NCBI GenBank assembly: GCA_035570235.1 | Contig: DATMML010000051.1 | Span: 892 to 64,891, forward strand | From: Vicinamibacteria bacterium | GTDB taxonomy: Bacteria; Acidobacteriota; Vicinamibacteria; Fen-336 | Length of the DNA stretch: 64,000 nt | Reading direction: 5' to 3' | Part shown: positions 1-64,000 of the stretch, in pieces | Layout: each line of letters opens with the position of its first letter | Numbering within the stretch: position 1 is the stretch's first letter | The notes under the pieces: generated by a model | Told to the model about the DNA's origin: nothing | Database searches by the model: none | What the model saw: only the letters and a program-made list of their open reading frames with translations | Translations under genes and position numbers: made by a program

Positions 1-376
1 GGAAGAGCGCGACCATCGCCAGGACCACCCCGGGTAGGAAGCTCAGCACCGGGATGGACTGCAGCACGTCGAGGGCCGGGATCATGAACCGCTCGAGGCG
101 GGGTCGGGTGGCGGCCAAGTAGCCGTAGACGAGGGCGAAGCCCAGGCTCAGCACATAGGCGAGGGCCATTCGCAGGAGGGAATAGCCGGCGTAGAGGGGG
201 AGCCTCCGGGGGTCAAGGGAGATCTCGGGCCCGGGCACAAAGGGGGCGAGCCAGCGCTGGGCGAGGGCGATGACTCCGTAGAAAAGAGCGAGGCCGCAGG
301 CAAAGACCAGGGGGTCGGCGAACCAAGCCCGCGAATCCGCCGGTCCGCGGGTCCCCCAGGGGATTAGGCGACGCAC
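1..376 (-). CDS. ABC transporter permease (NitT/TauT-type), N-terminal part only; gene runs off the left edge
   Basis: Minus-strand frame from GTG at 376 reads VRRLIPWG...LYAGYSLLRMALAYVLSLGFALVYGYLAATRPRLERFMIPALDVLQSIPVLSFLPGVVLAMVALF. It has hydrophobic TM segments and a permease-type DVLQSIP loop, and lies 10 nt downstream of the ATPase gene on the same strand. Confidence 0.7.
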   Translation of the reverse strand, partial: MRRLIPWGTRGPADSRAWFADPLVFACGLALFYGVIALAQRWLAPFVPGPEISLDPRRLPLYAGYSLLRMALAYVLSLGFALVYGYLAATRPRLERFMIPALDVLQSIPVLSFLPGVVLAMVALF

Positions 377-386
377 CGGCCCCTGC

Positions 387-1685
387 TCAAGCCTCGGTCA
401 GAAAAAGCCGTCCCCGGTCCGCGTCGTAGTCCAGGAACCCGGCGTAGCGGCCCCAGTGGATGGCGGTGTCGAGCTGGCGCCGGGCCTCCTCCTCCGAGAA
501 GTGCTCATCGAGGAGGTCGTGGAAGAACTCCTCGGGGAGAGTGCGGTCCGCCTTGGCCCGGAGCGCGCGATCGATCTGCCGCAGCAGGGGGACGCGCTGG
601 AGAGCGGCCTCCCGGAACAGGGCCTTTCGGGTGTCCTTCTCCGCCTCCGCAAAAGCCCGTCCCTCGGGGGTGATCTCGACGTCGCCCTCGCTCACCCGCA
701 CGAAGCCGAGCAGGGCCGCCGCATCCAGGATGGGCAGGAGGTCGTCTGCCTCCATCACCAGGTCTTCGGCAATGCGGTAGACGTCGTCCCGCCCGCCGCG
801 GTCGGAGAGGATCTCGAGCAGTCCCGAGACCCCGCCCGGCCGAGCGTGGGGGATCATCGGGTAGCGCTCGCGGGCGGGGCCGGCGGCGGGAGTGGGTTGC
901 GCGCGGACCGTCTCCGGTTGGGTCAGGATCCGATAGGTATGGTCCACGAGCTCCAGGAACCGAGGGGCCTTGCGGTCACGGGGCCGGGGTAGGTCCACCA
1001 CGATGCTAGCCCGGATGCGCCCGGGGTTGCTTCCGAAGAGGACCACCCTATCCGCGAGCAGCACCGTCTCCTCGATGTTGTGGGTCACCATGAAAATGGC
1101 ACGGGTGGGGATCTTCTTGTCGAGCCAGAGATCCATCAGCTCGTCGCGCAGGGTCTCCGCGGTCAGCACGTCGAGGTTGGAAAAGGGCTCGTCCATGAAG
1201 AGCACCTCGGGCTGCACGACCAGGGCCCGCGCAAAACCAACCCGCTGCTTCATGCCTCCCGACAGTTCCTTCGGGTAGGCGCCCTCGAAACCGTCCAGCC
1301 CGACCGTGTTCAGGATGCGCAGGGCGCGCTTGTGCCTCTCGATTGGGCGCAGGCCGAGGGCCATCAGCGGCGCCTCCACGTTCTCGATCACGGTCAACCA
1401 GGGGAAGAGCGCGAAGCTTTGGAAGACCACGGCCACGTTGGGAACTTGGGTGCGCAGGGCGGCGCCGTGCCAGAGGACCTCGCCCGCGGAGGGAGCGGCG
1501 AGGCCGGCCAGGATGCGCAAGAGCGTGGACTTGCCGGAGCCGGAGGGCCCGAGGACGGCCACGATCTTGTCCGCCTCCACCGCGAGGTCGGTGGGCGCGA
1601 TGACCTGGATGCGGTGCCCGTCGGGGCCGGCGAAGAACTTCTCGACCGCGCGAGCCTCGATAATGGGTCCGTTCGGAGCCTGCAT
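387..1685 (-). CDS. ABC transporter ATP-binding protein (nitrate/sulfonate/bicarbonate family) with a C-terminal accessory domain
   Basis: Walker A GPSGSGKST, signature LSGGMKQRVGFARAL, Walker B LFMDEPFSNLD, VFQSFALFPWLTV typical of the NitT/TauT group. An extra ~170 aa C-terminal domain is present. Confidence 0.9.
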   Translation of the reverse strand: MQAPNGPIIEARAVEKFFAGPDGHRIQVIAPTDLAVEADKIVAVLGPSGSGKSTLLRILAGLAAPSAGEVLWHGAALRTQVPNVAVVFQSFALFPWLTVIENVEAPLMALGLRPIERHKRALRILNTVGLDGFEGAYPKELSGGMKQRVGFARALVVQPEVLFMDEPFSNLDVLTAETLRDELMDLWLDKKIPTRAIFMVTHNIEETVLLADRVVLFGSNPGRIRASIVVDLPRPRDRKAPRFLELVDHTYRILTQPETVRAQPTPAAGPARERYPMIPHARPGGVSGLLEILSDRGGRDDVYRIAEDLVMEADDLLPILDAAALLGFVRVSEGDVEITPEGRAFAEAEKDTRKALFREAALQRVPLLRQIDRALRAKADRTLPEEFFHDLLDEHFSEEEARRQLDTAIHWGRYAGFLDYDADRGRLFLTEA

Positions 1686-1697
1686 GGGATGGCGCTC

Positions 1698-2123
1698 TCA
1701 GGAGGCGGGCTGGGCGGCCGGAGCTTCCATGGCCGCCTGGAGGCGCTCGCGCAGCCAGGCTGGGATGGCCGTCGGCTTGAAGGTCTTCATGTCCACGATC
1801 ACGGCGGTGTTGCGGGCGCGGAAGACCGGCTTCCCCTGAACCGAGCCTTCATACCGGATCTGCACGGAAGAGGTCCCCACTCGCTCCACCACCACGCCCA
1901 CGTCCACGCGGTCTCCGTAGTGGACGGGGGCGAAGAACTCCATCTCCACCTTGACCGTGGGCAGGCCCAGGCCCCCTTTGAAGACCTCGGGATAGGGGCG
2001 GCCCACGTGGCCGGTGAAGAAGTCCTCGAAGGATTCATGGAGAAAGTTCACGAGGTTGGGGTAGTAGGCGATCCCCGCGCCATCAAGGTCTCCGAAACGG
2101 ACGAGGATCGAGGTTGTGAACAA
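1698..2123 (-). CDS. Hotdog-fold acyl-CoA thioesterase (4HBT/YbgC-like)
   Basis: 141 aa. N-terminus VRFGDLDGAGIAYYPNLVNFLHESFEDFF is typical of the 4HBT thioesterase family. Confidence 0.8.
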   Translation of the reverse strand: MFTTSILVRFGDLDGAGIAYYPNLVNFLHESFEDFFTGHVGRPYPEVFKGGLGLPTVKVEMEFFAPVHYGDRVDVGVVVERVGTSSVQIRYEGSVQGKPVFRARNTAVIVDMKTFKPTAIPAWLRERLQAAMEAPAAQPAS

Positions 2124-2132
2124 GGTCAGGCG

Positions 2133-2885
2133 CTAGGCCTTGCTTCCCAGGTGCTCCATTACGGAGAGGGCGAGGATCTCCGAGAGGGCCTCGAATAGGT
2201 TCTCCCCTTCCTCCGCCGAGGCCGCGGTGGGGTCGCCGAAGTACGCATCCTCGCCCCCCGCCTCCGCGAAGGTCTTGGCGCCTTTCTTGAGCGCGGGCAT
2301 GAGCCCGTCCATAGGCGGAAGGCTGATGCGGGTCTTCTCCCGGACCATGTCGGGGGCAGCCGCCATCATGAGCGAGGTCTCAAAGGCCCCCGCGTGGTCC
2401 CCGGCCAGGAAGGCTTCGCCTAGCTGCTCCGCCCAGCGCTTCTTGGTGAGGTCCGTGAAGCAGACACTGGCTCCCACCTTCCGCGCCTCCTCTACACCTT
2501 TCCTGACGGACTCCAGGTGCCCCGGCTCAAGGTGGATGTTGCAGAGAGCGACCGCTCGGAATCGCTTGGCCGTGCCCACGCAGAGGTCCCTCAGCAGGGC
2601 CGCCGCGGTGTCTGGAGACACGGTGATGGTCCCAGGGAATTCGGCCCCGTAGTCGGCTACCGTAAAAGCGACCGGGGGCAGGATGAGGGAGGGGATGCCG
2701 CGCTCCTTCAGCTTGGCTGCCCCCCGGCGTGCCATCTCGGTGGCGATCACGGTGTCGGTGGAGACGGGGAGGTGGGGGCCATGGGCCTCGGTGGCGCCCA
2801 CGGGTAGGAGGGCGACCGGGCGGTCCTTCATCGCCTGCTCCACCTCGGTCCAGGTCATCTCGGAGATCACGATGTTCTCAGGCAT
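2133..2885 (-). CDS. Creatininase-family amidohydrolase
   Basis: LLPVGATEAHGPHLPVSTD and NIHLEPGH metal-ligand motifs of the creatinine amidohydrolase family. Confidence 0.85.
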   Translation of the reverse strand: MPENIVISEMTWTEVEQAMKDRPVALLPVGATEAHGPHLPVSTDTVIATEMARRGAAKLKERGIPSLILPPVAFTVADYGAEFPGTITVSPDTAAALLRDLCVGTAKRFRAVALCNIHLEPGHLESVRKGVEEARKVGASVCFTDLTKKRWAEQLGEAFLAGDHAGAFETSLMMAAAPDMVREKTRISLPPMDGLMPALKKGAKTFAEAGGEDAYFGDPTAASAEEGENLFEALSEILALSVMEHLGSKA

Positions 2886-3004
2886 GGTCCTCGAAGGATG
2901 GGTCTTCCTTCGCTCCTTTCCAGGCTTTTCAGGGGTTCTAAGGCGGTGATTCCAATTAGCGCCCCTTTATACTCGATCGCAGCGGCCTCCGCCAGCCGCC
3001 GCCC

Positions 3005-3487
3005 TCAACGTTCCGGGTCCAGGCGGCGGTATGAACTGCCATGGTAGAGCAGGGGACGGCCGGGCGACACTGCCAGCCGGAGGACCTCCCCCAAGTAGAT
3101 GGTGTGATCGCCGCCCACATGGGCCGAGGCCACGCGGCACTCGATGTGGACGAGGGCGCCCGGGAGGAGGGGCACGCCGCTCTCTCCCGCGAGCAGGGAG
3201 AGCCCGCTGAATTTCTCGTCCCCGCCCCCCGCGAAGCGGCGCGACATCGGCTCCTGGTCCTCGGCCAGAACGCTGACCCCGAACAGGCCGGAGGTGAGCA
3301 GTCCCGGGTTCACCTCGGAGCGCCGGTCCACGCATACGAGGACGAGCGGGGGCTCGAGGCTCACCGAACAGAAGGCGCTCACCGTGAGCCCCTGGGGCCG
3401 GCCGGCGGCGTCGCGGGTGGTCACCACCGTGACGCCGCTCGCGAACTGGCCGAGGGCCCTTCGGAACGACTGGGAGTCGAGAGGCAT
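3005..3487 (-). CDS. Flavin reductase (HpaC/NADH:FMN oxidoreductase-like)
   Basis: FRRALGQFASGVTVVTT...GLTVSAFCSVSLEPPLVLVCV...GDHTIYLGEV, the classic flavin_reduct domain. Confidence 0.85.
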   Translation of the reverse strand: MPLDSQSFRRALGQFASGVTVVTTRDAAGRPQGLTVSAFCSVSLEPPLVLVCVDRRSEVNPGLLTSGLFGVSVLAEDQEPMSRRFAGGGDEKFSGLSLLAGESGVPLLPGALVHIECRVASAHVGGDHTIYLGEVLRLAVSPGRPLLYHGSSYRRLDPER

Positions 3488-3552
3488 GGGGCAGTCTGGG
3501 GTCGAACCACGACCTTGTGGATTTTAGACCAGTTCGATCGGGAGGATCCCCG

Positions 3553-4557
3553 TCAAGAGCCGCTCGAGAAGCGGCGATAGAGCGCCACCTGGGAGGCCAG
3601 GAGGGAGAGGCGGAGGCCAATCCGGAACAGCACGAAGACCTGGCCCAGGGCCAAGGTGACGAGCTGTGTCCGGTAGCCCACCGTCTCCCACCGGCTGTCC
3701 ACCGCATTCCAAACCAAGATCAGAAGCCCGCCCAGGACGCCCACCGTCACGTACTGGCCGGCCGCGCGCCCCAAGTTGCGCAGGCAAAAGGAGATGGAGG
3801 ACAGGAAGGCCAGAAGGGCGCTCGAACGCTCCTCCACCACCATCGCCACCTTCGCGTACGAGGAGACCATATGCACGAAGAGCAGGGCCAGCAGCAGCAA
3901 ACCGTACCGTCCCAGCGACCAGGCGAGGGCGGCCCGTTCCGACACCGTCTCCCGCGCTTGACCGTCGACCCAGCGTGCGAGGGGCCCGTTCAGGCCGAAG
4001 ACGAGGCCGGCAGCAAGGAGGGCGAGAAGAGCAAGCCGGAGGAAGCGGCCAAAATAGAAACCGGAGCCGTGAAGAAGGCCGCGGATCGTCCAGCCTCCTT
4101 GGGGAGCGCGGAAAACGCCGAGCAGACCGCCCGTCAGGAAGGTTTGAAGGAGGAGGTAGACGACGCCCAAGCCGAGGATGACGGGATCGACGGCGCGGGG
4201 GTTGGCCGGGTCCGGCTCATCGCCGTTCTCCTCCCGTCGGGCCGAGAAGAGGCGGGCGGGCAGGTCTCCCTGGAGAAGAAGCTCCAGGTTCCGAAAAGCG
4301 AACCCCGCTCCAAAAATCTCGGGCCCGAAGCTCCCCGTCCAGCCCTTCTGCTCGTCCCACCAGTGGCTCCACCAGGCGTAGTCGAATCCGTACATCATGT
4401 TCGCGCCGGCGTCGGTTTGGTGGAGATCCCGCTCCAAGACCCCGGCCAAGGGGACGGCCAGCACAGCCGCGAGGCCGAGGTTGATGACGAGGAGCAAGAC
4501 GGCGAGGCCACTGTTCCGCCGCACGGCCCGGAAACCCTCCCGCAGGGCGTCGATCAT
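3553..4557 (-). CDS. Hypothetical polytopic membrane protein
   Basis: Multiple hydrophobic helices. I placed the start at ATG 4557 (MIDALREGF...), 5 nt downstream of the stop of the upstream peptidase gene, rather than at 4668, which would overlap that gene. Confidence 0.6.
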   Translation of the reverse strand: MIDALREGFRAVRRNSGLAVLLLVINLGLAAVLAVPLAGVLERDLHQTDAGANMMYGFDYAWWSHWWDEQKGWTGSFGPEIFGAGFAFRNLELLLQGDLPARLFSARREENGDEPDPANPRAVDPVILGLGVVYLLLQTFLTGGLLGVFRAPQGGWTIRGLLHGSGFYFGRFLRLALLALLAAGLVFGLNGPLARWVDGQARETVSERAALAWSLGRYGLLLLALLFVHMVSSYAKVAMVVEERSSALLAFLSSISFCLRNLGRAAGQYVTVGVLGGLLILVWNAVDSRWETVGYRTQLVTLALGQVFVLFRIGLRLSLLASQVALYRRFSSGS

Positions 4558-4562
4558 GGCGC

Positions 4563-6656
4563 TCACCCGAGGATGGAGTGCAGCTCCAGCAGGTTCTGGA
4601 GCCAGAACATCCAGCGTGCCGACCACTTGAGGGCCGCGCGGCGGGCGGTGCCCTCCTCCTCCACCCACGTGTTATTGGCGGGGTTAACGTCGATGACGAG
4701 CTTGCCCTGGGGATCGACGACCGCCCGCACCACCTTGGCCGGCCCGTGGTAGGAGAAGCGCTTCCATCGATATTGGCCGTCCCAGGTCTCGTTCACCCTC
4801 CGCCCGTCCGCGAACTCCACGAGCACCTCCACCGGCAGCTTGACCCCGCCCAGGCGACGGACCGTGACCTCGGAGTCGTAGGGGCCCTGGCCCTTCTTCT
4901 TCCCGCCCCCGGGGACGAGGACGGGAACACCCTCCGGACCATCCTTGAATCCCTCGAGGACTCGCTGCGGCTTGTTCTCCACGGAAATGGCGTAGTCGCA
5001 AAGGTCACTCGAGAACCAGGTTTGGTCGAAGAACCAGCGGTAGTCCTGGCCGGTGACTTCGTTGACGGTGGATATGAAGTCCTCGGTCGTGGGGTGCCCG
5101 AAAGTGAATCTCCGGGCGTACGTGCGAAGGACGCGGGTCATGGTCTCGTCGCCGAGGAGGGCCTCCAGGGTCTGCAGGGTGAGCGCAGGCTTGCCGTAGG
5201 AGTTGACGCGGTAGGAGTCCGCGCTTCGGTACTCCCAAGCCCGCCGGACCATCAGGTCGCTCCGCCCCGTCCGACGCAGGCCGGAGAGATCCTCCTGCCC
5301 CCGCCCGATCCAAACCCCCGGGGCCACCACCGGCCAGCCGCTGCGGGCGCCGCGTCCGGCCTGGGGACCGAAGTAGCGATGCCCCCACCCCCGAGGGCCG
5401 AGGGCGAAGAACGCGCCCTCGGTGGTGTGATATGTGTTGAAGCCCTCGTCGAGCCAGGCCTCTTCGAATTCGTTGTTGCCCACCAGGGCGTACCAGAACT
5501 GGTGACCTGCCTCGTGGATCGTCACCCCCTCCGGGCTCTGGAGGGCGGGGGGGGCCCAGACGTAAGCGCCCCCCGTGAAGAGGGTGGGGTACTCCATTCC
5601 CCCCGAGGCGGATCCCCAGGCCGGGTCCACCACCGTGAGCTGCGGGTAAGGGTAGGGGACGGACCAGGCCCCGTGGCTGCGCAAGGCGATCTTCGTGGCC
5701 TCGAGGTAGCGCTCGGCCAGGTGGGCGTGCTCGGGCTGGACGAGAAGCCGGATGTCCACCGGGGGGTAACCGGGGTCCGCGAACCGGCTCGTGCGCTCCA
5801 GAAAACGCTGGCTGGCGGTCCACGCGAAGTCGTGCACGTCCTCCTGCACGTAGCGCAGGGTCTCGGTCCCATCCGGGTTCTCCGTGCGGTCCTTACGCAG
5901 GCCGGTGGCGCCGACCACGTAGCCCCGGGGCAAGGTCAAACGGACGTCGTAGACACCGTAGTCGGCGAAGAACTCGGTGGTGGCGTGAAACTGGTGACAG
6001 TTCCAGCCTCCTTTCCAGTAGACGCCGATCTTGGGAAACCACTGGACGATGAAGTGATAGTCGTGGACCCAGCCCGCGCGGCCCACGTTGCCGTAGGGGA
6101 TACGCGCTGTCCACTCGACCTCGAAGCGGGCGGTGGCCCCGGGCGCGAGGGGGGTCTTCGCGGAGACCTCCATCACCGTCCGGTCCTCGGGGTTCCCGTC
6201 GTCGGGCTGGATGTAGTGGAGACTCGCTGTGAGGTCCTCGGCGTGCTCGCCAAGGAGGCGGATGGAGCGGACCTGGATGTAGCCGAAGCGGCGGTCGCCC
6301 TCCGATTCCGGACCCGGGCGGGCCGCCCGGCGTCCTTGGCCGCGGGCGGAGGTGGAGAGGTTGTTGCGGAAGGCGTTCCAGTAGAGGTGGAACGGGAAGG
6401 TGGCGAGAGTGGAGTCGCTGGTGTTCCGCCACTCGAGCACCAGATGACCCTCGATCGTGTGCGCCCTAGGCAGGAGGCGGGCCTCGATCGTGTAGTTGGC
6501 ATTCCGTGCGGAGTGCACGGGCAGGGGCGGCAGGGGATACGACGCCTCCAGCGGAGGCAGCTTGAATAAGGGGCCTTGGTCACCCCGGGTGGGCTCCCAA
6601 GAGAATGGCAGAAGGCTCAGGCCGCCAAGGGTCAGGACGATGGCTCGAAGCCGCAT
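4563..6656 (-). CDS. Secreted M1-family zinc metallopeptidase (aminopeptidase N-like)
   Basis: Signal peptide MRLRAIVLTLGGLSLLPF. Zinc motif HEAGHQFWY...x18...WLDEGFNTY (HExxH-x18-E). Confidence 0.9.
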   Translation of the reverse strand: MRLRAIVLTLGGLSLLPFSWEPTRGDQGPLFKLPPLEASYPLPPLPVHSARNANYTIEARLLPRAHTIEGHLVLEWRNTSDSTLATFPFHLYWNAFRNNLSTSARGQGRRAARPGPESEGDRRFGYIQVRSIRLLGEHAEDLTASLHYIQPDDGNPEDRTVMEVSAKTPLAPGATARFEVEWTARIPYGNVGRAGWVHDYHFIVQWFPKIGVYWKGGWNCHQFHATTEFFADYGVYDVRLTLPRGYVVGATGLRKDRTENPDGTETLRYVQEDVHDFAWTASQRFLERTSRFADPGYPPVDIRLLVQPEHAHLAERYLEATKIALRSHGAWSVPYPYPQLTVVDPAWGSASGGMEYPTLFTGGAYVWAPPALQSPEGVTIHEAGHQFWYALVGNNEFEEAWLDEGFNTYHTTEGAFFALGPRGWGHRYFGPQAGRGARSGWPVVAPGVWIGRGQEDLSGLRRTGRSDLMVRRAWEYRSADSYRVNSYGKPALTLQTLEALLGDETMTRVLRTYARRFTFGHPTTEDFISTVNEVTGQDYRWFFDQTWFSSDLCDYAISVENKPQRVLEGFKDGPEGVPVLVPGGGKKKGQGPYDSEVTVRRLGGVKLPVEVLVEFADGRRVNETWDGQYRWKRFSYHGPAKVVRAVVDPQGKLVIDVNPANNTWVEEEGTARRAALKWSARWMFWLQNLLELHSILG

Positions 6657-6781
6657 CAGATCCCCTCCGCGTGGGGTCGGGACCGCGTGGAAACGACAGG
6701 TTCCGGATTCTACATCGGGCGGGGGGGGCGTCTACCGCTGCCCGATCCGTGGCCCCCGCCAGGAGGGGTCGTCGGGCTCGG

Positions 6782-7390
6782 CTAGCTCGGGGTGGCCGTC
6801 CTGGTTTCATCCCCGGCGGGGGGTGCGGGAGGCGCAGGGACCGGCTGATCCCCCGGCCGGAAGCCGGGGAAGGGGCCGCGGATGCTTTCCTTGGGACCGG
6901 GAATCCGCCAGCGGGGCAAGTACTTACTCCAGGGATGCCCGACCGTTTTCTCCCGGAAATACCGTTCGTGTTCCCATTCCACTTCGGCCATGGTCAGCAG
7001 GCAGTCGATGAGTTCGGGATGACCGCAGTCGCGAGCGTAGAGGGCGGCGTCTTCGTACTCCTTTACGTTGCTGCTCTCCAGCCGCCCGGCTCCGTACATG
7101 GGCAGGAGCCAGCCCACGAGGTGACACGCGGTGCCCAGGGTCCGCCCGATGATGAAAAAGACCAGCTCGCGGACCGCGCGCGGGCCTGCCTCGAGACCAC
7201 GGAGCATGTCCCCTACCAGCTGCCGGTGGTGCCACTCTTCCTCCTCGATCTCCCGGATGCGCGTCCGCTCCGCGACGTCCCGGAGCGAATGCCAGTGCCC
7301 ACGGTAGGCGTATCCGGCGGCCAGCTCGCCGGAGTAGGCGAGCTGGAGCTGGGCGACCAGGCGCTCTCGGGCCGTCCCCGCCGCCATCAA
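6782..7390 (-). CDS. Ferritin-like di-iron carboxylate protein
   Basis: Two ExxH motifs (EIEEEEWHH and AEVEWEHERYF) on predicted helices. The start overlaps the upstream OMP stop by 4 nt. Confidence 0.7.
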   Translation of the reverse strand: MMAAGTARERLVAQLQLAYSGELAAGYAYRGHWHSLRDVAERTRIREIEEEEWHHRQLVGDMLRGLEAGPRAVRELVFFIIGRTLGTACHLVGWLLPMYGAGRLESSNVKEYEDAALYARDCGHPELIDCLLTMAEVEWEHERYFREKTVGHPWSKYLPRWRIPGPKESIRGPFPGFRPGDQPVPAPPAPPAGDETRTATPS

Positions 7391-8214
7391 AAACCCACGG
7401 CTATGCCCGCCGTGACCTGGAAGAACTTGGGAGCAAAGACCACCGGGGGCAGGCGGCGCTCAACTTCGTGCAGCAGAGCCTCCTCGAACCCAGAGAGGGG
7501 GCGCGGGTCGGCCCGGCCCCAGTTGAGGCGTTCCTCGCCGAATTGGAAATAGCGGCCCTCCGCAAGGAGGGCGACGTGGGGCGCCAGCTTGACTTGCCCG
7601 CCCCCTCCCACATTCCAGCCCCAGTGACCCTCGTCCACATTCTGGGCCCGAAAAGCGAGGGTCGCGACGTCGATTTGAAAACTCCGGCCCAGGCCGGTGA
7701 CACCCAGCCCCACGGTCTGCGTGACCCCGAAGCCGAAGGCCGGGAGGTAGCTGGCTCCCCCGGACAGGGTGAGTCGAACCGAGCCGGGCGTCCGGATCTT
7801 CACGTTCAGCGAGAGGGGGCGGAGCCGGTCCAAGTTCACGGTCCCTGTGCCCAGGTCCAGATCGCTGGAAAGAGGGGGGAGGGGGGCGGGAAGGGCCACG
7901 CTCACCTGGTAACGCGCGCCCGTCGTGCGCACGTCCGCGCCCGCGGTGTCGATTCGAGCTTCCAACCCTACCGGGCCTAGGAAGTACCAGGCGAGTCCGC
8001 CGCCGAAAGCGAGCCCGCCTTTGGCCTCGAGCGAGAAGACGCCCTGCTGCTGAATGGTGACGCCACGAAAGGGAGGGACCAGAGTGCCCGGGTCATAGCG
8101 GAAGGTCTGATCGTAGAAGGGCACGGCCGGCCCGACATAACCGGCGAGTTCGATGTCCCCGGCGAAGGCCGCAACGGGCAACAGACAGGCCACCAGGCTC
8201 AGGCCGAGTCTCAT
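7387..8214 (-). CDS. Outer-membrane beta-barrel protein
   Basis: Signal peptide MRLGLSLVACLLPVAAFAG, alternating beta-strand pattern, C-terminal ...TAGIAVGF ending in Phe (OMP beta-signal). Confidence 0.65.
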   Translation of the reverse strand: MRLGLSLVACLLPVAAFAGDIELAGYVGPAVPFYDQTFRYDPGTLVPPFRGVTIQQQGVFSLEAKGGLAFGGGLAWYFLGPVGLEARIDTAGADVRTTGARYQVSVALPAPLPPLSSDLDLGTGTVNLDRLRPLSLNVKIRTPGSVRLTLSGGASYLPAFGFGVTQTVGLGVTGLGRSFQIDVATLAFRAQNVDEGHWGWNVGGGGQVKLAPHVALLAEGRYFQFGEERLNWGRADPRPLSGFEEALLHEVERRLPPVVFAPKFFQVTAGIAVGF

Positions 8215-8499
8215 GCCCCCCCAAGTCTACACGGAGGCGGAGCAGGCGTGCACGGGAGGGCGGTCGGCCCCCTCCCTTTGGTGCCTCGTCAGTCGATGGT
8301 TCGGAGTCGGCCTCTTCGACGCGCCGTTCACGCTTCCCGCGGCGTCCGCCAAACGTCGGCGGGGGTCTCGACCTTCACGTGCTTTATTTTCGGCCCTCCT
8401 GGCCGTAGCGCCCGTCATGTGGGCGAGTCAGGATGTCACGGTACCACGAACCGACGCCGAGTCCGGTCCAATAGGTCATGGGCAGCCTCTGCTCGGGTC

Positions 8500-8865
8500 G
8501 CAACCGGCTGCCGGGCGTCGCTTTCAGTCAAGCGCTCCGATCAACTCCAGCGCCATCTCGGCAGGCCCTGACCGGCGAGTTGCGGAGGCTCTCGGAGGTC
8601 GCGATCGACCCCTTCCCGGAAGATACCGCTCCCTCTTCGTGTTCCGCGAGGTGGAGGGCCTGAGCATGGCCGAGACCGCGGACTGCTTAAAGGTCAGCCC
8701 GGAAACCGTGAAGACGCGGCTTCTTCGGGCCCGCGGACTCCTCCGAGAAGAGCTCCTCGCGCGCGCGGGATCGTTACCGCGGATGCCTGCTCCTTCCACC
8801 TCTCGCGCTGCGACCGAGTGGTGACGGGGGGATTCGCCCGCCTGCGGCGGCCCGCCATTCACCGA
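8500..8865 (+). pseudogene. Decayed 3' fragment of an ECF (sigma-70 family) sigma factor gene
   Basis: Region-4 sequence YRSLFVFREVEGLSMAETADCLKVSPETVKTRLLRARGLLREEL is intact in one frame. The preceding ELRRLSEVAIDPFPED is in another frame (apparent 1-nt loss inside gaagat-accgc). The C-terminal DACSFHLSRCDRVV is in a third frame. No region-2 sequence is found upstream. Confidence 0.5.
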
Positions 8866-8867
8866 CG

Positions 8868-10262
8868 TCAGGCAGGAGAGCGGCTCCGGAAGGTTCCCCT
8901 CGGGTCGAAGGCCCGGTCCGGCTGCCAGACGGCGGGGGTCAGTCGCTTCCGGTGGTCGTCTTCGGGCTTCGGCCAAAGCGTGCAGGTCACCACCCGGTGG
9001 TGCTGATCCTCTTGCTCGCAGAACGGGCAGAACACGCACGCCCGCGAGTTGAGGTCGGCGCCGGCCAGCCACTTCCGAGGCAAGTCGGGGTCGGCTAGCA
9101 GGGCCCGCGCCATGCCCACGATGTCCGCCTTTTCTTCGCGCAGGATGGACTCCGCCTGCTCGAAGGTGTGGATCTTGCCGGCGGTGACTACGGGGATCGA
9201 AAAGCCCGCCCCCCGCAGTGCCCCCCGGATTCCCGCGGCCAGGTAGGCGTTGACTCCGACCGGGTCCTTCTTGTCCCGGGGGATGCACTTGTGCCCGCTG
9301 TGGCCGGTGTAGGGGTAGACGGCCTCCCCGATCGGGGGCTGCCGGGCGTCGTCGAACTTCCCGCCCCGGGAGATGGAGAGGAAATCGAGGCCGGCCCGGG
9401 CCAGCTCGACCCCAATCCGCTCTGCCTCCTCGAGGTCGTTGCCCGCAATCTTGCCGTCATCGCCCAGGATGTCCTCGGAGCCGAGGTACCGGCAGCCCAG
9501 GAGGAAGTCCTCGCCCACCGCCCCCCTCACCTCCTCGATCACCTCGCGGGCCAGCCGCATCCGGTTCTCGAAGCTGCCCCCATAGCGGTCGGTGCGGGGG
9601 TTGGTCACGGACAGGAAGGAGGCGATGGTATAGGCGTGCGCGAAATGGAGCTCTACGCCGTCGAAGCCGCAGGCCCGGGCGCGCCGGGCCGCCGCCGCGA
9701 ACCATCCCGGGATCCGCTGAATCTCCGCGAGGTCAAGGTCCGCCACCGTCTGCCGGTAGCCAAAGAGGAAGTCACGGCGCTGACGCGGGTGGGGCAGATA
9801 GGTCTCGAGGTTGGCCTCGAACTCCTGGTCGCTTACATCCAGTACCGACGGGAGGAGCCGCCCCCGCGTCACCATGCCTTCCATGAAGACGCGGGTGGTC
9901 TTGCGGGCGGCGACCTTCAGGAAGTCGATGATCTGGGGAATGATCAAGGAGCGGCAGGCCAAGCGCATCTCCGCGACCAGGGCCTTGAGCCCGGGTACGA
10001 AGCGGTCGTGGCTGAGGCGGAGGAGGGGACCGCTGGCCACGTCCCGGATGCCAATGGCCTCGAGCACGATCATGCCCGGGGCCCCAAGGGCATAGCGAAG
10101 ATAAATCTCGCGCACCGCGTCCGTCACCACCCCATCCTCGGTGGCCCGCCAGGTGACCATGGCGGGAAGCCAGATCCGGTTGGGCAGGACCCGGCCCCCT
10201 TTTCCGATGGGCAGAGGCCTGAAGAGGCGGGCGCGGGCGCGCTCGGGGTCGACCGCGTTCAG
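8868..10262 (-). CDS. Old Yellow Enzyme-family NADH:flavin oxidoreductase with a C-terminal 4-Cys cluster motif (start codon unresolved)
   Basis: LFRPLPIG...NRIWLPAMV, GFDGVELHFAHAYTIASFLS, TDRYGGSFENRMRL, MARALLADPDLPRKW, then CVFCPFCEQEDQHHRVVTC. 10262 is an in-frame CTG. The alternatives are GTG 10391 and ATG 10160. Confidence 0.8.
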   Translation of the reverse strand: MNAVDPERARARLFRPLPIGKGGRVLPNRIWLPAMVTWRATEDGVVTDAVREIYLRYALGAPGMIVLEAIGIRDVASGPLLRLSHDRFVPGLKALVAEMRLACRSLIIPQIIDFLKVAARKTTRVFMEGMVTRGRLLPSVLDVSDQEFEANLETYLPHPRQRRDFLFGYRQTVADLDLAEIQRIPGWFAAAARRARACGFDGVELHFAHAYTIASFLSVTNPRTDRYGGSFENRMRLAREVIEEVRGAVGEDFLLGCRYLGSEDILGDDGKIAGNDLEEAERIGVELARAGLDFLSISRGGKFDDARQPPIGEAVYPYTGHSGHKCIPRDKKDPVGVNAYLAAGIRGALRGAGFSIPVVTAGKIHTFEQAESILREEKADIVGMARALLADPDLPRKWLAGADLNSRACVFCPFCEQEDQHHRVVTCTLWPKPEDDHRKRLTPAVWQPDRAFDPRGTFRSRSPA

Positions 10263-10284
10263 CGGGAGATCGGGCGTGAGCGCG

Positions 10285-10737
10285 TCAGTCTGCGTCCTCG
10301 TCGTCCTCCTCCTCTCCCATCTCGCTCTCGAGGCCGCTGTCCATGAGGCGACGCCGAAGGGCGTCGAAGCCGCGGCGGTCGGGAGGAGCACCCTCCCGGT
10401 AGGACTCCAGGAGTTCCTCCAGACGGGACACCCGGCGCGTGAGCTGCCCGATGGTGTCGAGATCGATGCGGGCCTCTCCGGCCTGGGCCCGCTTGAAGGC
10501 CCCGGCATCCCCGAATGCCCCCAGGAGCTCGAGCAGGCGGGTGCTCAGGCTGTCCGCGGCCTCGGCCAGCTCGCCTTGGAGGAGGGAGTCCTGGACGAGG
10601 CCGAGGGCATCCTCGATGTCCTCGTCCCGCCAGTCCACTCTCAAGCCTGCCCAGGTCTCCGGGGAGAGGACTAGGCCCTCGGGGCCCTCGTCCGCCGCTG
10701 CCGCCACCTCCCCGCACAAGTCAACGATTCGTCCCAT
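10285..10737 (-). CDS. Hypothetical strongly acidic protein
   Basis: 150 aa with good third-position G+C and no rare codons. Ends ...MGEEEDDEDAD. I recognise no family. Confidence 0.6.
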   Translation of the reverse strand: MGRIVDLCGEVAAAADEGPEGLVLSPETWAGLRVDWRDEDIEDALGLVQDSLLQGELAEAADSLSTRLLELLGAFGDAGAFKRAQAGEARIDLDTIGQLTRRVSRLEELLESYREGAPPDRRGFDALRRRLMDSGLESEMGEEEDDEDAD

Positions 10738-10758
10738 GGTCGGCCCCCTGCCGCCGCG

Positions 10759-11886
10759 CTAGCGGCTCTCCTTCAGGATGGATTCCGCGATCACGAGCTT
10801 CTGGATCTCGCTCGTCCCCTCATAGATCCGCAGGGAGCGCACCTCACGGTAGAGGCGCTCCACCGTGGACCCCCGCAGCACGCCCTGGCCGCCGTGGATC
10901 TGAACCGCACGGTCCACCACCCGCTGGGCCATCTCCGTGGCCGCCAGCTTGGCTACGGCTCCCTCGCGCACGATCCGTTCCGCCCCCCGGTCCTTGGTCC
11001 AGGCCGCGTGCCGCACGAGCAGCCGGGCCGCGGTGAGTTCCACGTGCATATCGGCGAGGGCCATCTGCGTCGCCTGGAAGTAGGACAGGGGGTGCCCGAA
11101 CTGGCGCCGCCCGAGCGCCCACCGCACCGCTTCATCCAAGGCGCGTGCGGCTAAACCGCAGGCGGCCGCCCCTACGGTGGGCCGAAGGGTGTCGAGGGTG
11201 GCCAGGGCCAGGGTGTAGCCCTTGCCCTCGGTGCCCAGGAGCACGGCGGGGGTGGCGTCGAAGCGGACCTCGCCGAGGGGATGGGAGGCCATGGTCTCGA
11301 GGGGTTTCACGGTCAGGCGGGGGGCCTCCGCGTCGACCAGAAACATGGAGAGACCGCGGTAGCCAGGGGACTCCGAACTGCGGGCGAGCACCGTGTAGAG
11401 GCCCGCGATCCCGGCGTTTGAGATGAGGGTCTTGATCCCGCTCAATCGCCAGAGCGCACCATCGCGCTCCGCCCGTGTCCGAACGGCGGCCAAATCGGAG
11501 CCAGCCTCCGGCTCGCTGACCGCGAACGCACAGAGGACCTCTCCTGCGGAGACGGCGGGGAGCCAGCGGTTTTTCTGAACATCCGTGCCGGCAAGGCTCA
11601 GGGGGTGGGAGCCGAGTCCTTGCATGGCGAAGGCGGTGTCGGCCAGGGAGGAGAAATAGGCGAGGCCCTCGCGCACCGTTACCAGCGAGCGCAGGTCCAT
11701 GGTCCCGAACGGCGCGGGCACCGCTGCTTCCAGGATCTTCGCGCGGGCAAGCGCAGCCACGATTTCCCGCGTGCGACCAGCGGGATCAGACTCATCGGCG
11801 GCTCCCCCCCGCAGGCGCTTGTCCCCGAAGGTGCGGACCTTGTCCGCCAGCTGCCGGTGGCGGTCGTCCAGGAAGGGCTCCTCCAT
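10759..11886 (-). CDS. Acyl-CoA dehydrogenase
   Basis: 375 aa. CAFAVSEPEAGSD, ...GIKTLISNAG..., C-terminal RIYEGTSEIQKLVIA are typical ACAD motifs. Confidence 0.9.
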   Translation of the reverse strand: MEEPFLDDRHRQLADKVRTFGDKRLRGGAADESDPAGRTREIVAALARAKILEAAVPAPFGTMDLRSLVTVREGLAYFSSLADTAFAMQGLGSHPLSLAGTDVQKNRWLPAVSAGEVLCAFAVSEPEAGSDLAAVRTRAERDGALWRLSGIKTLISNAGIAGLYTVLARSSESPGYRGLSMFLVDAEAPRLTVKPLETMASHPLGEVRFDATPAVLLGTEGKGYTLALATLDTLRPTVGAAACGLAARALDEAVRWALGRRQFGHPLSYFQATQMALADMHVELTAARLLVRHAAWTKDRGAERIVREGAVAKLAATEMAQRVVDRAVQIHGGQGVLRGSTVERLYREVRSLRIYEGTSEIQKLVIAESILKESR

Positions 11887-11962
11887 CGTCAGCGGGCCTC
11901 CCCCCGCCCCCGTGCCCGGCCCGTTTTCCCCCCGCTCCCAGCGGGGAACATTTCGGGATGGA

Positions 11963-12763
11963 TCATTCCGGGGCGCCCTCGAACCGCGGCTTGCGCTTCT
12001 CCATGAAAGCAGCGAAGCCCTCGTGGAAGTCGGGGGCCCGCATGAGCTCGGCCTGGACGCGGGCCTCTCGGTCCAACGCGGACTCCAGGTCCAAGTGCAG
12101 CTCCTCGTTTAGGGACTGCTTGGTGGCGGCGAGACCGGCGGCGGGGCCCCGGCGGAGGCGGTCCACGAGAGCGGAGGTCTCCCCGGCCAGGTGTTCCGGC
12201 GCGACCACCCGGTTGTAGAGGCCGATGCGCAGGGCCTCGGAGGCGTCGATGAAGTCTCCCGTCATCAACAGCTCGGTGGCCCGACCCAGGCCCACCACCC
12301 GAGGGAGCAGGTGAGCGGCCCCCATGTCCGCTCCCGCGAGGCCAACCCGCACGAACAGAAAGGCGATGCGGGCGGTGTCGGCGGCCACGCGCAGGTCCGC
12401 GGCCAGGGCAATGGCCGCGCCGGCCCCGGCCACCGTTCCGTTCAGGGAGGCCACGATGGGCCGGGGGAGGGCGCGCATGGCCCGGATCAGGTCGCAGGTG
12501 AGTTGGGTGAACTCCAGCAGGCCCTTGGCGTCCCGGTGCAGGAGGTCGCCGATGATCTCCTTGACATCCCCGCCCGTGCAAAAGGCCCGCCCGGTCCCGG
12601 TCAGGACCACGACCCGAACGTCCTTGCGGTCGGCCAAGGCGCGAAAGGTGTCGGTCAGCTCCCGGTAGACTTGAAAGGTGAGCGAGTTCAAGGTCTCGGG
12701 TCGGTTGAGGGTGAGCGTGGCCACTCCGCCCGACTCCCCGTAAAGGAAGCTCCGGGTCTTCAT
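11963..12763 (-). CDS. Enoyl-CoA hydratase/isomerase (crotonase) family protein
   Basis: VVVLTGTGRAFCTGGDVKE and NGTVAGAGAAIALAADLRVA oxyanion-hole motifs. Confidence 0.9.
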   Translation of the reverse strand: MKTRSFLYGESGGVATLTLNRPETLNSLTFQVYRELTDTFRALADRKDVRVVVLTGTGRAFCTGGDVKEIIGDLLHRDAKGLLEFTQLTCDLIRAMRALPRPIVASLNGTVAGAGAAIALAADLRVAADTARIAFLFVRVGLAGADMGAAHLLPRVVGLGRATELLMTGDFIDASEALRIGLYNRVVAPEHLAGETSALVDRLRRGPAAGLAATKQSLNEELHLDLESALDREARVQAELMRAPDFHEGFAAFMEKRKPRFEGAPE

Positions 12764-13206
12764 GCCTGACCGTCCAGGGCGTGGATCAGGCAGCGAAGGG
12801 CTTCGCGCAGACGGGTAAGGTCGGGGGCGGAGACGGGGGCGAGGACGAGCTCCAGATCCCGTCGGTGACGAGGGATGGCCTGCTCCATCACTCGGTGTCC
12901 GCGGGAGGTGAGGCGGACCCGGACCGCCCGCCGGTCCTCGGGTACGGGCCGTCGCTCCACCAGCCGTCGGCGGGCCAGGCGGTCCACGATGCCGGTGACG
13001 TTCCCCGCCGTGACCAGGAGTTCGCGGGTGAGCTCACCGGGGGTCATGCCCGGAGGCCGGCGGTAGAGCTGGGCCAGCACGTCGAACTGGGGCAGGGTCA
13101 GATGCTGGGGGATGGTCCGCCGGACGCGCGGCAGCATCAGACCGTGGGCTTTGAGCAAGCGCAGCCAGACGGAGACGGCCAGGCCCGGGCCGGGGGTCGT
13201 CTTCAT
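12760..13206 (-). CDS. MarR-family transcriptional regulator
   Basis: LTLPQFDVLAQLY...MTPGELTRELLVTAGNVTGIVDRLARRRLVERRPVPEDRRAVRVRLT winged-HTH. 4-nt overlaps with both neighbours. Confidence 0.85.
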   Translation of the reverse strand: MKTTPGPGLAVSVWLRLLKAHGLMLPRVRRTIPQHLTLPQFDVLAQLYRRPPGMTPGELTRELLVTAGNVTGIVDRLARRRLVERRPVPEDRRAVRVRLTSRGHRVMEQAIPRHRRDLELVLAPVSAPDLTRLREALRCLIHALDGQA

Positions 13207-13598
13207 ATGAGGGCCACCGCCTCGATCTCCACCCGGGCGTCGTCCTCCAAAAGCGACTTCACCTCCACCAGCGTCATGGCCGGGAAGTGCTTGCCCATCC
13301 GATGTCGGTAGGCCTCGCCGATCGCCTTTGCACGGTCCCGGTACTCCTGCTTGTTCGTAACGTAGAGGACGAGCCGGGCCACCGACTCCGGCCGTCCCCC
13401 CGCGGCCCAGACCACGTCCAGTACGTTGTCGAGGGCCTGCGCGAACTGGGCGACGAGGTCGTCGGAGACCAGGTGTCCTCCGCGGTTCCAGCCGATCTGC
13501 CCGGCCACGAACAATAGTTCGCCCGTGCCTTTCATCCCGTTGCTATAGCCGCGGGGCGGGGCCAGGGACTCGGGATTGATGGGGGAGAGAAGGGGCAT
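13203..13598 (-). CDS. RidA/YjgF-family reactive-intermediate deaminase
   Basis: From ATG 13598: MPLLSPINPESLAPPRGYSNGMK...LFVAGQIG...VEIEAVA. ATGA overlap with the SDR stop. The 207-aa ORF in the track is an upstream over-extension. Confidence 0.85.
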   Translation of the reverse strand: MPLLSPINPESLAPPRGYSNGMKGTGELLFVAGQIGWNRGGHLVSDDLVAQFAQALDNVLDVVWAAGGRPESVARLVLYVTNKQEYRDRAKAIGEAYRHRMGKHFPAMTLVEVKSLLEDDARVEIEAVALI

Positions 13599-14371
13599 CA
13601 GACCACCGTGCCGCCATCCACGTTGAGGCCCTGGCCGGTAATGCCCCGCGCCTCCTCCCCGCACAGGAAGAGGGCGAGGGCGGCCACCTCTTCCGCGCTC
13701 ACCATCCGCTTCTGGGGGCTCATCTCCTCTAGCTTCTTCCGCACCTCGCCATTGGACAGGCCCGTCTTCCCCGCGATGCGCGTTATCCCCTGCTCGGTCA
13801 TGGAGGTGTCCACATAGCCGGGGCAAATGGCATTGACCGTCACCCCGCTTAGCGCCATCTCCAGGGCCGCCACCTTAGTGAGCCCGAGCAGACCGTGCTT
13901 GCTGGCGGTATAGGCGGCGATGTAGGGCATGGCCGACTTGCCGGCGATGGAGGCAATGTTGATGACGCGACCCCAGCCCCTGCGTGCCATCTCGGGCAGG
14001 GCCTCGCGCAGGCAGAAGAAGGGGCCGCTCAGGTTGACGGCCAGGACCGCGCCCCAGGTCTCGTCGGAGGTCTTGACCAGGGGCGCGGAGGGCGCGATGC
14101 CCGCGCCATTGACCAGGATGTCGAGGGGGCCCAGAGCCTGACGCGCGCTCTTGAACATCGCGCGCACGTCCTCCGCTTGGCCCACGTCGGCCGCGATGGC
14201 GTGCGCTCGTGCCCCGAGGCGGAGGGCCTCCTCCGCCACCGCTTCGACCTCCGCCCGCGTGCGGGCCGCCACCGCCACCTCTACCCCCGCGCGGGCCAGA
14301 GCCAGGGCGGTGGCCCGGCCGATACCCCGCCCCCCGCCCGTCACCAGCGCCCGCCTGCCGACCAAGCCCAT
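13598..14371 (-). CDS. Short-chain dehydrogenase/reductase (3-oxoacyl/3-hydroxyacyl type)
   Basis: ALVTGGGRGIG, NGAG, YIAAYTASKHG (YxxxK), PGYVDT. Start taken at ATG 14371 (MGLVGRRALVTGG). Confidence 0.9.
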   Translation of the reverse strand: MGLVGRRALVTGGGRGIGRATALALARAGVEVAVAARTRAEVEAVAEEALRLGARAHAIAADVGQAEDVRAMFKSARQALGPLDILVNGAGIAPSAPLVKTSDETWGAVLAVNLSGPFFCLREALPEMARRGWGRVINIASIAGKSAMPYIAAYTASKHGLLGLTKVAALEMALSGVTVNAICPGYVDTSMTEQGITRIAGKTGLSNGEVRKKLEEMSPQKRMVSAEEVAALALFLCGEEARGITGQGLNVDGGTVV

Positions 14372-14412
14372 GATGCTTGAAATGTAAAGTAAAGTTGGGG
14401 CCCAAGTCAAGG

Positions 14413-14433
14413 CGCGGGCGTATAATGCCCGCG
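14413..14433. promoter_or_regulatory. Perfect 7-bp inverted repeat flanking a TATAAT box (CGCGGGC-gTATAAT-GCCCGCG) in the SDR/peroxiredoxin divergent region
   Basis: Read directly at 14413-14433. It lies 13 nt upstream of the peroxiredoxin ATG and abuts the GGGAGGA RBS. I found no convincing -35 at 16-18 nt spacing. Confidence 0.4.
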
Positions 14434-14445
14434 GGAGGACTGGCC

Positions 14446-14883
14446 ATGCTGGAGATAGGGGCGGTGGCCCCGGACTTCGAGGTGGAGGATCACACGGGGA
14501 AGAGGGTTCGCCTCTCCCAGTATCGGGGGCGCCCGGTCGTGCTCTGGTTCTACCCCAAGGCCGACACCCCCGGTTGAACCGCCGAGGGTTGCGGGTTCCG
14601 CGACCGAATCAAGCAGTACGAGGAGCGCGGCGTCCAGATTCTGGGCATCAGCTTTGACACCGTTCCCGACAACGCCGCCTTCGCCAAGAAGTTCGAGTTC
14701 AACTTCCCCCTTCTCTGCGACACCACCCGCTCGGTGGGCCTCGCCTATGGGGCCTGCGACGACGCGACCGCCCCCACCGCCCGCCGGATCAGCTACCTGA
14801 TCGGGCCGGATGGCCGGGTGAAGAAGGCTTACCCGAAGGTGAACGCCGCTGCCCATCCCGAGGAGATCCTGAAGGATCTCTGA
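14446..14883 (+). CDS. bcp: BCP/PrxQ-type peroxiredoxin with in-frame TGA (predicted selenocysteine) at the peroxidatic position, codon 44
   Basis: RBS GGGAGGA then ATG 14446. Sequence is MLEIGAVAPDFEVEDHTGKRVRLSQYRGRPVVLWFYPKADTPG-TGA(14575-14577)-TAEGCGFRDRIKQYEERGVQILGISFDTVPDNAAFAKKFEFNFPLLCD...ISYLIGPDGRVKKAYPKV. The canonical motif is FYPKDxTPGCTxExCxFRD. The frame stays open to TGA 14881-14883. Confidence 0.85.
14587..14605 (+). ncRNA. Candidate bacterial SECIS hairpin downstream of the recoded UGA
   Basis: GGUUGCG-GGUUC-CGCGACC forms a 7-bp stem (one G-U) with a 5-nt loop containing GU, starting 9 nt after the UGA. An alternative fold at 14576-14598 (GAACC.GC / GC.GGGUUC) includes the UGA in the stem. 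Confidence 0.4.
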
Positions 14884-15065
14884 GGGGCGTCCTCCGGGAG
14901 GGACGGTGGCGTCGCGCGCTGTCCAACGATAGGAACGGCCGCCGCCCTTCCGCTGCCCGCAAGCCCAACCCTAGCGCGAGTTCGTCGTTCGTGCTCCCTG
15001 GCAGGAAGCTTGCTTTACCCTGGATGCGGGCCTGCCGGGGGCGGGGCACGTTAGGAGACCTGAGC

Positions 15066-15863
15066 GTGACATTTTTTTGCAGTTCCGCGGTCATGAGGCG
15101 GGGGGGACTCGTGGCGCTGGCCCTGATCGCCTCCGTGCTGCGCACGACTCCCGCCTTCTCCGAAGAGGAGGCCCTGCGGAGGCGCGTGGAAGCCCGACTC
15201 GCCAAAGCCGGACTCGAAACAAACGCCGACATACAGGTGGAAGTGAAGGACGGCTCCGTCATCTTGACGGGCGCCGCCCCCACTGTCGATGCCTTGCGAG
15301 CCGCGGAGAGAGCGGCCCGCAAGGAGGCCAGGGTAGTGGACAACCGGCTCGCGGTCATGCCCGCCGAGCCCCGCTCCGACAGCGAGATCCACAAGGCGGT
15401 GAGGGACGCGATCCTCCTTTATCCGAACCTTACGGTTTTCGACAGCGTGGAACTGGGCGTGGAGAAAGGCGTCGTGGTGTTGCAGGGCTCCGTGAGGGAG
15501 CCCTACCGCGGAAGCGACATAGAGAACCGAGTGGCAAAGGTTCCCGGCGTGCGCGAGATCAAGAACGAAATCGCCGTCCAACCGGTGTCGTTCTTTGACG
15601 CAAGGCTGCGGGCCGGCCTCTTCCGTTCCATCTATGGGGACGAGATGTTCCTCCGCTACGCCCAACAGGCCAATCCCCCGATCCACATCATCGTGGACCG
15701 GGGCCATGTCACGTTGACCGGCTACGTGGGCAGCGCGGTCGAGCAGGCGGTGCTGGGATCGATCGCTCGCCAGAGCTTGGCCTTCAGCGTCGACAATCAA
15801 GTCAAGATCGACGGCGAAGCGGCCGGGGAAGCCAGCGGCAGGACCGCCCCCAGCGGGAGCTGA
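15066..15863 (+). CDS. Periplasmic BON-domain protein (OsmY-like, three BON repeats)
   Basis: Repeats of the type VEVKDGSVILTGAAPT, VEKGVVVLQGSV...KVPGVREIKNEI, VDRGHVTLTGYVGS. GTG 15066 is preceded by AGGAG at 15053, whereas ATG 15093 has no RBS. Confidence 0.8.
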   Translation: MTFFCSSAVMRRGGLVALALIASVLRTTPAFSEEEALRRRVEARLAKAGLETNADIQVEVKDGSVILTGAAPTVDALRAAERAARKEARVVDNRLAVMPAEPRSDSEIHKAVRDAILLYPNLTVFDSVELGVEKGVVVLQGSVREPYRGSDIENRVAKVPGVREIKNEIAVQPVSFFDARLRAGLFRSIYGDEMFLRYAQQANPPIHIIVDRGHVTLTGYVGSAVEQAVLGSIARQSLAFSVDNQVKIDGEAAGEASGRTAPSGS

Positions 15864-15898
15864 GTCCCTCTCTCGCTCCTGACCCGGCTAGGGTCCCG

Positions 15899-15934
15899 GG
15901 ACCTCGGCCCCGGGGGCCGGGTCCTTTGTCTTTT
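15899..15934 (+). terminator. Rho-independent terminator after the BON gene
   Basis: GGACC...GGTCC outer stem with an inner CGGCC/GGCCG stem, followed by TTTGTCTTTT. Confidence 0.6.
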
Positions 15935-16018
15935 GACCCCGGATCCCCTATCCTTGGCCAGCCTTTCCTGACCGGCGATCCAATCGGAAGCGCATCCTCG
16001 CGGGGGGGCCGTCGCGGG

Positions 16019-16046
16019 TTGACGGACGCCAGCGGGCGGGCTTAGG
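16019..16046 (+). promoter_or_regulatory. Putative sigma-70 promoter for the amino-acid permease (GGGTTGACG-16-CTTAGG)
   Basis: TTGACG at 16019-16024, 16-nt spacer, CTTAGG at 16041-16046. The architecture closely parallels the hppA promoter. Confidence 0.4.
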
Positions 16047-16130
16047 CTCTAGCCTCTTGTCGGCCGCGCTGGTCACCGAGCCCTGGGACTCAGCGTCGGG
16101 TCGTTTGCGGGAACTACGGAGGCTTGACTC

Positions 16131-17666
16131 GTGGCCAACCAGCTGTTCGCGCGAAAACCCCTGGCCCTGCTCCTCGAGGAGATGAAGGGGGAGAACCGGC
16201 TGCGCCGGGTCCTGGGGCCCGTCCAGCTCTCCGCCCTCGGCATCGGCGCCGTGATTGGCACCGGCATCTTCGTGCTCACCGGCCAAGCCGCCCACGACCG
16301 CACCGGCCCCGCGCTCATGCTGTCGTTCGTGGCTTCGGGCACGGCCTGCATCTTCGCTGCCCTCTGCTACGCCGAGTTCGCGTCGATGGTGCCGGTGGCG
16401 GGTTCCGCCTACACCTACGCCTACGCCACCATGGGCGAGCTGTTCGCCTGGATCATCGGGTGGGATCTGATCTTGGAGTACGCCGTGGCTTCGATGACAG
16501 TGGCCCACGGGTGGTCGAAGAACTTTCAGGACATCCTTGCCGTCTTCGGGGTGCATCTGCCCAAGGCCCTCTCCAGCTCGCCCTTCGACTATGATCCCTC
16601 GCTCGGCCATTTCGTGGGCACGGGCAGCGTGCTCGATCTGCCCGGGATCTGTATCGCGGCCCTGGTCACCTGGGTTCTCGTGATCGGAATCAAGGAGAGC
16701 GCGGCCTTCAATACCACCATGGTGGCCATCAAAGTGGTCATCGTTCTCTTCGTGATCGGGGTGGGTTCCTTCTACGTCAACCCCGCGAATTGGCACCCCT
16801 TCGCCCCCTACGGCTTGACCGGGGTGGGTTTCTTCGGCCACACCCTTTTCGGGCAGACGGGAAAGGGGGGCGAGCCCCTGGGGATGCTGGCCGGGGCGGC
16901 GGTGATCTTTTTCGCCTACATTGGCTTCGATTCGGTCTCCACCCACGCGGAGGAAGCCCGAAACCCACGCAAGGATGTCCCCGTCGGCATCATCGCCTCC
17001 CTGGTGATCTGCACCGTCCTTTACATCGCGGTGGCCGCGATCCTGACCGGGATGGTGCCCTACGACAAGATCAACATCGAGACACCGGTGTCGGATGCCT
17101 TCCGGCAGGTCGGTCTCCCCTGGGCTCGCTTTCTGGTGAGCGTGGGGGCCATGACGGGAATCACCTCCGTCCTGCTCGTCATGATGCTGAGCCAGCCGCG
17201 CGTCTGGCTGGCCATGGCCAGGGACGGCCTCTTCCCGGAGTCGTTCTTCGGCGCCGTGCACGAGAAGTACCGGACACCCTGGAAGGCCACCATCCTCACG
17301 GGCGTGGCCGTGGCCCTGGGGGCGGCCTTCCTACCCCTACGGGCCCTGGCCGATCTCACCAACATCGGGACGCTGTTCGCCTTCGTGGTCGTGTGCATTG
17401 CGGTCTTGATCATGAGAGTCATAAATCCGGAGGCGGAGCGTCCCTTCCGGGCCCCTCTCTATCCCCTGGTGCCCATCCTCGGCATCTTGACCTGCCTCAT
17501 CCTGATGTTCTCCCTGGCCAAGGAGAACTGGTACCGACTCTTCGCCTGGCTCGCGATCGGCTTCGTCATCTACTTCGGCTACGGCAAGAAGCACAGTGTG
17601 ATGGCGCGGCTGCGGGCGGAGGAAGCGGCGGCGTCCGGGCCGCGGGCGGTGGCCGGCAAGAACTGA
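16131..17666 (+). CDS. APC-superfamily amino-acid permease (cationic amino-acid transporter-like)
   Basis: GTG start. LSALGIGAVIGTGIFVLTG and FAALCYAEFASMVPVAGSAYTY, with about 13-14 TM segments. Confidence 0.9.
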   Translation: MANQLFARKPLALLLEEMKGENRLRRVLGPVQLSALGIGAVIGTGIFVLTGQAAHDRTGPALMLSFVASGTACIFAALCYAEFASMVPVAGSAYTYAYATMGELFAWIIGWDLILEYAVASMTVAHGWSKNFQDILAVFGVHLPKALSSSPFDYDPSLGHFVGTGSVLDLPGICIAALVTWVLVIGIKESAAFNTTMVAIKVVIVLFVIGVGSFYVNPANWHPFAPYGLTGVGFFGHTLFGQTGKGGEPLGMLAGAAVIFFAYIGFDSVSTHAEEARNPRKDVPVGIIASLVICTVLYIAVAAILTGMVPYDKINIETPVSDAFRQVGLPWARFLVSVGAMTGITSVLLVMMLSQPRVWLAMARDGLFPESFFGAVHEKYRTPWKATILTGVAVALGAAFLPLRALADLTNIGTLFAFVVVCIAVLIMRVINPEAERPFRAPLYPLVPILGILTCLILMFSLAKENWYRLFAWLAIGFVIYFGYGKKHSVMARLRAEEAAASGPRAVAGKN

Positions 17667-17688
17667 GGCCCGAGCGCTCGCGCCGGGG

Positions 17689-17716
17689 TTGACGGGCGCG
17701 GGCTTGGGGGCTTAAT
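17689..17716 (+). promoter_or_regulatory. Putative sigma-70 promoter for hppA (GGGTTGACG-16-CTTAAT)
   Basis: TTGACG at 17689-17694, 16-nt spacer, CTTAAT at 17711-17716. Confidence 0.45.
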
Positions 17717-17779
17717 CTCCCGCGTCTTTCCATTGGGCATCCGCCCGGAGCCCCGCACAAGCTTGGAAACGGAGGCGTC

Positions 17780-19945
17780 ATGCAGGTCGAATCGGTACTG
17801 CCGCTCGTCCTGGGAATCAGCCTTCTCTCCCTGGGGGTGGCGGTTTTCCTGGCCCGGCAAGTCCTGGCCGCGGACACGGGCAAGCCGGAGATGCGGGCGA
17901 TATCGGACGCCATCCGGGAGGGAGCAGAGGCCTTCCTCTCCCGGCAATACCGAACGATAGCCCTCCTTTCCCTGGTGGCCGCCGCCGCCATCTTCGGCTT
18001 CTACTACAGTGACCGAGACGTGAAAAACATCGCGGAGATGGGCGAAGGAACGTTCTGGAAGGTGACCCTCTCGTTCCTCATCGGTGCTCTCTGCTCGGCT
18101 ATCGCTGGTTACGTCGGGATGTTCGTCTCTATCCGCGCCAACATCCGCACCGCCGCCGCGGCCATGACCAGCCTCAACCAAGCCCTGCGGATCGCGCTGC
18201 GGGGAGGGGCGGTCAGCGGCCTCACGGTGGTGGCTACGAGCCTCCTGGGGGTGGGCGGCCTCTTCTACCTCTTCGGGGGGATGCACGATTACCGGCACGT
18301 TCCCCTCCAAATCGTGGGCTTCGGCTTCGGGGCCAGCTTTGTGGCTCTCTTCGCCCAGCTTGGGGGCGGGATCTACACCAAGGCCGCGGATGTGGGGGCC
18401 GACCTCGTGGGCAAAGTCGAAGCCGGGATCCCGGAGGACGACCCGCGCAACCCCGCCGTGGTGGCTGATCTGGTGGGTGACAACGTGGGGGATTGCGCGG
18501 GCCGCGGGGCCGACCTCTTCGAGTCCACCGCCGCGGAGAACGTGGGGGCCATGATCCTGGGGATCGCGCTCTTCCCGGTCTTCGGGCTGGGGGGGATCCT
18601 CTTCCCCCTCTTGGCGCGCGCCTTTGGGCTCATCGCCACCATCGTGGGGGTCTTCACCGTCAGCTGTCGCGAGGACGAAGATCCCATGAACGCCCTGAAC
18701 CGCGGCTACTTGGTCACGACCGTGCTGGCCATGGTCGGTTTCGGCGTGTCTGTCTTCACCCTCTTGCGGCCCGCCCCCGGCTCGGGCGCCATCGTCCATC
18801 GCCCCTACCTGCTCTTGGCGGGCATCGTCGGGATCCTGGCTGCTTACGCCTTCGTCTGGATCACGCAGTACTACACGGAGTACAAGTACCGGCCGGTGCG
18901 CTCCATTGCCGAGGCCAGCCGGACCGGAGCCGCCACCAACATCATCACCGGCCTCGCCGTGGGCTTCGAGTGCACGGGCCTGCCCGTAATCGTGATCTCC
19001 GCCGCCCTCATGGCTGCATACTGGTGCGGCAAGATGGGTCTGGGAGAGGTGCCGGGAGCGGGTCTCTACGGAACCGCCATCGCCACGATGGGCATGCTCG
19101 CTCCTTGTGCTTACATCCTGGCCATGGACACCTTCGGGCCCATCACCGACAACGCGGGCGGGATCATCGAGATGTCCAAGCAGCCGGAAGAGATCCGGCG
19201 GAAGACCGACCGTCTGGACGCCGTGGGCAACACCACCAAAGCCCTCACCAAGGGCTACGCCATCGGCTCCGCCGCTCTCGCCGCTTTCCTGCTCTTCCGG
19301 GCCTATCTAGACGAGGTCGAGAAGATCACCGGGAGCACGATCCGTGTAGACCTCACCCGGGTCCCCGTATTCGTGGGAGGTTTGCTGGGGGCGACCTTGG
19401 TCTTTGTCTTCAGCGCTCTGGCCATTCGGGCGGTGGGGAAGGCGGCCCAAGTGGTGATCTCCGAGGTGCGCCGCCAATTCAAGGCCGACCCAGGGATCAT
19501 GGCCGGGACCTCCAAGCCCGACTACGCACGCTGCGTCGACATCGTCACCGCGGGGGCGCTGCGGGAGATGGTGGCTCCCGGGCTCCTTGCCGTCCTCACC
19601 CCGGTGGCGGTTGGCTTTTCCTTCCGCTACTTGTCCCCCTACGGCCAGACCGGCGCGGAGTCGGTGGCGGCGCTGCTCATGGTGGGGACGATCAGCGGCA
19701 TCCTCTTGGCCACGGTCATGAACAACGGCGGGGGAGCCTGGGACAACGCGAAGAAGTACATAGAGTCGGGGCTCTTCACCGTGGACGGCCAGGTCGTCGG
19801 GAAGAAGTCCGAAGCCCACAAGGCGGCGGTGGTGGGCGATACGGTCGGCGATCCCTTCAAGGATACTGCTGGCCCCTCGCTGCATGTGCTCATCAAGCTG
19901 CTCTCGACCATCACTCTCGTGCTCGCGCCCCTGTTCATCGTTTGA
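17780..19945 (+). CDS. hppA: Membrane-bound H+-translocating pyrophosphatase, K+-independent type
   Basis: GDNVGDCAGRGADLFES, DAVGNTTKALTKGYAIGSAALA, VGDPFKDTAGPSL. The Lys in GNTTKA (rather than Ala) is the published K+-independence signature. Confidence 0.95.
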   Translation: MQVESVLPLVLGISLLSLGVAVFLARQVLAADTGKPEMRAISDAIREGAEAFLSRQYRTIALLSLVAAAAIFGFYYSDRDVKNIAEMGEGTFWKVTLSFLIGALCSAIAGYVGMFVSIRANIRTAAAAMTSLNQALRIALRGGAVSGLTVVATSLLGVGGLFYLFGGMHDYRHVPLQIVGFGFGASFVALFAQLGGGIYTKAADVGADLVGKVEAGIPEDDPRNPAVVADLVGDNVGDCAGRGADLFESTAAENVGAMILGIALFPVFGLGGILFPLLARAFGLIATIVGVFTVSCREDEDPMNALNRGYLVTTVLAMVGFGVSVFTLLRPAPGSGAIVHRPYLLLAGIVGILAAYAFVWITQYYTEYKYRPVRSIAEASRTGAATNIITGLAVGFECTGLPVIVISAALMAAYWCGKMGLGEVPGAGLYGTAIATMGMLAPCAYILAMDTFGPITDNAGGIIEMSKQPEEIRRKTDRLDAVGNTTKALTKGYAIGSAALAAFLLFRAYLDEVEKITGSTIRVDLTRVPVFVGGLLGATLVFVFSALAIRAVGKAAQVVISEVRRQFKADPGIMAGTSKPDYARCVDIVTAGALREMVAPGLLAVLTPVAVGFSFRYLSPYGQTGAESVAALLMVGTISGILLATVMNNGGGAWDNAKKYIESGLFTVDGQVVGKKSEAHKAAVVGDTVGDPFKDTAGPSLHVLIKLLSTITLVLAPLFIV

Positions 19946-19948
19946 ACG

Positions 19949-19977
19949 CGGACGGAGGATGGTGACGTCCGTTCTTC
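19949..19977 (+). terminator. Possible terminator hairpin after hppA
   Basis: CGGACG / CGTCCG 6-bp stem (19949-19971) followed by TTCTTC. The T tract is weak. Confidence 0.35.
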
Positions 19978-20082
19978 GCGCGCATCGCGGCTTGGGCATC
20001 GCTCGCGGGGGAGTTCCGGATCCCGGGGGCAGGGCTCGGCGGGAGCACCCGCCCCTGCTGCTCGCGATGCCACGCCCTCCTC

Positions 20083-20883
20083 ATGGCCAATCGCGCCCCT
20101 GACTCATTTTGGCCCCGGGCCGCCACCGGCCTGGCCCTGGGCGCTCTCACCGGGCTCGTGGCCCACGAACTGGAGCTCCTCTCCGTGCTCTCGATCTGGG
20201 GCGATCGCGCGCTCATCGTGGTCGGGGGGGGGATCCTGGGGGCCGTCATCGGGTGCACGCGGTGGCGGGGGTTGATCGGGGCGGCCGCCGGGGGTGCGGT
20301 CGGCTTGTGGCTACTGGTGGCGTTCACCCCCCTCTGCGCCCTCTTGGCCCAGGGCCTCCCTCGGCGTGATCCGGTGGGGCGGGCGGATGCGATCTTCGTC
20401 CTCGCCTCCCGTCTCCAGGCCGACGGCGAGCCTACCCCGGACGCCCTGAGCCGCCTCCTCCATGCCCTGGAGCTCCTGGGTCAGAGCTTGGCCCCCCGCC
20501 TGATCCTCTCCGAGCAGCGGCCGCCGGCGCGGTCCTACGCGGAGGCGGCCCGGCCCATCCTCGATCATCTGGGCCTGCGGACCGAGCTTCTGACCGTGGG
20601 CCCCGTTCGCAACACCCACGATGAAGCGGAGGCGGTGGGTGCTCTCTTCCGCATGCGGGGCTGGAAGCGGCTGCTGGTCGTCACCTCGCCCACCCATTCC
20701 CGCCGGGCTTGCGCGGCCCTCGAGCACGAGGGAATCGTGGTGCTGTCCTCACCGTCGATGGAGACTCGCTTCGACCTCGAGACCTTGGACCGGGCCGACG
20801 ACCGGTTGGTCGCCTTCGGCAGCCTCATCCACGAGCGGGTCGGCTTTTGGGTCTACCGCCGCCGGGGCTGGATCCTTCACTGA
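20083..20883 (+). CDS. DUF218/YdcF(ElyC)-family protein with N-terminal TM segments
   Basis: DAIFVLAS...PRLILSE...NTHDEAEAV...KRLLVVTSPTHSRRA is the typical DUF218 core. Confidence 0.7.
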   Translation: MANRAPDSFWPRAATGLALGALTGLVAHELELLSVLSIWGDRALIVVGGGILGAVIGCTRWRGLIGAAAGGAVGLWLLVAFTPLCALLAQGLPRRDPVGRADAIFVLASRLQADGEPTPDALSRLLHALELLGQSLAPRLILSEQRPPARSYAEAARPILDHLGLRTELLTVGPVRNTHDEAEAVGALFRMRGWKRLLVVTSPTHSRRACAALEHEGIVVLSSPSMETRFDLETLDRADDRLVAFGSLIHERVGFWVYRRRGWILH

Positions 20884-20981
20884 GGGAGGGGGTGCGGTGT
20901 CGCACCCCCTCTACCCGCCCCCCGGGCCATCGCCCGGGAGCGCAGCCCGCTGCCGGGGGGCGGGGCGCACGTGCGGGGGGG

Positions 20982-21473
20982 CTACTTGGCCGAGAAGTCG
21001 GTCTTGAGGGCGGTGGTTCCCCAGGACAGGCTGAACTCGCCCTTGTTCTTGTCGCCCTTGACCTCGATGGTCAGGGCCTCGACGCTCGCCGGCAGCTTCG
21101 ACGGGGTGAGCGGGACTTCCGCCACCTTGGTTTTCTCCTTGTCCGCCTTGGTGACGTTGAGCTGCCACTTGTCCTCCCCCAGCTTGGTGGCGGTGAGAAC
21201 GTACTCACCCTTGGGTACGGCCGTGCTCCCGAAGCTGAGGTCGGCCTCGGTCTTGAGGGTGGTGGGAGCGTCGGCCCCCATGCGCCAGGGCTTGCCGACC
21301 TCGGCCTGGGCCAGCATGTCCCGTCCCTTAAGGTTGGGTCGGCCGTAGTCGATCGAGACGACCTTACCCGCGACCGTGGCCTTGGCCTCGCCGCGATCCG
21401 CGCCGTGGGCTTGGGCGGAGATGGCAAGGGCCAGGACACCGGAGAACAAACCAAAGCGCTTCATCATCATCAT
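20982..21473 (-). CDS. Secreted DUF2911-family protein
   Basis: Signal peptide MMMMKRFGLFSGVLALAISAQA. VVSIDYGRPNLKGRDM...PWRMGADAPTTLKT...VPKGEYVL...DKWQL resembles DUF2911. Confidence 0.7.
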   Translation of the reverse strand: MMMMKRFGLFSGVLALAISAQAHGADRGEAKATVAGKVVSIDYGRPNLKGRDMLAQAEVGKPWRMGADAPTTLKTEADLSFGSTAVPKGEYVLTATKLGEDKWQLNVTKADKEKTKVAEVPLTPSKLPASVEALTIEVKGDKNKGEFSLSWGTTALKTDFSAK

Positions 21474-21606
21474 CAGTGACCTCCCGTGGACCCCAGAGAC
21501 CTCGATCTTAGGACGCGATCGCCGGCGGGAGCAACCGGAAGGGTCCCGGAAAGGCCACTCCCGCGCCACACGCTCGGGCCACGGCCCCTGGGGGGCGGCC
21601 TCCCGG

Positions 21607-22191
21607 TCAGCGGAGGCCTGCCTCGGCGGCCCGCAAGCTTCCCTGCCATTCCGTTGTTTTTTCCACTTCCGGGAGCGGCCGGGGTTGGGCGGGGTCGGCG
21701 GTCGCTCCCTGGAGGGCGAGCTGCCAGAAACCCACGTCGTGCCAGTGGCCGAGTTTGAAGCCGGCCTCCTTGAAGACGCCGACCGGCTCGAAGCCCAGGC
21801 GCTCGTGGGTGGCGACGCTGGCCGGGTTGGGGAGGGTGATCCCGGCATAGGCGCGGTAGTAGCCGGCGAGGCGCAGTCCGGTCAGAAGTGCGGTGTAGAG
21901 CGCCCGGGCCACGCCCTTACCCCGATGGGGCGCCGCCACGTAGACCGTGGTCTCGACCGCCCACTGGTAGGCGGGGCGCGCGCGGAAGGGGCCCGCATAG
22001 GCATAGCCCTGGATCTCACCATCCGCCTCGCAAACAAGCCAGGGGGTCCGCGCCGTGATCTTTCGGACGCGCTCTCGGAACTCCTCGACCGAAGGCGGCG
22101 CCAGTTCGAACGAGATGGGCGTCTCGCGCACGAGGGGGGCGTAGATCTCAAGCATGGGCCCGGCGTCCGTGTCCCGGGCCAGACGGATCAC
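21607..22191 (-). CDS. GNAT-family N-acetyltransferase (phosphinothricin acetyltransferase-like)
   Basis: IRLARDTDAGPMLEIYAPLVRETPISFE...GYAYAGPFRARPAYQW..ETTVYV...RGKGVARALY...HERLGFE. Confidence 0.85.
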   Translation of the reverse strand: MIRLARDTDAGPMLEIYAPLVRETPISFELAPPSVEEFRERVRKITARTPWLVCEADGEIQGYAYAGPFRARPAYQWAVETTVYVAAPHRGKGVARALYTALLTGLRLAGYYRAYAGITLPNPASVATHERLGFEPVGVFKEAGFKLGHWHDVGFWQLALQGATADPAQPRPLPEVEKTTEWQGSLRAAEAGLR

Positions 22192-22694
22192 GGCCGGCGT
22201 AGGAGGAGGAACCCCGTCGCCACCAGGGCGCTGGCCTTGAGGACGTCGGCTCCCAGGAAAGCGGCGTGCAGAAGGCCGAACGGGCGGGCGTCCTCCGGGC
22301 GTAGGGGACGCGGGGCGAAGTCCAGGGCGCGGCCCCGCTCGGCCAGGGGGCCGAGGGCGGCGGCTTGCGCAAGGACGAGCACCAGGGCCAGACCCGAGAG
22401 TAGCCTTGAGAGGCCGCCCCCCGGCCAGAGCAGAGCCAAAAGGGCTGCCCCGAGCCCCAGCTGCACCACGGCCCAGGACCGGAACATCCAGCGGTTGAGC
22501 TCGGCCCCGAGGTGGCGCAGGGCGGCCCGGCGATCCGGTGGTGCGACCCCAGCCAGCTTTTCCGAGAGCTCGGGCCGCCCGCCGGGGCCGAGCACCCGGT
22601 CGACGGCGCGGAGGTTAATGGTGGCCATGACCCACGAACCAGCCAGGACTCCCACCCAGGCGCCGAGGAGCAGGAGCGCCAGCTTCCACCTCAT
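22188..22694 (-). CDS. Hypothetical membrane protein (4 predicted TM)
   Basis: Hydrophobic profile. 4-nt overlaps with both neighbours on the same strand. Confidence 0.55.
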   Translation of the reverse strand: MRWKLALLLLGAWVGVLAGSWVMATINLRAVDRVLGPGGRPELSEKLAGVAPPDRRAALRHLGAELNRWMFRSWAVVQLGLGAALLALLWPGGGLSRLLSGLALVLVLAQAAALGPLAERGRALDFAPRPLRPEDARPFGLLHAAFLGADVLKASALVATGFLLLRRP

Positions 22695-22981
22695 TCGTTG
22701 TCGAAAGGATTCGGGGGTCGGCCCGTGGGGTCGGCGGCCGCACGCTTCTTGGCCTCCTCAAACTTCTTGTCCAGGATCTCTCGTGCGTGCTTCGTCTGCT
22801 GGACGGAGCGCGCGAATTTCTCGTCGAGAAGGCTCTTCTGGGACTGGACGCGGTTCACGAGGTCGTCGAAGTCCCGCATGGGCTCCTTCTTCTTGTCCAC
22901 CCAGACCACGGACTGCGTCTCGGGATCGACCTTCAGCTGGGCCTCGCAGCAGGGGCAAGTGATGTCGAGGGCTTCAGGCAT
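22691..22981 (-). CDS. Small hypothetical protein with an N-terminal CPCC motif and a charged helical tail
   Basis: Start taken at MPEALDITCPCCEAQLKVDPE... (ATG 22981). Family not recognised. Confidence 0.45.
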   Translation of the reverse strand: MPEALDITCPCCEAQLKVDPETQSVVWVDKKKEPMRDFDDLVNRVQSQKSLLDEKFARSVQQTKHAREILDKKFEEAKKRAAADPTGRPPNPFDNE

Positions 22982-23086
22982 GATCGGATTGTAACCCCAA
23001 GCTGGCTTTGCTTTCCTGCCCGCTGCCCCGCGGCGCGCGGCAAGAACCCTAGCGCCGGCTCCCTCGAGCTTGGCCCCCAAGCGTGA

Positions 23087-25522
23087 CTACTGGATGTAGC
23101 CCAGGGCACGGAGGCGTTCCAGCTCTTCCTTCCCCAGCCCCTCCCGTGTTTTCGAGTCGGGCGGAAGGCGGGCCGCTTCCGCCATCCGCCGCCACGCTTC
23201 GAGCTCGCTGGCCAGGCGCTTGACGATCTCAGGCTCTTCGGCAGCAAGGTCCGACTTGTCGAGCGAGTCCTTCCCGTGATTGTAGAGCTCGTACTCGGGG
23301 CGTCCGGCCAGGCCGTTCGTGTTGTGAACCAGCTTCCAGCCGTCGCGGATGATGGCGAAGGACTCCGCATCCCTCGGCGGTGGCCCCCCGCCCTCTCGCG
23401 TCGCTTCCTTCTCGATCACCGCCGGCCACGCTTTAGGCGCCGTCGCCGGGTTGGCGGTCCCCGACGACGTTGTCGACAGGAGGGGGAGGAGGCTGTGGCC
23501 CTGGACGCCCTTGGGCACGGGCAGCCGGCTCATCTCGAGCAGGGTGGGCATCACGTCGATGGCCTGGACGGTCTGCTCGACTACCGCGCCCGCCACGACC
23601 GTGCCCGGACGCCACAGGATAAGGGGAACATTCGAGAGCTCGCCGTAGGTGCTTTGGCCGTGGAACATCCGTCCATGCTCCAGGAATTCCTCCCCGTGGT
23701 CCGCGGTGTAGACAACTAGCGTCCGGCGGTCCAGCCCCAGATTCCGCAAACCCTCGAGCAGCCGGGCGATCTCCGGGTCCATCCCTCGGATCGCCCCGTC
23801 GTACCAGCCGAGCTCGTAGTCTACGTAGGCCTCGGGGTTCAACCCCGCCCGCCGCAAGTCGTCCCGGCTCGGCATTTGGAACGCCCTCATGGTGGGGTCG
23901 GCGATGAACTTGTGAACCTCCTTCGCCTGCCGCTCGTGCTCGGCCTCGCCCGCGCGGTCCGCCCACAGCCCGTCGTAGGGGGGGTACGGCCGGTAGGGGT
24001 CGTGCGGATCTTGGACGTGGAGGAAGACAAAGAAGGGCACGTCACGGTGGGTCTCGAGCCAGGGTAGGAGGCGATCCACGTAGACGCGGGCGGTCTTGCT
24101 CGTCCTCGCCTCTCCCTTGATGGAGCCGTTCTCCTGGACCTCCTCGAACCCCTTGTGTAGGTTCGTGAAGCGGCCGGTGAAGAGACCCGACGACATGGAG
24201 AGGGTCGCGTAACCCGCCTCTCGATAGATCTCAGCTAACGTGACCGCGGAATTGGGAAGGCGATCACTGAAGTCGTGGACGCCATGGGTCGCGGGGTACA
24301 GCGAGGTGAGGAGAGAGGGCGTCGAGACTTTTGTCCACGTCGCCTGCACCACGGCGTCGCGGAAGAGAGTCCCCTCCGAGGCCAGGCGGCGGATCGTGGG
24401 CCCGGTCGGCCGGCCGTAGCCATAGATGTCGAGATGGTCGCGCCGGAGGGTGTCCACCCAAATCAGGACGACGCCCTGCGGCGGATCGCCGGGGGCCTTG
24501 GCGGGCGCGGCCGGCCGCGGCCTCCCGCCCCGGCTGCGGACGACGGGTGCGCCCCAGAGACCCAGGACGCCGGGTTTGCCCCCCGCGAGGGAGAGGGTGA
24601 GGGAGACCCTACGGTTCGCGTATTCGTGCAAGTCCACGGGGGCGGCGTCCCAGCGGTGGGGCGTCGTGACCGTCCGCTCCAGGAGCACGGCGTCTCTGCT
24701 CCCATCGTCCACCGCGACCCGAAAGGCCACCGGTTCCTCATCGAGCGTGCCCACCGCGAGATCGAGCCATGGTCTCTCCGGGAGATCTAGCGTGAAGCGT
24801 ACCGTCTCCGGCGTTCGCGCCACGATCGTCTCGCGATAGAACTCCGAAAGCCCCTGCCACGCGATCCCGGACGGGACTGAGGCCAGGTGCTCCCTTCGGG
24901 AGACAATGCGGAACGCCTCGATCTCGAATTGGGCCCCCGCCACGTTGGTGGGACGGACAAAGACGTGAAGGGTTCGCGACAGCGGGATCCCGCGGGCAGT
25001 GTGAATCACGTAGCTCCGAACATCGTCGCCCGCGATGATGGGTGTGGCCAGCGTCCAGAAGTTATTGTTGGGCTGCTGGGCAACCTCGGCTAGATCGACG
25101 TGCTCCTGGCCCGAGAAAGCGATGTACAGGTTCGTCCCCGCGGAGGCCCGGAGACGGATCTCGACGGCTTCCAGCACGTCGCTGCCTCCCAGACCCGGCT
25201 TCCCCAGGAAGTGGACCACGGGGCCGGGGGATGTGGTGTGTCCTTGCAGCCGGCCGTTACGGAGGGCGAGCCCCGCCACGCCGGGGCCGGCCTCCCAGCC
25301 CCCCGGGCCTCGCGCTCCGGCGGCGGGCGCATCGAACCGCCATTCGTTCGGGGGCGCGGCCGAGGGTGACGCGGGGGAGTGGCCGAGGACCAGTTCCGGC
25401 CGGAACAAATCGACGAGACGGATCGTGATCGGTGCAGGCTTGCGGCTGCATCCCACCGTGGCCGCCGCGGCGCACAGGATCAGCAACGGGGCCCCACCAG
25501 GGGAGCGGCGAATGCGGGACAT
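23087..25522 (-). CDS. Lipoprotein with an unknown N-terminal domain plus a sulfatase-fold (alkaline-phosphatase superfamily) hydrolase domain
   Basis: Lipobox AATVGCS. VVLIWVDTLRRDHL, ..TWTKVSTPSLLTSLYPATHGV.., VFLHVQDPHDPY, VVYTADHGEEF. Confidence 0.8.
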   Translation of the reverse strand: MSRIRRSPGGAPLLILCAAAATVGCSRKPAPITIRLVDLFRPELVLGHSPASPSAAPPNEWRFDAPAAGARGPGGWEAGPGVAGLALRNGRLQGHTTSPGPVVHFLGKPGLGGSDVLEAVEIRLRASAGTNLYIAFSGQEHVDLAEVAQQPNNNFWTLATPIIAGDDVRSYVIHTARGIPLSRTLHVFVRPTNVAGAQFEIEAFRIVSRREHLASVPSGIAWQGLSEFYRETIVARTPETVRFTLDLPERPWLDLAVGTLDEEPVAFRVAVDDGSRDAVLLERTVTTPHRWDAAPVDLHEYANRRVSLTLSLAGGKPGVLGLWGAPVVRSRGGRPRPAAPAKAPGDPPQGVVLIWVDTLRRDHLDIYGYGRPTGPTIRRLASEGTLFRDAVVQATWTKVSTPSLLTSLYPATHGVHDFSDRLPNSAVTLAEIYREAGYATLSMSSGLFTGRFTNLHKGFEEVQENGSIKGEARTSKTARVYVDRLLPWLETHRDVPFFVFLHVQDPHDPYRPYPPYDGLWADRAGEAEHERQAKEVHKFIADPTMRAFQMPSRDDLRRAGLNPEAYVDYELGWYDGAIRGMDPEIARLLEGLRNLGLDRRTLVVYTADHGEEFLEHGRMFHGQSTYGELSNVPLILWRPGTVVAGAVVEQTVQAIDVMPTLLEMSRLPVPKGVQGHSLLPLLSTTSSGTANPATAPKAWPAVIEKEATREGGGPPPRDAESFAIIRDGWKLVHNTNGLAGRPEYELYNHGKDSLDKSDLAAEEPEIVKRLASELEAWRRMAEAARLPPDSKTREGLGKEELERLRALGYIQ

Positions 25523-25767
25523 GCCTTTCCTTGAAGGAAGAATGAATTGCCTGCAGAGACTACGGCCGGGGGTGGACAGAATCAAGTGGCGTCGGCGGGA
25601 CGACCCGAGGCCTCTCTGCGCCGCGGCGGCCCTCCCCCGGGGCCCCGAGAACGAGCCGGGTAGCCAGTAACCTGTGCGGCTTCAAACATCGCGGGGCCGG
25701 TACCAGGAGAGCGTCAGCCCCTTCAACCCTGACTATGGGACCGCTCAACCGGTAATATGGGAGCGGG

Positions 25768-26403
25768 ATGCGGAGGGGCAGTGGTCAGCCGGGACGCAGC
25801 CGGCAACGCCGAGTCGAAATCCTGAGAAGCGCGGCCGCCGCTTTCCGTCGGCGCGGCTACCACGGGGCCAGCGTGGGGGAGATCGCCCGCGACCTCCGCA
25901 TGACCAAGGGGAGCCTCTATTACTACTTCAAGAACAAGGAGGAGATCCTCTACTTTTGCCATGACTACTCGCTCGACATCCTCCTCGACCTCCTGGCCCG
26001 GGTGGAGAGGGAGACGCGCTCCCCGGACGAGCGCCTGCGTCAGCTCATCGTGTCCTTCGTGCACATGATCATCGACGAGCTGCAGGGAACCGCCCTCACC
26101 ATGGACCTGCAAGCCCTCTCTCCGCGGCTGCTACGGAAGGTGATCGCCAAGCGCGACCTGTTTGACCGCGGCGTCCGGCGCGTCTTGAAGGAAGGGATGG
26201 ACCGCGGACTCTTCGTTTCCGGCGACCCGAAGCTATTGACCTTTGCCATTCTGGGGGCGGTGAACTGGATCACGCGCTGGTTCGATCCCCGGGGCCCCGC
26301 CCGCTCGGAGGAGATCGCTCAGGCTTTCGCCGACTACTTGCTGGCCGGCTTGCTCCGGCCCGCCGCCGCGCGCGGACGCTCCCCCCGGCGCGCCCTCGCG
26401 TGA
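25768..26403 (+). CDS. TetR/AcrR-family transcriptional regulator
   Basis: ILRSAAAAFRRRGYHGASVGEIARDLRMTKGSLYYYFKNKEEIL HTH. Confidence 0.9.
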   Translation: MRRGSGQPGRSRQRRVEILRSAAAAFRRRGYHGASVGEIARDLRMTKGSLYYYFKNKEEILYFCHDYSLDILLDLLARVERETRSPDERLRQLIVSFVHMIIDELQGTALTMDLQALSPRLLRKVIAKRDLFDRGVRRVLKEGMDRGLFVSGDPKLLTFAILGAVNWITRWFDPRGPARSEEIAQAFADYLLAGLLRPAAARGRSPRRALA

Positions 26404-28580
26404 GGGTCAAAGAGGCCTTCGCGAACCTGCTCCTGAGCGCGCTCACCGTCCTCCTGTTCGTGGGGGGGGCCGAAGGAGTCTGCCGCCTCCTCGAGAGGGG
26501 GCGGCCGGCGGCCCCGCGGGCGGCCGCTTACATCACGGACTGGAACTGGGAGGGGGACTTCTATACGGTCAAGTCCACCGCCGCGGGCTGGCCTCCTTGG
26601 GAAGACTACAACAGCGACGGGCTGCGGGACCGGGAACGGGCGGTGGAGAAGCCGACGGGAGTGCGGCGGCTGATCTGCCTCGGGGACAGCACCACCCTCG
26701 GTTGGGGGATCCGTCCGCAGGAGGCCTACCCCCAGGTGCTCCAGGACCTGCTCGAGTCGAAGGGGGAGCGGACCGAGGTCTTCAACCTGGCCCTGGGTGG
26801 CTGGTCCACCCGCCAAGAGCTGATCGCTTACCGCCGCATCGCGCGCAAGTACCGGCCGGACGAGGTTCTGATCGGGGTATGCCTGAACGACGTTCCCGAA
26901 ATGCAGAACAACCTGAGCCGCCCCCCCGCTTGGCTGGCCGCGATTCACGAGCGCTCCGCCCTCGTGCGGCGCCTCGTTCGAGCCCAGGACCGAGAGATCG
27001 CGGATGTGGAGGAGCTCTTCACGCATAAGGACTCACCCAAGGTACGCGAGGCTTTCGGGCGCATGTTCGCCGACATGCGCATCCTGCGCGATGAGGTGCG
27101 GGCGGACGGGGCCACTTTCGCGGTCCTCATCTTCCCTTTTCGCCTCCAAGTCCTTCCCGGTGCGCCACCCCCTACCGCCCAACGGACGATCGTGGACTTC
27201 TGCCGCACGGAGGGAATTCCCGTGCTCGATCTCCTGCCCGCGCTTCGCCCCGCGGGGGAGTCCGCCTTCATCGACTACGACCACTTCAGTCCCGCCGGGG
27301 CCCGCCTCGTGGCCGAGCAGATCCTGGCCTCTGGCCTCTTGGCGGAGTCGGGCTCGTTGCCCCCCCGTGACACCCCCGCCTCTCTGCCTCCGAACCCCAG
27401 CCAGGCCCTTCCCGCTCTCCTCGTCGACCTTCGCAGCGGGAACGAAAGGAGTCGGCTCGAAGCCGCCCGGGCTCTGGGCCAGATGGGGGCGCAGGCCAAG
27501 GCCGCCGAATCCTCGCTGATTGGTCTCCTCGACGACCCGAGCCCGCGCGTGCGCGTGGCTGCGACATGGGCGGTGGCCCGGCTCCGGCCGCTCCCCGCGG
27601 CCGCCCTCGCCGGCCTCCTCCGTCGGCTCCAGGATCCCGCGCCGGGCGTGCGCGCCGGCGCGGCCCGGGCCCTCGGGGAGATGGGCGATGCGGGCAAGCC
27701 CGCGTTGCTGCCCCTCGTGGAGCGGCTGCGCGACGAGGACGAGACGGTCCGCGCACGGGCGGGGGAGAGCCTGTCCGAGATCGGGCCCGACACCGAGGGC
27801 TGCCGGCGAGCGCTCGTCAGCCTCCTCGCTGATAGCACTGCTCCCGGGCGCGCGGAGGCGGCGGGGGCGCTGGGCCGGCTGGGGCCGGGGGCCCTGGACG
27901 CCGTGCCTGTCCTCAGTTCTGCCCTCGAAGACACGCGCGAGGCGGTGCGTGGGCGCGCGGCCTGGGCCCTGGGTGAGATCGGCCCCGGAGCGTGGAGGGC
28001 GGTGCCCGCCCTCCTGGCCGCGTTCCGGGATCCGGGCATCCGCTGGCGGGTGGCCGACGCCTTTGGCGGCATCGGCCCCGGGGCGGCGGCGGCGGTGCCC
28101 GACCTTATGGCCGCCACGAAGGACGAGAGCAGCAACGTGCGTTGGCGCTCGATCCAGGCCCTGGGCCGGATCGGTGCCCCGGCCGAACGGGCTACGCCCA
28201 CCCTCGTGGAAGCTCTCGGCGATCCTGGCCCCAACGTCCGTCTGGGCGCACTGACCGCCCTGGCCCAAATCGGCGCCGACCCCGCCGTGCTCCTTTCCGC
28301 CCACGAGCGTGTGCTCGCCGACCCCGACACCCGTGTGCGCAGCGAGGCGGTGAACGGTCTGGGGCGGATGGGTCCCCGCGGCCGACCGGCGGCGGGCGCC
28401 CTCGCGCAGCGCCTGCGGGATGAGGATCCTGGCGTGCGCGCCCGGGCCGCCCGGGCGCTGGGCCGCCTGGGCAAGCTTCCTCCCGCGGTGGTCGCGGCGC
28501 TCGCCGCCGCGCGGAGCGACCCCGACGGGGCGGTTCGCGACGAGGCGGAAAAGGCGCTCCGCAAGGCGGGGGTAGGGTGA
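26400..28580 (+). CDS. Membrane-anchored SGNH/GDSL hydrolase fused to about 11 PBS-lyase-type HEAT repeats
   Basis: GTG 26400 overlaps the TetR stop (GTGA). N-terminal TM. RLICLGDSTTLGWG (GDS block), GVCLNDV, DYDHFSP. From about 27400 there are ~31-aa repeats such as DPSPRVRVAATWAVARL, DEDETVRARAGESLSEIG, DESSNVRWRSIQALGRIG. Confidence 0.8.
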   Translation: MRVKEAFANLLLSALTVLLFVGGAEGVCRLLERGRPAAPRAAAYITDWNWEGDFYTVKSTAAGWPPWEDYNSDGLRDRERAVEKPTGVRRLICLGDSTTLGWGIRPQEAYPQVLQDLLESKGERTEVFNLALGGWSTRQELIAYRRIARKYRPDEVLIGVCLNDVPEMQNNLSRPPAWLAAIHERSALVRRLVRAQDREIADVEELFTHKDSPKVREAFGRMFADMRILRDEVRADGATFAVLIFPFRLQVLPGAPPPTAQRTIVDFCRTEGIPVLDLLPALRPAGESAFIDYDHFSPAGARLVAEQILASGLLAESGSLPPRDTPASLPPNPSQALPALLVDLRSGNERSRLEAARALGQMGAQAKAAESSLIGLLDDPSPRVRVAATWAVARLRPLPAAALAGLLRRLQDPAPGVRAGAARALGEMGDAGKPALLPLVERLRDEDETVRARAGESLSEIGPDTEGCRRALVSLLADSTAPGRAEAAGALGRLGPGALDAVPVLSSALEDTREAVRGRAAWALGEIGPGAWRAVPALLAAFRDPGIRWRVADAFGGIGPGAAAAVPDLMAATKDESSNVRWRSIQALGRIGAPAERATPTLVEALGDPGPNVRLGALTALAQIGADPAVLLSAHERVLADPDTRVRSEAVNGLGRMGPRGRPAAGALAQRLRDEDPGVRARAARALGRLGKLPPAVVAALAAARSDPDGAVRDEAEKALRKAGVG

Positions 28581-28598
28581 GGCTCCCCGGGGGCGGCC

Positions 28599-28626
28599 TT
28601 GACCACCCCCGGCCGCGATCTATAAT
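28599..28626 (+). promoter_or_regulatory. Strong sigma-70-like promoter (TTGACC-16-TATAAT) for the molybdoenzyme operon
   Basis: TTGACC at 28599-28604 and TATAAT at 28621-28626. This is the best consensus match I saw in the window. Confidence 0.6.
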
Positions 28627-28630
28627 GGAG

Positions 28631-28648
28631 TTTGAACGAGCGTTCAAA
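28631..28648 (+). promoter_or_regulatory. 18-bp palindromic operator candidate TTTGAACG-AG-CGTTCAAA just downstream of the -10 box
   Basis: Perfect 8-bp arms. The AT-rich block stands out against the G+C-rich background and overlaps the predicted transcription start. Confidence 0.55.
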
Positions 28649-28659
28649 TTCAGCGGGGC

Positions 28660-29163
28660 GTGCGCATGGAGAAGATTCGGGTCCGTCTCAAGGTGAACGG
28701 GGAGGACCGGGAGGTCCTGGCCGTTGTCCACCACACCCTTCTGGAAGTGCTCCGGGAAGAGATGGGCCTCGCCGGTACCAAGCATGGCTGTGAACTGGGG
28801 GAGTGTGGCACCTGCACCGTCCTCCTGGACGGAAGGCCCGTCCTCTCTTGCCTCACCCTGCCCGTGGAGTGTGCGGGGCGGCAGGTCACGACGGTAGAGG
28901 GCTTGGCCGAGCGAGGCGTGCTCCACCCGCTGCAGCAGGCCTTCATCGAGCTCGGTGCCGCGCAGTGTGGGTACTGCACGCCCGGGTTCCTGCTCGTGGC
29001 CGAGAGGCTGCTCCGAGAGAACCCTCATCCCTCCCGGCCCGAGATCGCAGAGGCCCTCGCCGGCAACCTCTGTCGGTGCACGGGGTACTTGAAGATATTT
29101 GAAGCGGTCGAGCTCGCGGCGGCGCGGATGCGTGACCAGGCGGGGGAGGCGGTTCGTGCCTGA
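28660..29163 (+). CDS. [2Fe-2S]-binding small subunit of a xanthine-dehydrogenase-family molybdoenzyme (HcrC/CoxS-like)
   Basis: CELGECGTCTV...LSCL and CGYCTPG...CRCTGY cluster motifs. The start is GTG 28660 or ATG 28666. Confidence 0.9.
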   Translation: MRMEKIRVRLKVNGEDREVLAVVHHTLLEVLREEMGLAGTKHGCELGECGTCTVLLDGRPVLSCLTLPVECAGRQVTTVEGLAERGVLHPLQQAFIELGAAQCGYCTPGFLLVAERLLRENPHPSRPEIAEALAGNLCRCTGYLKIFEAVELAAARMRDQAGEAVRA

Positions 29164-31546
29164 GGAGACACGCCGCGATCTCCGGGTGGTCGGCCAACCG
29201 CTGCCCAAGGTGGACGCCGCGGCCAAGGTCACCGGCCAGACGCTCTTCGCGGATGACGTCGAGCTACCCCGCATGGCCTACGCCAAGCTCTTGCGCTCGC
29301 CGCATCCCCACGCGCGCATACGCAAGCTCGACGCGTCCAAAGCGGCCGCGCTCCCCGGCGTCCTCGCCACCCTGGTGGGGACCGAACTACCCATTCCATT
29401 CGGCATCTTGCCCGTCAGTCAAGACGAGCACGCCCTAGCCATAGATAAGGTCCGTTTCGTGGGCGATCCGGTGGCGGCGGTGGCCGCCGTCGACGAGGAG
29501 ACGGCGGAGGCGGCCTGTCGGCTGGTGGAGGTGGACTACGAGGTCCTGCCCGACCTCATGTCCATGGAGGAAGCCCTGGCCCGACCCGAGGCCCGCATCC
29601 ACGAGTACGGGCCGCGGGGCAACGTCCACAAGGAGGTCTCCTTCGATTTCGGCGACGTCGAGGAAGGCTTTCGCGAGGCCGAATACGTCCGCGAGGATAC
29701 GTTCTACTTCGAGGGAAACACCCACCTGCCGATGGAGCAGCACGCGGCCGTCGGCTCGTTCGGGCCCGACGGCAAGCTCACGCTCTGGTCCTCCACCCAG
29801 ACCCCGCATTATGTCCACCGCGCGGTGGCCCGGGTGTTAGGGATGTCGCCCGCGCACGTGAGGGTCATTGCCTGTCCGAACGGGGGCGGCTTCGGGGGCA
29901 AGAGTGACCCCTTCGGCCACGAGATCGTAGTGGGCAAGCTCTCCATGAAGACGGGCCGGCCCGTCAAGATCACCCTCACCCGAGAGGAGGTCTTCTACTG
30001 CCACCGCGGCCGGCACCCCGTGTCGATGTGGATGAAGACCGGGCTCAAGAGAGACGGCACCATCACCGCCATGCACTTCCGCTCCGCCCTCGACGGGGGA
30101 GGCTACGGCAGCTACGGTGTGGCCAGCCTCTACTACACGGGAGCCCTGCAGACCGTGACCTACCGTATCCCCCGCTACAAGTTTGAAGGAGTGCGCGTCT
30201 TCACCAACAAGCCCCCCTGCGGTCCCAAGCGGGGCCACGGCACGCCCCAGCCACGCTACGCCCTGGAGTGCCACATCGACAAGTTCTGCCACGACCTGGG
30301 CCTCGACCCCGCGGAGTGGCGGCTGCGCCACACTCTCGCCCCCGGCACCATTACCGCGAACCAGATGCAGGTGAAGACCATCGGCCTCCGGGAGTGCCTG
30401 GAGCGGGTGATCACGCGAAGCGGCTACCGTGAGAAACGGGGCAAACTCGGACCCGGTCGGGGCATTGCCCTCGCGGGCTCGGCCTACATCAGCGGCGCGG
30501 GTCTTCCCATCTATTGGAACGCGATGCCCCACTCGGGCGTTCAGATCAAGGTGGACCGCGGCGGGGGGGTGGCCGTCTTTTGCGGCTCCACCGATATCGG
30601 GCAGGGCTCCGACTCGGTGCTCGCTTACATCGTGGCCGAGGAACTCGGCATCGAGCCCGCGGATGTCCGGGTCGTCACCGCCGATACCGACCTCACGCCG
30701 GTAGACCTCGGCTCCTACTCTTCCCGGGTCACCCTCATGACCGGCAACGCCACCCTCGAAGCCGTGCGCAAGGTGCGCAAGTTGATCCTCGAGGCCGCCG
30801 CCCGCAAGCTGGAGGTGCCGGTCGAGCGCTTGCTCTGCGCCGCCCGCCGGATATGGGATGCTCAAGAACCCGCCCGGGGGCTGCCCTTCGCGGAGGCCGT
30901 GGTCTTGGCGGAGGGCGAGCACGGCACCCTGGGGGCGGTCGGCTCCTATAAGCCACCCCGAAGCGTGGCCCGCTGGAAAGGGGCGGGGGTCGGCCCTACG
31001 CCGACCTACTCGTATTCCGCAGCCGCGGTCGAGCTCTCAGCCGACCGCGAGACGGGACTCATCCGCGTGGACAAGGTCTGGATCGCGCACGACGTGGGGA
31101 AGTCGATCAACCCCCTGCTCGTCATCGGCCAGGTCGAAGGCTCGGTCTACATGGGCCTGGGTGAGGTTCTGATGGAGGAGCAGGTCTTCCGGAAGGGCCG
31201 CCACAAGATCCCTTCCATGCTCGAGTACAAGAGCCCGACCACCCTGGAGATGCCGCCCGTGGAGTCGATTCTGATCGAGACCCTTGACCCCGAGGGCCCC
31301 TACGGGGCCAAGGAATGTGGCCAGGGGCCGCTGCTGCCCGTGATCCCCGCCGTGGCCAACGCTCTCTTCGAGGCTCTGGGGGTGCGGGTAGACGAGGTCC
31401 CGATCACTCCGGAGAAGGTGCTGGCCGCCCTCGAAGGTCGCTACCGACCTCCCCGCATGCCGGCGTTCCGGTACCCGGAGACGGTGGTGGTTCCACCCCT
31501 GGAGCCCGCGACGCCCGCCGCCGTTCCCGAAGGGGTGCGCACATGA
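29156..31546 (+). CDS. Molybdopterin-binding large subunit of a xanthine-dehydrogenase-family enzyme (HcrA-like)
   Basis: GTG 29156 overlaps the small-subunit stop. VGQPLPKVDAAAKVTGQTLFADD, GGGFGGK, ...ECGQGPLLPVIPAVANA. Confidence 0.9.
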   Translation: MPEETRRDLRVVGQPLPKVDAAAKVTGQTLFADDVELPRMAYAKLLRSPHPHARIRKLDASKAAALPGVLATLVGTELPIPFGILPVSQDEHALAIDKVRFVGDPVAAVAAVDEETAEAACRLVEVDYEVLPDLMSMEEALARPEARIHEYGPRGNVHKEVSFDFGDVEEGFREAEYVREDTFYFEGNTHLPMEQHAAVGSFGPDGKLTLWSSTQTPHYVHRAVARVLGMSPAHVRVIACPNGGGFGGKSDPFGHEIVVGKLSMKTGRPVKITLTREEVFYCHRGRHPVSMWMKTGLKRDGTITAMHFRSALDGGGYGSYGVASLYYTGALQTVTYRIPRYKFEGVRVFTNKPPCGPKRGHGTPQPRYALECHIDKFCHDLGLDPAEWRLRHTLAPGTITANQMQVKTIGLRECLERVITRSGYREKRGKLGPGRGIALAGSAYISGAGLPIYWNAMPHSGVQIKVDRGGGVAVFCGSTDIGQGSDSVLAYIVAEELGIEPADVRVVTADTDLTPVDLGSYSSRVTLMTGNATLEAVRKVRKLILEAAARKLEVPVERLLCAARRIWDAQEPARGLPFAEAVVLAEGEHGTLGAVGSYKPPRSVARWKGAGVGPTPTYSYSAAAVELSADRETGLIRVDKVWIAHDVGKSINPLLVIGQVEGSVYMGLGEVLMEEQVFRKGRHKIPSMLEYKSPTTLEMPPVESILIETLDPEGPYGAKECGQGPLLPVIPAVANALFEALGVRVDEVPITPEKVLAALEGRYRPPRMPAFRYPETVVVPPLEPATPAAVPEGVRT

Positions 31547-32550
31547 TGAGACTCCCGCCCTTCCGGTACATCGTCGCCCGCACCGCCCGCGAAGCGGCGA
31601 CGATCCTGGCTGACCACGGCCCGGAGGCGATGGCCGTGGCCGGCGGCACCGATCTTCTGCCCAATATGAAGCGGCGGCAGTTCGAGCCGAAGATCCTGGT
31701 GGGCTTGCGTGGGATCGCGGAAGCGGAGGGTATCTCCCCGAACGGGGGTCTGCGGCTCGGGGCCCTGGCCACCCTCACCGAGGTTGCGGAGCATCGCGTG
31801 GTCGGAACGCGCTGGCCGAGCCTCGCCCGCTCCGCGGGCCTCGTGTCCTCGCCCCCCCTCCGTAACGCCGGCACCATCGGCGGTAACCTCTGCGTGGACA
31901 CCCGCTGCAACTACTACAACCAGTCGGAGTTCTGGCGGGCCTCCGTCGGCTACTGCATGAAGAAAGACGGTGACATTTGCCTCGTGGCCCCCGGCTCCAA
32001 GGTGTGCTGGGCGCTGTCATCCTCCGACACAGCCCCCGTCATGATCTCGCTCGAGGCCGAGGTCACCCTCGTGGGCCCGCAGGGGGCCCGACGCGTCCCG
32101 GCTCGCTCCCTTTATGGCCCGGACGGCATCCACTACCTCGCCAAGAGCCCGGAGGAGATCCTGACCCAGATCCACGTCCCCGCGCGCGAAGGCTGGCTCA
32201 TGACTTATCGCAAGCTGCGGCGCCGCGGCTCCATCGATTTCCCGATCCTGGGCGTGGCCGCGGCCGTGCGCCTCGTGAAGGGGCGGGTGGAGGAGGCGCG
32301 GATCGTTCTGGGGGCGGTGCACGTGGCCCCGGTGGAGGCGAAGGACGCCCAGGAGTTCTTGCGTGGCAAGAGGCTCGACATCGAGACCATTGAGATGGCG
32401 TCCGGCATCGCCTACAAGCCGGCCAAGCCCCTGGACAACGCGGACCTCGTTTACTCATGGCGCAAACGGATGGCTCGCATCGAGGTGGCGCGGGCGTTGC
32501 GCGAGCTGGCAGGGCTGCCCACAGGAGACCTGCCTCCGATCCGGGCGTGA
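31543..32550 (+). CDS. FAD-binding medium subunit with an inserted 4-Cys loop (HcrB-like)
   Basis: ATGA overlap with the large subunit. AVAGGTDLLPNMK FAD motif. Cys122-x15-Cys138-x7-Cys146-x8-Cys155 (nt 31906-32007). Confidence 0.85.
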   Translation: MMRLPPFRYIVARTAREAATILADHGPEAMAVAGGTDLLPNMKRRQFEPKILVGLRGIAEAEGISPNGGLRLGALATLTEVAEHRVVGTRWPSLARSAGLVSSPPLRNAGTIGGNLCVDTRCNYYNQSEFWRASVGYCMKKDGDICLVAPGSKVCWALSSSDTAPVMISLEAEVTLVGPQGARRVPARSLYGPDGIHYLAKSPEEILTQIHVPAREGWLMTYRKLRRRGSIDFPILGVAAAVRLVKGRVEEARIVLGAVHVAPVEAKDAQEFLRGKRLDIETIEMASGIAYKPAKPLDNADLVYSWRKRMARIEVARALRELAGLPTGDLPPIRA

Positions 32551-32646
32551 GCCCTCGCCCGCCCTCGTGCCCGCTTCAGCTGCCGCCTTGGAGCCCCCGA
32601 GGGTGAAGCTCCCGAGCCGCGCCCGCCCGCTCGTGCGGAGGGCGCT

Positions 32647-34350
32647 ATGACTTGGCTGCGGGCCCTCGGTCTCTACACGCTCCTGACCGTGCTCCTGACC
32701 TGGCCCCTGGCCTCCCAACTCCACATCATCGACCCCGGGGACTCGGCCTTCTTCGCCTGGGTCATGGGATGGGAGGTCCATGCTTTGAGGACCGATCCCG
32801 CCCGGCTTCCTCACGCCAATATCTTCCACCCCCTCCGCTACACGCTGGGCATGGACGAGCCGGTGCTAGGGACCACCCTCCTGGCCCTACCCCTCCTGCC
32901 CTTCACGGACGACGCGGTCTTCCTGTTCAACCTGGTGCGGCTCCTCACCTTCATCTGCTCCGGCCTCACTACCTACTGGCTGGCTCGCGAACTGGGCTGC
33001 GGGGAAGGGGCGGCACTCTTCGCGGGAGCAGCCTTCGCCTTCTCCCCCATCCGGACCGATCAGATCGCCCACCTCTCCACCCTGGGCACCCAGTGGCTGC
33101 CGCTCCTCCTCCTCTTCATCGTCCGCTTCGCGCGCAGCGGACGAGCGCGCCACGCCTTTCTGGCGGCCCTCTTCTTCGTTCTTGCCTTTCTGGCCTGCGG
33201 CTACCATGGTTTGATCGGCCTCGCCGTCCTGCCCCCCGCCGTTATCGTGCTGCTGTGGGGGCGGCCGCGCCAGCTGCCGGCCGCGGTCCTGGCCGCCGCC
33301 GCCGCGGGCCTCGCCCTCCTCCCCCTCTACGCCCTGCACCGAGCCGCCCTGGAGCCGCAAGGGTACGCGCGGGGAGCGGAGGAGACGGTTTTCTTCTCCG
33401 CCTCCCTCGAATCGTTCCTCTCGACCGGACCCTGGAACCGGGTGTACGGCGATCTAACGGATCCCTTCCGCACCATCGGACCCAACAACCTCTTTCCCGG
33501 TCTGGTCGTGCCCGGCCTGGTGATGCTAGGCGGCCTCGGTCTCTGGAGGCGGCGCGCGCTCCCCGGTCGGGAATCGCTGGCCCTCCTCGTGCTCGCCCTG
33601 GCGGCGGCGGCGTTGGCCCTGGGGCCGGAGGTGCGCTGGATGGGGCATCGCCTCTTCACGGGGCCCTTCGCCTTGGCCCGCGAGCTCTTCCCCGTGTTCC
33701 GGATGATCCGTGTCTCGAGCCGGGCCGGCGTCTACGTCGCCCTGCCCCTCGTCCTGCTGGCCGCCCGTGTCCTGCAGGCCTGGCGCCCGCCCCCCCTCGC
33801 GTTCGCGGGCGTGGCCCTTCTCGCCCTTGGCGAGACCCTGATCGCTCCCATCCCGACCCCGGCCTGGGCCCAGGTCGTGGACACACGCCGGGAGCCGCCC
33901 CCCGTCTACCGCTGGCTGGCCGATCAGCCCGGTGAGCCTCCGGTAGTGCACCTCCCCATGCTCGGGATCGATGGGACATTCAAGCGGCCCGCCTACCACG
34001 AGAGTATCTACATGGTGCGCTCCACGAGGGACTGGAAGCCACTCGTGAACGGCTACGCGGGGATCGAGCCGGCCCTCTATCAGCGGTTGCGCTCCCTGGC
34101 GCGCACCTTCCCTTCGGAGGAATTCCTGGAGGCACTCCGACAGATCGGCACCCGCTACGTGATCCTGCACCGGGGCGGCTACGGCCCGAACCAATGGGCG
34201 CGCATCGAAGCCGGACTGCCGCAATTCCGTTCCTCGCTGAGGGAAGTCGCCCGCTTCGCGGGGGACTCCGTTTTCGAGTTGGAAGCGCCGCCGAGCGCGA
34301 GCGCGCTCGATACATTGAAATGGGGGCAGGGGGGTGTTAGCCTCCGGTGA
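32647..34350 (+). CDS. Large polytopic membrane protein, possibly a GT-C-type (ArnT/PMT-like) glycosyltransferase
   Basis: About 11 N-terminal TM helices plus a C-terminal soluble domain. The N-terminus LTWPLASQL...DPGDSAFFAWVMGW resembles uncharacterised GT-C-like families. The function is not supported beyond topology. Confidence 0.55.
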   Translation: MTWLRALGLYTLLTVLLTWPLASQLHIIDPGDSAFFAWVMGWEVHALRTDPARLPHANIFHPLRYTLGMDEPVLGTTLLALPLLPFTDDAVFLFNLVRLLTFICSGLTTYWLARELGCGEGAALFAGAAFAFSPIRTDQIAHLSTLGTQWLPLLLLFIVRFARSGRARHAFLAALFFVLAFLACGYHGLIGLAVLPPAVIVLLWGRPRQLPAAVLAAAAAGLALLPLYALHRAALEPQGYARGAEETVFFSASLESFLSTGPWNRVYGDLTDPFRTIGPNNLFPGLVVPGLVMLGGLGLWRRRALPGRESLALLVLALAAAALALGPEVRWMGHRLFTGPFALARELFPVFRMIRVSSRAGVYVALPLVLLAARVLQAWRPPPLAFAGVALLALGETLIAPIPTPAWAQVVDTRREPPPVYRWLADQPGEPPVVHLPMLGIDGTFKRPAYHESIYMVRSTRDWKPLVNGYAGIEPALYQRLRSLARTFPSEEFLEALRQIGTRYVILHRGGYGPNQWARIEAGLPQFRSSLREVARFAGDSVFELEAPPSASALDTLKWGQGGVSLR

Positions 34351-34384
34351 CAATTGGTCCTTGAGCCGCGCGGAGGGCGCCCCC

Positions 34385-35677
34385 ATGAGCAAGGACTCCC
34401 TGACCATCACCGACAACCGAACCGGCAAGAGCTACGAGATCCCGATCCAGGAGGGAACCGTCAAGGCTATCGACCTGCGCCAAATCAAGGTCTCCGCCGA
34501 GGACTTCGGGCTCATGACCTACGATCCGGCCTTCACCAACACCGCGTCCTGCAAGAGCCGTATCACCTTCATCGACGGGGACCGCGGGGTCCTGAACTAC
34601 CGGGGCTATCCCATCGGGCAGCTTGCCGAGCGAAGCACCTACCTGGAGACGGCCTACTTGATCCTGCACGGGGAACTGCCCACGAAGTCGGAGTATGAGG
34701 CCTGGCTCTACAACATCACCCATCACACTATGGTCCACGAGAACATCAAGGAGCTGATGGGCGGGTTCCGCTACGATGCCCACCCTATGGGCATGCTGAT
34801 CTCGACGGTGGCCGCGCTCTCGACTTTCTACCCCGAGGCCAAGCACATTCGCGACCGTCAAAACCGACAAGCCCAGATCTTCCGGCTCATCGCCAAGATG
34901 CCCACCCTGGCCGCATTCGCCTACCGACACTCGGTGGGGCTGCCCTACGCCTCCCCGGACAACGACCTAAGCTACTGCGCCAACTTCCTGCAGATGATGT
35001 TCAAGGTAGGGGGTCACTACCCGGTGAACCCCGTGCTAGAACGGGCCTTGGAAGTGCTCTTCATCCTGCACGCCGACCACGAGCAAAACTGCTCCACTTC
35101 GGCCATGCGGGGCGTGGGCTCCTCGGAGGTGGACCCGTACTCCTCCACCGCCGGCGCTATCGCCGCTCTTTATGGCCCCCTTCACGGAGGGGCCAACGAG
35201 CAGGTCCTGCGCATGCTGCACGAGATTGGCTCCAAGGACCGAGTGCCGCAGTTCATCAAGGAAGTGAAAGCCAGCGGGGGAGAGGTGCGCCTCATGGGCT
35301 TCGGACACCGGGTCTACAAGAACTACGATCCGCGGGCCAAGATCATCAAGATCATGGCGGACCAGGTGTTCCAGGTCACCGGCCGTAACCCACTCTTGGA
35401 CATCGCCTTGGAGCTGGAGCGGATCGCGCTCGAGGACGAGTACTTCGTGAAGAGGAAGCTCTATCCGAACGTCGACTTCTACTCGGGCCTCATCTACCAG
35501 GCCATGGGCTTTCCGGTGGACATGTTCCCCGTTCTCTTCGCCATTCCTCGCACCTCGGGCTGGCTGGCCCAGTGGGACGAGATGCTCGAGGACAAGGATC
35601 AGAAGATCGCACGCCCGCGCCAAGTCTACCTGGGCGCCGGCCGGCGCGACTACCTGACGCTCGAGAAGCGCACCTAG
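34385..35677 (+). CDS. gltA: Citrate synthase (type II)
   Basis: LNYRGYPI, LHADHEQNCSTS, GPLHGGANE, GFGHRVYKNYDPRA. Confidence 0.95.
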   Translation: MSKDSLTITDNRTGKSYEIPIQEGTVKAIDLRQIKVSAEDFGLMTYDPAFTNTASCKSRITFIDGDRGVLNYRGYPIGQLAERSTYLETAYLILHGELPTKSEYEAWLYNITHHTMVHENIKELMGGFRYDAHPMGMLISTVAALSTFYPEAKHIRDRQNRQAQIFRLIAKMPTLAAFAYRHSVGLPYASPDNDLSYCANFLQMMFKVGGHYPVNPVLERALEVLFILHADHEQNCSTSAMRGVGSSEVDPYSSTAGAIAALYGPLHGGANEQVLRMLHEIGSKDRVPQFIKEVKASGGEVRLMGFGHRVYKNYDPRAKIIKIMADQVFQVTGRNPLLDIALELERIALEDEYFVKRKLYPNVDFYSGLIYQAMGFPVDMFPVLFAIPRTSGWLAQWDEMLEDKDQKIARPRQVYLGAGRRDYLTLEKRT

Positions 35678-36792
35678 GGGGTGGCGATTCGGGCCGCCAC
35701 CCGACCCGCGGTTCGCGCCGCGGGGGGGGCGAGTGCCTCCTCGCTGGGGCCGGCGGGACTCCGGGGCCCGGGGGGAATGCCCAACCCGTGGTCCCAGTCC
35801 GTATGGGGGGCGCGGTTCAGGACGAACCACTGCCAGACGATCTCGCGGTAGGTGTGCTGCGTGACCCCCAACTCCTGGTAGAGAGGCCGGAGCTTGAGGT
35901 GCAGCCGCCGAAGGTTGTAGAAAGGAACGCTCGGGAAGTAGTGGTGCTCGGCGTGGTAGTTCGAGTAGACAAAGAGGAAGTCCCAGATGCGGCTGGGCTT
36001 CATCACCGTGGACCACTTCAGGGGATGGGCAGGATCGATGTTGTAGTGCTGGCCCAGACGGTTCAGGGTGAAGGCAATCGGGAAGACCAGGAAATAGGGG
36101 ACGACCTGGACGCGCAGCATGGGGCCCAGGCCGCCGAGCCTGAGAAGCGTGATCATGACGGAGAACTGCACGACCAAGGTCGCCAGGCGCTCGCGCTTTA
36201 TCGTTTGCCGCAGCGCTTCGGGATAGGATTTGGCCTCCCGGGCCGCGGCCCGGAAGTAGAGGGGCATGAGAACGGGTGTGCAGTAGAGCAGCTTGAACCA
36301 GCGGGCGTTCCGCTTGGGTGAAAGCCAGTGACGCTTGGGATCGTCCTCGCCGGAACCCAGGTTGTCGTGATGGTCAAGGTGCCAGCGCGTGAACTGGCTG
36401 GCCGAGATCCCGCTCGTGATGGCGTATACGAGCCCGAGAGCGCGGTTCCAGCCCTCGCGCCGGGACTGGAAGACGGAATGGTGGACCACCTCGTGAAGCA
36501 GGGTGGTCATGTTGAAGAAGGTGAAGCCCTGGAGTATCGCAACCGGAATCCAGTAGAGGGGGTCGGTCAGTTGCCAGAGGGCAATGCCGCACACGGCCAC
36601 GATCCCGAACTGCCGGGCCGCGTAGAGCAGGTGGCGGGGTGCGCCGCGCCGGTGCAGCGCCTTCAGCTCCTCGTGGGGAATCGCCCCTCGGAGCCGATCC
36701 TTGAAGGCCTCCACCTGCTTCCAATAGTAGTGCGACTTCACGCCTTCGATTCTAACAGGGGCAGGGTCCCGAGCGGAAACGCGGCCGGCCAC
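35674..36792 (-). CDS. Membrane fatty-acid desaturase family protein
   Basis: Three His boxes: HEVVHH, HLDHHDNLG, HAEHHYFPSVP. Its stop overlaps the gltA stop (CTAG, convergent). Confidence 0.85.
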   Translation of the reverse strand: MAGRVSARDPAPVRIEGVKSHYYWKQVEAFKDRLRGAIPHEELKALHRRGAPRHLLYAARQFGIVAVCGIALWQLTDPLYWIPVAILQGFTFFNMTTLLHEVVHHSVFQSRREGWNRALGLVYAITSGISASQFTRWHLDHHDNLGSGEDDPKRHWLSPKRNARWFKLLYCTPVLMPLYFRAAAREAKSYPEALRQTIKRERLATLVVQFSVMITLLRLGGLGPMLRVQVVPYFLVFPIAFTLNRLGQHYNIDPAHPLKWSTVMKPSRIWDFLFVYSNYHAEHHYFPSVPFYNLRRLHLKLRPLYQELGVTQHTYREIVWQWFVLNRAPHTDWDHGLGIPPGPRSPAGPSEEALAPPAARTAGRVAARIATP

Positions 36793-36825
36793 GGTCGCGC
36801 GAGCCGCGGCCGGCCGAGGCGGGGA

Positions 36826-37302
36826 CTAGCGCGGATCGCGGTAGCGCGGCGCCTCCTCGTAGATCACCCGGTCGTCGCCGTCGTGACCGTACTTCCTGTT
36901 CTCGTACCGCTCCCGATCGCCATAGCGGTCGTCCCGGTCGCGGTAGGCCGGGCCCGCGGCCGCATAAGAGCGTCGATAGCTGGCGTCGTAACCCCGGCGG
37001 TAGCCGGCCCGATAGTCCCACCGGGGACCCATCCAGCCGTGATAGCCATGGTCCCCGTCGCGGTACTCGCCGTGCTGCCAGAAACTGAACCTCTTGCCCC
37101 GACGCCCGTCCTTGAGGCCGTGCTCGGCGCCGTCCTGCGCGCCGCGGTCATAGCCGTAGCGATAGGAGTCGTGACCGTCGTACCCGTGGTCAGAGCCCAC
37201 CTCAATCCCGATCCCGAAGCGGCTATCGGCCTTGGCCTGGGCAGGGACCGCCGCCACTCCCGCCGCCGTCAGCCCTATCGCCGCCCAGAATGCCGTTCTC
37301 AT
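36826..37302 (-). CDS. Secreted Tyr/Arg/Asp/Gly-rich low-complexity protein
   Basis: Signal peptide MRTAFWAAIGLTAAGVAAVPAQA, then degenerate GYD/YR repeats (YRYGYDRG, GYRRGYDASYRRSY, DRDDRYGDRERY). RBS AGGAGG sits upstream of the ATG. Confidence 0.6.
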   Translation of the reverse strand: MRTAFWAAIGLTAAGVAAVPAQAKADSRFGIGIEVGSDHGYDGHDSYRYGYDRGAQDGAEHGLKDGRRGKRFSFWQHGEYRDGDHGYHGWMGPRWDYRAGYRRGYDASYRRSYAAAGPAYRDRDDRYGDRERYENRKYGHDGDDRVIYEEAPRYRDPR

Positions 37303-37800
37303 GGTTGTCCTCCTAGGCCCCTCTCAGGGGGACTCGGAGGGGAGTGTTGCAACAGACATGCCGTCGGCCCTAGCGGACTAAGTTCCCGGAGATACACGGC
37401 TTTCGGCCAAGCGGGGCACGGACCGGACTGTCCCCGCGAGGCGACGCGGACGTGTCCGCAGATCTCCCATCCCGCCTTACGGGCGGATATACTCCCGAAA
37501 CACGTTCTTGCTGCGGAGACGATGAACCCCCCCGGCCTTTATCGCGATGATCAGGTCGAGCGTGGCCGAGCCGCCCAGCCGGCGCGGCTCGAGCTCAACC
37601 CCAGGGGCATGCTCGCTCGCCGTCACGTCGGGGAACGGCCGCGCTCGGGCCAAACCAAGCTCGGGCAGATCACGGATGTTAAGCCTCCCATGGCCCGCCC
37701 CGCCCCGCCCCTCCCACCCGCGCCCCTTCCCCATCCCCTCTCATTAGAGAAGTACGGGGGCGAACGGATCGCTCCCGAACCAGTTTGGGTCCCCTGAGCC

Positions 37801-39060
37801 ATGGCCAACTACACGGTCCGCGTGCCCAACGGGAAGGAATATGGCCCTGTGGACCTGGCCATGGTCAAGAAGTGGCACGCGGAGGGGCGCATCGGCAAGG
37901 ACGCGCTGGTCTGGGAGGAGGGTGCCCCGGAGTGGGTGCCCCTGCCCCGCATACTCGAACCGGACAGCGTCACCCGGCCCGTGCGCCGCCCCTCGCCCGC
38001 GGCCGAGCCCCGCTCGGCCGTCAGTCCGCGGTCCCGGACGACCGCCTCCCCGACCAGTGGCGCGATCCTGCTCGTCGGTTCTCTGATCGTGGTGGCGGCG
38101 GGGGTGGCGGTGTTGCTTGCCTACGGACTGCCGATCCTGCAAAGGCGGCGTGCACTCGCCGAGATCCAACAGCACACGTCCCCGGAGCGACGGTTCGTGG
38201 ACAACGACCTCGGCCTCGCCGTCGAGCTCCCGGAGGGCTGGTGGATGCTCCTCCCCGAGAGCTCCCTGGTGGTGGCGCCTGAGGCCCGGCTCAAGCTCGC
38301 GGAGCCCGCGCTCGGCGCCTTCGCGGTCCTGATCGTGGAGCCGCTCCCCCGCGGGATGGGGGGCTCCCTCGACAAGTTCGTGGATCACCTTCGCGAGGCT
38401 CGGCGTCCGCGCTATCCCGACGAGAAGGAGCTGGGCCGGTCCGATATCACCGTCGGTAAACATCCCGCCCGCCTGGTTCAAACCACATGGGCCGCCGACG
38501 GTCAAGAGGCGCGGGGCTCCACCGCGGTCTGGCGCGACGGCTGGAACTACTTCGCCCTGCGGTCTTGGTGCCCGAGCCGGGAAGCTTCGCGGATGGCCCC
38601 CGAGCTCGAGGCCCTCCTCCGGGGGGTGTTGATCAAGGGCGTGCTCTCGGCGCGCGTCCGCCAGGTGGTGGACCAGCTCGTGCTCGAGGCGCCGGAGCTG
38701 TCGCGGCCCGCGGCCGAGGCCCTGGTCCAGGATCGCTTGAGCAGCGGTCAGAAGGCGGACGACCTTGCCCAGACCCATGTGCAAACGGTGAGCCGGGGCT
38801 TGCATGCCCTGAGTACCGAGGAGACGCGTGCTCTGTCTGAGATTTACGCCCAGGTGTACGCCCCCATCCCCGAGGCGGAGCGGGTTCGCTTGGCCCGCTA
38901 CATCGAGCGGGTGAAGGAGGGTGAGTTTGTGCGCCCCGAGGAGGGGCAGGCTATGCGCCAGCTCCTGCGCGACGGGGTCATGGGGCTTCCCGGGGACGTC
39001 CGCGTCCGGCTGCAGGCCTTGAACGAGAAAGCCATCGCGGCCGGCCTCTCCGGGTCGTGA
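37801..39060 (+). CDS. GYF_2 (DUF4339) domain protein with one TM and an uncharacterised C-terminal domain
   Basis: YTVRVPNGKEYGPVDLAMVKKWHAEGRIGKDALVWEEGAPEWVPL, followed by the TM segment ILLVGSLIVVAAGVAVLLAYGL. Confidence 0.75.
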   Translation: MANYTVRVPNGKEYGPVDLAMVKKWHAEGRIGKDALVWEEGAPEWVPLPRILEPDSVTRPVRRPSPAAEPRSAVSPRSRTTASPTSGAILLVGSLIVVAAGVAVLLAYGLPILQRRRALAEIQQHTSPERRFVDNDLGLAVELPEGWWMLLPESSLVVAPEARLKLAEPALGAFAVLIVEPLPRGMGGSLDKFVDHLREARRPRYPDEKELGRSDITVGKHPARLVQTTWAADGQEARGSTAVWRDGWNYFALRSWCPSREASRMAPELEALLRGVLIKGVLSARVRQVVDQLVLEAPELSRPAAEALVQDRLSSGQKADDLAQTHVQTVSRGLHALSTEETRALSEIYAQVYAPIPEAERVRLARYIERVKEGEFVRPEEGQAMRQLLRDGVMGLPGDVRVRLQALNEKAIAAGLSGS

Positions 39061-40259
39061 CCAACCAGCGCGATCGCTTTGAGGACTTCGCCCAGCGCTT
39101 TGCGGAGCGTGTCCGAGGCGTCACCCCCGGTCTCGGGGAAGGCTACGGGCAGGCCATCCGTGACCTCTTCACCCGCGGGGTGACGGGGAAGGGCCTGCGG
39201 GAGCTGCTAGAGCAGGAGACCAGCGATACCTACCGTTTCTTCACCCGCGAGATCGACTTCTCGGATGTGACTGTCCAGGCCTGGTACAAGCAGCCGCCCC
39301 TGGCCCTCTGGCGCATCTTCCTGGCCATGGCCTACCGCTTGAGCCCCTGGCGGCGGATCCTCTTTGCGATCGCGGCCCCCGTGCTGCTTCTGGCCTGGGT
39401 GAGGTTCTTCTTCTCCTTGGCCGCGGAAGGCCCCTGGTCCCTCCATTTCTTCTTCGGCTGGGAGAACTGGATGCTCTATGCCTCCACCATCCTCTTCTTC
39501 CTGCTCGTCCTGGAACTGCGGGACAAGTTAGGCCTCAAGGGGGACCTGGAGGTGGCGCGCCAGATTCAGTTCGGCCTCCTCCCCTTCGAGCCCTTCGCGC
39601 GGGACGGAACGAGCATAGTGACGTCCATGCGTCCGGCCAACACCGTGGGCGGCGACTACTTCGACATCATCGAGCTGGGCGACGGTCAAGTCTCGGTGGT
39701 GGTGGGGGACGTGGCCGGGAAGGGCATGCCCGCGGCCCTCCTCATGGCCCTCCTCCAGGGCAGCCTGCGCACGCTCATCACGGCCGGACTGCGCGGCCCC
39801 GAGCTGCTGAGCAAGCTCAACGCCCACCTCTGCGCCAACATCCCGTCCAACCGTCTCATCACCTTCTTTTACGGGGAACTAGACACGGCTCGCGGCGGCC
39901 TGCGCTACATCAACGCCGGTCACAACCCGCCTGTCTTGATCCGGGCTGCGGGGGAGCTCGAGCACTTGGCGGCCACGGGTCTGGCCCTCGGGGTTATGCC
40001 GGGCACCATATTCGAGGCCATGCGGACGGAGATCGAGCCGGGGGACCGCCTCTTCCTCTATACGGACGGCGCGACCGAGGCTTTCAACGCCCGCGACGAA
40101 GAGTACGGTGAGGAGCGGCTCCAGGCTTACCTCCTGGCCCACCGCGGCATGTCCCACCGGGACCTGATCGATGGCCTCACCGCCGACGTCCTCCAGTTCT
40201 GCGGCCCCGTACGGCTGAAGGACGACATGACCTTCCTGTCCCTGAGCCGTGAGGGTTGA
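39057..40259 (+). CDS. Membrane-anchored PP2C/SpoIIE-family serine phosphatase (RsbU-like)
   Basis: GTGA overlap with the upstream gene. ARQIQFGLLP, VGGDYFDII, VVVGDVAGKGMPAALLMA, LFLYTDGATEA. Confidence 0.85.
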   Translation: MTNQRDRFEDFAQRFAERVRGVTPGLGEGYGQAIRDLFTRGVTGKGLRELLEQETSDTYRFFTREIDFSDVTVQAWYKQPPLALWRIFLAMAYRLSPWRRILFAIAAPVLLLAWVRFFFSLAAEGPWSLHFFFGWENWMLYASTILFFLLVLELRDKLGLKGDLEVARQIQFGLLPFEPFARDGTSIVTSMRPANTVGGDYFDIIELGDGQVSVVVGDVAGKGMPAALLMALLQGSLRTLITAGLRGPELLSKLNAHLCANIPSNRLITFFYGELDTARGGLRYINAGHNPPVLIRAAGELEHLAATGLALGVMPGTIFEAMRTEIEPGDRLFLYTDGATEAFNARDEEYGEERLQAYLLAHRGMSHRDLIDGLTADVLQFCGPVRLKDDMTFLSLSREG

Positions 40260-40508
40260 CCACCCCGATCGTGCCCATAGCCGTGCTCGATGACCCGGCG
40301 TTTCGACCAGAGAGAGACCCGCGGCCCCGCCCGTCTACTCTGAGCGCCCATGGGTAAACGCAAGCCCAGCCCGCCACGTCAGCCACTCCCCATGAAGAAG
40401 GGCGGGGATTGGAGAAAGCCCGCGAAGCCCGGGCGGGGCCGCCGATGCTAGGATACGCCGCATAAGCCAGAAGTCGGGCACGGCGGTGCGACCCCGCCGG
40501 GAGGCAAC

Positions 40509-43500
40509 GTGGAGGGCGCTCTCGTCCTGGTCGGGTTGATGATCCTGGCCCTGGCCGTGGTCGGGCCTCTCCTGGCCGTGGTGGCCTTGGTCCGCACACG
40601 ACGGTTCCAGAGCCGCATCGAGAAACTGCAGGCCGATCAGGGCGCGCTGGAGACACGTTTCGCGGCCTTTCTCAAGATAAACATGGCGGAGCGGGCGCGT
40701 CCCGCCGAAGGTCCCGGGGCCGCGCCGACACCCTCTCCTCTGGTTCAGAGTCCCCCCCCCACGCCTCCGGCTCCCGCTGCCCCTCCCCGCCCGGCGACCC
40801 CCGTCGTCGCTCCCCCGGTGGCGGCCCCCCCCGCGCCCTCACCGGAACGGCCGGCGCCGCCCGCAACGCCCCCCCCGCGGCCTCCGCGCCCGGCGCCGCC
40901 GCCTCCCTCCACGCCGGTCTTCGACTGGGAGAGCCTGCTCGGCCTCAAAGGCGCCGCTTGGCTCGGGGGCATCGCTCTCGTCGTCGCCGCCATCTTCCTC
41001 GCAAAGATGGCTTACGACCGCGGCTACTTCACGCCCGAACTGAGGATGGTCTCGATGCTGGGGGCCGGCATCGGCGGTCTGGTGTGGGCGGAGCTGAGCC
41101 TTCGCAAGGGGTACGCGACGACCGCCAACGCCGTCTCGGGGGCGGCCATCGCGATTCTCTACATCGCCCTCTACGCGGGCCACGCCCTGTGGCACCTGCT
41201 CGCGACCGCACCCACTTTTGGCATGATGATCCTGGTCACGATCGTGGCGGGCTTGGTCGCCATCCGGTACGACGCCGTCTTCACGGCGGTCCTGGGACTG
41301 GTTGGCGGCTTCGCGACCCCCATCTCGCTGTCGACTGGCGAGGACCGTCCGGTCAGCCTCTTCTCCTACATCCTGCTCCTGAACCTCGGTCTCCTGGCTG
41401 TGGCCGTGAAGAGGGGCTGGCACAGCCTCGTGCTTCTGGGGCTCCTGGGGACCTTCGCGCTCGAGGTCGGATGGTTCGGGAAGTTCATGTCTCCCGAGAA
41501 GATGATCGTGGGCCTCCTGGCCTTCTTACTCTTTGGCCTGCTTTACCTCTTTCTGCCCACCCTCGCCGGCGAGGAGGAGCAGCCGACGTTGCGGCTGGTG
41601 GGGGGCCTTGGGGTTGCGGTGTCGTTCTTGTTTGGAGTCTTGATAGCGGGCAACGGCGCCTACATCCGCGAATGGGAGCTGCTCTTCGGCTACCTCGCCC
41701 TCCTCGACGCGGCCCTCATCGCGGTGGCCCTCTTCCGCCGCCGGACCGTACTGCTCCTGAGCGGTGCCGTGGCCACCGGCGCCACCCTCTTCGTCTGGGC
41801 GGTGCAGGGTATCCCCGCGGCCGGCGTCTGGGGCCCGACGCTCGCGGCCATCGCTCTCGCCACCCTCTTGAACGCCCCCGTTCGATTGGGTCGCCTCCTC
41901 GCGCCCGAGCGCGTTGAGGAAGACCGATCGACCTTCGAAGGGGCGGGCATCGCGGCTGGTGCGGGCTTGGGGCTCTTCGCCCTCGCGTTCGTGATGCGCA
42001 CCCCCGGGGACCCGCTCTGGCCCTTTGTCGCCCTCCTCGGCGCCCTGATCGCCCTGTTCGTTGAGCGGAGCGGCGAGCGGCGACTCGCCGGGGTTGCGCT
42101 CCTGGGGCCACTCGCTCTGGCTCTCCTCATCCAGGTCTGGTTGCACCACCGATCGGGGGGGGAAACACTGCTGCGGAACTTGAGCGTACCCCTGCTGCTC
42201 GCGATCACGGTGTCCCTGGTGGCGGCCCGGCGGGCGGAGGCGCCGGTGAACGCCAACGAGGACGAAGCGGGAGTGGTCGGCGCGACGCTCATCGCCGTCG
42301 CCGGCCTCTTCGCTTGTCTCGTCTCCCCGGAGCTGGGCCGCGATCCGGGGCCGCTTTTTGTAGCCCTGGCAATCACGCTCGTCCTGCTCGTCGCCTCTGC
42401 CCTACGCCGCGACTGGACGTGGCTCCTGCCTGGGGGCCTGCTTCTGGCTGCGTTGTTCGCGACCGCTTGGCAATTCGCCTTCTTTCATCCTCCCCAGGAT
42501 CTGGTTGTCGTCTTACCGGGCGACACCGCCTTTTACCTCGCCTTCCTGGGCCTTCCCTTTGTGATGCCGGCGCGGATCGTGAACCTGTGGAAGATGCGCC
42601 CCGCACCCTGGCTCGCGTCTGCCCTCGCGGGGCCCGCTTTCTTCCTCCCCCTCCACGACTCGCTCGTACGAAGCTGGGGTAAAGGGATGATCGGCCTCCT
42701 GCCCCTCGCCATGGCCGCGCTGACCGTGCCGGCGCTGGCCGGGATTTCGCGGCGCTTCGTGGCCCGCGCGGGGGATCGGGAGGGGGAGGGGCACCGCCTG
42801 CGCTACATGGCGCTCTTCGCGGCCGTTGCCTTGGGTCTCGTTGCCGTAGCCATCCCCTTGCAGCTCGACCGGCAGTGGATCACCGTGGGCTGGGCCCTGG
42901 AGGCCGCCGCCGTCTTCTGGCTTTTCGGCCGGCTGCCCCATCCCGGGCTGAAGACGTTCGGCGCCCTGCTTTACGGCCTCGTAGGCGTGCGGCTCCTGCT
43001 GAATTGGGATAACGTCCTGCGCTATGAGGCCCGTGGGGGGCCGATCTTCAACTGGCTCCTCTACACGTACGGTGTCCCCGCGCTTTGTTGCCTCCTCGGC
43101 GCCGCTGCCCTCGCGCGGGCGGAAACGACGCCGGGCAGCCGGCGCTACCTCGCGCCAGCGGTGTCGCTCCTCGGCCTCGTTCTGATCTTCGTCCTCATCA
43201 ACCTGGAGGTCGTGGACTTCTACTCCGCCCAGCGCTACCTCGAGTTCACGACGGAGCGGGCGCTGGCCCGGGACCTCACGATGTCGGTGGCCTGGGCGCT
43301 CTATGCCACGATCCTGCTCGTGATCGGGTTCTGGCGCGAGCGGCAAGCGCTGCGCTTCCTTTCTCTGGGATTCCTCGGTCTGACCGTGGCCAAGGTGTTC
43401 CTCTACGACCTCTCCACCCTGGCCGGCATCTACCGCGTCCTCGCGCTGCTCGCCTTGGGTGTTGTCTCCATCGTGGTCTCGCTGCTCTACGGGCGAGCGT

Positions 43501-43526
43501 TGCGGCAAAAGGAGCGTCCCACGTGA
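40509..43526 (+). CDS. DUF2339-family giant polytopic membrane protein
   Basis: GTG start. N-terminal TM plus coiled coil (IEKLQADQGALETRF), a ~75-aa Pro/Ala-rich linker (nt ~40700-40920), then more than 20 TM helices. Confidence 0.75.
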   Translation: MEGALVLVGLMILALAVVGPLLAVVALVRTRRFQSRIEKLQADQGALETRFAAFLKINMAERARPAEGPGAAPTPSPLVQSPPPTPPAPAAPPRPATPVVAPPVAAPPAPSPERPAPPATPPPRPPRPAPPPPSTPVFDWESLLGLKGAAWLGGIALVVAAIFLAKMAYDRGYFTPELRMVSMLGAGIGGLVWAELSLRKGYATTANAVSGAAIAILYIALYAGHALWHLLATAPTFGMMILVTIVAGLVAIRYDAVFTAVLGLVGGFATPISLSTGEDRPVSLFSYILLLNLGLLAVAVKRGWHSLVLLGLLGTFALEVGWFGKFMSPEKMIVGLLAFLLFGLLYLFLPTLAGEEEQPTLRLVGGLGVAVSFLFGVLIAGNGAYIREWELLFGYLALLDAALIAVALFRRRTVLLLSGAVATGATLFVWAVQGIPAAGVWGPTLAAIALATLLNAPVRLGRLLAPERVEEDRSTFEGAGIAAGAGLGLFALAFVMRTPGDPLWPFVALLGALIALFVERSGERRLAGVALLGPLALALLIQVWLHHRSGGETLLRNLSVPLLLAITVSLVAARRAEAPVNANEDEAGVVGATLIAVAGLFACLVSPELGRDPGPLFVALAITLVLLVASALRRDWTWLLPGGLLLAALFATAWQFAFFHPPQDLVVVLPGDTAFYLAFLGLPFVMPARIVNLWKMRPAPWLASALAGPAFFLPLHDSLVRSWGKGMIGLLPLAMAALTVPALAGISRRFVARAGDREGEGHRLRYMALFAAVALGLVAVAIPLQLDRQWITVGWALEAAAVFWLFGRLPHPGLKTFGALLYGLVGVRLLLNWDNVLRYEARGGPIFNWLLYTYGVPALCCLLGAAALARAETTPGSRRYLAPAVSLLGLVLIFVLINLEVVDFYSAQRYLEFTTERALARDLTMSVAWALYATILLVIGFWRERQALRFLSLGFLGLTVAKVFLYDLSTLAGIYRVLALLALGVVSIVVSLLYGRALRQKERPT

Positions 43527-45637
43527 TGCGTCCCCGGCTGGGCTGGGTGATGAGCGCGGGCTGGGGAGCGGCCTTGGCGCTGGCCCCCCTCCCCGCACCC
43601 GGACAAACGCCGGATCCCGACGGGGAGCGCTCTGCCTGGCACTTCAGGCGCGGCGTGAGCCTGACCTCGGCGGGGTCGGGGCCGACCCCCTCCTTCGCCG
43701 CGCTGCCCTTGCCCCCCGAGGTGGGAGCGCGTTGCCAGCCCCAGCTCGAGGACGTGCGCCTTCTGGCCGCGGACGGTCATGAAGTCGCCTATGTCGTGGA
43801 TCGCGTCGTCGAACGAGAGATGCAGACCGCGGTGCACGGTCGCCTGGTGGACACGCGGACGGAGAGGAAAGAGCGCACGGTGTGGGTGGTCGACCTTGGG
43901 GAGCCGCGCGACTTTGATGACATCACCCTCGAGATCCACGAGCAGGACTTCGTGAAGCGGCTTCTCGTCGAGGCTTCGGAGGGGGCGCAGTCCTGGCGTA
44001 CGCTGCGCACGGATGCCGGCGTCTTCGACCGGCCCTGGAACGTCCGCGTCCACCACACGTCGATCGATTTCCCGGAGCCGATCCGGGCCCGTTACCTGCG
44101 CCTGTCCGCCGACGATCGGCGCTCGAAGCCGATCGTGCTGACCGGGGTGACCGTCTTGAGCCGCCGGCGGCTGCCCGCCGAGGCTTGGGAGCGGCCGGTG
44201 GAGCTCAGGCCCGCCGGTTCCGGGGGGGGCGTCAGCCGATACCTTCTGGAACTACCGCCCTCGTTCCCCCTGGAACGGCTTGAAATCGCCTCCGACGATC
44301 CGGCCTTCTCGCGGCGGGTGGTGCTGTACGACGTCCCCCGCCCGGAGGGGCAGGGGGTGAGGACAATCTTGGGGGAGGCGCTCCTCTACCGGCTGCAGAT
44401 CGAGGACGAAGCCCTTTCCGGCGAGTCGCGGGTGCTGCCGGTGCGCCGCGGCCATTCGGGGGAGCTCGTCCTCGAAATTCACGACGGGGACAGCCCTCCC
44501 CTGCACAACCTGCGCGTGTTGGCGTCGGCTCCCGCCACGCGGCTACTCTTCCCGGCTCTTTCTGGGCCCCTGACCCTCTACTACGCGAACGAAGCCACCC
44601 GCGCCCCCGCTTACGACCTGGAGACGCTTAAGGGGAGGATCGGCCTAGCTCCCCTCTACGCTTTGGCGGCGCTGGGACCGGAGGTGGAGAACCCTCGCTA
44701 CCAAAAGCCGCCCCCCCTCCCCTTCACCGCCCCCCGCGGCGCTCTCTTGGATGTCGCCCGCTGGAGAGCGACCCGCCCCTTCACCGTCTCCGATCACGAG
44801 GACCTCTACACCCTGACCCTGGCGGGGGAGGACCTGGGCCTCCTGCGCGATGACCTGGGGGACCTCCGTATCGTTGACGAGGAGGGGCGGCAGGTCCCTT
44901 ACGTCCTCGAGCCGGTGGCCTCGGAGGCTCGCGTGACCCTCGCTTTTGCGAAAGAACCGGGGGCCACCTCCGAGCGTCGGGCCGTCACGCGCTGGCGGCT
45001 CGCCGTCACCCCGACCTCCGGGGTCACTCTGCCGCTTCCGTTCGCGGTGCTACAGCTCGGGTTTCGCGACACCTTCTTCGCTCGGCCCGCCCGCTTGTTG
45101 ACGCCGGCCGCTTCGGGCGGGGGCGGCGCTGAGAGGGTCGTCTTCAACGGCACCCTGGCCGCCCCCGCCAGCCGGCCGCGCGCGCCCGGGGGGATTCGTC
45201 TCGGGGTCGGCGGCGCCACCGAAGCGCCGATTGTGCTCGCCCTGGACGGTCTCCGTCAGGGAGAGTTCTTCCTCGAGATCAACGAAGGGGACAATGTCCC
45301 CTTGACCCTCGCGGAGTGTCGGGGCGTTGTGCGCGTGCCACGTCTCGCCTTCAAGGCCTCGCCCGGCGCCTATCGGGTCTTGCTCGGCAACGGCGCGGCC
45401 GGGGCGCCGCGCTACGACATCGCAACCCTGCGCCAGGAAATCCTGGCCTACTCGGCGCTGCCCCTCGAGGCGGCCGGGACCTTGCCCAACCCGGCCTTCC
45501 GCCGGCGGGCCCGTGATTACTTGCAGGATGCGCCGCCCACCCTCCTCCTTTGGGGCACGCTGCTCGCGGCGGTGGTTGCCCTCCTGTTCCTGACCGCTCG
45601 CATTCTCCGCCAACCCCCGGATCCCTCGGCTCCTTGA
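43526..45637 (+). CDS. DUF3999-family protein (signal peptide, large extracytoplasmic domain, C-terminal TM anchor)
   Basis: The ATG shares 1 nt with the upstream TGA. MRPRLGWVMSAGWGAALALAPLPAPG signal and C-terminal LLLWGTLLAAVVALLFLTARIL. The track ORF start at 43085 is an over-extension. Confidence 0.7.
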   Translation: MRPRLGWVMSAGWGAALALAPLPAPGQTPDPDGERSAWHFRRGVSLTSAGSGPTPSFAALPLPPEVGARCQPQLEDVRLLAADGHEVAYVVDRVVEREMQTAVHGRLVDTRTERKERTVWVVDLGEPRDFDDITLEIHEQDFVKRLLVEASEGAQSWRTLRTDAGVFDRPWNVRVHHTSIDFPEPIRARYLRLSADDRRSKPIVLTGVTVLSRRRLPAEAWERPVELRPAGSGGGVSRYLLELPPSFPLERLEIASDDPAFSRRVVLYDVPRPEGQGVRTILGEALLYRLQIEDEALSGESRVLPVRRGHSGELVLEIHDGDSPPLHNLRVLASAPATRLLFPALSGPLTLYYANEATRAPAYDLETLKGRIGLAPLYALAALGPEVENPRYQKPPPLPFTAPRGALLDVARWRATRPFTVSDHEDLYTLTLAGEDLGLLRDDLGDLRIVDEEGRQVPYVLEPVASEARVTLAFAKEPGATSERRAVTRWRLAVTPTSGVTLPLPFAVLQLGFRDTFFARPARLLTPAASGGGGAERVVFNGTLAAPASRPRAPGGIRLGVGGATEAPIVLALDGLRQGEFFLEINEGDNVPLTLAECRGVVRVPRLAFKASPGAYRVLLGNGAAGAPRYDIATLRQEILAYSALPLEAAGTLPNPAFRRRARDYLQDAPPTLLLWGTLLAAVVALLFLTARILRQPPDPSAP

Positions 45638-45902
45638 GACCGTTTCCGCGCGCCACGGGTATCCTCCGGCAACACTCCGCTGCCCCCGGTAGCCTCGGAG
45701 GCTGGCGGCCGGGCGCAATCCGGCCAAGCGCCGCAGGCATGCCGTCGATGACGGTCACCACAATATTCAATCGGTGAGTGCTCGGGCGCTCGCTCCTTCC
45801 CATCCGGGGCCGGCCCTGAGCCCGGCTGCGCGGTGCGGTTCCCGTTCCCGGTGATCTGCACTAGACTGCTACCGCGTCTTCTCGACCCTCGCAGGAGGAC
45901 TC

Positions 45903-47315
45903 ATGACTTCGTCGAACACCAGCGTCACGTCCGCGCTTACCTATCTCGAGCAACACACGCCCGAGTTCCTAAAGACCCTGGTGACCATGTCCCGGATTCC
46001 CAGCGTCTCCGCCACCGGTTATCCCGCCGCGGAAGTGCGGCGGTCCGCGGTGGCCGTGGCCGACGCCCTGCGCGCGGCCTCGGTGGAGCACGTGCAGATC
46101 CTCGAGATCCCGGGCGTGCATCCCTATGTCTACGGGGACTGGCTCCACAAGCCCGGCGCCCCCACCATTCTTCTCTACGGACACCACGACGTACAGCCCG
46201 AGGGCCGCCCGGAGAAGTGGATCTCGCCCCCTTTCGAGCCCACGGAGCGGAACGGGCGGCTGTACGGCCGGGGCACCTGCGACGACAAGGCGGGGGTCAT
46301 GGCCCATGTGGCGGCAGTGGCCTCGTACCTGCGGTCCGCGGGCTCCGTTCCCTGCAACGTCAAGTTCATCATCGAAGGGGAGGAGGAGATCGGCTCCGAG
46401 AACCTGGGGAAGTTCCTCGAAAAGTACAAGGGCATGATGGCGGCCGACTTCATCGTCCTCTCCGACACCGCCAACTTCGATACCGGCGTCCCGGCCTTGA
46501 CCTACCAGCTCCGCGGCATCTGCCAAGTGGACGTGGAGGTCACGTCTCTGGGACAGCCGCGCCACAGCGGGATGTGGGGGGGGCCGGTGCCCGACCCGGT
46601 GCAGGTCCTCTGCCGGCTCATCGCCGATCTTCAGGGGAAGAACGGGGAGCTGAACGTGCCCGGGCTGTACCGGAAGGTCGCCCGGCCCAGCGCGAAGCAG
46701 CTCGCCCGCCTGCGCAGGCTCCCCTTCAACCAAGCGAAGTTCAAGCGCGAGGCGGGCATGATGCCGGGGATGACGCTGGCGGGTGAGAAGGGCTACTCCG
46801 TCTATGAGAAGCTCTGGACCCGCCCTTCGCTGACCGTCATCGCCATGGAGTCCCACGCCATACAGGGCTCCTCGAACCAGATCGTCGACTCGGCCCGCGC
46901 CCGTCTCTCGTTGCGGACCGTCCCCAAGATGGACTCCCGGGAGGCAGGTCGGCTGCTGGTCCGGAAGCTGACCGCCCGGCCCCCCTACGGGGCCAAGGTC
47001 ACGGCCACCGTCACCGGGGGCACGCCCTGGTGGACCACCGACCCCGAAGGCCCGGCCTTCGAGGCGGCCCGGCGCGCGTTAAAGGCCGGCTTCGGCAAGG
47101 AGACGGCCATGATCGGGGCCGGCGGCTCCATCGGCTTCGTGGGGCCCTTCGCCACCCTCCTTCGGGGCGCGCCCTGCCTTCTCATGGGCGTGGAGGATCC
47201 CGCCTGCAATGCCCACTCCGAAAACGAGAGCCTGCATCTCGGGGACTGGGTGAAGTGCATGAAGGCGGCCATCCACCTCTACGACGAGCTGTCCCGCGTC
47301 CCCCCTCGGAGCTGA
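45903..47315 (+). CDS. M20-family metallopeptidase (dipeptidase/ArgE-DapE clan)
   Basis: LLYGHHDVQP, RLYGRGTCDDKAG, IIEGEEEIGS, CNAHSENE. Confidence 0.9.
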   Translation: MTSSNTSVTSALTYLEQHTPEFLKTLVTMSRIPSVSATGYPAAEVRRSAVAVADALRAASVEHVQILEIPGVHPYVYGDWLHKPGAPTILLYGHHDVQPEGRPEKWISPPFEPTERNGRLYGRGTCDDKAGVMAHVAAVASYLRSAGSVPCNVKFIIEGEEEIGSENLGKFLEKYKGMMAADFIVLSDTANFDTGVPALTYQLRGICQVDVEVTSLGQPRHSGMWGGPVPDPVQVLCRLIADLQGKNGELNVPGLYRKVARPSAKQLARLRRLPFNQAKFKREAGMMPGMTLAGEKGYSVYEKLWTRPSLTVIAMESHAIQGSSNQIVDSARARLSLRTVPKMDSREAGRLLVRKLTARPPYGAKVTATVTGGTPWWTTDPEGPAFEAARRALKAGFGKETAMIGAGGSIGFVGPFATLLRGAPCLLMGVEDPACNAHSENESLHLGDWVKCMKAAIHLYDELSRVPPRS

Positions 47316-48652
47316 CGGGGAAGCTCGTTTCGGAGGGAGGCCGCGACGAGCTCGATGGAGTGGACCGTGGGGAGGGGGTGTCCAGCGCGTGCCAGCCCGC
47401 TCCGGAGCTGCAACAGGCAGCCGGGGTTCCCGGTGGCCACTACCGTTGCTCCGGCCTTGATCACGTTCTGCGCCTTGCGATCGCCGAGCTGGCGGGCGGC
47501 CTCCGGCTCCACCAGGTTGTAGATCCCCGCCGACCCGCAGCAGATGGCGTCCTCTCCCACCTCCACCACCTCGAGGCCGGGGATGCCGGCCAAAAGCTGC
47601 CGCGGTTGTGCGCGGACCCCCTGGGCGTGCTGCAGATGGCAGGAGTCATGGTAGGCGACGCGCAGGGGGAGGGGGTGACGCCGAGCCTGGGGCGTGAGCT
47701 CGCAAAGCAGTTCCGAGACGTCCTTGCACTTTGCGGAAAACGTCCGCGCCCTCTCCGCGAACTCCGGGTCGTCGCGGAGCAGCCAGCCGTACTCCTTCAT
47801 GGTGGAGCCGCAGCCCGCGGCGTTGATGACCACGGTATCGACCCCTTCCTTCTCGAAGGCCTCGATCGTGCGCCGCGCCAAGGCCAGCGCGGCCTCCTCC
47901 TGTCCCGCGTGCACCAGGAGCGCGCCGCAGCAGGGGGGGGAGGAGGGAGCGATCACCTCGCAGCCCTCCGCGGCCAGCACCCGGGCGGTGGCGGTGTTTA
48001 CGTCCGCAAAGAAGATTCGCTGCACGCATCCCCGCAGCAGACCGACCCGTCGCCGGGGTGGGCCCTCCGCGGGTGTCCGCTGCGCTAGCCCCGCTCCCAG
48101 CTCGGCCAACGAGAGGGGGGGCAGCAGCGCCTCCATGGCGCGGAGACGCGCGGGCAGAAGGTCGAGGAGACCGGAGCGCCGCAAGAGCCAGCACAGGCCG
48201 GATGCCTGGTAGAGCCAGAGGGGTACCGCCAACGCCCGCAGTCGAGCCGGATGGGTGAAAACCGCGAAGAGCATCCGGCGGAAGAGCCGGTCCGACCATG
48301 CCCGCGGGTGGTTCTTCTCGATCTGCGCGCGCGTGGCCTCGATCAGCTTGCCGTATTGCACCCCCGAGGGGCAGGCGGTCAGGCAGGCCATGCAGCCTAG
48401 GCAAAGGTCGATGTGGCGAACGAAGGTCTCCGTCATTCCGGTCTGGCCTTCCAGCCCCATCTTCATCAAATAGATGCGGCCTCGGGGCGAGTCCATCTCT
48501 TGGCCCCAGAGGGCGTAGGTCGGGCAGGTGGGGAGGCAGAAGCCGCAATGCACGCAGTCCTCGATGAGGTCGAGGGAGGGAGGGTGGTGGTGGTCGAAGA
48601 TGCCGGTCGGGGAACCGGGCTCCGGACTGGGAGCCGCCGGAGGGGGGGCCAT
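47279..48652 (-). CDS. glcF: Glycolate oxidase iron-sulfur subunit
   Basis: CVHCGFCLPTCPTY and CLGCMACLTACPSG ferredoxin motifs plus two CCG domains (PCCG, AICCGSAG). ATGA overlap with the glcE stop. The 807-aa track ORF is an over-extension. Confidence 0.85.
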   Translation of the reverse strand: MAPPPAAPSPEPGSPTGIFDHHHPPSLDLIEDCVHCGFCLPTCPTYALWGQEMDSPRGRIYLMKMGLEGQTGMTETFVRHIDLCLGCMACLTACPSGVQYGKLIEATRAQIEKNHPRAWSDRLFRRMLFAVFTHPARLRALAVPLWLYQASGLCWLLRRSGLLDLLPARLRAMEALLPPLSLAELGAGLAQRTPAEGPPRRRVGLLRGCVQRIFFADVNTATARVLAAEGCEVIAPSSPPCCGALLVHAGQEEAALALARRTIEAFEKEGVDTVVINAAGCGSTMKEYGWLLRDDPEFAERARTFSAKCKDVSELLCELTPQARRHPLPLRVAYHDSCHLQHAQGVRAQPRQLLAGIPGLEVVEVGEDAICCGSAGIYNLVEPEAARQLGDRKAQNVIKAGATVVATGNPGCLLQLRSGLARAGHPLPTVHSIELVAASLRNELPRQLRGGTRDSSS

Positions 48653-49872
48653 CAGATCCCTCCCACGAAGCGCCCCGGGTTCAGCAAGGCGGCGGGGTCG
48701 AACTGCTCTTTGACGCGATGCATGAGGGGAAGGGCATCGCCCGGCGCACCCCAGGCCTCCGCGCCCGCCCTGGCTTCGGGGGGACAGTGCAACACGGCGA
48801 GCGATCCCTCCTCGGCCTCGACCCCCTGGCGGAGGGCGCGCAGGACGTCCAGGAGCGCCGCCGTCGAACCCTCCAGCCGAAGCCAGGCCAGACCGCCGGC
48901 TTGGGCGACCATCCGCCAGGAGAGGCCCCCCCGCTCCGCTTCCCGCCCCACGCGCTCGCAGAGCATCCCGAGCCGCGTGGGCACCACGGCCAACCGGCAG
49001 ACCACGGCTGGCTCCGCTCCCGCCCAGAGCGCCTCCCGCGCCTCCCAGACCTCCGCGGGAGCCTCTGCCGGCTTGGTGGCCACCAGCCCCTGAAGCTCCT
49101 CCACCCGCGCCTCCAGAGCCGCCTCTTCCCCTTCGAAGCGGATGTCGACGCCGAGCGATCCCCCTTCTTGGGCCCGGATCTGAAGCCCGGTCGGAACCAG
49201 CGTCGAGTCCAACACCGCCAGGATCACCTGGCTCACGGCCTCGGCCGTAGGCAGGACGAAGCTCAGGTTGCGGACCCGGCGGGGGAGGGGATACAGCCGG
49301 AAGGTCGCCTCCGTGATCACGGCCAGGGTCCCCAGGGAGCCCGCCATGAGCTTGGGCAGATCGTAGCCGGCGACGTTCTTCACCACTCTGCCCCCACTCC
49401 GGGCCAGAGTTCCGTCCGCCAAAGCCACCGTGATCCCCACCACCAGGTCCCGCATGGCCCCGAAGCGCACGCGCAGGGCGCCGCTGTCGTTGGTGGCCAG
49501 GACGCCGCCGATGGTGGCTCGGTCCGGCCAGAGGGGATCCAGGGACAGCCTCTGGCCATGCGCGGCCAAGCTTCGTTGGAAGCCGGCCACCGTGCAGCCC
49601 GCCTCGACCGTGGCCGTCATGTCCGCCCAGGGGTGGTCCACGACACCCTCGAGGCGGCGGGTGGAAAGGATGGCGTCGAGTCCGCGGGGAGGATTGCCCC
49701 ACTCCATCTTCGTGCCCCCCCCGCGGGGGGCCAGGCGCAGGCCCAGCTCCTGAGCGTGGCGGAGCACGGCCGCCAGCTCGGCGGCAGTGCCGGGCTCGAT
49801 CACGGCCCGGGGGAGCACGCCCGCCACCGCATCCGCGGGGGTGGCCGGCCGTAGGTGGGCCGCCCCCACCAC
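48652..49872 (-). CDS. glcE: Glycolate oxidase FAD-binding subunit
   Basis: FAD_binding_4 type: VIEPGTAAELAAVLRHAQELGLRLAPRGGGTK, VEAGCTV. The start is tentatively GTG 49872, 40 nt after the glcD stop and preceded by GGGAAGGGGG. Confidence 0.75.
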   Translation of the reverse strand: MVGAAHLRPATPADAVAGVLPRAVIEPGTAAELAAVLRHAQELGLRLAPRGGGTKMEWGNPPRGLDAILSTRRLEGVVDHPWADMTATVEAGCTVAGFQRSLAAHGQRLSLDPLWPDRATIGGVLATNDSGALRVRFGAMRDLVVGITVALADGTLARSGGRVVKNVAGYDLPKLMAGSLGTLAVITEATFRLYPLPRRVRNLSFVLPTAEAVSQVILAVLDSTLVPTGLQIRAQEGGSLGVDIRFEGEEAALEARVEELQGLVATKPAEAPAEVWEAREALWAGAEPAVVCRLAVVPTRLGMLCERVGREAERGGLSWRMVAQAGGLAWLRLEGSTAALLDVLRALRQGVEAEEGSLAVLHCPPEARAGAEAWGAPGDALPLMHRVKEQFDPAALLNPGRFVGGI

Positions 49873-49912
49873 CTCACCGAGGCGGGCCCAGCCCCCTTCC
49901 CGGATCCCGGGC

Positions 49913-51361
49913 TCAGAAGAGCTGGGCGACACCGGCGACCTCCAGAGGGTGCGGCTGGTAGGGCCCTCGCCTCTCGCCACAGAGCCGGGGACGGGGGAAC
50001 ACCTTCTCGGGATTGGAGAGTCGCTCGGGGTCGAAGGCGCAACGGACGAGCTGCATGGTCTCCAGGTCCGGCTCCGCGAACATCACGGACATGAACGCCT
50101 TCTTTTCCTCGCCCACGCCGTGCTCCCCCGTGATGGAGCCTCCGGCCTGCACGCAAAGCTTGAGAATATCGGAGGCCAACTCCTCCGCGAGGTGCTCTTG
50201 TCCGGGCACTCGGCGGTCGTAGAGTACCAGGGGGTGCAGGTTGCCGTCCCCCGCGTGGAACACGTTGGCCACGCGCAGGCCGACGGCGGCCGACCGTCGC
50301 TCGATCTCGCGGAGGATGCGGGAGAGGCTCGTGCGCGGGATGACGCCGTCCTGGACGATGTAGTTGGGGGAGATGCGGCCCATGGCCGCGAAGGCGGCCC
50401 GGCGACCCTTCCAGACCAGGGCCCGCTCCGCCTCGGACTGCGCCCGCCGGATCTCCCAGGCTCCGCAGGAGGTACAGAGGCCCTCCACTCGCTCCATGAG
50501 CAGCTGTACCTCGCCGCGGGGACCGTCCAACTCGACCAGGAGAAGTCCTTGGCAGCGGGGGTAGCCGGCGTGGACCGCCGCCTCCGCCGCCTCCAGGGCC
50601 AGCGCGTCCATCATCTCGATCGCGGCGGGAAGGATGCCGGCGGCGATGATCTCGCTGACCGCCGTCCCCGCCTCGTCCGTAGAGTTGAAGGCGGCGAGGA
50701 GGGTCTGGACGCTCTGGGGCCGTTTCAGTATTCGCAGCGTGATCTTGGTCGCGATGCCCAGGGTGCCCTCGGAGCCGACGAACACGCCGCACAGGTCGTA
50801 CCCTGGCCGGTCCAAGCTCTTGCCGCCGAGATGGACGAGCGACCCATCCGGAAGCACGATCTCCAGCCCCAGCACATGGGTGGTGGTGAACCCGTACTTG
50901 AGGCAGTGCGCTCCCCCCGAGTTCTCGGCCACGTTCCCCCCCACCGTGCACACCGACTGCGACGAGGGGTCGGGGGCGTAGAAGTACCCGTGGGGCGAGA
51001 CCGCCTGTGTGACATGCGCGTTGATCACGCCGGGCTCGACCACCACCCGCGCGTTGGGTATGTCCACTTCGAGAATGTGGTTGAGACGGGCTAGGCTGAT
51101 GACGATCCCGTCCGCCACCGGGAGGGCCCCTCCGCTCAGCCCCGTGCCCGCTCCCCGGGCCACGAAGGGGATACGCTCCCGGTGGCAGACGCGGAGGACG
51201 CCTTGAACTTGCTCCGTGGAGGAGGGGAGGAGCACTGCCCCCGGCACCACCCGAAAGTTGGTGAGGCCGTCGCACTCGTAGGTACGGAGCTCTTCGGGTC
51301 GCGTGATGAGGCCCCCGTCGCCGACGATCGACCGGAACGCGTCGACGGCGCGAGGGTCCAT
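49913..51361 (-). CDS. glcD: Glycolate oxidase / FAD-linked (D-2-hydroxyacid) oxidase subunit
   Basis: PFVARGAGTGLSGGA, VVEPGVIN, SITGEHGVGEEKKAFM. Start at MDPRAVDAFR (ATG 51361). Confidence 0.85.
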   Translation of the reverse strand: MDPRAVDAFRSIVGDGGLITRPEELRTYECDGLTNFRVVPGAVLLPSSTEQVQGVLRVCHRERIPFVARGAGTGLSGGALPVADGIVISLARLNHILEVDIPNARVVVEPGVINAHVTQAVSPHGYFYAPDPSSQSVCTVGGNVAENSGGAHCLKYGFTTTHVLGLEIVLPDGSLVHLGGKSLDRPGYDLCGVFVGSEGTLGIATKITLRILKRPQSVQTLLAAFNSTDEAGTAVSEIIAAGILPAAIEMMDALALEAAEAAVHAGYPRCQGLLLVELDGPRGEVQLLMERVEGLCTSCGAWEIRRAQSEAERALVWKGRRAAFAAMGRISPNYIVQDGVIPRTSLSRILREIERRSAAVGLRVANVFHAGDGNLHPLVLYDRRVPGQEHLAEELASDILKLCVQAGGSITGEHGVGEEKKAFMSVMFAEPDLETMQLVRCAFDPERLSNPEKVFPRPRLCGERRGPYQPHPLEVAGVAQLF

Positions 51362-51435
51362 GGGCCTCCCTCTTTTATGCCCTTCCCCCACCCCGGTCAA
51401 GCCGTTCGCCGGGGCCAGGCTCGCCACGGCCGGGG

Positions 51436-51464
51436 TTGACCCGGCCCGGGCGCCTCGGTATCGT
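51436..51464 (+). promoter_or_regulatory. Putative promoter for lutABC (GGGGTTGACC-17-TATCGT)
   Basis: TTGACC at 51436-51441 and TATCGT at 51459-51464, in the glcD/lutA divergent region. Confidence 0.4.
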
Positions 51465-51486
51465 TCGCAAGATTCCCGGAGAACGC

Positions 51487-52233
51487 ATGCCGACGGTCGG
51501 TCTCTTCATCCCCTGCTACGTCGAGCAGTTCTACCCGCAGGTGGGGGTGGCAACGCTGGAAGTGCTCGCGCGGCAAGGTGTCCGCGCGGAGTACCCCGAG
51601 GACCAGACCTGCTGCGGCCAGCCCATGGCCAATTCGGGCTGCGCCTCCGATGCCCGGCCGATGGCGGAGCACTTCCTCCGGCTGTTCCGTGGCTACGACT
51701 ACGTGGTCGCGCCCTCGGGGAGCTGCGTCTCCATGATCCGCCATCACTACGATCAATTCCTGGGAGGCCAGCCGGGGTTCGAGCACCTCCAACGGTCGAC
51801 CTACGAGCTGTGCGAGCTTCTCACCGATGTGCTGGGGGTTGGCGGCCTGAAGGGACGCTTCCCTCACAGGGTGGGGCTGCACCAGAGCTGCCATGGTCTG
51901 CGAGAGCTGCGGCTGGGAAGCGGCAGCGAGCGCCGCGTGCCCCCCTTTGACAAAGTGCGCTCGCTCCTGGGGGGCCTGGAAGGCATCCGGCTCGTGGATC
52001 TGGCCCGGCCCGACGAATGCTGCGGGTTCGGGGGGACGTTTGCGGTCAGCGAGGAGGCCGTGTCGTGCATGATGGGCCGCGACCGCCTGGCCGACCATGA
52101 GCGCGCGGGGGCCGAGATCGTCACCGCGACCGACATGTCGTGCCTCATGCACCTCGATGGCCTCATCCGCCGGGAGAAGCGGCCGCTCCGCGTCATGCAC
52201 GTGGCTGAGGTCCTGGCCCAGAGCGGATCGTAG
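51487..52233 (+). CDS. lutA: Lactate utilisation protein A (CCG-domain Fe-S oxidoreductase)
   Basis: MPTVGLFIPCYVEQFYPQVG...DQTCCGQP...CHGLRE...ECCGFGG. Confidence 0.85.
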   Translation: MPTVGLFIPCYVEQFYPQVGVATLEVLARQGVRAEYPEDQTCCGQPMANSGCASDARPMAEHFLRLFRGYDYVVAPSGSCVSMIRHHYDQFLGGQPGFEHLQRSTYELCELLTDVLGVGGLKGRFPHRVGLHQSCHGLRELRLGSGSERRVPPFDKVRSLLGGLEGIRLVDLARPDECCGFGGTFAVSEEAVSCMMGRDRLADHERAGAEIVTATDMSCLMHLDGLIRREKRPLRVMHVAEVLAQSGS

Positions 52234-52235
52234 CC

Positions 52236-53603
52236 GTGGGCCATCCGGACGCAGCCGCCCGCTTCGTGGCCGACGACGCCAAGGCTCACTGGCACGACCA
52301 AGCCGTCTGGTGGATTCGCCAAAAGCGTGACCAGGCGGCGTCGGTAGTGCCCGACTGGGAGGCGCTGCGCGAGGCGGCGGCGGCGATCAAAGCCCACACC
52401 CTGTCGCGGCTTGCCCCTTACCTCGAGGAGTTCGAAGCCGAGGCGGTGGCCCTCGGCAGCAAGGTGCACTGGGCCCGGGACGCCGTCGAGCACAACGCCA
52501 TCGTCCACGGAATCCTGGCCGAGCGCCGGATCACCCGCCTGGTCAAGTCCAAGTCGATGCTCACCGAGGAGTGCCACCTGAACCCCTACCTCGAGGCCCG
52601 GGGGATTGAGGTTGTGGACACCGACCTCGGGGAGCGCATCGTGCAGCTGGCCCGGGAGCCCCCGAGCCACATTGTGATGCCGGCCATCCACAAGAAGAAG
52701 GAAGAGATCGGGGAGCTCTTTCACCAGCACCTCCACACGGAGCGGGGGGCGTCCGACCCCAAGTACCTGACGGAAGCGGCGCGCCAGCACCTCCGCCATA
52801 AGTTCCTGGAGGCGGAGGCCGGCCTCTCCGGAGTCAACTTCGCCGTCGCGGAGACGGGCGCTATCGTGGTCTGCACCAACGAGGGCAACGCCGACATGGG
52901 CACCTCTCTCCCGCCCGTGCACATCGCCTGCATGGGGGTCGAGAAGCTGGTGCCCCGTCAGCGGGACCTGGGTGTCTTTCTGCGGCTGCTGGCCCGCTCC
53001 GCTACCGGCCAGCCCCTCACCGCCTACACCACCCATTTCCACGGGCCCCGCCGGGGCGGCGAGCTGCACATCGTCATCGTGGACAACGGCCGTTCCGCGA
53101 TCCTGGGCGATCCCCTCTTCCGCCGCTCCCTCTCCTGCATCCGCTGTGGCGCCTGCATGAACACCTGCCCTGTATACCGCCGCAGCGGGGGCTACAGCTA
53201 CGGCTACACCGTGCCCGGCCCCATCGGATCGATCCTGGCCCCCATGCGCGACCCCGCCCGTTTCGCCAGCCTCCCCTTCGCCTCCAGCCTGTGCGGATCG
53301 TGCAGCGACGTCTGCCCGGTGCGGATCGACCTGCACCACGAGCTGCTCTCCCTCCGCCAAGAGATTGCCCGCCGCCGACTCCTCCCCTGGACCAAGCGGC
53401 TGGGCATGAAGGTCGCAGCCCGGATACTGGCCGAGCCATCCCTCTACCGGCTCTCCGGTTTCCTGGCCCGGCGGGTCCTTCCCGCCCTCCCGCGGGCTCT
53501 CGTCTACGCGAGCTGGAACATTTGGGGCCGGCAGCGGGAGCTCCCGCCCCTGCCCCGGGAAAGCTTCCGCACTCTCTACCGGAGGCGCCGTGGACAGTCG
53601 TGA
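52236..53603 (+). CDS. lutB: Lactate utilisation protein B (4Fe-4S, LUD domain)
   Basis: CIRCGACMNTCPVY and CGSCSDVCPV. NFAVAETGAIVVCTNEGN LUD motif. Confidence 0.85.
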   Translation: MGHPDAAARFVADDAKAHWHDQAVWWIRQKRDQAASVVPDWEALREAAAAIKAHTLSRLAPYLEEFEAEAVALGSKVHWARDAVEHNAIVHGILAERRITRLVKSKSMLTEECHLNPYLEARGIEVVDTDLGERIVQLAREPPSHIVMPAIHKKKEEIGELFHQHLHTERGASDPKYLTEAARQHLRHKFLEAEAGLSGVNFAVAETGAIVVCTNEGNADMGTSLPPVHIACMGVEKLVPRQRDLGVFLRLLARSATGQPLTAYTTHFHGPRRGGELHIVIVDNGRSAILGDPLFRRSLSCIRCGACMNTCPVYRRSGGYSYGYTVPGPIGSILAPMRDPARFASLPFASSLCGSCSDVCPVRIDLHHELLSLRQEIARRRLLPWTKRLGMKVAARILAEPSLYRLSGFLARRVLPALPRALVYASWNIWGRQRELPPLPRESFRTLYRRRRGQS

Positions 53604-54180
53604 CGCGATCCTGGCCGCGCTCCGGCGCAACGCCCCCGCCCCCGTCGAACTACCCGACCTGTCGGGGCTCGGGGCCAAGCCCGCGGACCCGGTCCGGCAG
53701 TTTGAGGAATCGCTGGCCGGCGTCGGAGGGGCCTGCCTGCGGGTTCCGGACCTCGCCGCCGCGGACGCTGCCCTGCGCGAGATTCCCTTCTACGCGGCCG
53801 CGCGCAAGGTGGTCTCGCTCGTTCCCGGGTTGGGACGGGCGGACCTCGACCTAGGGTCCATGCCCGACCCCCATGCCCTCCAGGACGTGGACGTGGCGGT
53901 CCTGCCCGGTGAGTTCGCGGTGGCCGAGAACGGGGCGGTCTGGCTCGAGGGTCGACGCCTTCACCACCGCGCCCTCTTCGTCATTACCGACCACCTCGTG
54001 TTGGTGGTGGGCGTGCGCGAGATCGTGGCCGACATGCACGAAGCCTACGCGCGGCTGGAGGGGCGGGAGCGCGCTTATGGCCTCTTCATCTCCGGCCCCT
54101 CCAAGACCGCCGACATCGAGCAGGCGCTCGTCATCGGCGCGCAGGGCGCGCGCAGCTGCACCGTCTTCCTGGTGGGCTGA
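53590..54180 (+). CDS. lutC: Lactate utilisation protein C (LUD domain)
   Basis: GTG start overlapping the lutB end. AVAENGAVWL...HLVLV... Confidence 0.8.
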   Translation: MDSRDAILAALRRNAPAPVELPDLSGLGAKPADPVRQFEESLAGVGGACLRVPDLAAADAALREIPFYAAARKVVSLVPGLGRADLDLGSMPDPHALQDVDVAVLPGEFAVAENGAVWLEGRRLHHRALFVITDHLVLVVGVREIVADMHEAYARLEGRERAYGLFISGPSKTADIEQALVIGAQGARSCTVFLVG

Positions 54181-54193
54181 CCCCCGAAGCCCC

Positions 54194-55993
54194 TCACTTA
54201 CCGGGCGCCATGGGAATGGCGCCCGTGAAGACGTAGGCCTGCAGCAAGGCGATCAGTCCAATCACCGCCGCTCCCGCGACCGAATGCCACCACACCGTCC
54301 GGAATATCGGCCCCAGCGCGTGGGCTCGCTCGTGGGGATCGTCGTAGCAGGCGGCGCAAGCCACCATGATGGACTGGGCATCGATCATCTTGCCCATGAC
54401 GCCCCCCGTGGAGTTGGTGGCCACGATCAGAACCTCGTTCAGGTGCAGTTGCTGGGCGGTGATCCGCTGGAGGCTACCGAACAGCGCGTTGGAGGCGGTG
54501 TCGGAGCCGGTGAGGAAGACGCCCAGCCAACCCAGGTAGGCGGCGAAGAAGGGGTACATCACTCCCGCGCCCGTGAAGGCAAGGCCGAGGACCGCGTCCG
54601 TGCCGGAGTAGCGCGTGAGGAACCCGAGGCCCAACACCTGGCCGATGACCAGGACCGGGACCTTCATCCGACGGGCGGTCCGGGTAACGGTCTCCTTCCA
54701 TTGGGCGGCGCTCAGCCTGAGGGCGAGGCCGGACAGGAGCGCGGCCACGAACACGCCCGTGCCCGCCGCGGACAGCCAGTTGATGGAGAAGCGTGCCGCC
54801 TCGGGCTTGGCGGTGGCGGCGACCACCGGCGGCATGCGCTGCACCAGGTTGTGCAACCACGGCATGTCCCAAACGGGCAGGGAGAGGGTGCCCGCAAACG
54901 GGGAGCCCAGGAGGGTGGTCTTGAAGGTGACGCCGGAAAAGAGGTTGTTGAGGTAGGCCTTCCAGGCCGGCATGCCCCAGATGGCACAGCACCCGATGAG
55001 GATCGCCCAGGGGAGCCAAGCGTAGGCCGTCTCCCCCGCGGTGTAGCGATACTTCGGGGAAGCATCTCCGCCCCCCGCCGCCGACACGGTCTGCGCCGCC
55101 TCCCGCTCCGACTTCAGGAGGAACCGGCTCTTGGGGTGCCAGACGAAGCGCAGGAAGAGGGCCGTGCAGACGACGGAGAAGACGCCGGAGACGACGTCCG
55201 TCATGAGGTGGGTCTCGGGCCTCCCGGAGGAGATGTACTGCATGAGAGCGAAGGATGCGCCCGAGCAGAGCGCTCCCGGCCACACCTCGAGCGCCTCTCC
55301 CCAGGTTCCCCCCTCCATCTTCACAAAAGTGGCCACGAGCCAGAAGGGGACCAGGATGGACACCCAGGGAAGCTGGTGGCCAGCCATGGTGGAGAGCGTG
55401 AGCTGATCGAGACCGCTGACCGCGGCCAAGGTCACGATGGGCGTGCCGATGGCCCCCCAGGCCACGGGGGCGGTGTTGGCGAGGAGGTTGAGCACGGCCG
55501 ACTGGAAGGGCTTGAACCCGAGGCCCACCATCACGGCCCCCGCGATGGCCACTGGGGTCCCGAAGCCCGACGTGCCCTCGATGATGGCGCCGAAGGAGAA
55601 GGCGATGAGAAGGACCTGGAGGCGCCGGTCGAACGAGATGTGAGTGATCGACTCCTTCACGATCTCGAACTTACCGGTAATGACGGTCATGGTGTAGAGG
55701 AACATGGCGGCCAGGACTATCCAGATGATTCCCAGGAAGCCCGAGAGCGTACCCAGGGCAAAGGCGGAGAAGGCGGAGGCCAGCGGCATCCCAAAGGCCA
55801 CGCAGGAGACGAGGAAGGCGGCGAGCACTCCAAAGAATGCCGCCTGGGGAGCGGCGATGCCGAGATGCCTCACCCCACCCTTGTCACGATGCGGATGCAG
55901 GGCGATGAAGTACAGCAGAACCACGATCGGAATCGCAGCCACGATGGTGGAGAGGAGGACGCTTCCCGTTGGGTTGTAGTTCTGGTGATACAT
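54194..55993 (-). CDS. lctP: L-lactate/glycolate permease (LctP family)
   Basis: 599 aa. N-terminus YNPTGSVLLSTIVAAIPIVVLLYF plus many further TM segments typical of the LctP/GlcA family. Confidence 0.9.
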   Translation of the reverse strand: MYHQNYNPTGSVLLSTIVAAIPIVVLLYFIALHPHRDKGGVRHLGIAAPQAAFFGVLAAFLVSCVAFGMPLASAFSAFALGTLSGFLGIIWIVLAAMFLYTMTVITGKFEIVKESITHISFDRRLQVLLIAFSFGAIIEGTSGFGTPVAIAGAVMVGLGFKPFQSAVLNLLANTAPVAWGAIGTPIVTLAAVSGLDQLTLSTMAGHQLPWVSILVPFWLVATFVKMEGGTWGEALEVWPGALCSGASFALMQYISSGRPETHLMTDVVSGVFSVVCTALFLRFVWHPKSRFLLKSEREAAQTVSAAGGGDASPKYRYTAGETAYAWLPWAILIGCCAIWGMPAWKAYLNNLFSGVTFKTTLLGSPFAGTLSLPVWDMPWLHNLVQRMPPVVAATAKPEAARFSINWLSAAGTGVFVAALLSGLALRLSAAQWKETVTRTARRMKVPVLVIGQVLGLGFLTRYSGTDAVLGLAFTGAGVMYPFFAAYLGWLGVFLTGSDTASNALFGSLQRITAQQLHLNEVLIVATNSTGGVMGKMIDAQSIMVACAACYDDPHERAHALGPIFRTVWWHSVAGAAVIGLIALLQAYVFTGAIPMAPGK

Positions 55994-56234
55994 AGGGCCT
56001 CAATTTGGTTTCAGGATCTCGGGGGGTTGCGTGATCAGGGTCCGTAACGGGGACGAGGGAGGGGCGCACGCGATCAGGCTGTGGTTGCGGAGGCCTGACC
56101 CGAGTGTCGGACCTGCACCCGATGAGGAGCGTGCCCACACCAGGGATCAGCCTCCGGGGAAATGGCCCAGGAAAATTCGGCGGATGATAGGCCCAGCCTG
56201 TGAAGGATGTCAACTCCGGGCTCCCGGGGGTAGT

Positions 56235-56330
56235 GGGTCTGTTTGAAGGGCCTTAATGCCCGGCGATGGAAGCGGGCGTCTCGGATCACGTCTGGACGCT
56301 GGCCGAAATCCGTGGCCTTGTTGGGCTAGG
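56235..56330 (+). mobile_element. Short remnant of the C-terminal tail of a DDE transposase
   Basis: ...LKGL(frameshift/stop)PAMEAGVSDHVWTLAEIRGLVG. I recall the ...TPAMAAG[VIL][ST]DHVWS[LI]xE[IL]... tail from IS transposases. No catalytic domain and no inverted repeats are present. Confidence 0.4.
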
Positions 56331-56367
56331 GCCTGTCGAACGCCAGTGTTCTGCTATCCTGTCCTGC

Positions 56368-56676
56368 ATGTCTCGCCCGATGCTTGGAGTGATCTGCGGC
56401 CTCGTCTACGGGGCGCTCTCTGCTGCTTCCATGATTCCGCTCAGTTTCCCTGACAAGCGGGCTGCGTTGTTGGGTGCGTTTATCAATCGCTTCTCCATTG
56501 GATGCGTAATCGGCGCGATCGCCCTGCCGTGGCCGGGATGGCTGAGCGGTTTGGTTGTCGGGGTATTGCTCAGTCTAGCAGACGCCATAATCACCAAATC
56601 CTATGCGCCCATCCTCATCCTCGGTGCCACCGGCGGCACTATCATCGGCTGGATAATCCAAAGATTCGGCCACTAA
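56368..56676 (+). CDS. Small hypothetical membrane protein (3 TM)
   Basis: MSRPMLGVICGLVYGALSAASMIPL... Its third-position G+C is clearly lower than in the flanking chromosome (att, ttt, gta, ata, caa, aga codons). Confidence 0.55.
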   Translation: MSRPMLGVICGLVYGALSAASMIPLSFPDKRAALLGAFINRFSIGCVIGAIALPWPGWLSGLVVGVLLSLADAIITKSYAPILILGATGGTIIGWIIQRFGH

Positions 56677-56849
56677 GACCCTACCCCTCGTTTGTAGGCT
56701 CTTGCTGACCAAACTGACCCCTACCCTCCCGGGCGGCTTCTTGCTTCTTCATGGGGCGGGAAGTGGAGCTTGACGCCCTCCTGACAATGGTGCTCTATTT
56801 CCAGGCCGGCCTGCCCGCAACGCTCGTCGGAAAGAACTGGGGAGGCGCC

Positions 56850-59156
56850 ATGATCCGTGAGGACATTCTCCAGAAGTTTCCCGACCTCTTCGGGACCAAG
56901 AGGATTAACGGCCGAGAGATCAACGTCGAGCAGACCATCGCCGCCATGACCCGAGAGCTGGGCCCCGGGATCGCCGCCGCTCTCAACGCGCGGCGCGCCC
57001 TGCTCCAGTCCCCCGCGCCCGCCCGCACGAAATATGCATGGCCGAAATGGCAGGACACGTTTGAAGATCCTGTGAGCAGCCAGGTCTGGACGTTCCGCCA
57101 GGTCCTCCAAGGCCTGATCGACAACATGCTCGGTCGGGAGAGCGAGTGGCGCTGGCGCCTCAACGATGAGGTGCCCATCCCGAAAGACGCCCACCCATTG
57201 ACGAATCCGGGCTTGGAGCTCACGGGGCCGTGGCATCCGCTGGACATGGCCTTCAACGCCCTGAACAGCCCTGCGCCCATGAACATGCCGGACTTTGAGG
57301 ACGCGGCACCCTCCCATTTTCAGCCCGAGGGCGCGCTCACCACCCAGGCGGTGGGCGTGTTCGCAGCCCTGCAGAACGCCAAGGAGATCTTCGAGGGCCG
57401 CTGGAACGACCGTGCGTATGAAGTCGTGAAGAGAGGCCAAAAGCGGGCCTACCGGATCAAGACGCCCCCGCAAGACTGGCCAACCCGGTTCGCTCGGCCT
57501 CCGGGCGTCCACGTGCGGTACGACCATTTGACGGTCGATGGCCAACCGGTGCCCGGCCTCATCGCCATCACCATCCTCTGGACGCTCAACTGCTTCGAGT
57601 CGCTGACCCGCGCCGGCACCGGGGTCTACTACTACATCCCCAAGATCCAAACTCCCGAGGAAGCCCTCATTGTGGAAAGGCTCTTGGCGGGGCTGGAGTC
57701 TGTGATCGGTGTGCGACCTGGCACCTTCAAGATCAAGGTTCTCTATGAGGAGGGCAATGCGGGCCGCTTCCTGCCCGTGATCGCCTGGGTCTTACGCCGC
57801 CGGCTCCTGGGAACGAATGTTGGCCGCTGGGACTACCTAGCCAGCCTCATCGAGATGTGGAAGGACGACCCGCGGGGCATCTTTCCAGATCCGCAAGCCA
57901 TCAGCATGGCCTCTCCGAACATGCTTGCCTACCAGCGGTACAACGCCTTGATGATGCTCATGGCCGGCATCAAGGAGGGCGAGCTCCGCCAGGGCGCGCC
58001 GATCGGGGGGATGGCGGCGGTCATGATCTATCAGGCGACCGATCCCTACGGCCGCTCGAGATACAACCCCCTGGCCCTGCGGGCGATGGCCATCGACAAG
58101 CTGCGAGAGCGCCTGTTGGGGCTTATGTTTGTGCCCGAGGAACCGCCTCCCACCGGCCAAACGCCCACCCTGGAGGACATTCTTGCCGCCCGCGTCAAGG
58201 GACGGCTCTACGATGCCTATCGACAGAGCTGGGTCGCGAGCCCCGAACCGGCCTACGTCGCCGCCGGCAACGAGCCTCTACGCGTCCCCTTGACCCGGCT
58301 GCAGACGATGATCGATGCCCCCCTCGAAACGGTGGAGGTGAAGGGCAAACCGGTGCCCACGGTCGCGAGCGGCCTCGGGGAGGCGGAGCGCCTCCTCCTC
58401 CAATCACGCGGCTTGTTGAACCCGCAAGCGAAAATCCTGCCCCGCGTCATCACGCGGGGCATGCTCGAAACGCCGGAAGGGCTCTTAACGCCAGAACTCT
58501 GGGACGCCATCTACGGGGCGCCGAAGGGGGACGTCACCGTTGAGCACATACAGCATGCTTTCTACATGGCCGCGAACTACGGCTTCCAGATCCTCAACGG
58601 CAACTTCGCGGCCGCGATCGATGACTACGAGCTCTCGCTGCGGTTCATGAATGACCTCGCCACGTACCGAATCGATGTGTCGTGGCTATGGACTCTCTTC
58701 CATCATCAGGCCGCCATCACCAGGGACGGCCACCTCAAGCGGCCGGCTCTCACCGAGGACGGAGTCGTACCGGCGGTGAACGCCTTCGAGATCAAGGCCG
58801 GAACCCGGTTCGGCCGGGAGTTGTTCGAGAAGTTGTGGGGCTGCCACCAGGAATGGACGCAAGCGTTCTTCGCGGAAATGGACCGCCGCGGCGATCCCGG
58901 CCGCTTTGATCGCTCAAAGGCCTCCCTGATCATGGAGATCCTGAAGCGACAGCTCCTTTCGCCCCGCTATATCCAGCACAGCGCACGGGTGCTCTTCGTG
59001 GTGGGTGAGGCGAGCAACCAGGAGCGCACGCCGATCCTGGAAGCGATCTTCGACCAGGCCCGCGAGGAGCTTGTCCGGCGCGCGTCCGCGGGCGCTCTCG
59101 GCAAGGCGGCCTTGGCCGCCCACGACTACGTGCATGACGTCTTTCCGAGCTCGTAG
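56850..59156 (+). CDS. Divergent, unusually long (768 aa) malate synthase-family protein
   Basis: RBS GGAGG then ATG 56850. Matches to malate synthase A motifs: LTGPWHP, MPDFEDAAP, RPPGVHVRYDHL, YYYIPKIQTPEEA, IKVLYEEGNAG, NVGRWDYLASLI, IGGMAAVMI, MNDLATYRIDVSWLW. Confidence 0.75.
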   Translation: MIREDILQKFPDLFGTKRINGREINVEQTIAAMTRELGPGIAAALNARRALLQSPAPARTKYAWPKWQDTFEDPVSSQVWTFRQVLQGLIDNMLGRESEWRWRLNDEVPIPKDAHPLTNPGLELTGPWHPLDMAFNALNSPAPMNMPDFEDAAPSHFQPEGALTTQAVGVFAALQNAKEIFEGRWNDRAYEVVKRGQKRAYRIKTPPQDWPTRFARPPGVHVRYDHLTVDGQPVPGLIAITILWTLNCFESLTRAGTGVYYYIPKIQTPEEALIVERLLAGLESVIGVRPGTFKIKVLYEEGNAGRFLPVIAWVLRRRLLGTNVGRWDYLASLIEMWKDDPRGIFPDPQAISMASPNMLAYQRYNALMMLMAGIKEGELRQGAPIGGMAAVMIYQATDPYGRSRYNPLALRAMAIDKLRERLLGLMFVPEEPPPTGQTPTLEDILAARVKGRLYDAYRQSWVASPEPAYVAAGNEPLRVPLTRLQTMIDAPLETVEVKGKPVPTVASGLGEAERLLLQSRGLLNPQAKILPRVITRGMLETPEGLLTPELWDAIYGAPKGDVTVEHIQHAFYMAANYGFQILNGNFAAAIDDYELSLRFMNDLATYRIDVSWLWTLFHHQAAITRDGHLKRPALTEDGVVPAVNAFEIKAGTRFGRELFEKLWGCHQEWTQAFFAEMDRRGDPGRFDRSKASLIMEILKRQLLSPRYIQHSARVLFVVGEASNQERTPILEAIFDQAREELVRRASAGALGKAALAAHDYVHDVFPSS

Positions 59157-59530
59157 GGAGTACAGCCCCCGACGCGTCCCCGCCTCTCCTTAGGACGGGG
59201 TCGTCAGACGGAAGGGCCGGGCTGTCGACCGGCGCGGGGCCACGATCCTGGCTCGATGTCCACCCGCGATGCATCCCCGCGGAGGGACGGTGGACTTCCG
59301 GACGTCCCCACGGTCAACGGACGCGGAAGGCGACTCCACGCTCCTCGGCACCCCCGCCGGTAAGCCCCCTGAGAGGGGCACGTTGTCCGGCAAACGCCAG
59401 AAGCCCAGTTGTGAAAGAGGGCCTTCGCGTACAGCACGGCCGGGCCATCAAGGCTTGGCAAGAGCGCCGGGCACGCCCGGGAGCGGCCTCGATCCAGGCG
59501 AGAGATCATGGCCGGTCGGAATTTTTCTTC

Positions 59531-59632
59531 TTGACAAAGCTCTGTCCCTTGGAGCATGGTCTGACCAGCAGACCACCAGTCCAAACGACAGCCACGGTAA
59601 CTACGTCTCGGAGAGGGAGTTACATGGCGCAC
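59531..59632 (+). promoter_or_regulatory. Promoter/operator/RBS module, copy A (TTGACA-N17-GCATGG, TGGTCTGACCA palindrome, GGAG RBS, ATG GCG CAC)
   Basis: Homologous along its full length to 63763-63872. Here the ATG (59624) opens only a 24-codon ORF. The porin gene starts 366 nt further downstream. Confidence 0.55.
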
Positions 59633-59997
59633 CAGGAAGGTCCAGGTCGGGGATGGTGCTCTCGCGGTCCCACCCGTCGTGACTTGTCGGGTCAGTAACC
59701 AAGAAGACCTGTGAGCACACCCCGACAGTGGGACCGCCGTCGGCCAGCCCCGCACGAGGCGGATCTGGGCGTTCGAGGGGACAGCGGAAGAGGACCTGCC
59801 GCCGGAGGGCGACGCTCACCACTGGGGACGCGAGCCGCTCGTCCCGCGTCGGCGCCGTGGTCGGCCACGCTCGCGCAGCTCTCCACCACCTGCATGTCCA
59901 ACCTCCTCAACCAAGTACTGTCCAGCGCCGGCACCGGACAGGATTAGGCCCGAACTCAGAGCGGAGTCAAGTTGGAAAGCCCTAAGGGGGAATAGCT

Positions 59998-61821
59998 ATG
60001 AATCTGAAGAGCAAGACAACAGCCTGCGCCTTTGTATTTGGTGCGATCGGTCTCGGAGGCGTGGCATTCGCCGAATCAGCGGCCGAAGCAAAAAAGGCCG
60101 ACACCGATGCCAAAGAAGCGGACGGCACGCAGGGCCAGGTTCAAGACCTCAGAGAGCAGATGAGTGCGATCATGTCCCGCGCTGCCTCCGCTCAGAGTAC
60201 TCAGGACGAGATCACGACGCTGAAAGCACAATTGAGCGTGATCATGGTGCGGCTTGAGGAGCTCTCCAGGCGGGAACAGGAGAAAGCGAAGCCGCCGGCC
60301 GACTCCAAGCCGCCAGCGGACTCTCCGAAGCCGGCGGCCGAAGCTGCGAAGAAGCCCGAGCCCGCTCCCGCCCCCGCCGCGAACCCGTTCAAGGGCTTCT
60401 ACGGCACCATGGATGTCTCGTTCGACGATACAACCAAGGGCATCGCAGGGATGGTCGCCACCCAATATGCGCTCGCCAATTTCCCCCCCGACCAGACCAC
60501 GCTCGTGTCCAGCGTTCACACACCTCCCGTCGGGTCGTTGGGATACATGCCGGCCCTGTCGACGAACAAGTCAAATTTCGGCTATCGCGGGGATCATTCC
60601 ATCGGCAAGGGCGAGACCAAGTTCGTCTTTCAGATCGAGGCGGCTCTCGCCATCACCGCGAGTCCGGGTCTGAACACCACATACGTCCAGCAAGCCAACG
60701 TCGTGAAGAGCGGCATCGGCTACGGCGATTCTTTTGTCGGCATATCCAACAAGGACTGGGGAGCGTTCAAGTTCGGGACGACCTACGCGCCCTACAAGAA
60801 GTCCACCGACCGACTGAATCCGTTCTCCGGCCTCCTGGGCGACTACACCGTGGTCATGGGCAACACCGGCGGCGACAACCGTGTCGAGTTTGGCACCCGT
60901 TTGGACCACTCGATCTGGTACGAGTCACCGAAGCTTGGCCCTGGGTTCTCTCTTGACGTGCTCTTTTCCCCCGGGCAGAACCGAACCGTTGACAACATCG
61001 TCCAATCCGCGGGCTCGCCCGACTGCAACGGCGGAAACGAGCCGGGCAGCGGAAACCTGCCGTTGAATTGCGACGACGGCGGGTTCAGTGACGGCTTCAG
61101 CGCGGCCCTCAAGTTCGACAATAGCGGGTTCTACGGGACGGTCGCGTACGAGCTCCATCACAACGTCAACCGCAACAGCGACGGTATCGGCTCGAACAAC
61201 TTCCAGTATCAGATCTTTGCCTTCAACAACCCGGATCTCGTCGTGAACGCCAATAACAACCCTCAGGGCTTGCCGCCCCAAGCCCTCGGCGGGTACATCA
61301 CCGACATCGGGGATGAGACCGCATTCAAGGTGGGCCTCCAGTATCGGTTCCCGTTCAAGCTGACGTTGGGGGGCATCTGGGAGCATATGCATAGAAATAT
61401 CCCTGCCTACCTGGCGTTTCAAAACGAACGAAGCCGCGACGGGGAATGGGTCGCTGCCACCCAGGAGATCGGCGAAAAAGGCAGCCTTAGCGTCGGATGG
61501 GCGCACGCGGGGAAGACGCCTGGCGATCCGGGCGGCCAGCACAACTACAACCCGCTCGTGGCGAGCCAGAGCGCGGCCGACATGTACACCGTCGCCTACA
61601 AACACAAGCTGGACAAGCAGTTCACCTTCTACCTGGACTGGGCTCTCACGGTCAACCACGGCAACGCGCATTACGACTTGGGCGCGGGCGGCCGGGGCCT
61701 GGTGACGGACTGCCATGACGGCACCAGCACCGCGTTCGTTGACTATTCCAGCAGCGGCCCCACAACTTGGGGCGGCTGTCGAATCCAGGGATTCTCGATC
61801 GGCATGAACTATCGGTTCTGA
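59998..61821 (+). CDS. Outer-membrane porin with an N-terminal coiled-coil and a Pro/Ala/Lys-rich linker
   Basis: Signal peptide ...GLGGVAFA. Heptad-like segment DLREQMSAIMSRAAS..ITTLKAQLSVIMVRLEELSRREQEKA. KPPADS tandem repeat. Beta-barrel with the Gram-negative porin pattern and terminal ...GFSIGMNYRF. Confidence 0.8.
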   Translation: MNLKSKTTACAFVFGAIGLGGVAFAESAAEAKKADTDAKEADGTQGQVQDLREQMSAIMSRAASAQSTQDEITTLKAQLSVIMVRLEELSRREQEKAKPPADSKPPADSPKPAAEAAKKPEPAPAPAANPFKGFYGTMDVSFDDTTKGIAGMVATQYALANFPPDQTTLVSSVHTPPVGSLGYMPALSTNKSNFGYRGDHSIGKGETKFVFQIEAALAITASPGLNTTYVQQANVVKSGIGYGDSFVGISNKDWGAFKFGTTYAPYKKSTDRLNPFSGLLGDYTVVMGNTGGDNRVEFGTRLDHSIWYESPKLGPGFSLDVLFSPGQNRTVDNIVQSAGSPDCNGGNEPGSGNLPLNCDDGGFSDGFSAALKFDNSGFYGTVAYELHHNVNRNSDGIGSNNFQYQIFAFNNPDLVVNANNNPQGLPPQALGGYITDIGDETAFKVGLQYRFPFKLTLGGIWEHMHRNIPAYLAFQNERSRDGEWVAATQEIGEKGSLSVGWAHAGKTPGDPGGQHNYNPLVASQSAADMYTVAYKHKLDKQFTFYLDWALTVNHGNAHYDLGAGGRGLVTDCHDGTSTAFVDYSSSGPTTWGGCRIQGFSIGMNYRF

Positions 61822-61833
61822 GACCCGAGCATT

Positions 61834-61864
61834 GCGCCGGCTGGATGTTTCGTCCAGCCGGCGC
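61834..61864 (+). terminator. Perfect 12-bp hairpin after the porin gene
   Basis: GCGCCGGCTGGA-tgtttcg-TCCAGCCGGCGC. There is no U tract, so intrinsic termination is uncertain. Confidence 0.5.
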
Positions 61865-61888
61865 GGATGATGCTCTGGTGGTTCGAGG

Positions 61889-61908
61889 GAAGGCGTTTGA
61901 AGGCGTTG
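61889..61908 (+). promoter_or_regulatory. Tandem 10-bp direct repeat GAAGGCGTTt GAAGGCGTTg upstream of the OFA transporter gene
   Basis: Read directly. The one-helical-turn spacing is typical of winged-helix response-regulator sites. Confidence 0.3.
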
Positions 61909-62066
61909 GCGGGCGGGGGCAAAAGCGGAGAAAACGGTCCGCGGAGTGGGAGCGTTGCCGCAGCCCGCTCGTGACCCTGTCGCGAGCCGTGAGCTTGCGG
62001 GCAGACCGGATGAGAAGAGCCAAGGCCCCCTTTTTGAGGCACGAAGGAGTCTAGGGAGGTGAAGAC

Positions 62067-63590
62067 ATGGCGGTCGCAGCCGCAAGCGTGACATCGTCTG
62101 AATCACGGTTCTTGAACCGCTGGCTCATCCTGTTAGCCAGCATCCTCAGCATGGTGGCCGTTGCGAACTTCCAGTACGGCTGGACACTCTTCGTGCCACC
62201 CCTTCAGAAGCACCTCGGACAAGAGCAAGCCCTCATCCAGGTCACCTTCACCGTGTTCGTGCTGCTCGAGACCTGGCTCGTCCCCTTCGAGGGTTGGCTG
62301 GTGGACAAGTTCGGACCGAGGCTCCTCGTGATGCTCGGTGGCGTCCTGGCCGGGCTCGGCTGGGTCGGCAGCGGATATGCAGAGTCGCTCACTGCTCTGT
62401 ACCTGTCCTACGCCGTCGCCGGGCTGGGCGCGGGCATCGTCTACGGCACGGCGGTCGGTAGCGCCCTCAAGTGGTTCCCCGACCACCGAGGGCTGGCGGC
62501 GGGTTTGACCGCGGCCGGCTTCGGTGCCGGCTCTGCCATGACCGTGGTACCGATCGCTAACATGATCAACACCTCCGGTTACCAAGCGGCGTTCATCGAG
62601 TGGGGCATCATCCAGGGAGCGGTGGTCGTCATCGCGGCCCTGTTCTTGCAGGCGCCGCCCGTCGGCTGGATGCCCGTGGCTTGGTCACAGGCGGCGCGGG
62701 GAGAACTGGTGAAGAAGCGCCAATCGGGGGTCGATTTCACGTCCGGGCAGATGGTCTCCACGCCCCAGTTCTGGTTGATGTACGTGATGATGACGCTCGT
62801 TGCTACCGGTGGCCTCATGGCTGTTGCGCAGCTCAACCCGATGGCGACCGACTTCAAAGTGGACAAGATCTCGGTCAGTCTCTTCTGGATCACGCTGCCG
62901 GCGCTGCAGTTCGCCCTCTCTGCGGACCGGATAGTGAACGGGCTCTGCCGCCCGTTCTGGGGGTGGGTCTCCGATCACATCGGCCGTGAGTACACCATGA
63001 CCCTAGCCTTCGGCCTGGAGGCAGTGGCCATTTTCGTGCTCATCCAGTTCGCCCATAACCCCTTGCTCTTCGTCATCTTCAGCGCTTTCACCTTCTTCGG
63101 TTGGGGCGAGATCTTCTCCCTGTTCCCGGCTATCTGCGGCGACTTCTTCGGGCGCAAGCACGCCACCGCGAACTACGGGTTCCTCTACACGGCCAAGGGC
63201 ACGGCGTCCGTCTTCGTGCCCATCGGGTCCGCCCTGGCCGCGGGTAAGGCTTTTGACTTCCGCGCGGACATCCTGCTCGTGCTGGGTGGTGTCCTGGTCC
63301 TTTTCGCGCTCTTCCTAGCTCCGTCCGTGTTCCGCCTGGAACTCGGCGGAACCGCGAAGACCGCTCTGCTGGTGGTGGCCGGCGCGCTGATCACGTATGG
63401 CCTCGTGCTCACGGTGCTCCCCAAGGTCTGGACCCCGTTTGACGCCAAGTTCACGCTGCCGAAGACCGGCTGGGCAGGTGTTTACACAGTGGCCATCGCC
63501 TTCGACGTGATCGCGGCGGTCCTCGCCTTCTTCGTCTTGCGGCGCATGAAGGTACCGGCTCCACCGGCGGGTGTCTCCGCAGCCGCCTAA
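62067..63590 (+). CDS. MFS transporter, oxalate:formate antiporter (OFA) family, with a C-terminal extension
   Basis: RBS GGAGGTG. NFQYGWTLFVPPLQKHLG, LVDKFGPR, ...CRPFWGWVSDHIGRE... are typical OFA/OxlT-like motifs. About 90 extra C-terminal residues carry more TM helices. Confidence 0.8.
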   Translation: MAVAAASVTSSESRFLNRWLILLASILSMVAVANFQYGWTLFVPPLQKHLGQEQALIQVTFTVFVLLETWLVPFEGWLVDKFGPRLLVMLGGVLAGLGWVGSGYAESLTALYLSYAVAGLGAGIVYGTAVGSALKWFPDHRGLAAGLTAAGFGAGSAMTVVPIANMINTSGYQAAFIEWGIIQGAVVVIAALFLQAPPVGWMPVAWSQAARGELVKKRQSGVDFTSGQMVSTPQFWLMYVMMTLVATGGLMAVAQLNPMATDFKVDKISVSLFWITLPALQFALSADRIVNGLCRPFWGWVSDHIGREYTMTLAFGLEAVAIFVLIQFAHNPLLFVIFSAFTFFGWGEIFSLFPAICGDFFGRKHATANYGFLYTAKGTASVFVPIGSALAAGKAFDFRADILLVLGGVLVLFALFLAPSVFRLELGGTAKTALLVVAGALITYGLVLTVLPKVWTPFDAKFTLPKTGWAGVYTVAIAFDVIAAVLAFFVLRRMKVPAPPAGVSAAA

Positions 63591-63698
63591 TGACCACCTG
63601 GCCCAAAGGCGGGGGTCATAGTGACCACCCCCGCTGGCAGCGGCAAACCGCTAGCCCCGGCTACCGACACCCTGGAGAGCAGGGTTGTGAGGCTAGGC

Positions 63699-63734
63699 TC
63701 TCCCCCCCGGCAGTGTTACCCGCCGGGGGGGAGG
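63699..63734 (+). terminator. G+C-rich 12-bp hairpin after the OFA gene
   Basis: CTCCCCCCCGGC-agtgttaccc-GCCGGGGGGGAG. No U tract. Confidence 0.45.
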
Positions 63735-63762
63735 AGAGCCGAAGTGATGTGCGAAATTGTGC

Positions 63763-63872
63763 TTGACAAGGGCCAGGTGCCGGGAGCATGGTAGTGGTCT
63801 GACCACCTGACCAGTAGCCCAGAATGGGGAGCCGCGGGAAGTTGATCTCGGGAGAGGAGTTACATGGCACAC
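63763..63872 (+). promoter_or_regulatory. Promoter/operator/RBS module, copy B (TTGACA-N17-GCATGG, TGGTCTGACCA plus a second TGACCA, GGAG RBS, ATG GCA CAC)
   Basis: TTGACA at 63763-63768, palindrome at 63795-63805, ATG at 63864. Homologous to 59531-59632 with a 6-nt indel. Confidence 0.6.
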
Positions 63873-64000
63873 TTCATCTGTGAAGTGGTGTATCGGGGCA
63901 TTTTCCAGAAGAACCTGGCCGCGCGAATCGTGCGCGGAATTGTGCTTTCGGCTCGCAAGTCCGGGAAGTGGGGCATCGCGTTCGGGCGTTATGGGGACAG
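63864..64000 (+). CDS. 5' end of a 2-oxoacid:ferredoxin oxidoreductase gamma-type subunit/domain (possible oxalate oxidoreductase); runs off the window
   Basis: MAHFICEVVYRGIFQKNLAARIVRGIVLSARKSGKWGIAFGRYGD aligns by eye with the E-I-R-x-x-G-R-G-G-Q-G...A..GK..QAF..FG..RRG start of PFOR/OFOR gamma subunits. Only 45 codons are visible. Confidence 0.5.
   Translation, partial: MAHFICEVVYRGIFQKNLAARIVRGIVLSARKSGKWGIAFGRYGD

Follow-up and report, generated by a model that had tools for sequence, protein, structure and literature searches.

A predicted selenocysteine-containing BCP/PrxQ-type peroxiredoxin with a putative SECIS hairpin in its active-site coding sequence in an uncultivated acidobacterium

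Results

Organization of the locus

The DNA analysed here, referred to below as the window, is a stretch of 64,000 nucleotides from a Vicinamibacteria-like acidobacterium (contig DATMML010000051.1). On its forward strand it carries a frame of 145 codons which is open throughout except for one in-frame TGA at codon 44. The conceptual translation of positions 14446-14883 reads VVLWFYPKADTPG up to this TGA, continues directly behind it with TAEGCGFRDRIK, and ends with ILKDL and a second TGA, the gene's own stop. The features of the locus are as follows.

12760-14371, reverse strand: genes for a MarR-family regulator, RidA (Ribonuc_L-PSP) and a short-chain dehydrogenase (SDR), divergent from the peroxiredoxin gene; assigned by Pfam matches of the called genes
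14433-14439, forward strand: putative Shine-Dalgarno-like element GGGAGGA, 6 nt 5' of the ATG at 14446, as read from the sequence
14446-14883, forward strand: coding sequence of the predicted Sec-containing BCP/PrxQ-type peroxiredoxin, 145 codons, Met1-Leu145, with Sec predicted at codon 44
14554-14568, forward strand: codons Pro37-Thr41 of the PxxxTxxU active-site motif, Pro37 and Thr41 being invariant in 81/81 aligned sequences
14575-14577, forward strand: in-frame TGA, codon 44, at the peroxidatic position; predicted Sec; TGA in 66/80 relatives and TGC/TGT in 14/80
14587-14605, forward strand: predicted bacterial SECIS hairpin inside codons 48-53 (Gly-Cys-Gly-Phe-Arg-Asp), from folding and comparative tests
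14590-14592, forward strand: UGC codon of the resolving Cys49, five residues past Sec44, assigned by alignments; the codon is part of the SECIS 5' arm
14734-14883, forward strand: spurious 49-aa 'gene' with an internal GTG start, actually the C-terminal third of the peroxiredoxin
14785-14787, forward strand: codon of Arg114, the conserved peroxiredoxin active-site arginine, invariant in 81/81; in PDB 5enu a conserved Arg aligns with it
14881-14883, forward strand: TGA stop of the peroxiredoxin gene, the frame being read from the sequence

In the list of open reading frames the gene is split into a short N-terminal ORF and the 49-aa C-terminal ORF from GTG 14734, and the genes called here in the two public assemblies are an AhpC-TSA fragment of 43 aa and an orphan of 49 aa. 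Homologues of 145-147 aa share the start Met of the window gene. Stubs of 43 aa form clusters of 31, 6 and 23 members, and GenBank holds them for cultured species as well: Archangium gephyra (AKJ07223.1), Pyxidicoccus fallax (NMO15949.1) and Myxococcus sp. (MBZ4419430.1). It was predicted originally that the frame runs on uninterrupted beyond the TGA at 14575-14577, and that pipelines annotate such genes as fragments. Both statements hold: the frame was followed to 14881-14883, with a translation identical to the one quoted in that prediction, and the fragments are found in the two assemblies and among the GenBank stubs.

The closest relatives (loci L001-L005 and L007) share the MarR/RidA/SDR neighbourhood, with TGA and TGC orthologues alike, and we regard these genes as genomic context for the peroxiredoxin.

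The conceptual product aligns over its full length with BCP/PrxQ peroxiredoxins

The 145-aa conceptual product was searched with Cys substituted at codon 44. In Pfam it matched AhpC-TSA at E=2.9e-36 and 124.6 bits, the cutoff being 26, and the match covered positions 1-123 of the 124 in the profile. Alignment to BCP/PrxQ sequences, proposed together with the original prediction, gave full-length matches to solved structures, 2ywn, 5epf, 3gkk and 5iiz among them, with E values down to 1.9e-21, and to E. coli BCP (b2480), with 36% identity over the full length and E=3e-34. PrxQ and BCP were the top-scoring NCBIfam families, but the equivalog level was missed in both cases (106.6 against a cutoff of 140 for BCP, NF006960; 113.7 against 260 for PrxQ, NF053650). 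Thus, the protein should be considered a BCP-subfamily relative, not an orthologue of the E. coli-type BCP or the Deinococcus-type PrxQ.

In these alignments with the solved structures and with E. coli BCP, the peroxidatic Cys lines up with codon 44 and the resolving Cys with Cys49. The equivalent residues of E. coli BCP are 46 and 51 when Met1 is counted, which is the Cys45/Cys50 pair named in the original prediction once the initiator Met is left uncounted. The claim made there, that the TGA replaces the peroxidatic Cys in an otherwise complete BCP/PrxQ fold, agrees with the Pfam, PDB and E. coli BCP alignments, and so does the assignment of Cys49, which meets the second Cys of 2ywn, 5epf and E. 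coli BCP, a spacing typical of E. coli BCP and Xanthomonas PrxQ. The PxxxTxxC(U) motif is present along with the active-site arginine (P37, T41, U44 and R114), and P, T and R do not vary among the 81 sequences. E. coli BCP and the BCP/PrxQ structures have in common with the window protein the segment FYPKxxTPGC-TxxxC-xxRD, the five-residue spacing of the peroxidatic and resolving positions and the conserved Arg; they use Cys as the peroxidatic residue, whereas the window gene has TGA. On these grounds, positions 14446-14883 are a single gene, whose product is predicted to be a thioredoxin-fold thiol/selenol peroxidase of the BCP/PrxQ subfamily (PF00578/COG1225).

Two other assignments were considered and rejected. 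PrxU of Eubacterium acidaminophilum (NF040737), which was experimentally characterised according to Sohling et al. 2001 as cited in PMC13188914, is also a peroxiredoxin in which the peroxidatic residue is Sec; it represents a different subfamily with a profile of 233 positions, against which the window protein scores 54.7 bits, the cutoff being 270. The second candidate was a Prx-like thiol:disulfide oxidoreductase with a UxxC/UxxU motif, but the motif found here is TPGU-TAEG-C, i.e. TxxU with Cys at +5.

TGA in the window and among related genes

TGA serves as a normal stop codon in the window. The 48 ORFs called with confidence (high GC3) end in TGA in 31 cases, in TAG in 13 and in TAA in 4, and the peroxiredoxin gene itself terminates at TGA, so recoding would have to be site-specific, with codon 44 as the exception. 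The remark in the original prediction that neighbouring genes stop at TGA was therefore correct. A scan of the window for further in-frame TGA codons with coding-like flanks returned only antisense frames and gene junctions. The gene, TGA included, is identical in an independent ENA assembly (ERZ27253551, a 45-kb contig), which differs from the window by 2 mismatches in 22,166 nt at the locus, and the same gene set is present on a 163-kb contig of JGI metagenome 3300050821.

A scan of species-representative genomes yielded 80 related loci; the sets of 67 TGA genes and 81 genes in total used below include the window gene. The loci come from Acidobacteriota (Vicinamibacteria, 'Marinacidobacterales', Blastocatellia, Thermoanaerobaculia and Polarisedimenticolia), from Myxococcota (Archangium, Myxococcus, Pyxidicoccus, Hyalangium and Corallococcus) and from a few other phyla. 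At the homologous codon 66 of the 80 have TGA, which is much more than would be expected by chance, and the remaining 14 have TGC or TGT. Complete genomes with TGA copies are those of Archangium gephyra (NZ_CP102578.1) and of Marinacidobacterales (OZ240210.1, OZ245365.1). Sec-peroxiredoxins had been called rare in the original prediction; within this clade the Sec form is the majority (67/81, the window included).

These data bear on the possibility that TGC/TGT was turned into TGA by a mistake in sequencing or assembly, or that TGA is a sense codon for Trp or Gly under an altered genetic code. It could be argued for such a possibility that 12 of 120 full-length protein homologues in the databases have Trp at the homologous position; these, however, stem from pipelines which applied a code with TGA=Trp. 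An error would have to be present in two independent assemblies and in 66 other loci. An altered code is difficult to reconcile with TGA ending 31 of the 48 confident window ORFs, the peroxiredoxin gene among them, and with the window scan, which gave no other convincing in-frame TGA in coding sequence; moreover, a peroxiredoxin with Trp as its peroxidatic residue would have no catalytic activity. We regard the probability of either version as negligible.

Another possibility to be weighed is that a nonsense mutation has left a pseudogene or truncated gene, with a 43-residue stub and a decaying downstream frame, and the product given by gene callers and GenBank records is indeed the 43-aa one only. 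However, the TGA is retained in 66 other loci from several phyla, down to 51% amino-acid identity; pairwise identity within the TGA group starts at 51%, with a median of 61%. Every one of the 67 TGA genes has an intact frame of 101-110 open codons 3' of the TGA, in which amino acids are conserved while synonymous sites vary freely, and Arg114, which lies in this part, is invariant. Some genomes contain four copies of such genes. Judged by this pattern of substitutions, the region 3' of codon 44 is translated and under purifying selection. Orthologues truncated at this point had been named as an argument against the original prediction; those found here are not truncated in the biological sense, as they keep the downstream frame under such selection. 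The comparative data thus effectively refute the pseudogene reading, which we consider extremely improbable.

The codon also alternates between close relatives. Among the orthologues with the MarR-RidA-SDR synteny, TGA is found in L001, L003, L004 and L007, and TGC in L002 and L005, and a neighbour-joining tree of the family requires at least 8 Sec/Cys switches. On this phylogenetic evidence, the TGA/TGC alternation is the classic behaviour of Cys/Sec pairs. The TGA is also aligned with a redox Cys conserved in homologues, Cys being found at this position in 106 of 120 proteins. Taken together, the retained TGA, the intact frames and the switches exclude a pseudogene as well as a sequencing error.

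A conserved hairpin follows the TGA codon

Immediately downstream of the in-frame TGA a hairpin can be formed, GGUUGCGG-GUU-CCGCGACC, with the 5' arm at 14587-14594, the loop at 14595-14597 and the 3' arm at 14598-14605. It starts 10 nt past the TGA and consists of a perfect 8-bp stem and a 3-nt loop with G in the first position; the spacing from the UGA to the loop is 17 nt, and the predicted free energy is -11.9 kcal/mol for the hairpin alone and -14.3 kcal/mol within 45 nt. In the bacterial SECIS (bSECIS) model of a 2026 review of the prokaryotic selenoproteome (PMC13188914), the apical loop has 3-9 nt and the upper stem 4-16 bp, 16-37 nt separate the UGA from the loop, one of the first two loop positions is G, usually followed by G or U, and the minimum free energy (MFE) is at most -7.5 kcal/mol. 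These properties were scored jointly as 'all four criteria', and the window hairpin conforms to all of them. So do 63 of the 67 TGA genes as compared with 3 of the 14 Cys genes, and the mean MFE of the homologous 19-nt segment is -10.4 kcal/mol in the former and -1.8 kcal/mol in the latter. A test for a bacterial SECIS element, suggested in the original prediction, thus turned out positive, with respect both to the model and to the contrast between TGA and Cys genes.

The strongest test of the hairpin was that of synonymous entropy within the TGA genes. In this group (67 genes) the normalised synonymous entropy is 0.24 for the six hairpin codons and 0.73 for 52 other conserved codons, and none of 100,000 random six-codon sets drawn from other conserved codons reached the low mean entropy of the hairpin. 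The corresponding values in the 14 Cys genes are 0.85 for the hairpin codons and 0.82 for 59 other conserved codons. Gly48 is encoded by GGU in 55 of the 67 TGA genes, even though most of the sequences, that of the window included, are GC-rich, and Gly50 is encoded by GGG in 64 of them. Bases pair in 93.5% of cells for the proposed helix, against 37-50% when the partners are slid.

Covariation is nearly absent, compensatory changes being found at one pair only, in 3 sequences; since the bases of the helix hardly vary, it is uninformative. The fold of a single 66-nt sequence in its GC-rich context is no better than those of shuffled sequences (z = -0.08). The case for the RNA element is therefore a comparative one, built on conservation and on the contrast between TGA and Cys genes, and it identifies a predicted conserved RNA hairpin that is specific to the TGA forms. 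Rfam gave no SECIS-type or other meaningful match, either for the whole window at the gathering threshold or for 14520-14680 at E<=10. Bacterial SECIS elements of such a kind have no Rfam model.

An element of similar geometry is the SECIS of E. coli fdhF, GGUUGCAGGUCUGCACC, which is likewise outside the Rfam models. Both elements are part of the coding sequence and follow the UGA directly, and in both the 5' arm begins with GGUUGC and the apical loop contains G-U. The fdhF loop is GGUC, at a distance of 18 nt from the UGA as compared with 17 nt in the window hairpin, which differs also in its perfect 8-bp stem, its 3-nt loop and the lack of the bulged U, and which is a predicted SECIS.

Discussion

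The in-frame TGA at the peroxidatic position, together with the hairpin behind it, makes SelB/SECIS-directed insertion of selenocysteine at codon 44 very probable. It was reported previously that Acidobacteria and the myxobacterium Anaeromyxobacter use Sec, the latter possessing three Sec peroxiredoxins, and the Prx family comprised 12 members with five inferred Cys-to-Sec conversions in the same 2006 survey (PMC1794560). 'Peroxiredoxin (Prx)' with the motif TxxU, assigned to COG1225 (Bcp)/PF00578, is a catalogued bacterial selenoprotein family (PMC9312934, PMC13188914).

The genes for Sec insertion would have to be located elsewhere in the genome. Searches by tblastn with E. coli SelA, SelB and SelD gave no match to selA, selB or selD in the 64-kb window and the flanks of all 80 loci, and ARAGORN detected no tRNA-Sec, nor any other tRNA, in the 64-kb window. 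For this organism the Sec machinery is thus an assumption: we infer that Sec is inserted, that the genome contains selA, selB, selC and selD, and that a suitable reductant is available.

One could also suppose that the same hairpin recodes the UGA with Cys or another residue being inserted in place of Sec, either by means of a SelB paralogue and a tRNA-Cys that resembles tRNA(Sec) and has the anticodon UCA, or by near-cognate read-through. A selC*-type tRNA-Cys(UCA) with SelB* is known from Desulfobacterales and Syntrophobacterales, and unusual allo-tRNAs from Acidobacteria (PMC7609411), and the tRNA and sel searches described above cover the 64-kb window and the flanks of the loci. On the other hand, the hairpin conforms to the canonical bSECIS model and is similar to the fdhF element of E. 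coli, the lineages in question are documented users of Sec with genes for Sec-Prx (PMC1794560), and the selC* system has been reported from the two deltaproteobacterial orders only. For the insertion of Cys, a plain TGC codon would suffice, and frequent switching between TGA and TGC is the pattern classically seen for Sec/Cys pairs. Having no specific support, insertion of Cys appears quite unlikely to us.

The following course of events may be proposed, in which the steps of translation follow the established bacterial Sec mechanism and those of catalysis the peroxiredoxin family. When the ribosome reaches UGA-44, the G-U-containing apical loop of the downstream hairpin would be presented to the C-terminal domain of SelB, and SelB-GTP carrying Sec-tRNA(Sec) would outcompete release factor 2 (RF2) as long as the UGA occupies the A site. 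After insertion of Sec, 101 further codons would be translated, and the terminal UGA at 14881-14883, which is not followed by such a hairpin, would terminate synthesis normally. In the enzyme, the U44 selenolate, activated by Pro37, Thr41 and Arg114, would attack the peroxide and be converted to a selenenic acid, which Cys49, residing in the same helix, would resolve with formation of a selenenylsulfide within the molecule. Reduction of this bond by thioredoxin, or by a reductant of that type, would then recycle the enzyme.

When compared with the Prx selenoproteins catalogued by Zhang, Gladyshev and co-workers (PMC1794560, PMC9312934, PMC13188914), the window gene shows no difference in kind. 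The domain, the PxxxTxxU motif and the peroxidatic position of Sec are the same, a bSECIS hairpin lies right after the UGA in both, and frequently interconverting Cys/Sec pairs and an occurrence in Deltaproteobacteria/Myxococcota and Acidobacteria are features of that family as well as of the clade described here. What distinguishes the window copy is that it is unannotated and comes from an uncultivated Vicinamibacteria-like acidobacterium. As the Prx (Bcp, TxxU) family is already catalogued, the gene is a further, mis-annotated member of it; neither a new mechanism nor a new family is revealed.

A separate problem is the variability of the resolving residue. Position 49 is Cys in 50 of the 67 Sec forms, Arg in 12, Lys in 3, and Ser and Ile in one each, which means that the resolving Cys has been lost in a quarter of them (17/67). 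The replacement by Arg occurred mostly through a UGC-to-CGC change, by which a U-G wobble in the stem becomes a C-G pair. The resolving-Cys segment is encoded by the very codons that form the SECIS stem, so that the structure of the RNA and the mechanism of the enzyme would evolve together. It is conceivable, though we put it forward as a tentative and rather doubtful proposal, that this BCP clade is predominantly selenium-dependent and common to largely aerobic soil phyla, with co-evolution of SECIS and enzyme giving rise to '1-Sec' forms. If this were true, peroxiredoxins of this '1-Sec' type would arise from the loss of Cys49, and they would be recycled by another mechanism. The spread among soil phyla (Acidobacteriota, Myxococcota and others) possibly involved horizontal transfer of a gene with a built-in SECIS.

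The immediate value of these results is for annotation. This gene and dozens of its orthologues are stored in databases as 43-aa stubs, orphan 49-aa ORFs or full-length proteins with Trp in the active site, and their correction returns an antioxidant enzyme to the proteomes of such species as Archangium gephyra, Pyxidicoccus fallax and Myxococcus sp., and marks these bacteria as selenium users. The window gene itself adds a well-supported case of predicted Sec use in uncultivated soil Acidobacteriota. The compact and highly conserved putative SECIS within the active-site coding sequence could serve in studies of the constraints that RNA structure and protein sequence impose on each other, and the clade could help to compare the chemistry of Sec and Cys peroxiredoxins.

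Hairpin similarity and loss of the resolving cysteine

The predicted bacterial SECIS of the peroxiredoxin gene (14587-14605) shares its 5' arm sequence GGUUGC (14587-14592) with the upper stem of the E. coli fdhF SECIS (L083, codon 140 onward), and the distance from the UGA to the loop G-U differs between them by 1-2 nt at most, even though the two organisms belong to different phyla. This arm includes the codon of the resolving Cys49, a residue that is absent in 17 of the 67 TGA-bearing genes.

Residues replacing Cys49 in TGA-bearing loci (window equivalent in each case, 14590-14592)
Arg, 12 genes: L013, L014, L016-L019, L031, L044, L054, L067, L072, L079
Lys, 3 genes: L056, L060, L063
Ser, 1 gene: L062
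Ile, 1 gene: L064

Most of the Arg forms show a change from UGC to CGC, so that a C-G pair takes the place of the U-G wobble in the SECIS stem; there may therefore be a coupling between RNA structure and catalytic mechanism. The genes devoid of Cys49 would encode '1-Sec' peroxiredoxins.

A different hairpin, GG(A/G)UUC-CGUGAUC-GAAUCC, replaces the main one in a subgroup of loci comprising four TGA (L056, L060, L063, L064) and two TGC genes (L061, L074). It is located approximately 18-40 nt past the TGA/TGC codon; its stem is 6 bp long, G is the second of its 7 loop nucleotides, and its MFE of about -7.1 kcal/mol falls narrowly outside the bSECIS threshold (<= -7.5 kcal/mol; PMC13188914). Retention of this hairpin in the two Cys-form genes, both from Blastocatellia, suggests a recent Sec-to-Cys conversion.

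Genomic context

The peroxiredoxin gene is separated from its divergent neighbours by 75 nt, in which the following elements occur:
14421-14426, perfect TATAAT, 19 nt upstream of the ATG
14410..14381 (minus strand), promoter-like TTGACT-18-TACATT, directed at the SDR-RidA-MarR genes

No recognisable -35 hexamer accompanies the TATAAT within this intergenic region. The proximity of a MarR-family regulator to a gene for a peroxidase could hint at redox regulation.

Further downstream (28660-31546, and 26400-28580), according to Pfam labels of the called genes only, a [2Fe-2S] ferredoxin-like subunit and a molybdopterin-binding aldehyde oxidase/xanthine dehydrogenase-family large subunit follow a TetR regulator and a large GDSL-lipase/HEAT-repeat protein.

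Paralogues and annotation of homologues

Single 'Marinacidobacterales' genomes contain two to four separate TGA-bearing peroxiredoxin copies:
OZ240210.1: L016, L018, L022, L031
CBDANW010000003.1: L013, L014
OZ253507.1: L017, L037

Such multiplicity points to an expansion of selenoprotein paralogues in large acidobacterial genomes.

Among the 120 full-length database homologues, 12 (P0001, P0015, P0039 and nine others) show Trp at the catalytic position, the result of translating TGA with a code that reads it as Trp, and one (P0033) has Leu. These annotation artefacts conceal selenoproteins.

Follow-up and report, generated by a model that had tools for sequence, protein, structure and literature searches.

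Why should a promoter region of about 105 bp, complete with RBS and first codons, occur twice in one genome, once in front of an OFOR operon and once far upstream of a porin gene? The window, i.e., the whole stretch of 64,000 nucleotides analysed here, ends within the first OFOR gene, and the two copies, A and B, bracket a porin gene and an antiporter gene (Table 1). We think it likely that an old duplicate of the OFOR promoter, operator and leader puts the porin and antiporter genes under the same GntR-type control as the operon.

Table 1. Features of the region between copy A and the first OFOR gene
Feature	Position	Strand	Comment
Copy A -35 box TTGACA	59531..59536	+	matches CTTGACA of other Rokubacteria OFOR loci; invariant in four lineages
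Copy A candidate -10 box CATGGT	59555..59560	+	18-nt spacer; 4-nt overlap with operator
Copy A operator TGGTCTGACCAGCAGACCA	59557..59575	+	exact match to the consensus TGGTCnGACCAnCnGACCA from 79 loci
Copy A 5'UTR	59576..59623	+	aligns with copy B UTR; includes RBS GGAGAGGGAG (59610-59619)
Short ORF, 24 codons and stop	59624..59698	+	first three codons Met-Ala-His common to oorD
Rest of long leader	59699..59997	+	homologs within the four cassette-bearing lineages only
Outer-membrane porin gene	59998..61821	+	607 aa
Strong stem-loop	61823..61879	+	right after porin stop; -42.9 kcal/mol, z = -7.6
MFS oxalate/formate antiporter gene	62067..63590	+	507 aa; Pfam MFS_1
G+C-rich stem-loop	63696..63740	+	between antiporter stop and copy B; -38.5 kcal/mol, z = -2.8
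Copy B -35 box TTGACA	63763..63768	+	
Copy B candidate -10 box CATGGT	63787..63792	+	18-nt spacer
Copy B operator TGGTCTGACCACCTGACCA	63795..63813	+	invariant in four lineages
Copy B 5'UTR	63814..63863	+	with RBS GGGAGAGGAG (63850-63859)
First OFOR gene, 5' end	63864..64000	+	runs off the window; 11798-13009 on parent contig L001

Two copies of one promoter region

Modules A (59531-59632) and B (63763-63872) lie where a sequence-only reading had placed them, with all the shared blocks that it listed. Smith-Waterman comparison of the two intergenic regions gives 59557-59632 against 63795-63872 as the best local match, with 60 of 79 columns identical (76%, or 80% without gaps). Its score of 55 (z = 13) is far better than those of 500 dinucleotide-shuffled sequences, which give 21.9 +/- 2.5 and reach 34 at most. 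Aligned globally, the two complete modules have 79 identical columns out of 112 (79% of aligned positions); this alignment contains the 6-nt indel reported earlier, though not as the only one, as there are four more single-base gaps. Similarity runs, as had been claimed, through codon 3 (Met-Ala-His) of the frames opened by the ATGs at 59624-59626 and 63864-63866, and stops there. Neither the window nor the 9.6 kb past its end contains a third copy.

The part of the modules outside promoter, operator and RBS (59576-59609 versus 63814-63849) also aligns better than each of 5000 shuffles, and it does slightly better than any of the corresponding segments from 77 other species (-2, with -7 for the best of these). 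Since this UTR stretch is similar in A and B without being conserved in other species, the copies appear, at the level of sequence, to be homologous and not just to have common motifs.

A conserved operator in front of the OFOR operon

We compared the region with 80 other Rokubacteria OFOR loci. In 79 of them the OFOR gene is preceded by a -35 box, a weak -10 box, an operator matching TGGTCnGACCAnCnGACCA, a variable UTR, GGAGG and ATG, so that the earlier label of a promoter-operator-RBS-ATG module is well supported. The operator, which in these loci sits on the -10 box or just past it, has T-GGTC-N-GACCA-N-C-N-GACCA as its consensus, in which 15 positions approach 2 bits and the centre base and two spacer bases are free. 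The TTGAC box precedes the operator core by 31-33 nt in most loci and by 26-28 nt in six; the 5'UTR varies in length and sequence across the 80 species, with the core 31-120 nt from the ATG.

Within the 74 kb comprising the window and the sequence beyond it, exact operators occur only twice, at modules A and B. The copy A operator, TGGTCTGACCAGCAGACCA, consists of the palindrome TGGTC-N-GACCA and a third half-site, GACCA. The distance from -35 box to operator is the commonest one in copy B (33 nt) and a minority one in copy A (27 nt), and the operator, which overlaps the -10 box in copy A, begins two bases past it in copy B. The assignment of CATGGT as -10 box is by analogy, in copy A to the TATGGT and CATAGT boxes that other loci have there, and in copy B to CATAGT in L069 and L074; in L094, this position of copy B reads CATCGT. 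In both copies CATGGT matches TATAAT at just three of six positions.

We propose that each copy would comprise a sigma-70-type promoter and an operator for a GntR regulator of the FadR subfamily (with an FCD domain), the operator being the TGGTC-N-GACCA palindrome and, 8 bp further along, the third half-site, GACCA. RNA cannot fold into a hairpin with a stem of 5 bp and a loop of 1 nt, so that the palindrome reads, judging from its sequence, as a protein-binding DNA site. As the operator overlaps or abuts the -10 box, bound regulator would block RNA polymerase.

The oxidoreductase operon and its putative regulator

Copy B indeed opens the OFOR operon: on parent contig L001, genes of 403, 413 and 342 aa come next, the first of which codes for a ferredoxin-domain, oxalate-oxidoreductase-delta-like subunit. 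The best NCBIfam matches of the three products are the delta, alpha and beta subunits of oxalate oxidoreductase, all below the curated cut-offs (85 versus 230, 387 versus 500 and 339 versus 590 bits). These models, NF045790-NF045792, come from the Moorella thermoacetica oxalate oxidoreductase cluster, which the present locus resembles in having a three-subunit oxoacid:ferredoxin oxidoreductase and an adjoining gene of the oxalate/formate antiporter type of MFS; it differs in the length of the delta-like subunit (403 aa, where the model has 316) and in that other Rokubacteria have TctCBA, not an MFS antiporter, beside the operon, the enzyme specificity being predicted.

Past the window end, the same contig carries a GntR and FCD gene after the operon (L001 15517-16260), and a homolog with 67-81% identity lies downstream in most loci with enough flank. 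Regulator and operator co-occur almost everywhere, so that presence/absence correlation cannot link them. The best NCBIfam matches of the regulator are NanR, LldR, PdhR and GlcC. It belongs to an uncharacterised group of orthologs in an uncultured phylum, and scores below the curated cut-offs of all the named NCBIfam models (best, NanR, 150 versus 260 bits). Like E. coli LldR, PdhR, GlcC and FadR, it combines a GntR winged helix with an FCD domain and is encoded beside catabolic and transport genes.

Operators of the FadR subfamily have TKGT/ACMA boxes whose GT and AC are 3 nt apart, and often an extra half-site 7-12 nt off (PMC4494728). The sites predicted here share the palindrome with these boxes, the 3-nt gap and the extra half-site, as well as the position over the core promoter expected for repression, and differ in that their half-sites are G+C-rich TGGTC/GACCA and not A/T-flanked.

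In the proposed scheme, copy B would be the orthologous promoter of the oxidoreductase operon, and copy A an old duplicate of it with the 5'UTR, RBS and first three codons. The regulator encoded just 3' of the oxalate-oxidoreductase-like operon would be released when a small acid, probably oxalate, binds its FCD domain, and it would thus co-induce uptake across both membranes and substrate oxidation. Regulator binding, repression, effector and transcription start sites are all predictions. Effector and substrate may be another small carboxylate, given that the OFOR subunits score below the oxalate oxidoreductase cut-offs and that other Rokubacteria have a TctCBA transporter together with the operon.

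Conservation of both copies, and the possible arrival of the cassette by insertion

The earlier reading suggested comparing orthologous loci with and without the porin and antiporter genes. In 79 of 80 species no porin or MFS gene lies closer than 10 kb to the OFOR gene, and the operator is single; the cassette and both copies are found in four related lineages, namely that of the window and three more from metagenomes. Among the loci compared, the porin and antiporter pair and copy A are thus confined to the lineage of the window.

Among the four lineages, not one of 45 columns varies in copy A from the -35 box through the operator end, and RBS and ATG are also invariant; four-fold sites are 35-65% variable, with 17-31% pairwise difference. 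Pairwise differences are 1-7% for module A and 5-8% for module B. Variable columns number 9 of the 100 of module A that align with copy B, and 8 of 48 in the copy A 5'UTR. Against the four-fold rate, the binomial p for module A is 2e-4 to 9e-8. The rates of change seen in this comparison show purifying selection on both copies. Of the 21 positions where A and B mismatch, 18 are fixed among the A copies and 15 among the B copies. The differences being mostly fixed and common to all lineages, the duplication is older than the lineage split, and both copies have persisted since then without homogenisation.

The two copies may also be regarded as scars left by the arrival of the cassette, with no function of their own required of A or B. 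This account, which concerns origin and is compatible with a shared regulon, seems to us possible but rather doubtful. The repeats might come from single-crossover (Campbell-type) integration of circular DNA with a related OFOR promoter fragment, or the cassette might have been inserted at the 5' end of the OFOR gene, duplicating some 105 bp. Direct repeats do flank exactly the lineage-specific leader, porin and antiporter (59633-63762), and the 79 other species have neither the cassette nor the second copy. The likeness of A to B is barely above that of B to the UTRs of other species, as would be expected had a related donor supplied one of the copies, and the region to the left of copy A is an indel hot spot, where an insert of 1.6 kb in L082 contains a truncated sigma-54 activator gene. 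However, neither the interior nor the ends of the bracketed segment contained an integrase/recombinase, a transposase or terminal inverted repeats, and a search of relatives found no empty site from which to reconstruct the event. Transposition leaves target duplications of a few bp only, so that one of about 105 bp is far beyond its reach. Strong purifying selection on both copies in four lineages is also unexpected for scars without function.

The leader and the porin and antiporter genes

Shared control requires that copy A, about 440 bp upstream of the porin start, serve the porin gene through a leader of about 430 nt; read-through into the porin gene is suggested by conservation. The short ORF at copy A has 24 codons, as reported before, but the distance from its codon 3 to the porin ATG is 365 nt, not 366. 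Its length is 19-32 codons in the four lineages, with a frameshift in L082 and a 6-nt insertion in L094; there is no codon-position bias, and neither peptide nor frame is conserved across the four. Past codon 3 (59633-59997), the leader varies in 77 of 343 columns and has gaps in 37, and substitutions in a 78-codon ORF at 59711-59947 are even over codon positions; the 60 nt directly in front of the porin ATG hardly vary. Such a long leader with conserved stretches may contain, close to the porin gene, another promoter that went unrecognised, or a processing site.

One could go further and see in copy A a decayed, unused relic, whose likeness to copy B would mean nothing for regulation today, with the porin and antiporter transcribed from a promoter of their own inside or at the end of the stretch of about 366 nt. 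The distance of copy A from the porin ATG, its weak -10 box, the unconserved peptide, and the highly conserved 60 nt, which could hold signals of their own, agree with this. We nevertheless find it improbable: a relic should drift near the four-fold rate, against which stand the unchanging stretch from -35 box to operator end and the preserved RBS and ATG of copy A, and a generic scan of 59100-64000 reported no sigma-70-like promoter elsewhere. The scan in fact reported no promoter at all in this range, which tells against our own reading too; its silence on copy A is explained by the three-of-six match of CATGGT to TATAAT.

Least probable, and in our judgment very unlikely, is the notion that the shared 100 nt or so act mainly as RNA, as part of a leader resembling a riboswitch or attenuator, which would sense oxalate or couple translation of the short ORF to expression downstream. 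The likeness of A and B does run through 5'UTR, RBS and start codon, the UTRs of both vary less among the lineages than four-fold sites do, and copy A has retained a translatable short ORF in all four. Yet Rfam gave no match at gathering score in the window and none at E <= 1 in 59400-60100, and the UTRs fold no more stably than shuffled sequence (z = -0.56 for copy A, +1.33 for copy B). The hairpin predicted for the copy A UTR is absent from copy B, and for the whole leader the MFE z is +0.57, the covariation term is unfavourable and just 1 pair of 125 is compensatory. Across 80 species it is the DNA palindrome that is conserved and not the UTR, and the short ORF lacks a conserved peptide or frame.

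The antiporter scores 531.5 bits against TIGR04259, the NCBIfam oxalate/formate antiporter model (cut-off 335). The porin of the window has no Pfam or NCBIfam match and a weak PDB match to chitoporin (E = 0.003); its ortholog in L094 matches Pfam Porin_4 (1.8e-20). The hairpin that follows the porin gene could be a terminator or an mRNA-stabilising element, and may halt part of transcription ahead of the antiporter. The stem-loop before copy B is terminator-like but has no T-run, which is why the generic scan missed it.

Relation to mobile promoters, and a probable shared regulon

The duplicate is reminiscent of putative mobile promoters and of the promoter capture behind Cit+ in the E. coli long-term evolution experiment, as summarised in PMC3575422: homologous upstream DNA stands before unrelated genes in one genome, no known mobile element is involved, and the regulation of newly placed genes is rewired. 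The surveys of Matus-Garcia, Nijveen and van Passel (2012), as described there, took stretches of 50 nt or longer that were 80% or more identical, in the interval from -150 to -50 (PMC3575422). By comparison, the present copies are old and diverged, at the identities given above, and copy A, 366-467 nt before the porin start, is outside that interval. Compared with the mobile promoters of that text, the duplicate also keeps the RBS and first codons of its source gene, leaving a short upstream ORF.

The duplication of promoter and operator is real, yet an ordinary kind of regulatory evolution. With a second copy of this promoter in a soil Rokubacteria lineage, uptake and breakdown are probably switched together.

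Probable duplicated promoter modules around the cassette

Two similar modules, each made of a -35 box, a candidate -10 box, an operator-type palindrome, a 5'UTR, a ribosome-binding site (RBS) and an ATG, flank a porin gene and an MFS oxalate/formate antiporter gene. Copy A precedes this two-gene cassette and copy B opens an oxalate-oxidoreductase-like OFOR operon; both lie at the positions that a sequence-only reading had assigned to them. Smith-Waterman alignment of the intergenic DNA before the porin gene with that after the antiporter gene gave a best local match with 60 of 79 columns identical (76%, or 80% excluding gaps) and a score of 55, against 21.9 +/- 2.5 (maximum 34) in 500 dinucleotide-preserving shuffles, so that the similarity previously judged by eye is far above shuffled controls (z = 13). 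When the full modules are aligned globally, 79 of 112 columns are identical, which is 79% of the aligned positions; the 6-nt indel reported before is there, but it is not the single gap that it had been taken for, as four more single-base gaps accompany it. The likeness ends after codon 3, as had been noticed. The ATG of copy A opens an ORF of 24 codons, and that of copy B a gene that runs past the window end.

Coordinates of the features discussed (window numbering unless a locus is named)
Feature	Position	Remark
Copy A	59531-59632	ATG at 59624
Copy B	63763-63872	ATG at 63864
Best local match	59557-59632 / 63795-63872
Operator-to-RBS stretch	59576-59609 / 63814-63849
Aligned intergenic regions	59157-59997 / 63591-64000	before porin gene / after antiporter gene
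17-nt direct repeat	63748-63764 / 63931-63947	TGTGCGAAATTGTGCTT / TGCGCGGAATTGTGCTT
Variable DNA left of copy A	59222-59378
Open frame in leader	59711-59947
Porin gene	59998-61821
Antiporter gene	62067-63590
Stem-loop after porin stop	61823-61879	-42.9 kcal/mol, z = -7.6
Stem-loop after antiporter stop	63696-63740	-38.5 kcal/mol, z = -2.8
C2/C3-acid island	52236-59156; L094 1-11343
GntR/FCD regulator gene	L001 15517-16260	247 aa
Candidate regulator promoter	L001 15479-15507	about window-equivalent 67545-67573
tctCBA and exchanger genes	L010 6654-11029
Insert before copy A	L082 3755-5349	1.6 kb
Porin ortholog	L094 12162-13976
Start of first oxidoreductase gene	L084 5436-5460

The score of 55 between A and B compares with at most 42 for either copy against the upstream regions of 80 other loci. 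The operator-to-RBS stretch alone also aligns better than 5000 of 5000 shuffles, and there the match of A with B narrowly beats 77 of 77 other species (-2, with -7 as the best of these). Since this UTR stretch can be aligned and the RBS, ATG, GCR and CAC are collinear, common descent through an old duplication is indicated, and the two copies are very probably derived from one another. No further copy of the module was found by nhmmer, and the window holds no further operator with up to 3 mismatches.

Four lineages carry the cassette with both modules, namely the window, L082, L083/L084 and L094-L096. At the 21 positions where A and B mismatch, 18 are invariant among the A copies and 15 among the B copies of these lineages; most A/B differences are fixed and common to all four, and the duplication is therefore older than the lineage split, with no gene conversion since. 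In L083/L084 the first oxidoreductase gene, with an extra A ahead of its ATG, begins MALICEVV and not MAHFICEVV, one codon less; because of this different start, the codons common to A and B are not strictly kept in copy B either. A short direct repeat of 88% identity, which may be due to chance, has one unit just 5' of the copy B -35 box and the other 183 nt further on, within the oxidoreductase coding sequence.

Promoter and putative operator in Rokubacteria

Relatives of the first oxidoreductase gene come overwhelmingly from metagenome-assembled genomes of Rokubacteria (Methylomirabilota), to our knowledge a phylum without a cultured representative. We retrieved 80 species-representative loci with the 403-aa protein encoded by this gene (oorD) and inspected the 170 nt that precede its start in every one of them. 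Almost all have the same anatomy: CTTGACA, a spacer of about 17-18 nt, a weak -10 box (TATGGT, CATAGT or TAGTCT) and, on or just after that box, an operator of the form T-GGTC-N-GACCA-N-C-N-GACCA (written TGGTCnGACCAnCnGACCA, with the half-site layout TGGTCTGACCA...GACCA). This anatomy, found in 79 of 80 related loci, gives strong comparative support to the label "promoter-operator" that the modules had been given from sequence alone.

When 79 loci are stacked by the GGTnnnACC core, 15 operator positions carry 1.2-2.0 bits, with the centre base and two spacer bases free. The TTGAC box lies 31-33 nt 5' of the core in 56 of these loci and 26-28 nt in 6, and the distance from core to ATG ranges from 31 to 120 nt, its sequence being unconserved up to the GGAGG RBS. 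Across species, then, promoter and DNA palindrome are kept but the transcribed leader changes. Since RNA cannot form a hairpin of 5 bp with a loop of one base, the palindrome reads as a protein-binding site.

Both copies have TTGACA, matching the -35 consensus at 6 of 6 positions and conserved in the related loci, and, at 18-nt spacing, CATGGT, which matches TATAAT at 3 of 6 positions. A generic promoter scan of 59100-64000 returned no promoter, because the -10 box is weak and CATGGT falls below the scan criterion; better boxes stand at this position in other species (TATGGT, CATAGT, TAGTCT). CATGGT and the operator share 4 nt in copy A, as happens in other species too, e.g., TATGGTCnGACCA in the Rokubacteria loci L005, L015, L036 and L049. 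As the operator lies over or beside both the -10 box and the likely start site, a bound regulator would repress by occluding the promoter.

A candidate GntR/FCD regulator

The parent-contig locus L001, which reaches 9.6 kb past the window end within a 164-kb metagenome contig (ENA ERZ27253551), encodes a regulator with PF00392 (GntR HTH) and PF07729 (FCD) domains after the OFOR genes. Most loci whose flank is long enough have a homolog (67-81% identical) on the 3' side of the operon, and the ortholog in L010, another Rokubacteria locus, was confirmed by Pfam. The best named model for the window regulator is NanR (150 bits, against a cut-off of 260), and the protein belongs to an ortholog group that is uncharacterised.

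The consensus of the FadR subfamily of GntR regulators consists of TKGT/ACMA boxes in which 3 nt separate GT from AC; a further half-site, common though not required, may lie 7-12 nt away (PMC4494728). The conserved site resembles such operators in having TGGT-CNG-ACCA with a free centre base in both copies and 79 of 80 related loci, in a third GACCA 8 nt past the second half-site (1.2-1.9 bits per position in 79 loci), and in a GntR-HTH and FCD regulator gene encoded in the same locus. A putative FadR-type GntR operator within the core promoter would also be shared with the LldR, PdhR and GlcC systems. Both copies are probably promoter-operator modules for this neighbouring regulator. Full-text literature searches turned up neither a paper that ties oxalate oxidoreductase to a GntR regulator nor relevant work on oxalate metabolism in Rokubacteria.

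In the window lineage the GntR/FCD gene may have its own, nearly leaderless promoter: TTGACC, 17 nt and TACTAA end 9 nt before its ATG, preceded by a hairpin after the last oxidoreductase gene. This candidate promoter has no operator.

Gene neighbourhood and distribution of the cassette

The three genes after copy B encode proteins of 403, 413 and 342 aa, whose best NCBIfam models are the delta, alpha and beta subunits of oxalate oxidoreductase, all below the curated cut-offs. The transporter encoded between the two modules scores 531 bits with the curated model for oxalate/formate antiporters, above its cut-off of 335. The 607-aa porin of the window has no family match, and a threshold as loose as E <= 10 brings up no Pfam Porin_4 hit either; that model does match the ortholog in L094 (1.8e-20, 74.5 bits), and the porin weakly matches chitoporin structures. 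The N-terminal 130 residues of the window protein are Ala/Pro/Lys-rich and coiled-coil-like, and the response of the HMMER bias filter to them may explain the miss.

Each cassette gene is followed by a strong, G+C-rich stem-loop without a T-run. The one right after the porin stop could lower the expression of the antiporter relative to the porin, or stabilise porin mRNA; the one after the antiporter stop may insulate copy B from read-through.

The cassette belongs to a C2/C3-acid island, whose other genes include LutABC-like genes, a lactate permease gene and a large malate-synthase-like gene, all upstream of the cassette, as well as glycolate-oxidase-like FAD/CCG genes. The malate-synthase-family protein is unusually long (about 780-800 aa), with homologs of 78-90% identity widespread in soil metagenomes; their lengths, and a query coverage of 96%, suggest that its true start is some 20-30 codons downstream of 56751.

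The sequence-only reading had proposed comparing forms of the locus with and without the porin and antiporter genes, and both forms are found among Rokubacteria OFOR loci. Within 10 kb of the OFOR gene, none of the 80 other loci has a porin homolog and one, L044, has a related MFS gene, which lies after the operon. These loci have one operator-type site, at the promoter; extra TGGTnnnACCA matches occur in L003 and L071 only, far from it. The second module accompanies the porin-antiporter pair, in the window and the three other metagenome lineages named above.

In other Rokubacteria the GntR/FCD gene usually follows tctCBA, which encode a tripartite tricarboxylate transporter, and a Na/Ca-exchanger-type gene. 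In L010, tctC, tctB, tctA and the exchanger-family gene separate the oxidoreductase operon from the regulator gene, and most of L002-L081, the other Rokubacteria OFOR loci, have an equivalent stretch of about 4 kb. In the window lineage tctCBA and the exchanger gene are absent from this place and the regulator gene directly follows the operon, which suggests that the transporter was swapped, with tctCBA going out and the porin and oxalate/formate antiporter coming in.

Possible origins of the duplication

Copy B has the majority spacing between -35 box and operator (33 nt), and the promoters of other species score at best 42 with it and 37 with copy A; on these grounds we read copy B as the orthologous promoter and copy A as the derived copy. 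The second copy may have arisen by either of the two routes proposed from sequence alone, duplication of the promoter or insertion of the cassette. That the repeats bracket exactly the lineage-specific DNA would suit either an insertion that brought about a duplication or the integration, by a single crossover, of DNA with a related promoter. Against transposition-like insertion, the bracketed DNA contains no recombinase (transposase or integrase) gene, its called genes being those for the porin and the MFS transporter alone; no terminal inverted repeat joins the two boundaries; and a duplication of about 105 bp is far longer than a transposition footprint. A search for an empty site via malate-synthase-like homologs found none: the 89% homolog has the full cassette architecture, and those of 81-82% lie in unrelated neighbourhoods. 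The DNA to the left of copy A, as far as the malate-synthase-like gene, varies among lineages. In L082 it carries an insert whose minus strand encodes a truncated 327-aa sigma-54 activator with AAA+ and HTH_8 domains and without the N-terminal sensor domain.

Selection on copy A, and the leader

In the four lineages, four-fold degenerate sites of the porin, antiporter and oxidoreductase genes differ by 17-31% pairwise, with 35-65% of sites variable. Over the same lineages, none of the 45 columns from the -35 box to the operator end of copy A is variable, and 8 of 48 are in the rest of its 5'UTR. Between pairs of lineages, the whole module differs by 1-7% for copy A, a binomial test against the four-fold rate giving p of 2e-4 to 9e-8, and by 5-8% for copy B. 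From codon 3 to the porin ATG, 77 of 343 columns vary, with 37 gap columns in addition, and the last 60 nt are almost invariant. Judged from this variation, selection acts on copy A; the pattern fits a promoter and operator in use followed by a loosely constrained leader, and argues against a relic.

The 365 nt between codon 3 of copy A and the porin gene (366 by the earlier count) had been called apparently non-coding, and the open frame within them indeed has no codon-position bias. The idea that they are a decayed OFOR or other gene was rejected: blastn (word size 7) and tblastx against 93 loci gave self and ortholog matches and scattered short noise, with nothing collinear with oorD. No relative was detectable outside the four lineages, nor any likeness to the oxidoreductase gene. 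One frame is open in several lineages, with some indels in multiples of 3; as a hidden protein gene it was discarded, the substitutions being spread evenly over codon positions (13:8:13, 11:8:16 and 6:9:10).

A structured RNA or RNA switch was likewise set aside after negative results from Rfam and from single-sequence and alignment folding, which has limited power with three or four close sequences. Rfam had no match in the window at gathering score, nor any in 59400-60100 when E <= 1 was allowed. Shuffled sequences fold as well as the leader does (z = +0.57); in the alignment fold, of low power with three sequences, the covariation term is unfavourable and 1 of 125 pairs is compensatory. The UTRs of copies A and B (z = -0.56 and +1.33) have no fold in common.

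A short ORF of 19-32 codons is present in all four lineages. Its peptide is not conserved, since the ORF is frameshifted in L082 and in L094 has a 6-nt insertion (MAY... for MAH...). The RBS, start codon and short ORF, kept from what would be a decapitated OFOR gene, might form with the moderately conserved leader of about 430 nt a new kind of translation-coupled control, in which ribosomes on the short ORF would shield the leader from premature (e.g., Rho-dependent) termination; we consider this very unlikely. If true, it would add a second layer of control on the porin and antiporter, on top of the GntR operator.

Promoter reuse and its meaning

Promoter reuse and capture have been surveyed by Matus-Garcia, Nijveen and van Passel (PMC3575422). 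By the criteria quoted there, putative mobile promoters are segments of 50 nt or more, identical at 80% or more of positions, that stand 5' of non-paralogous genes at -150 to -50 from the start codon. The downstream genes are unrelated here too (a porin and an OFOR subunit), and the A/B identity of 76%, or 80% excluding gaps, is borderline. Unlike the surveyed cases as there defined, copy A lies at -467 to -366 from the porin ATG and is within range relative to the 24-codon ORF only; the pair is also older and more diverged than these thresholds allow. A and B are unusual mainly in that the RBS and first codons of the source gene were taken along. The pair is an instance of promoter reuse or capture of known kinds, with no new mechanism, and as an example of it leaves general concepts unchanged.

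For an uncharacterised GntR/FCD regulator, one found with the oxalate-oxidoreductase-like operon across Rokubacteria, the comparison provides a testable operator and promoter arrangement, and it is useful for annotating oxalate and C2-acid metabolism in soil metagenomes. The locus offers a natural case in which a regulon would have grown by copying a whole promoter-operator-leader block and not by the appearance of a binding site de novo.
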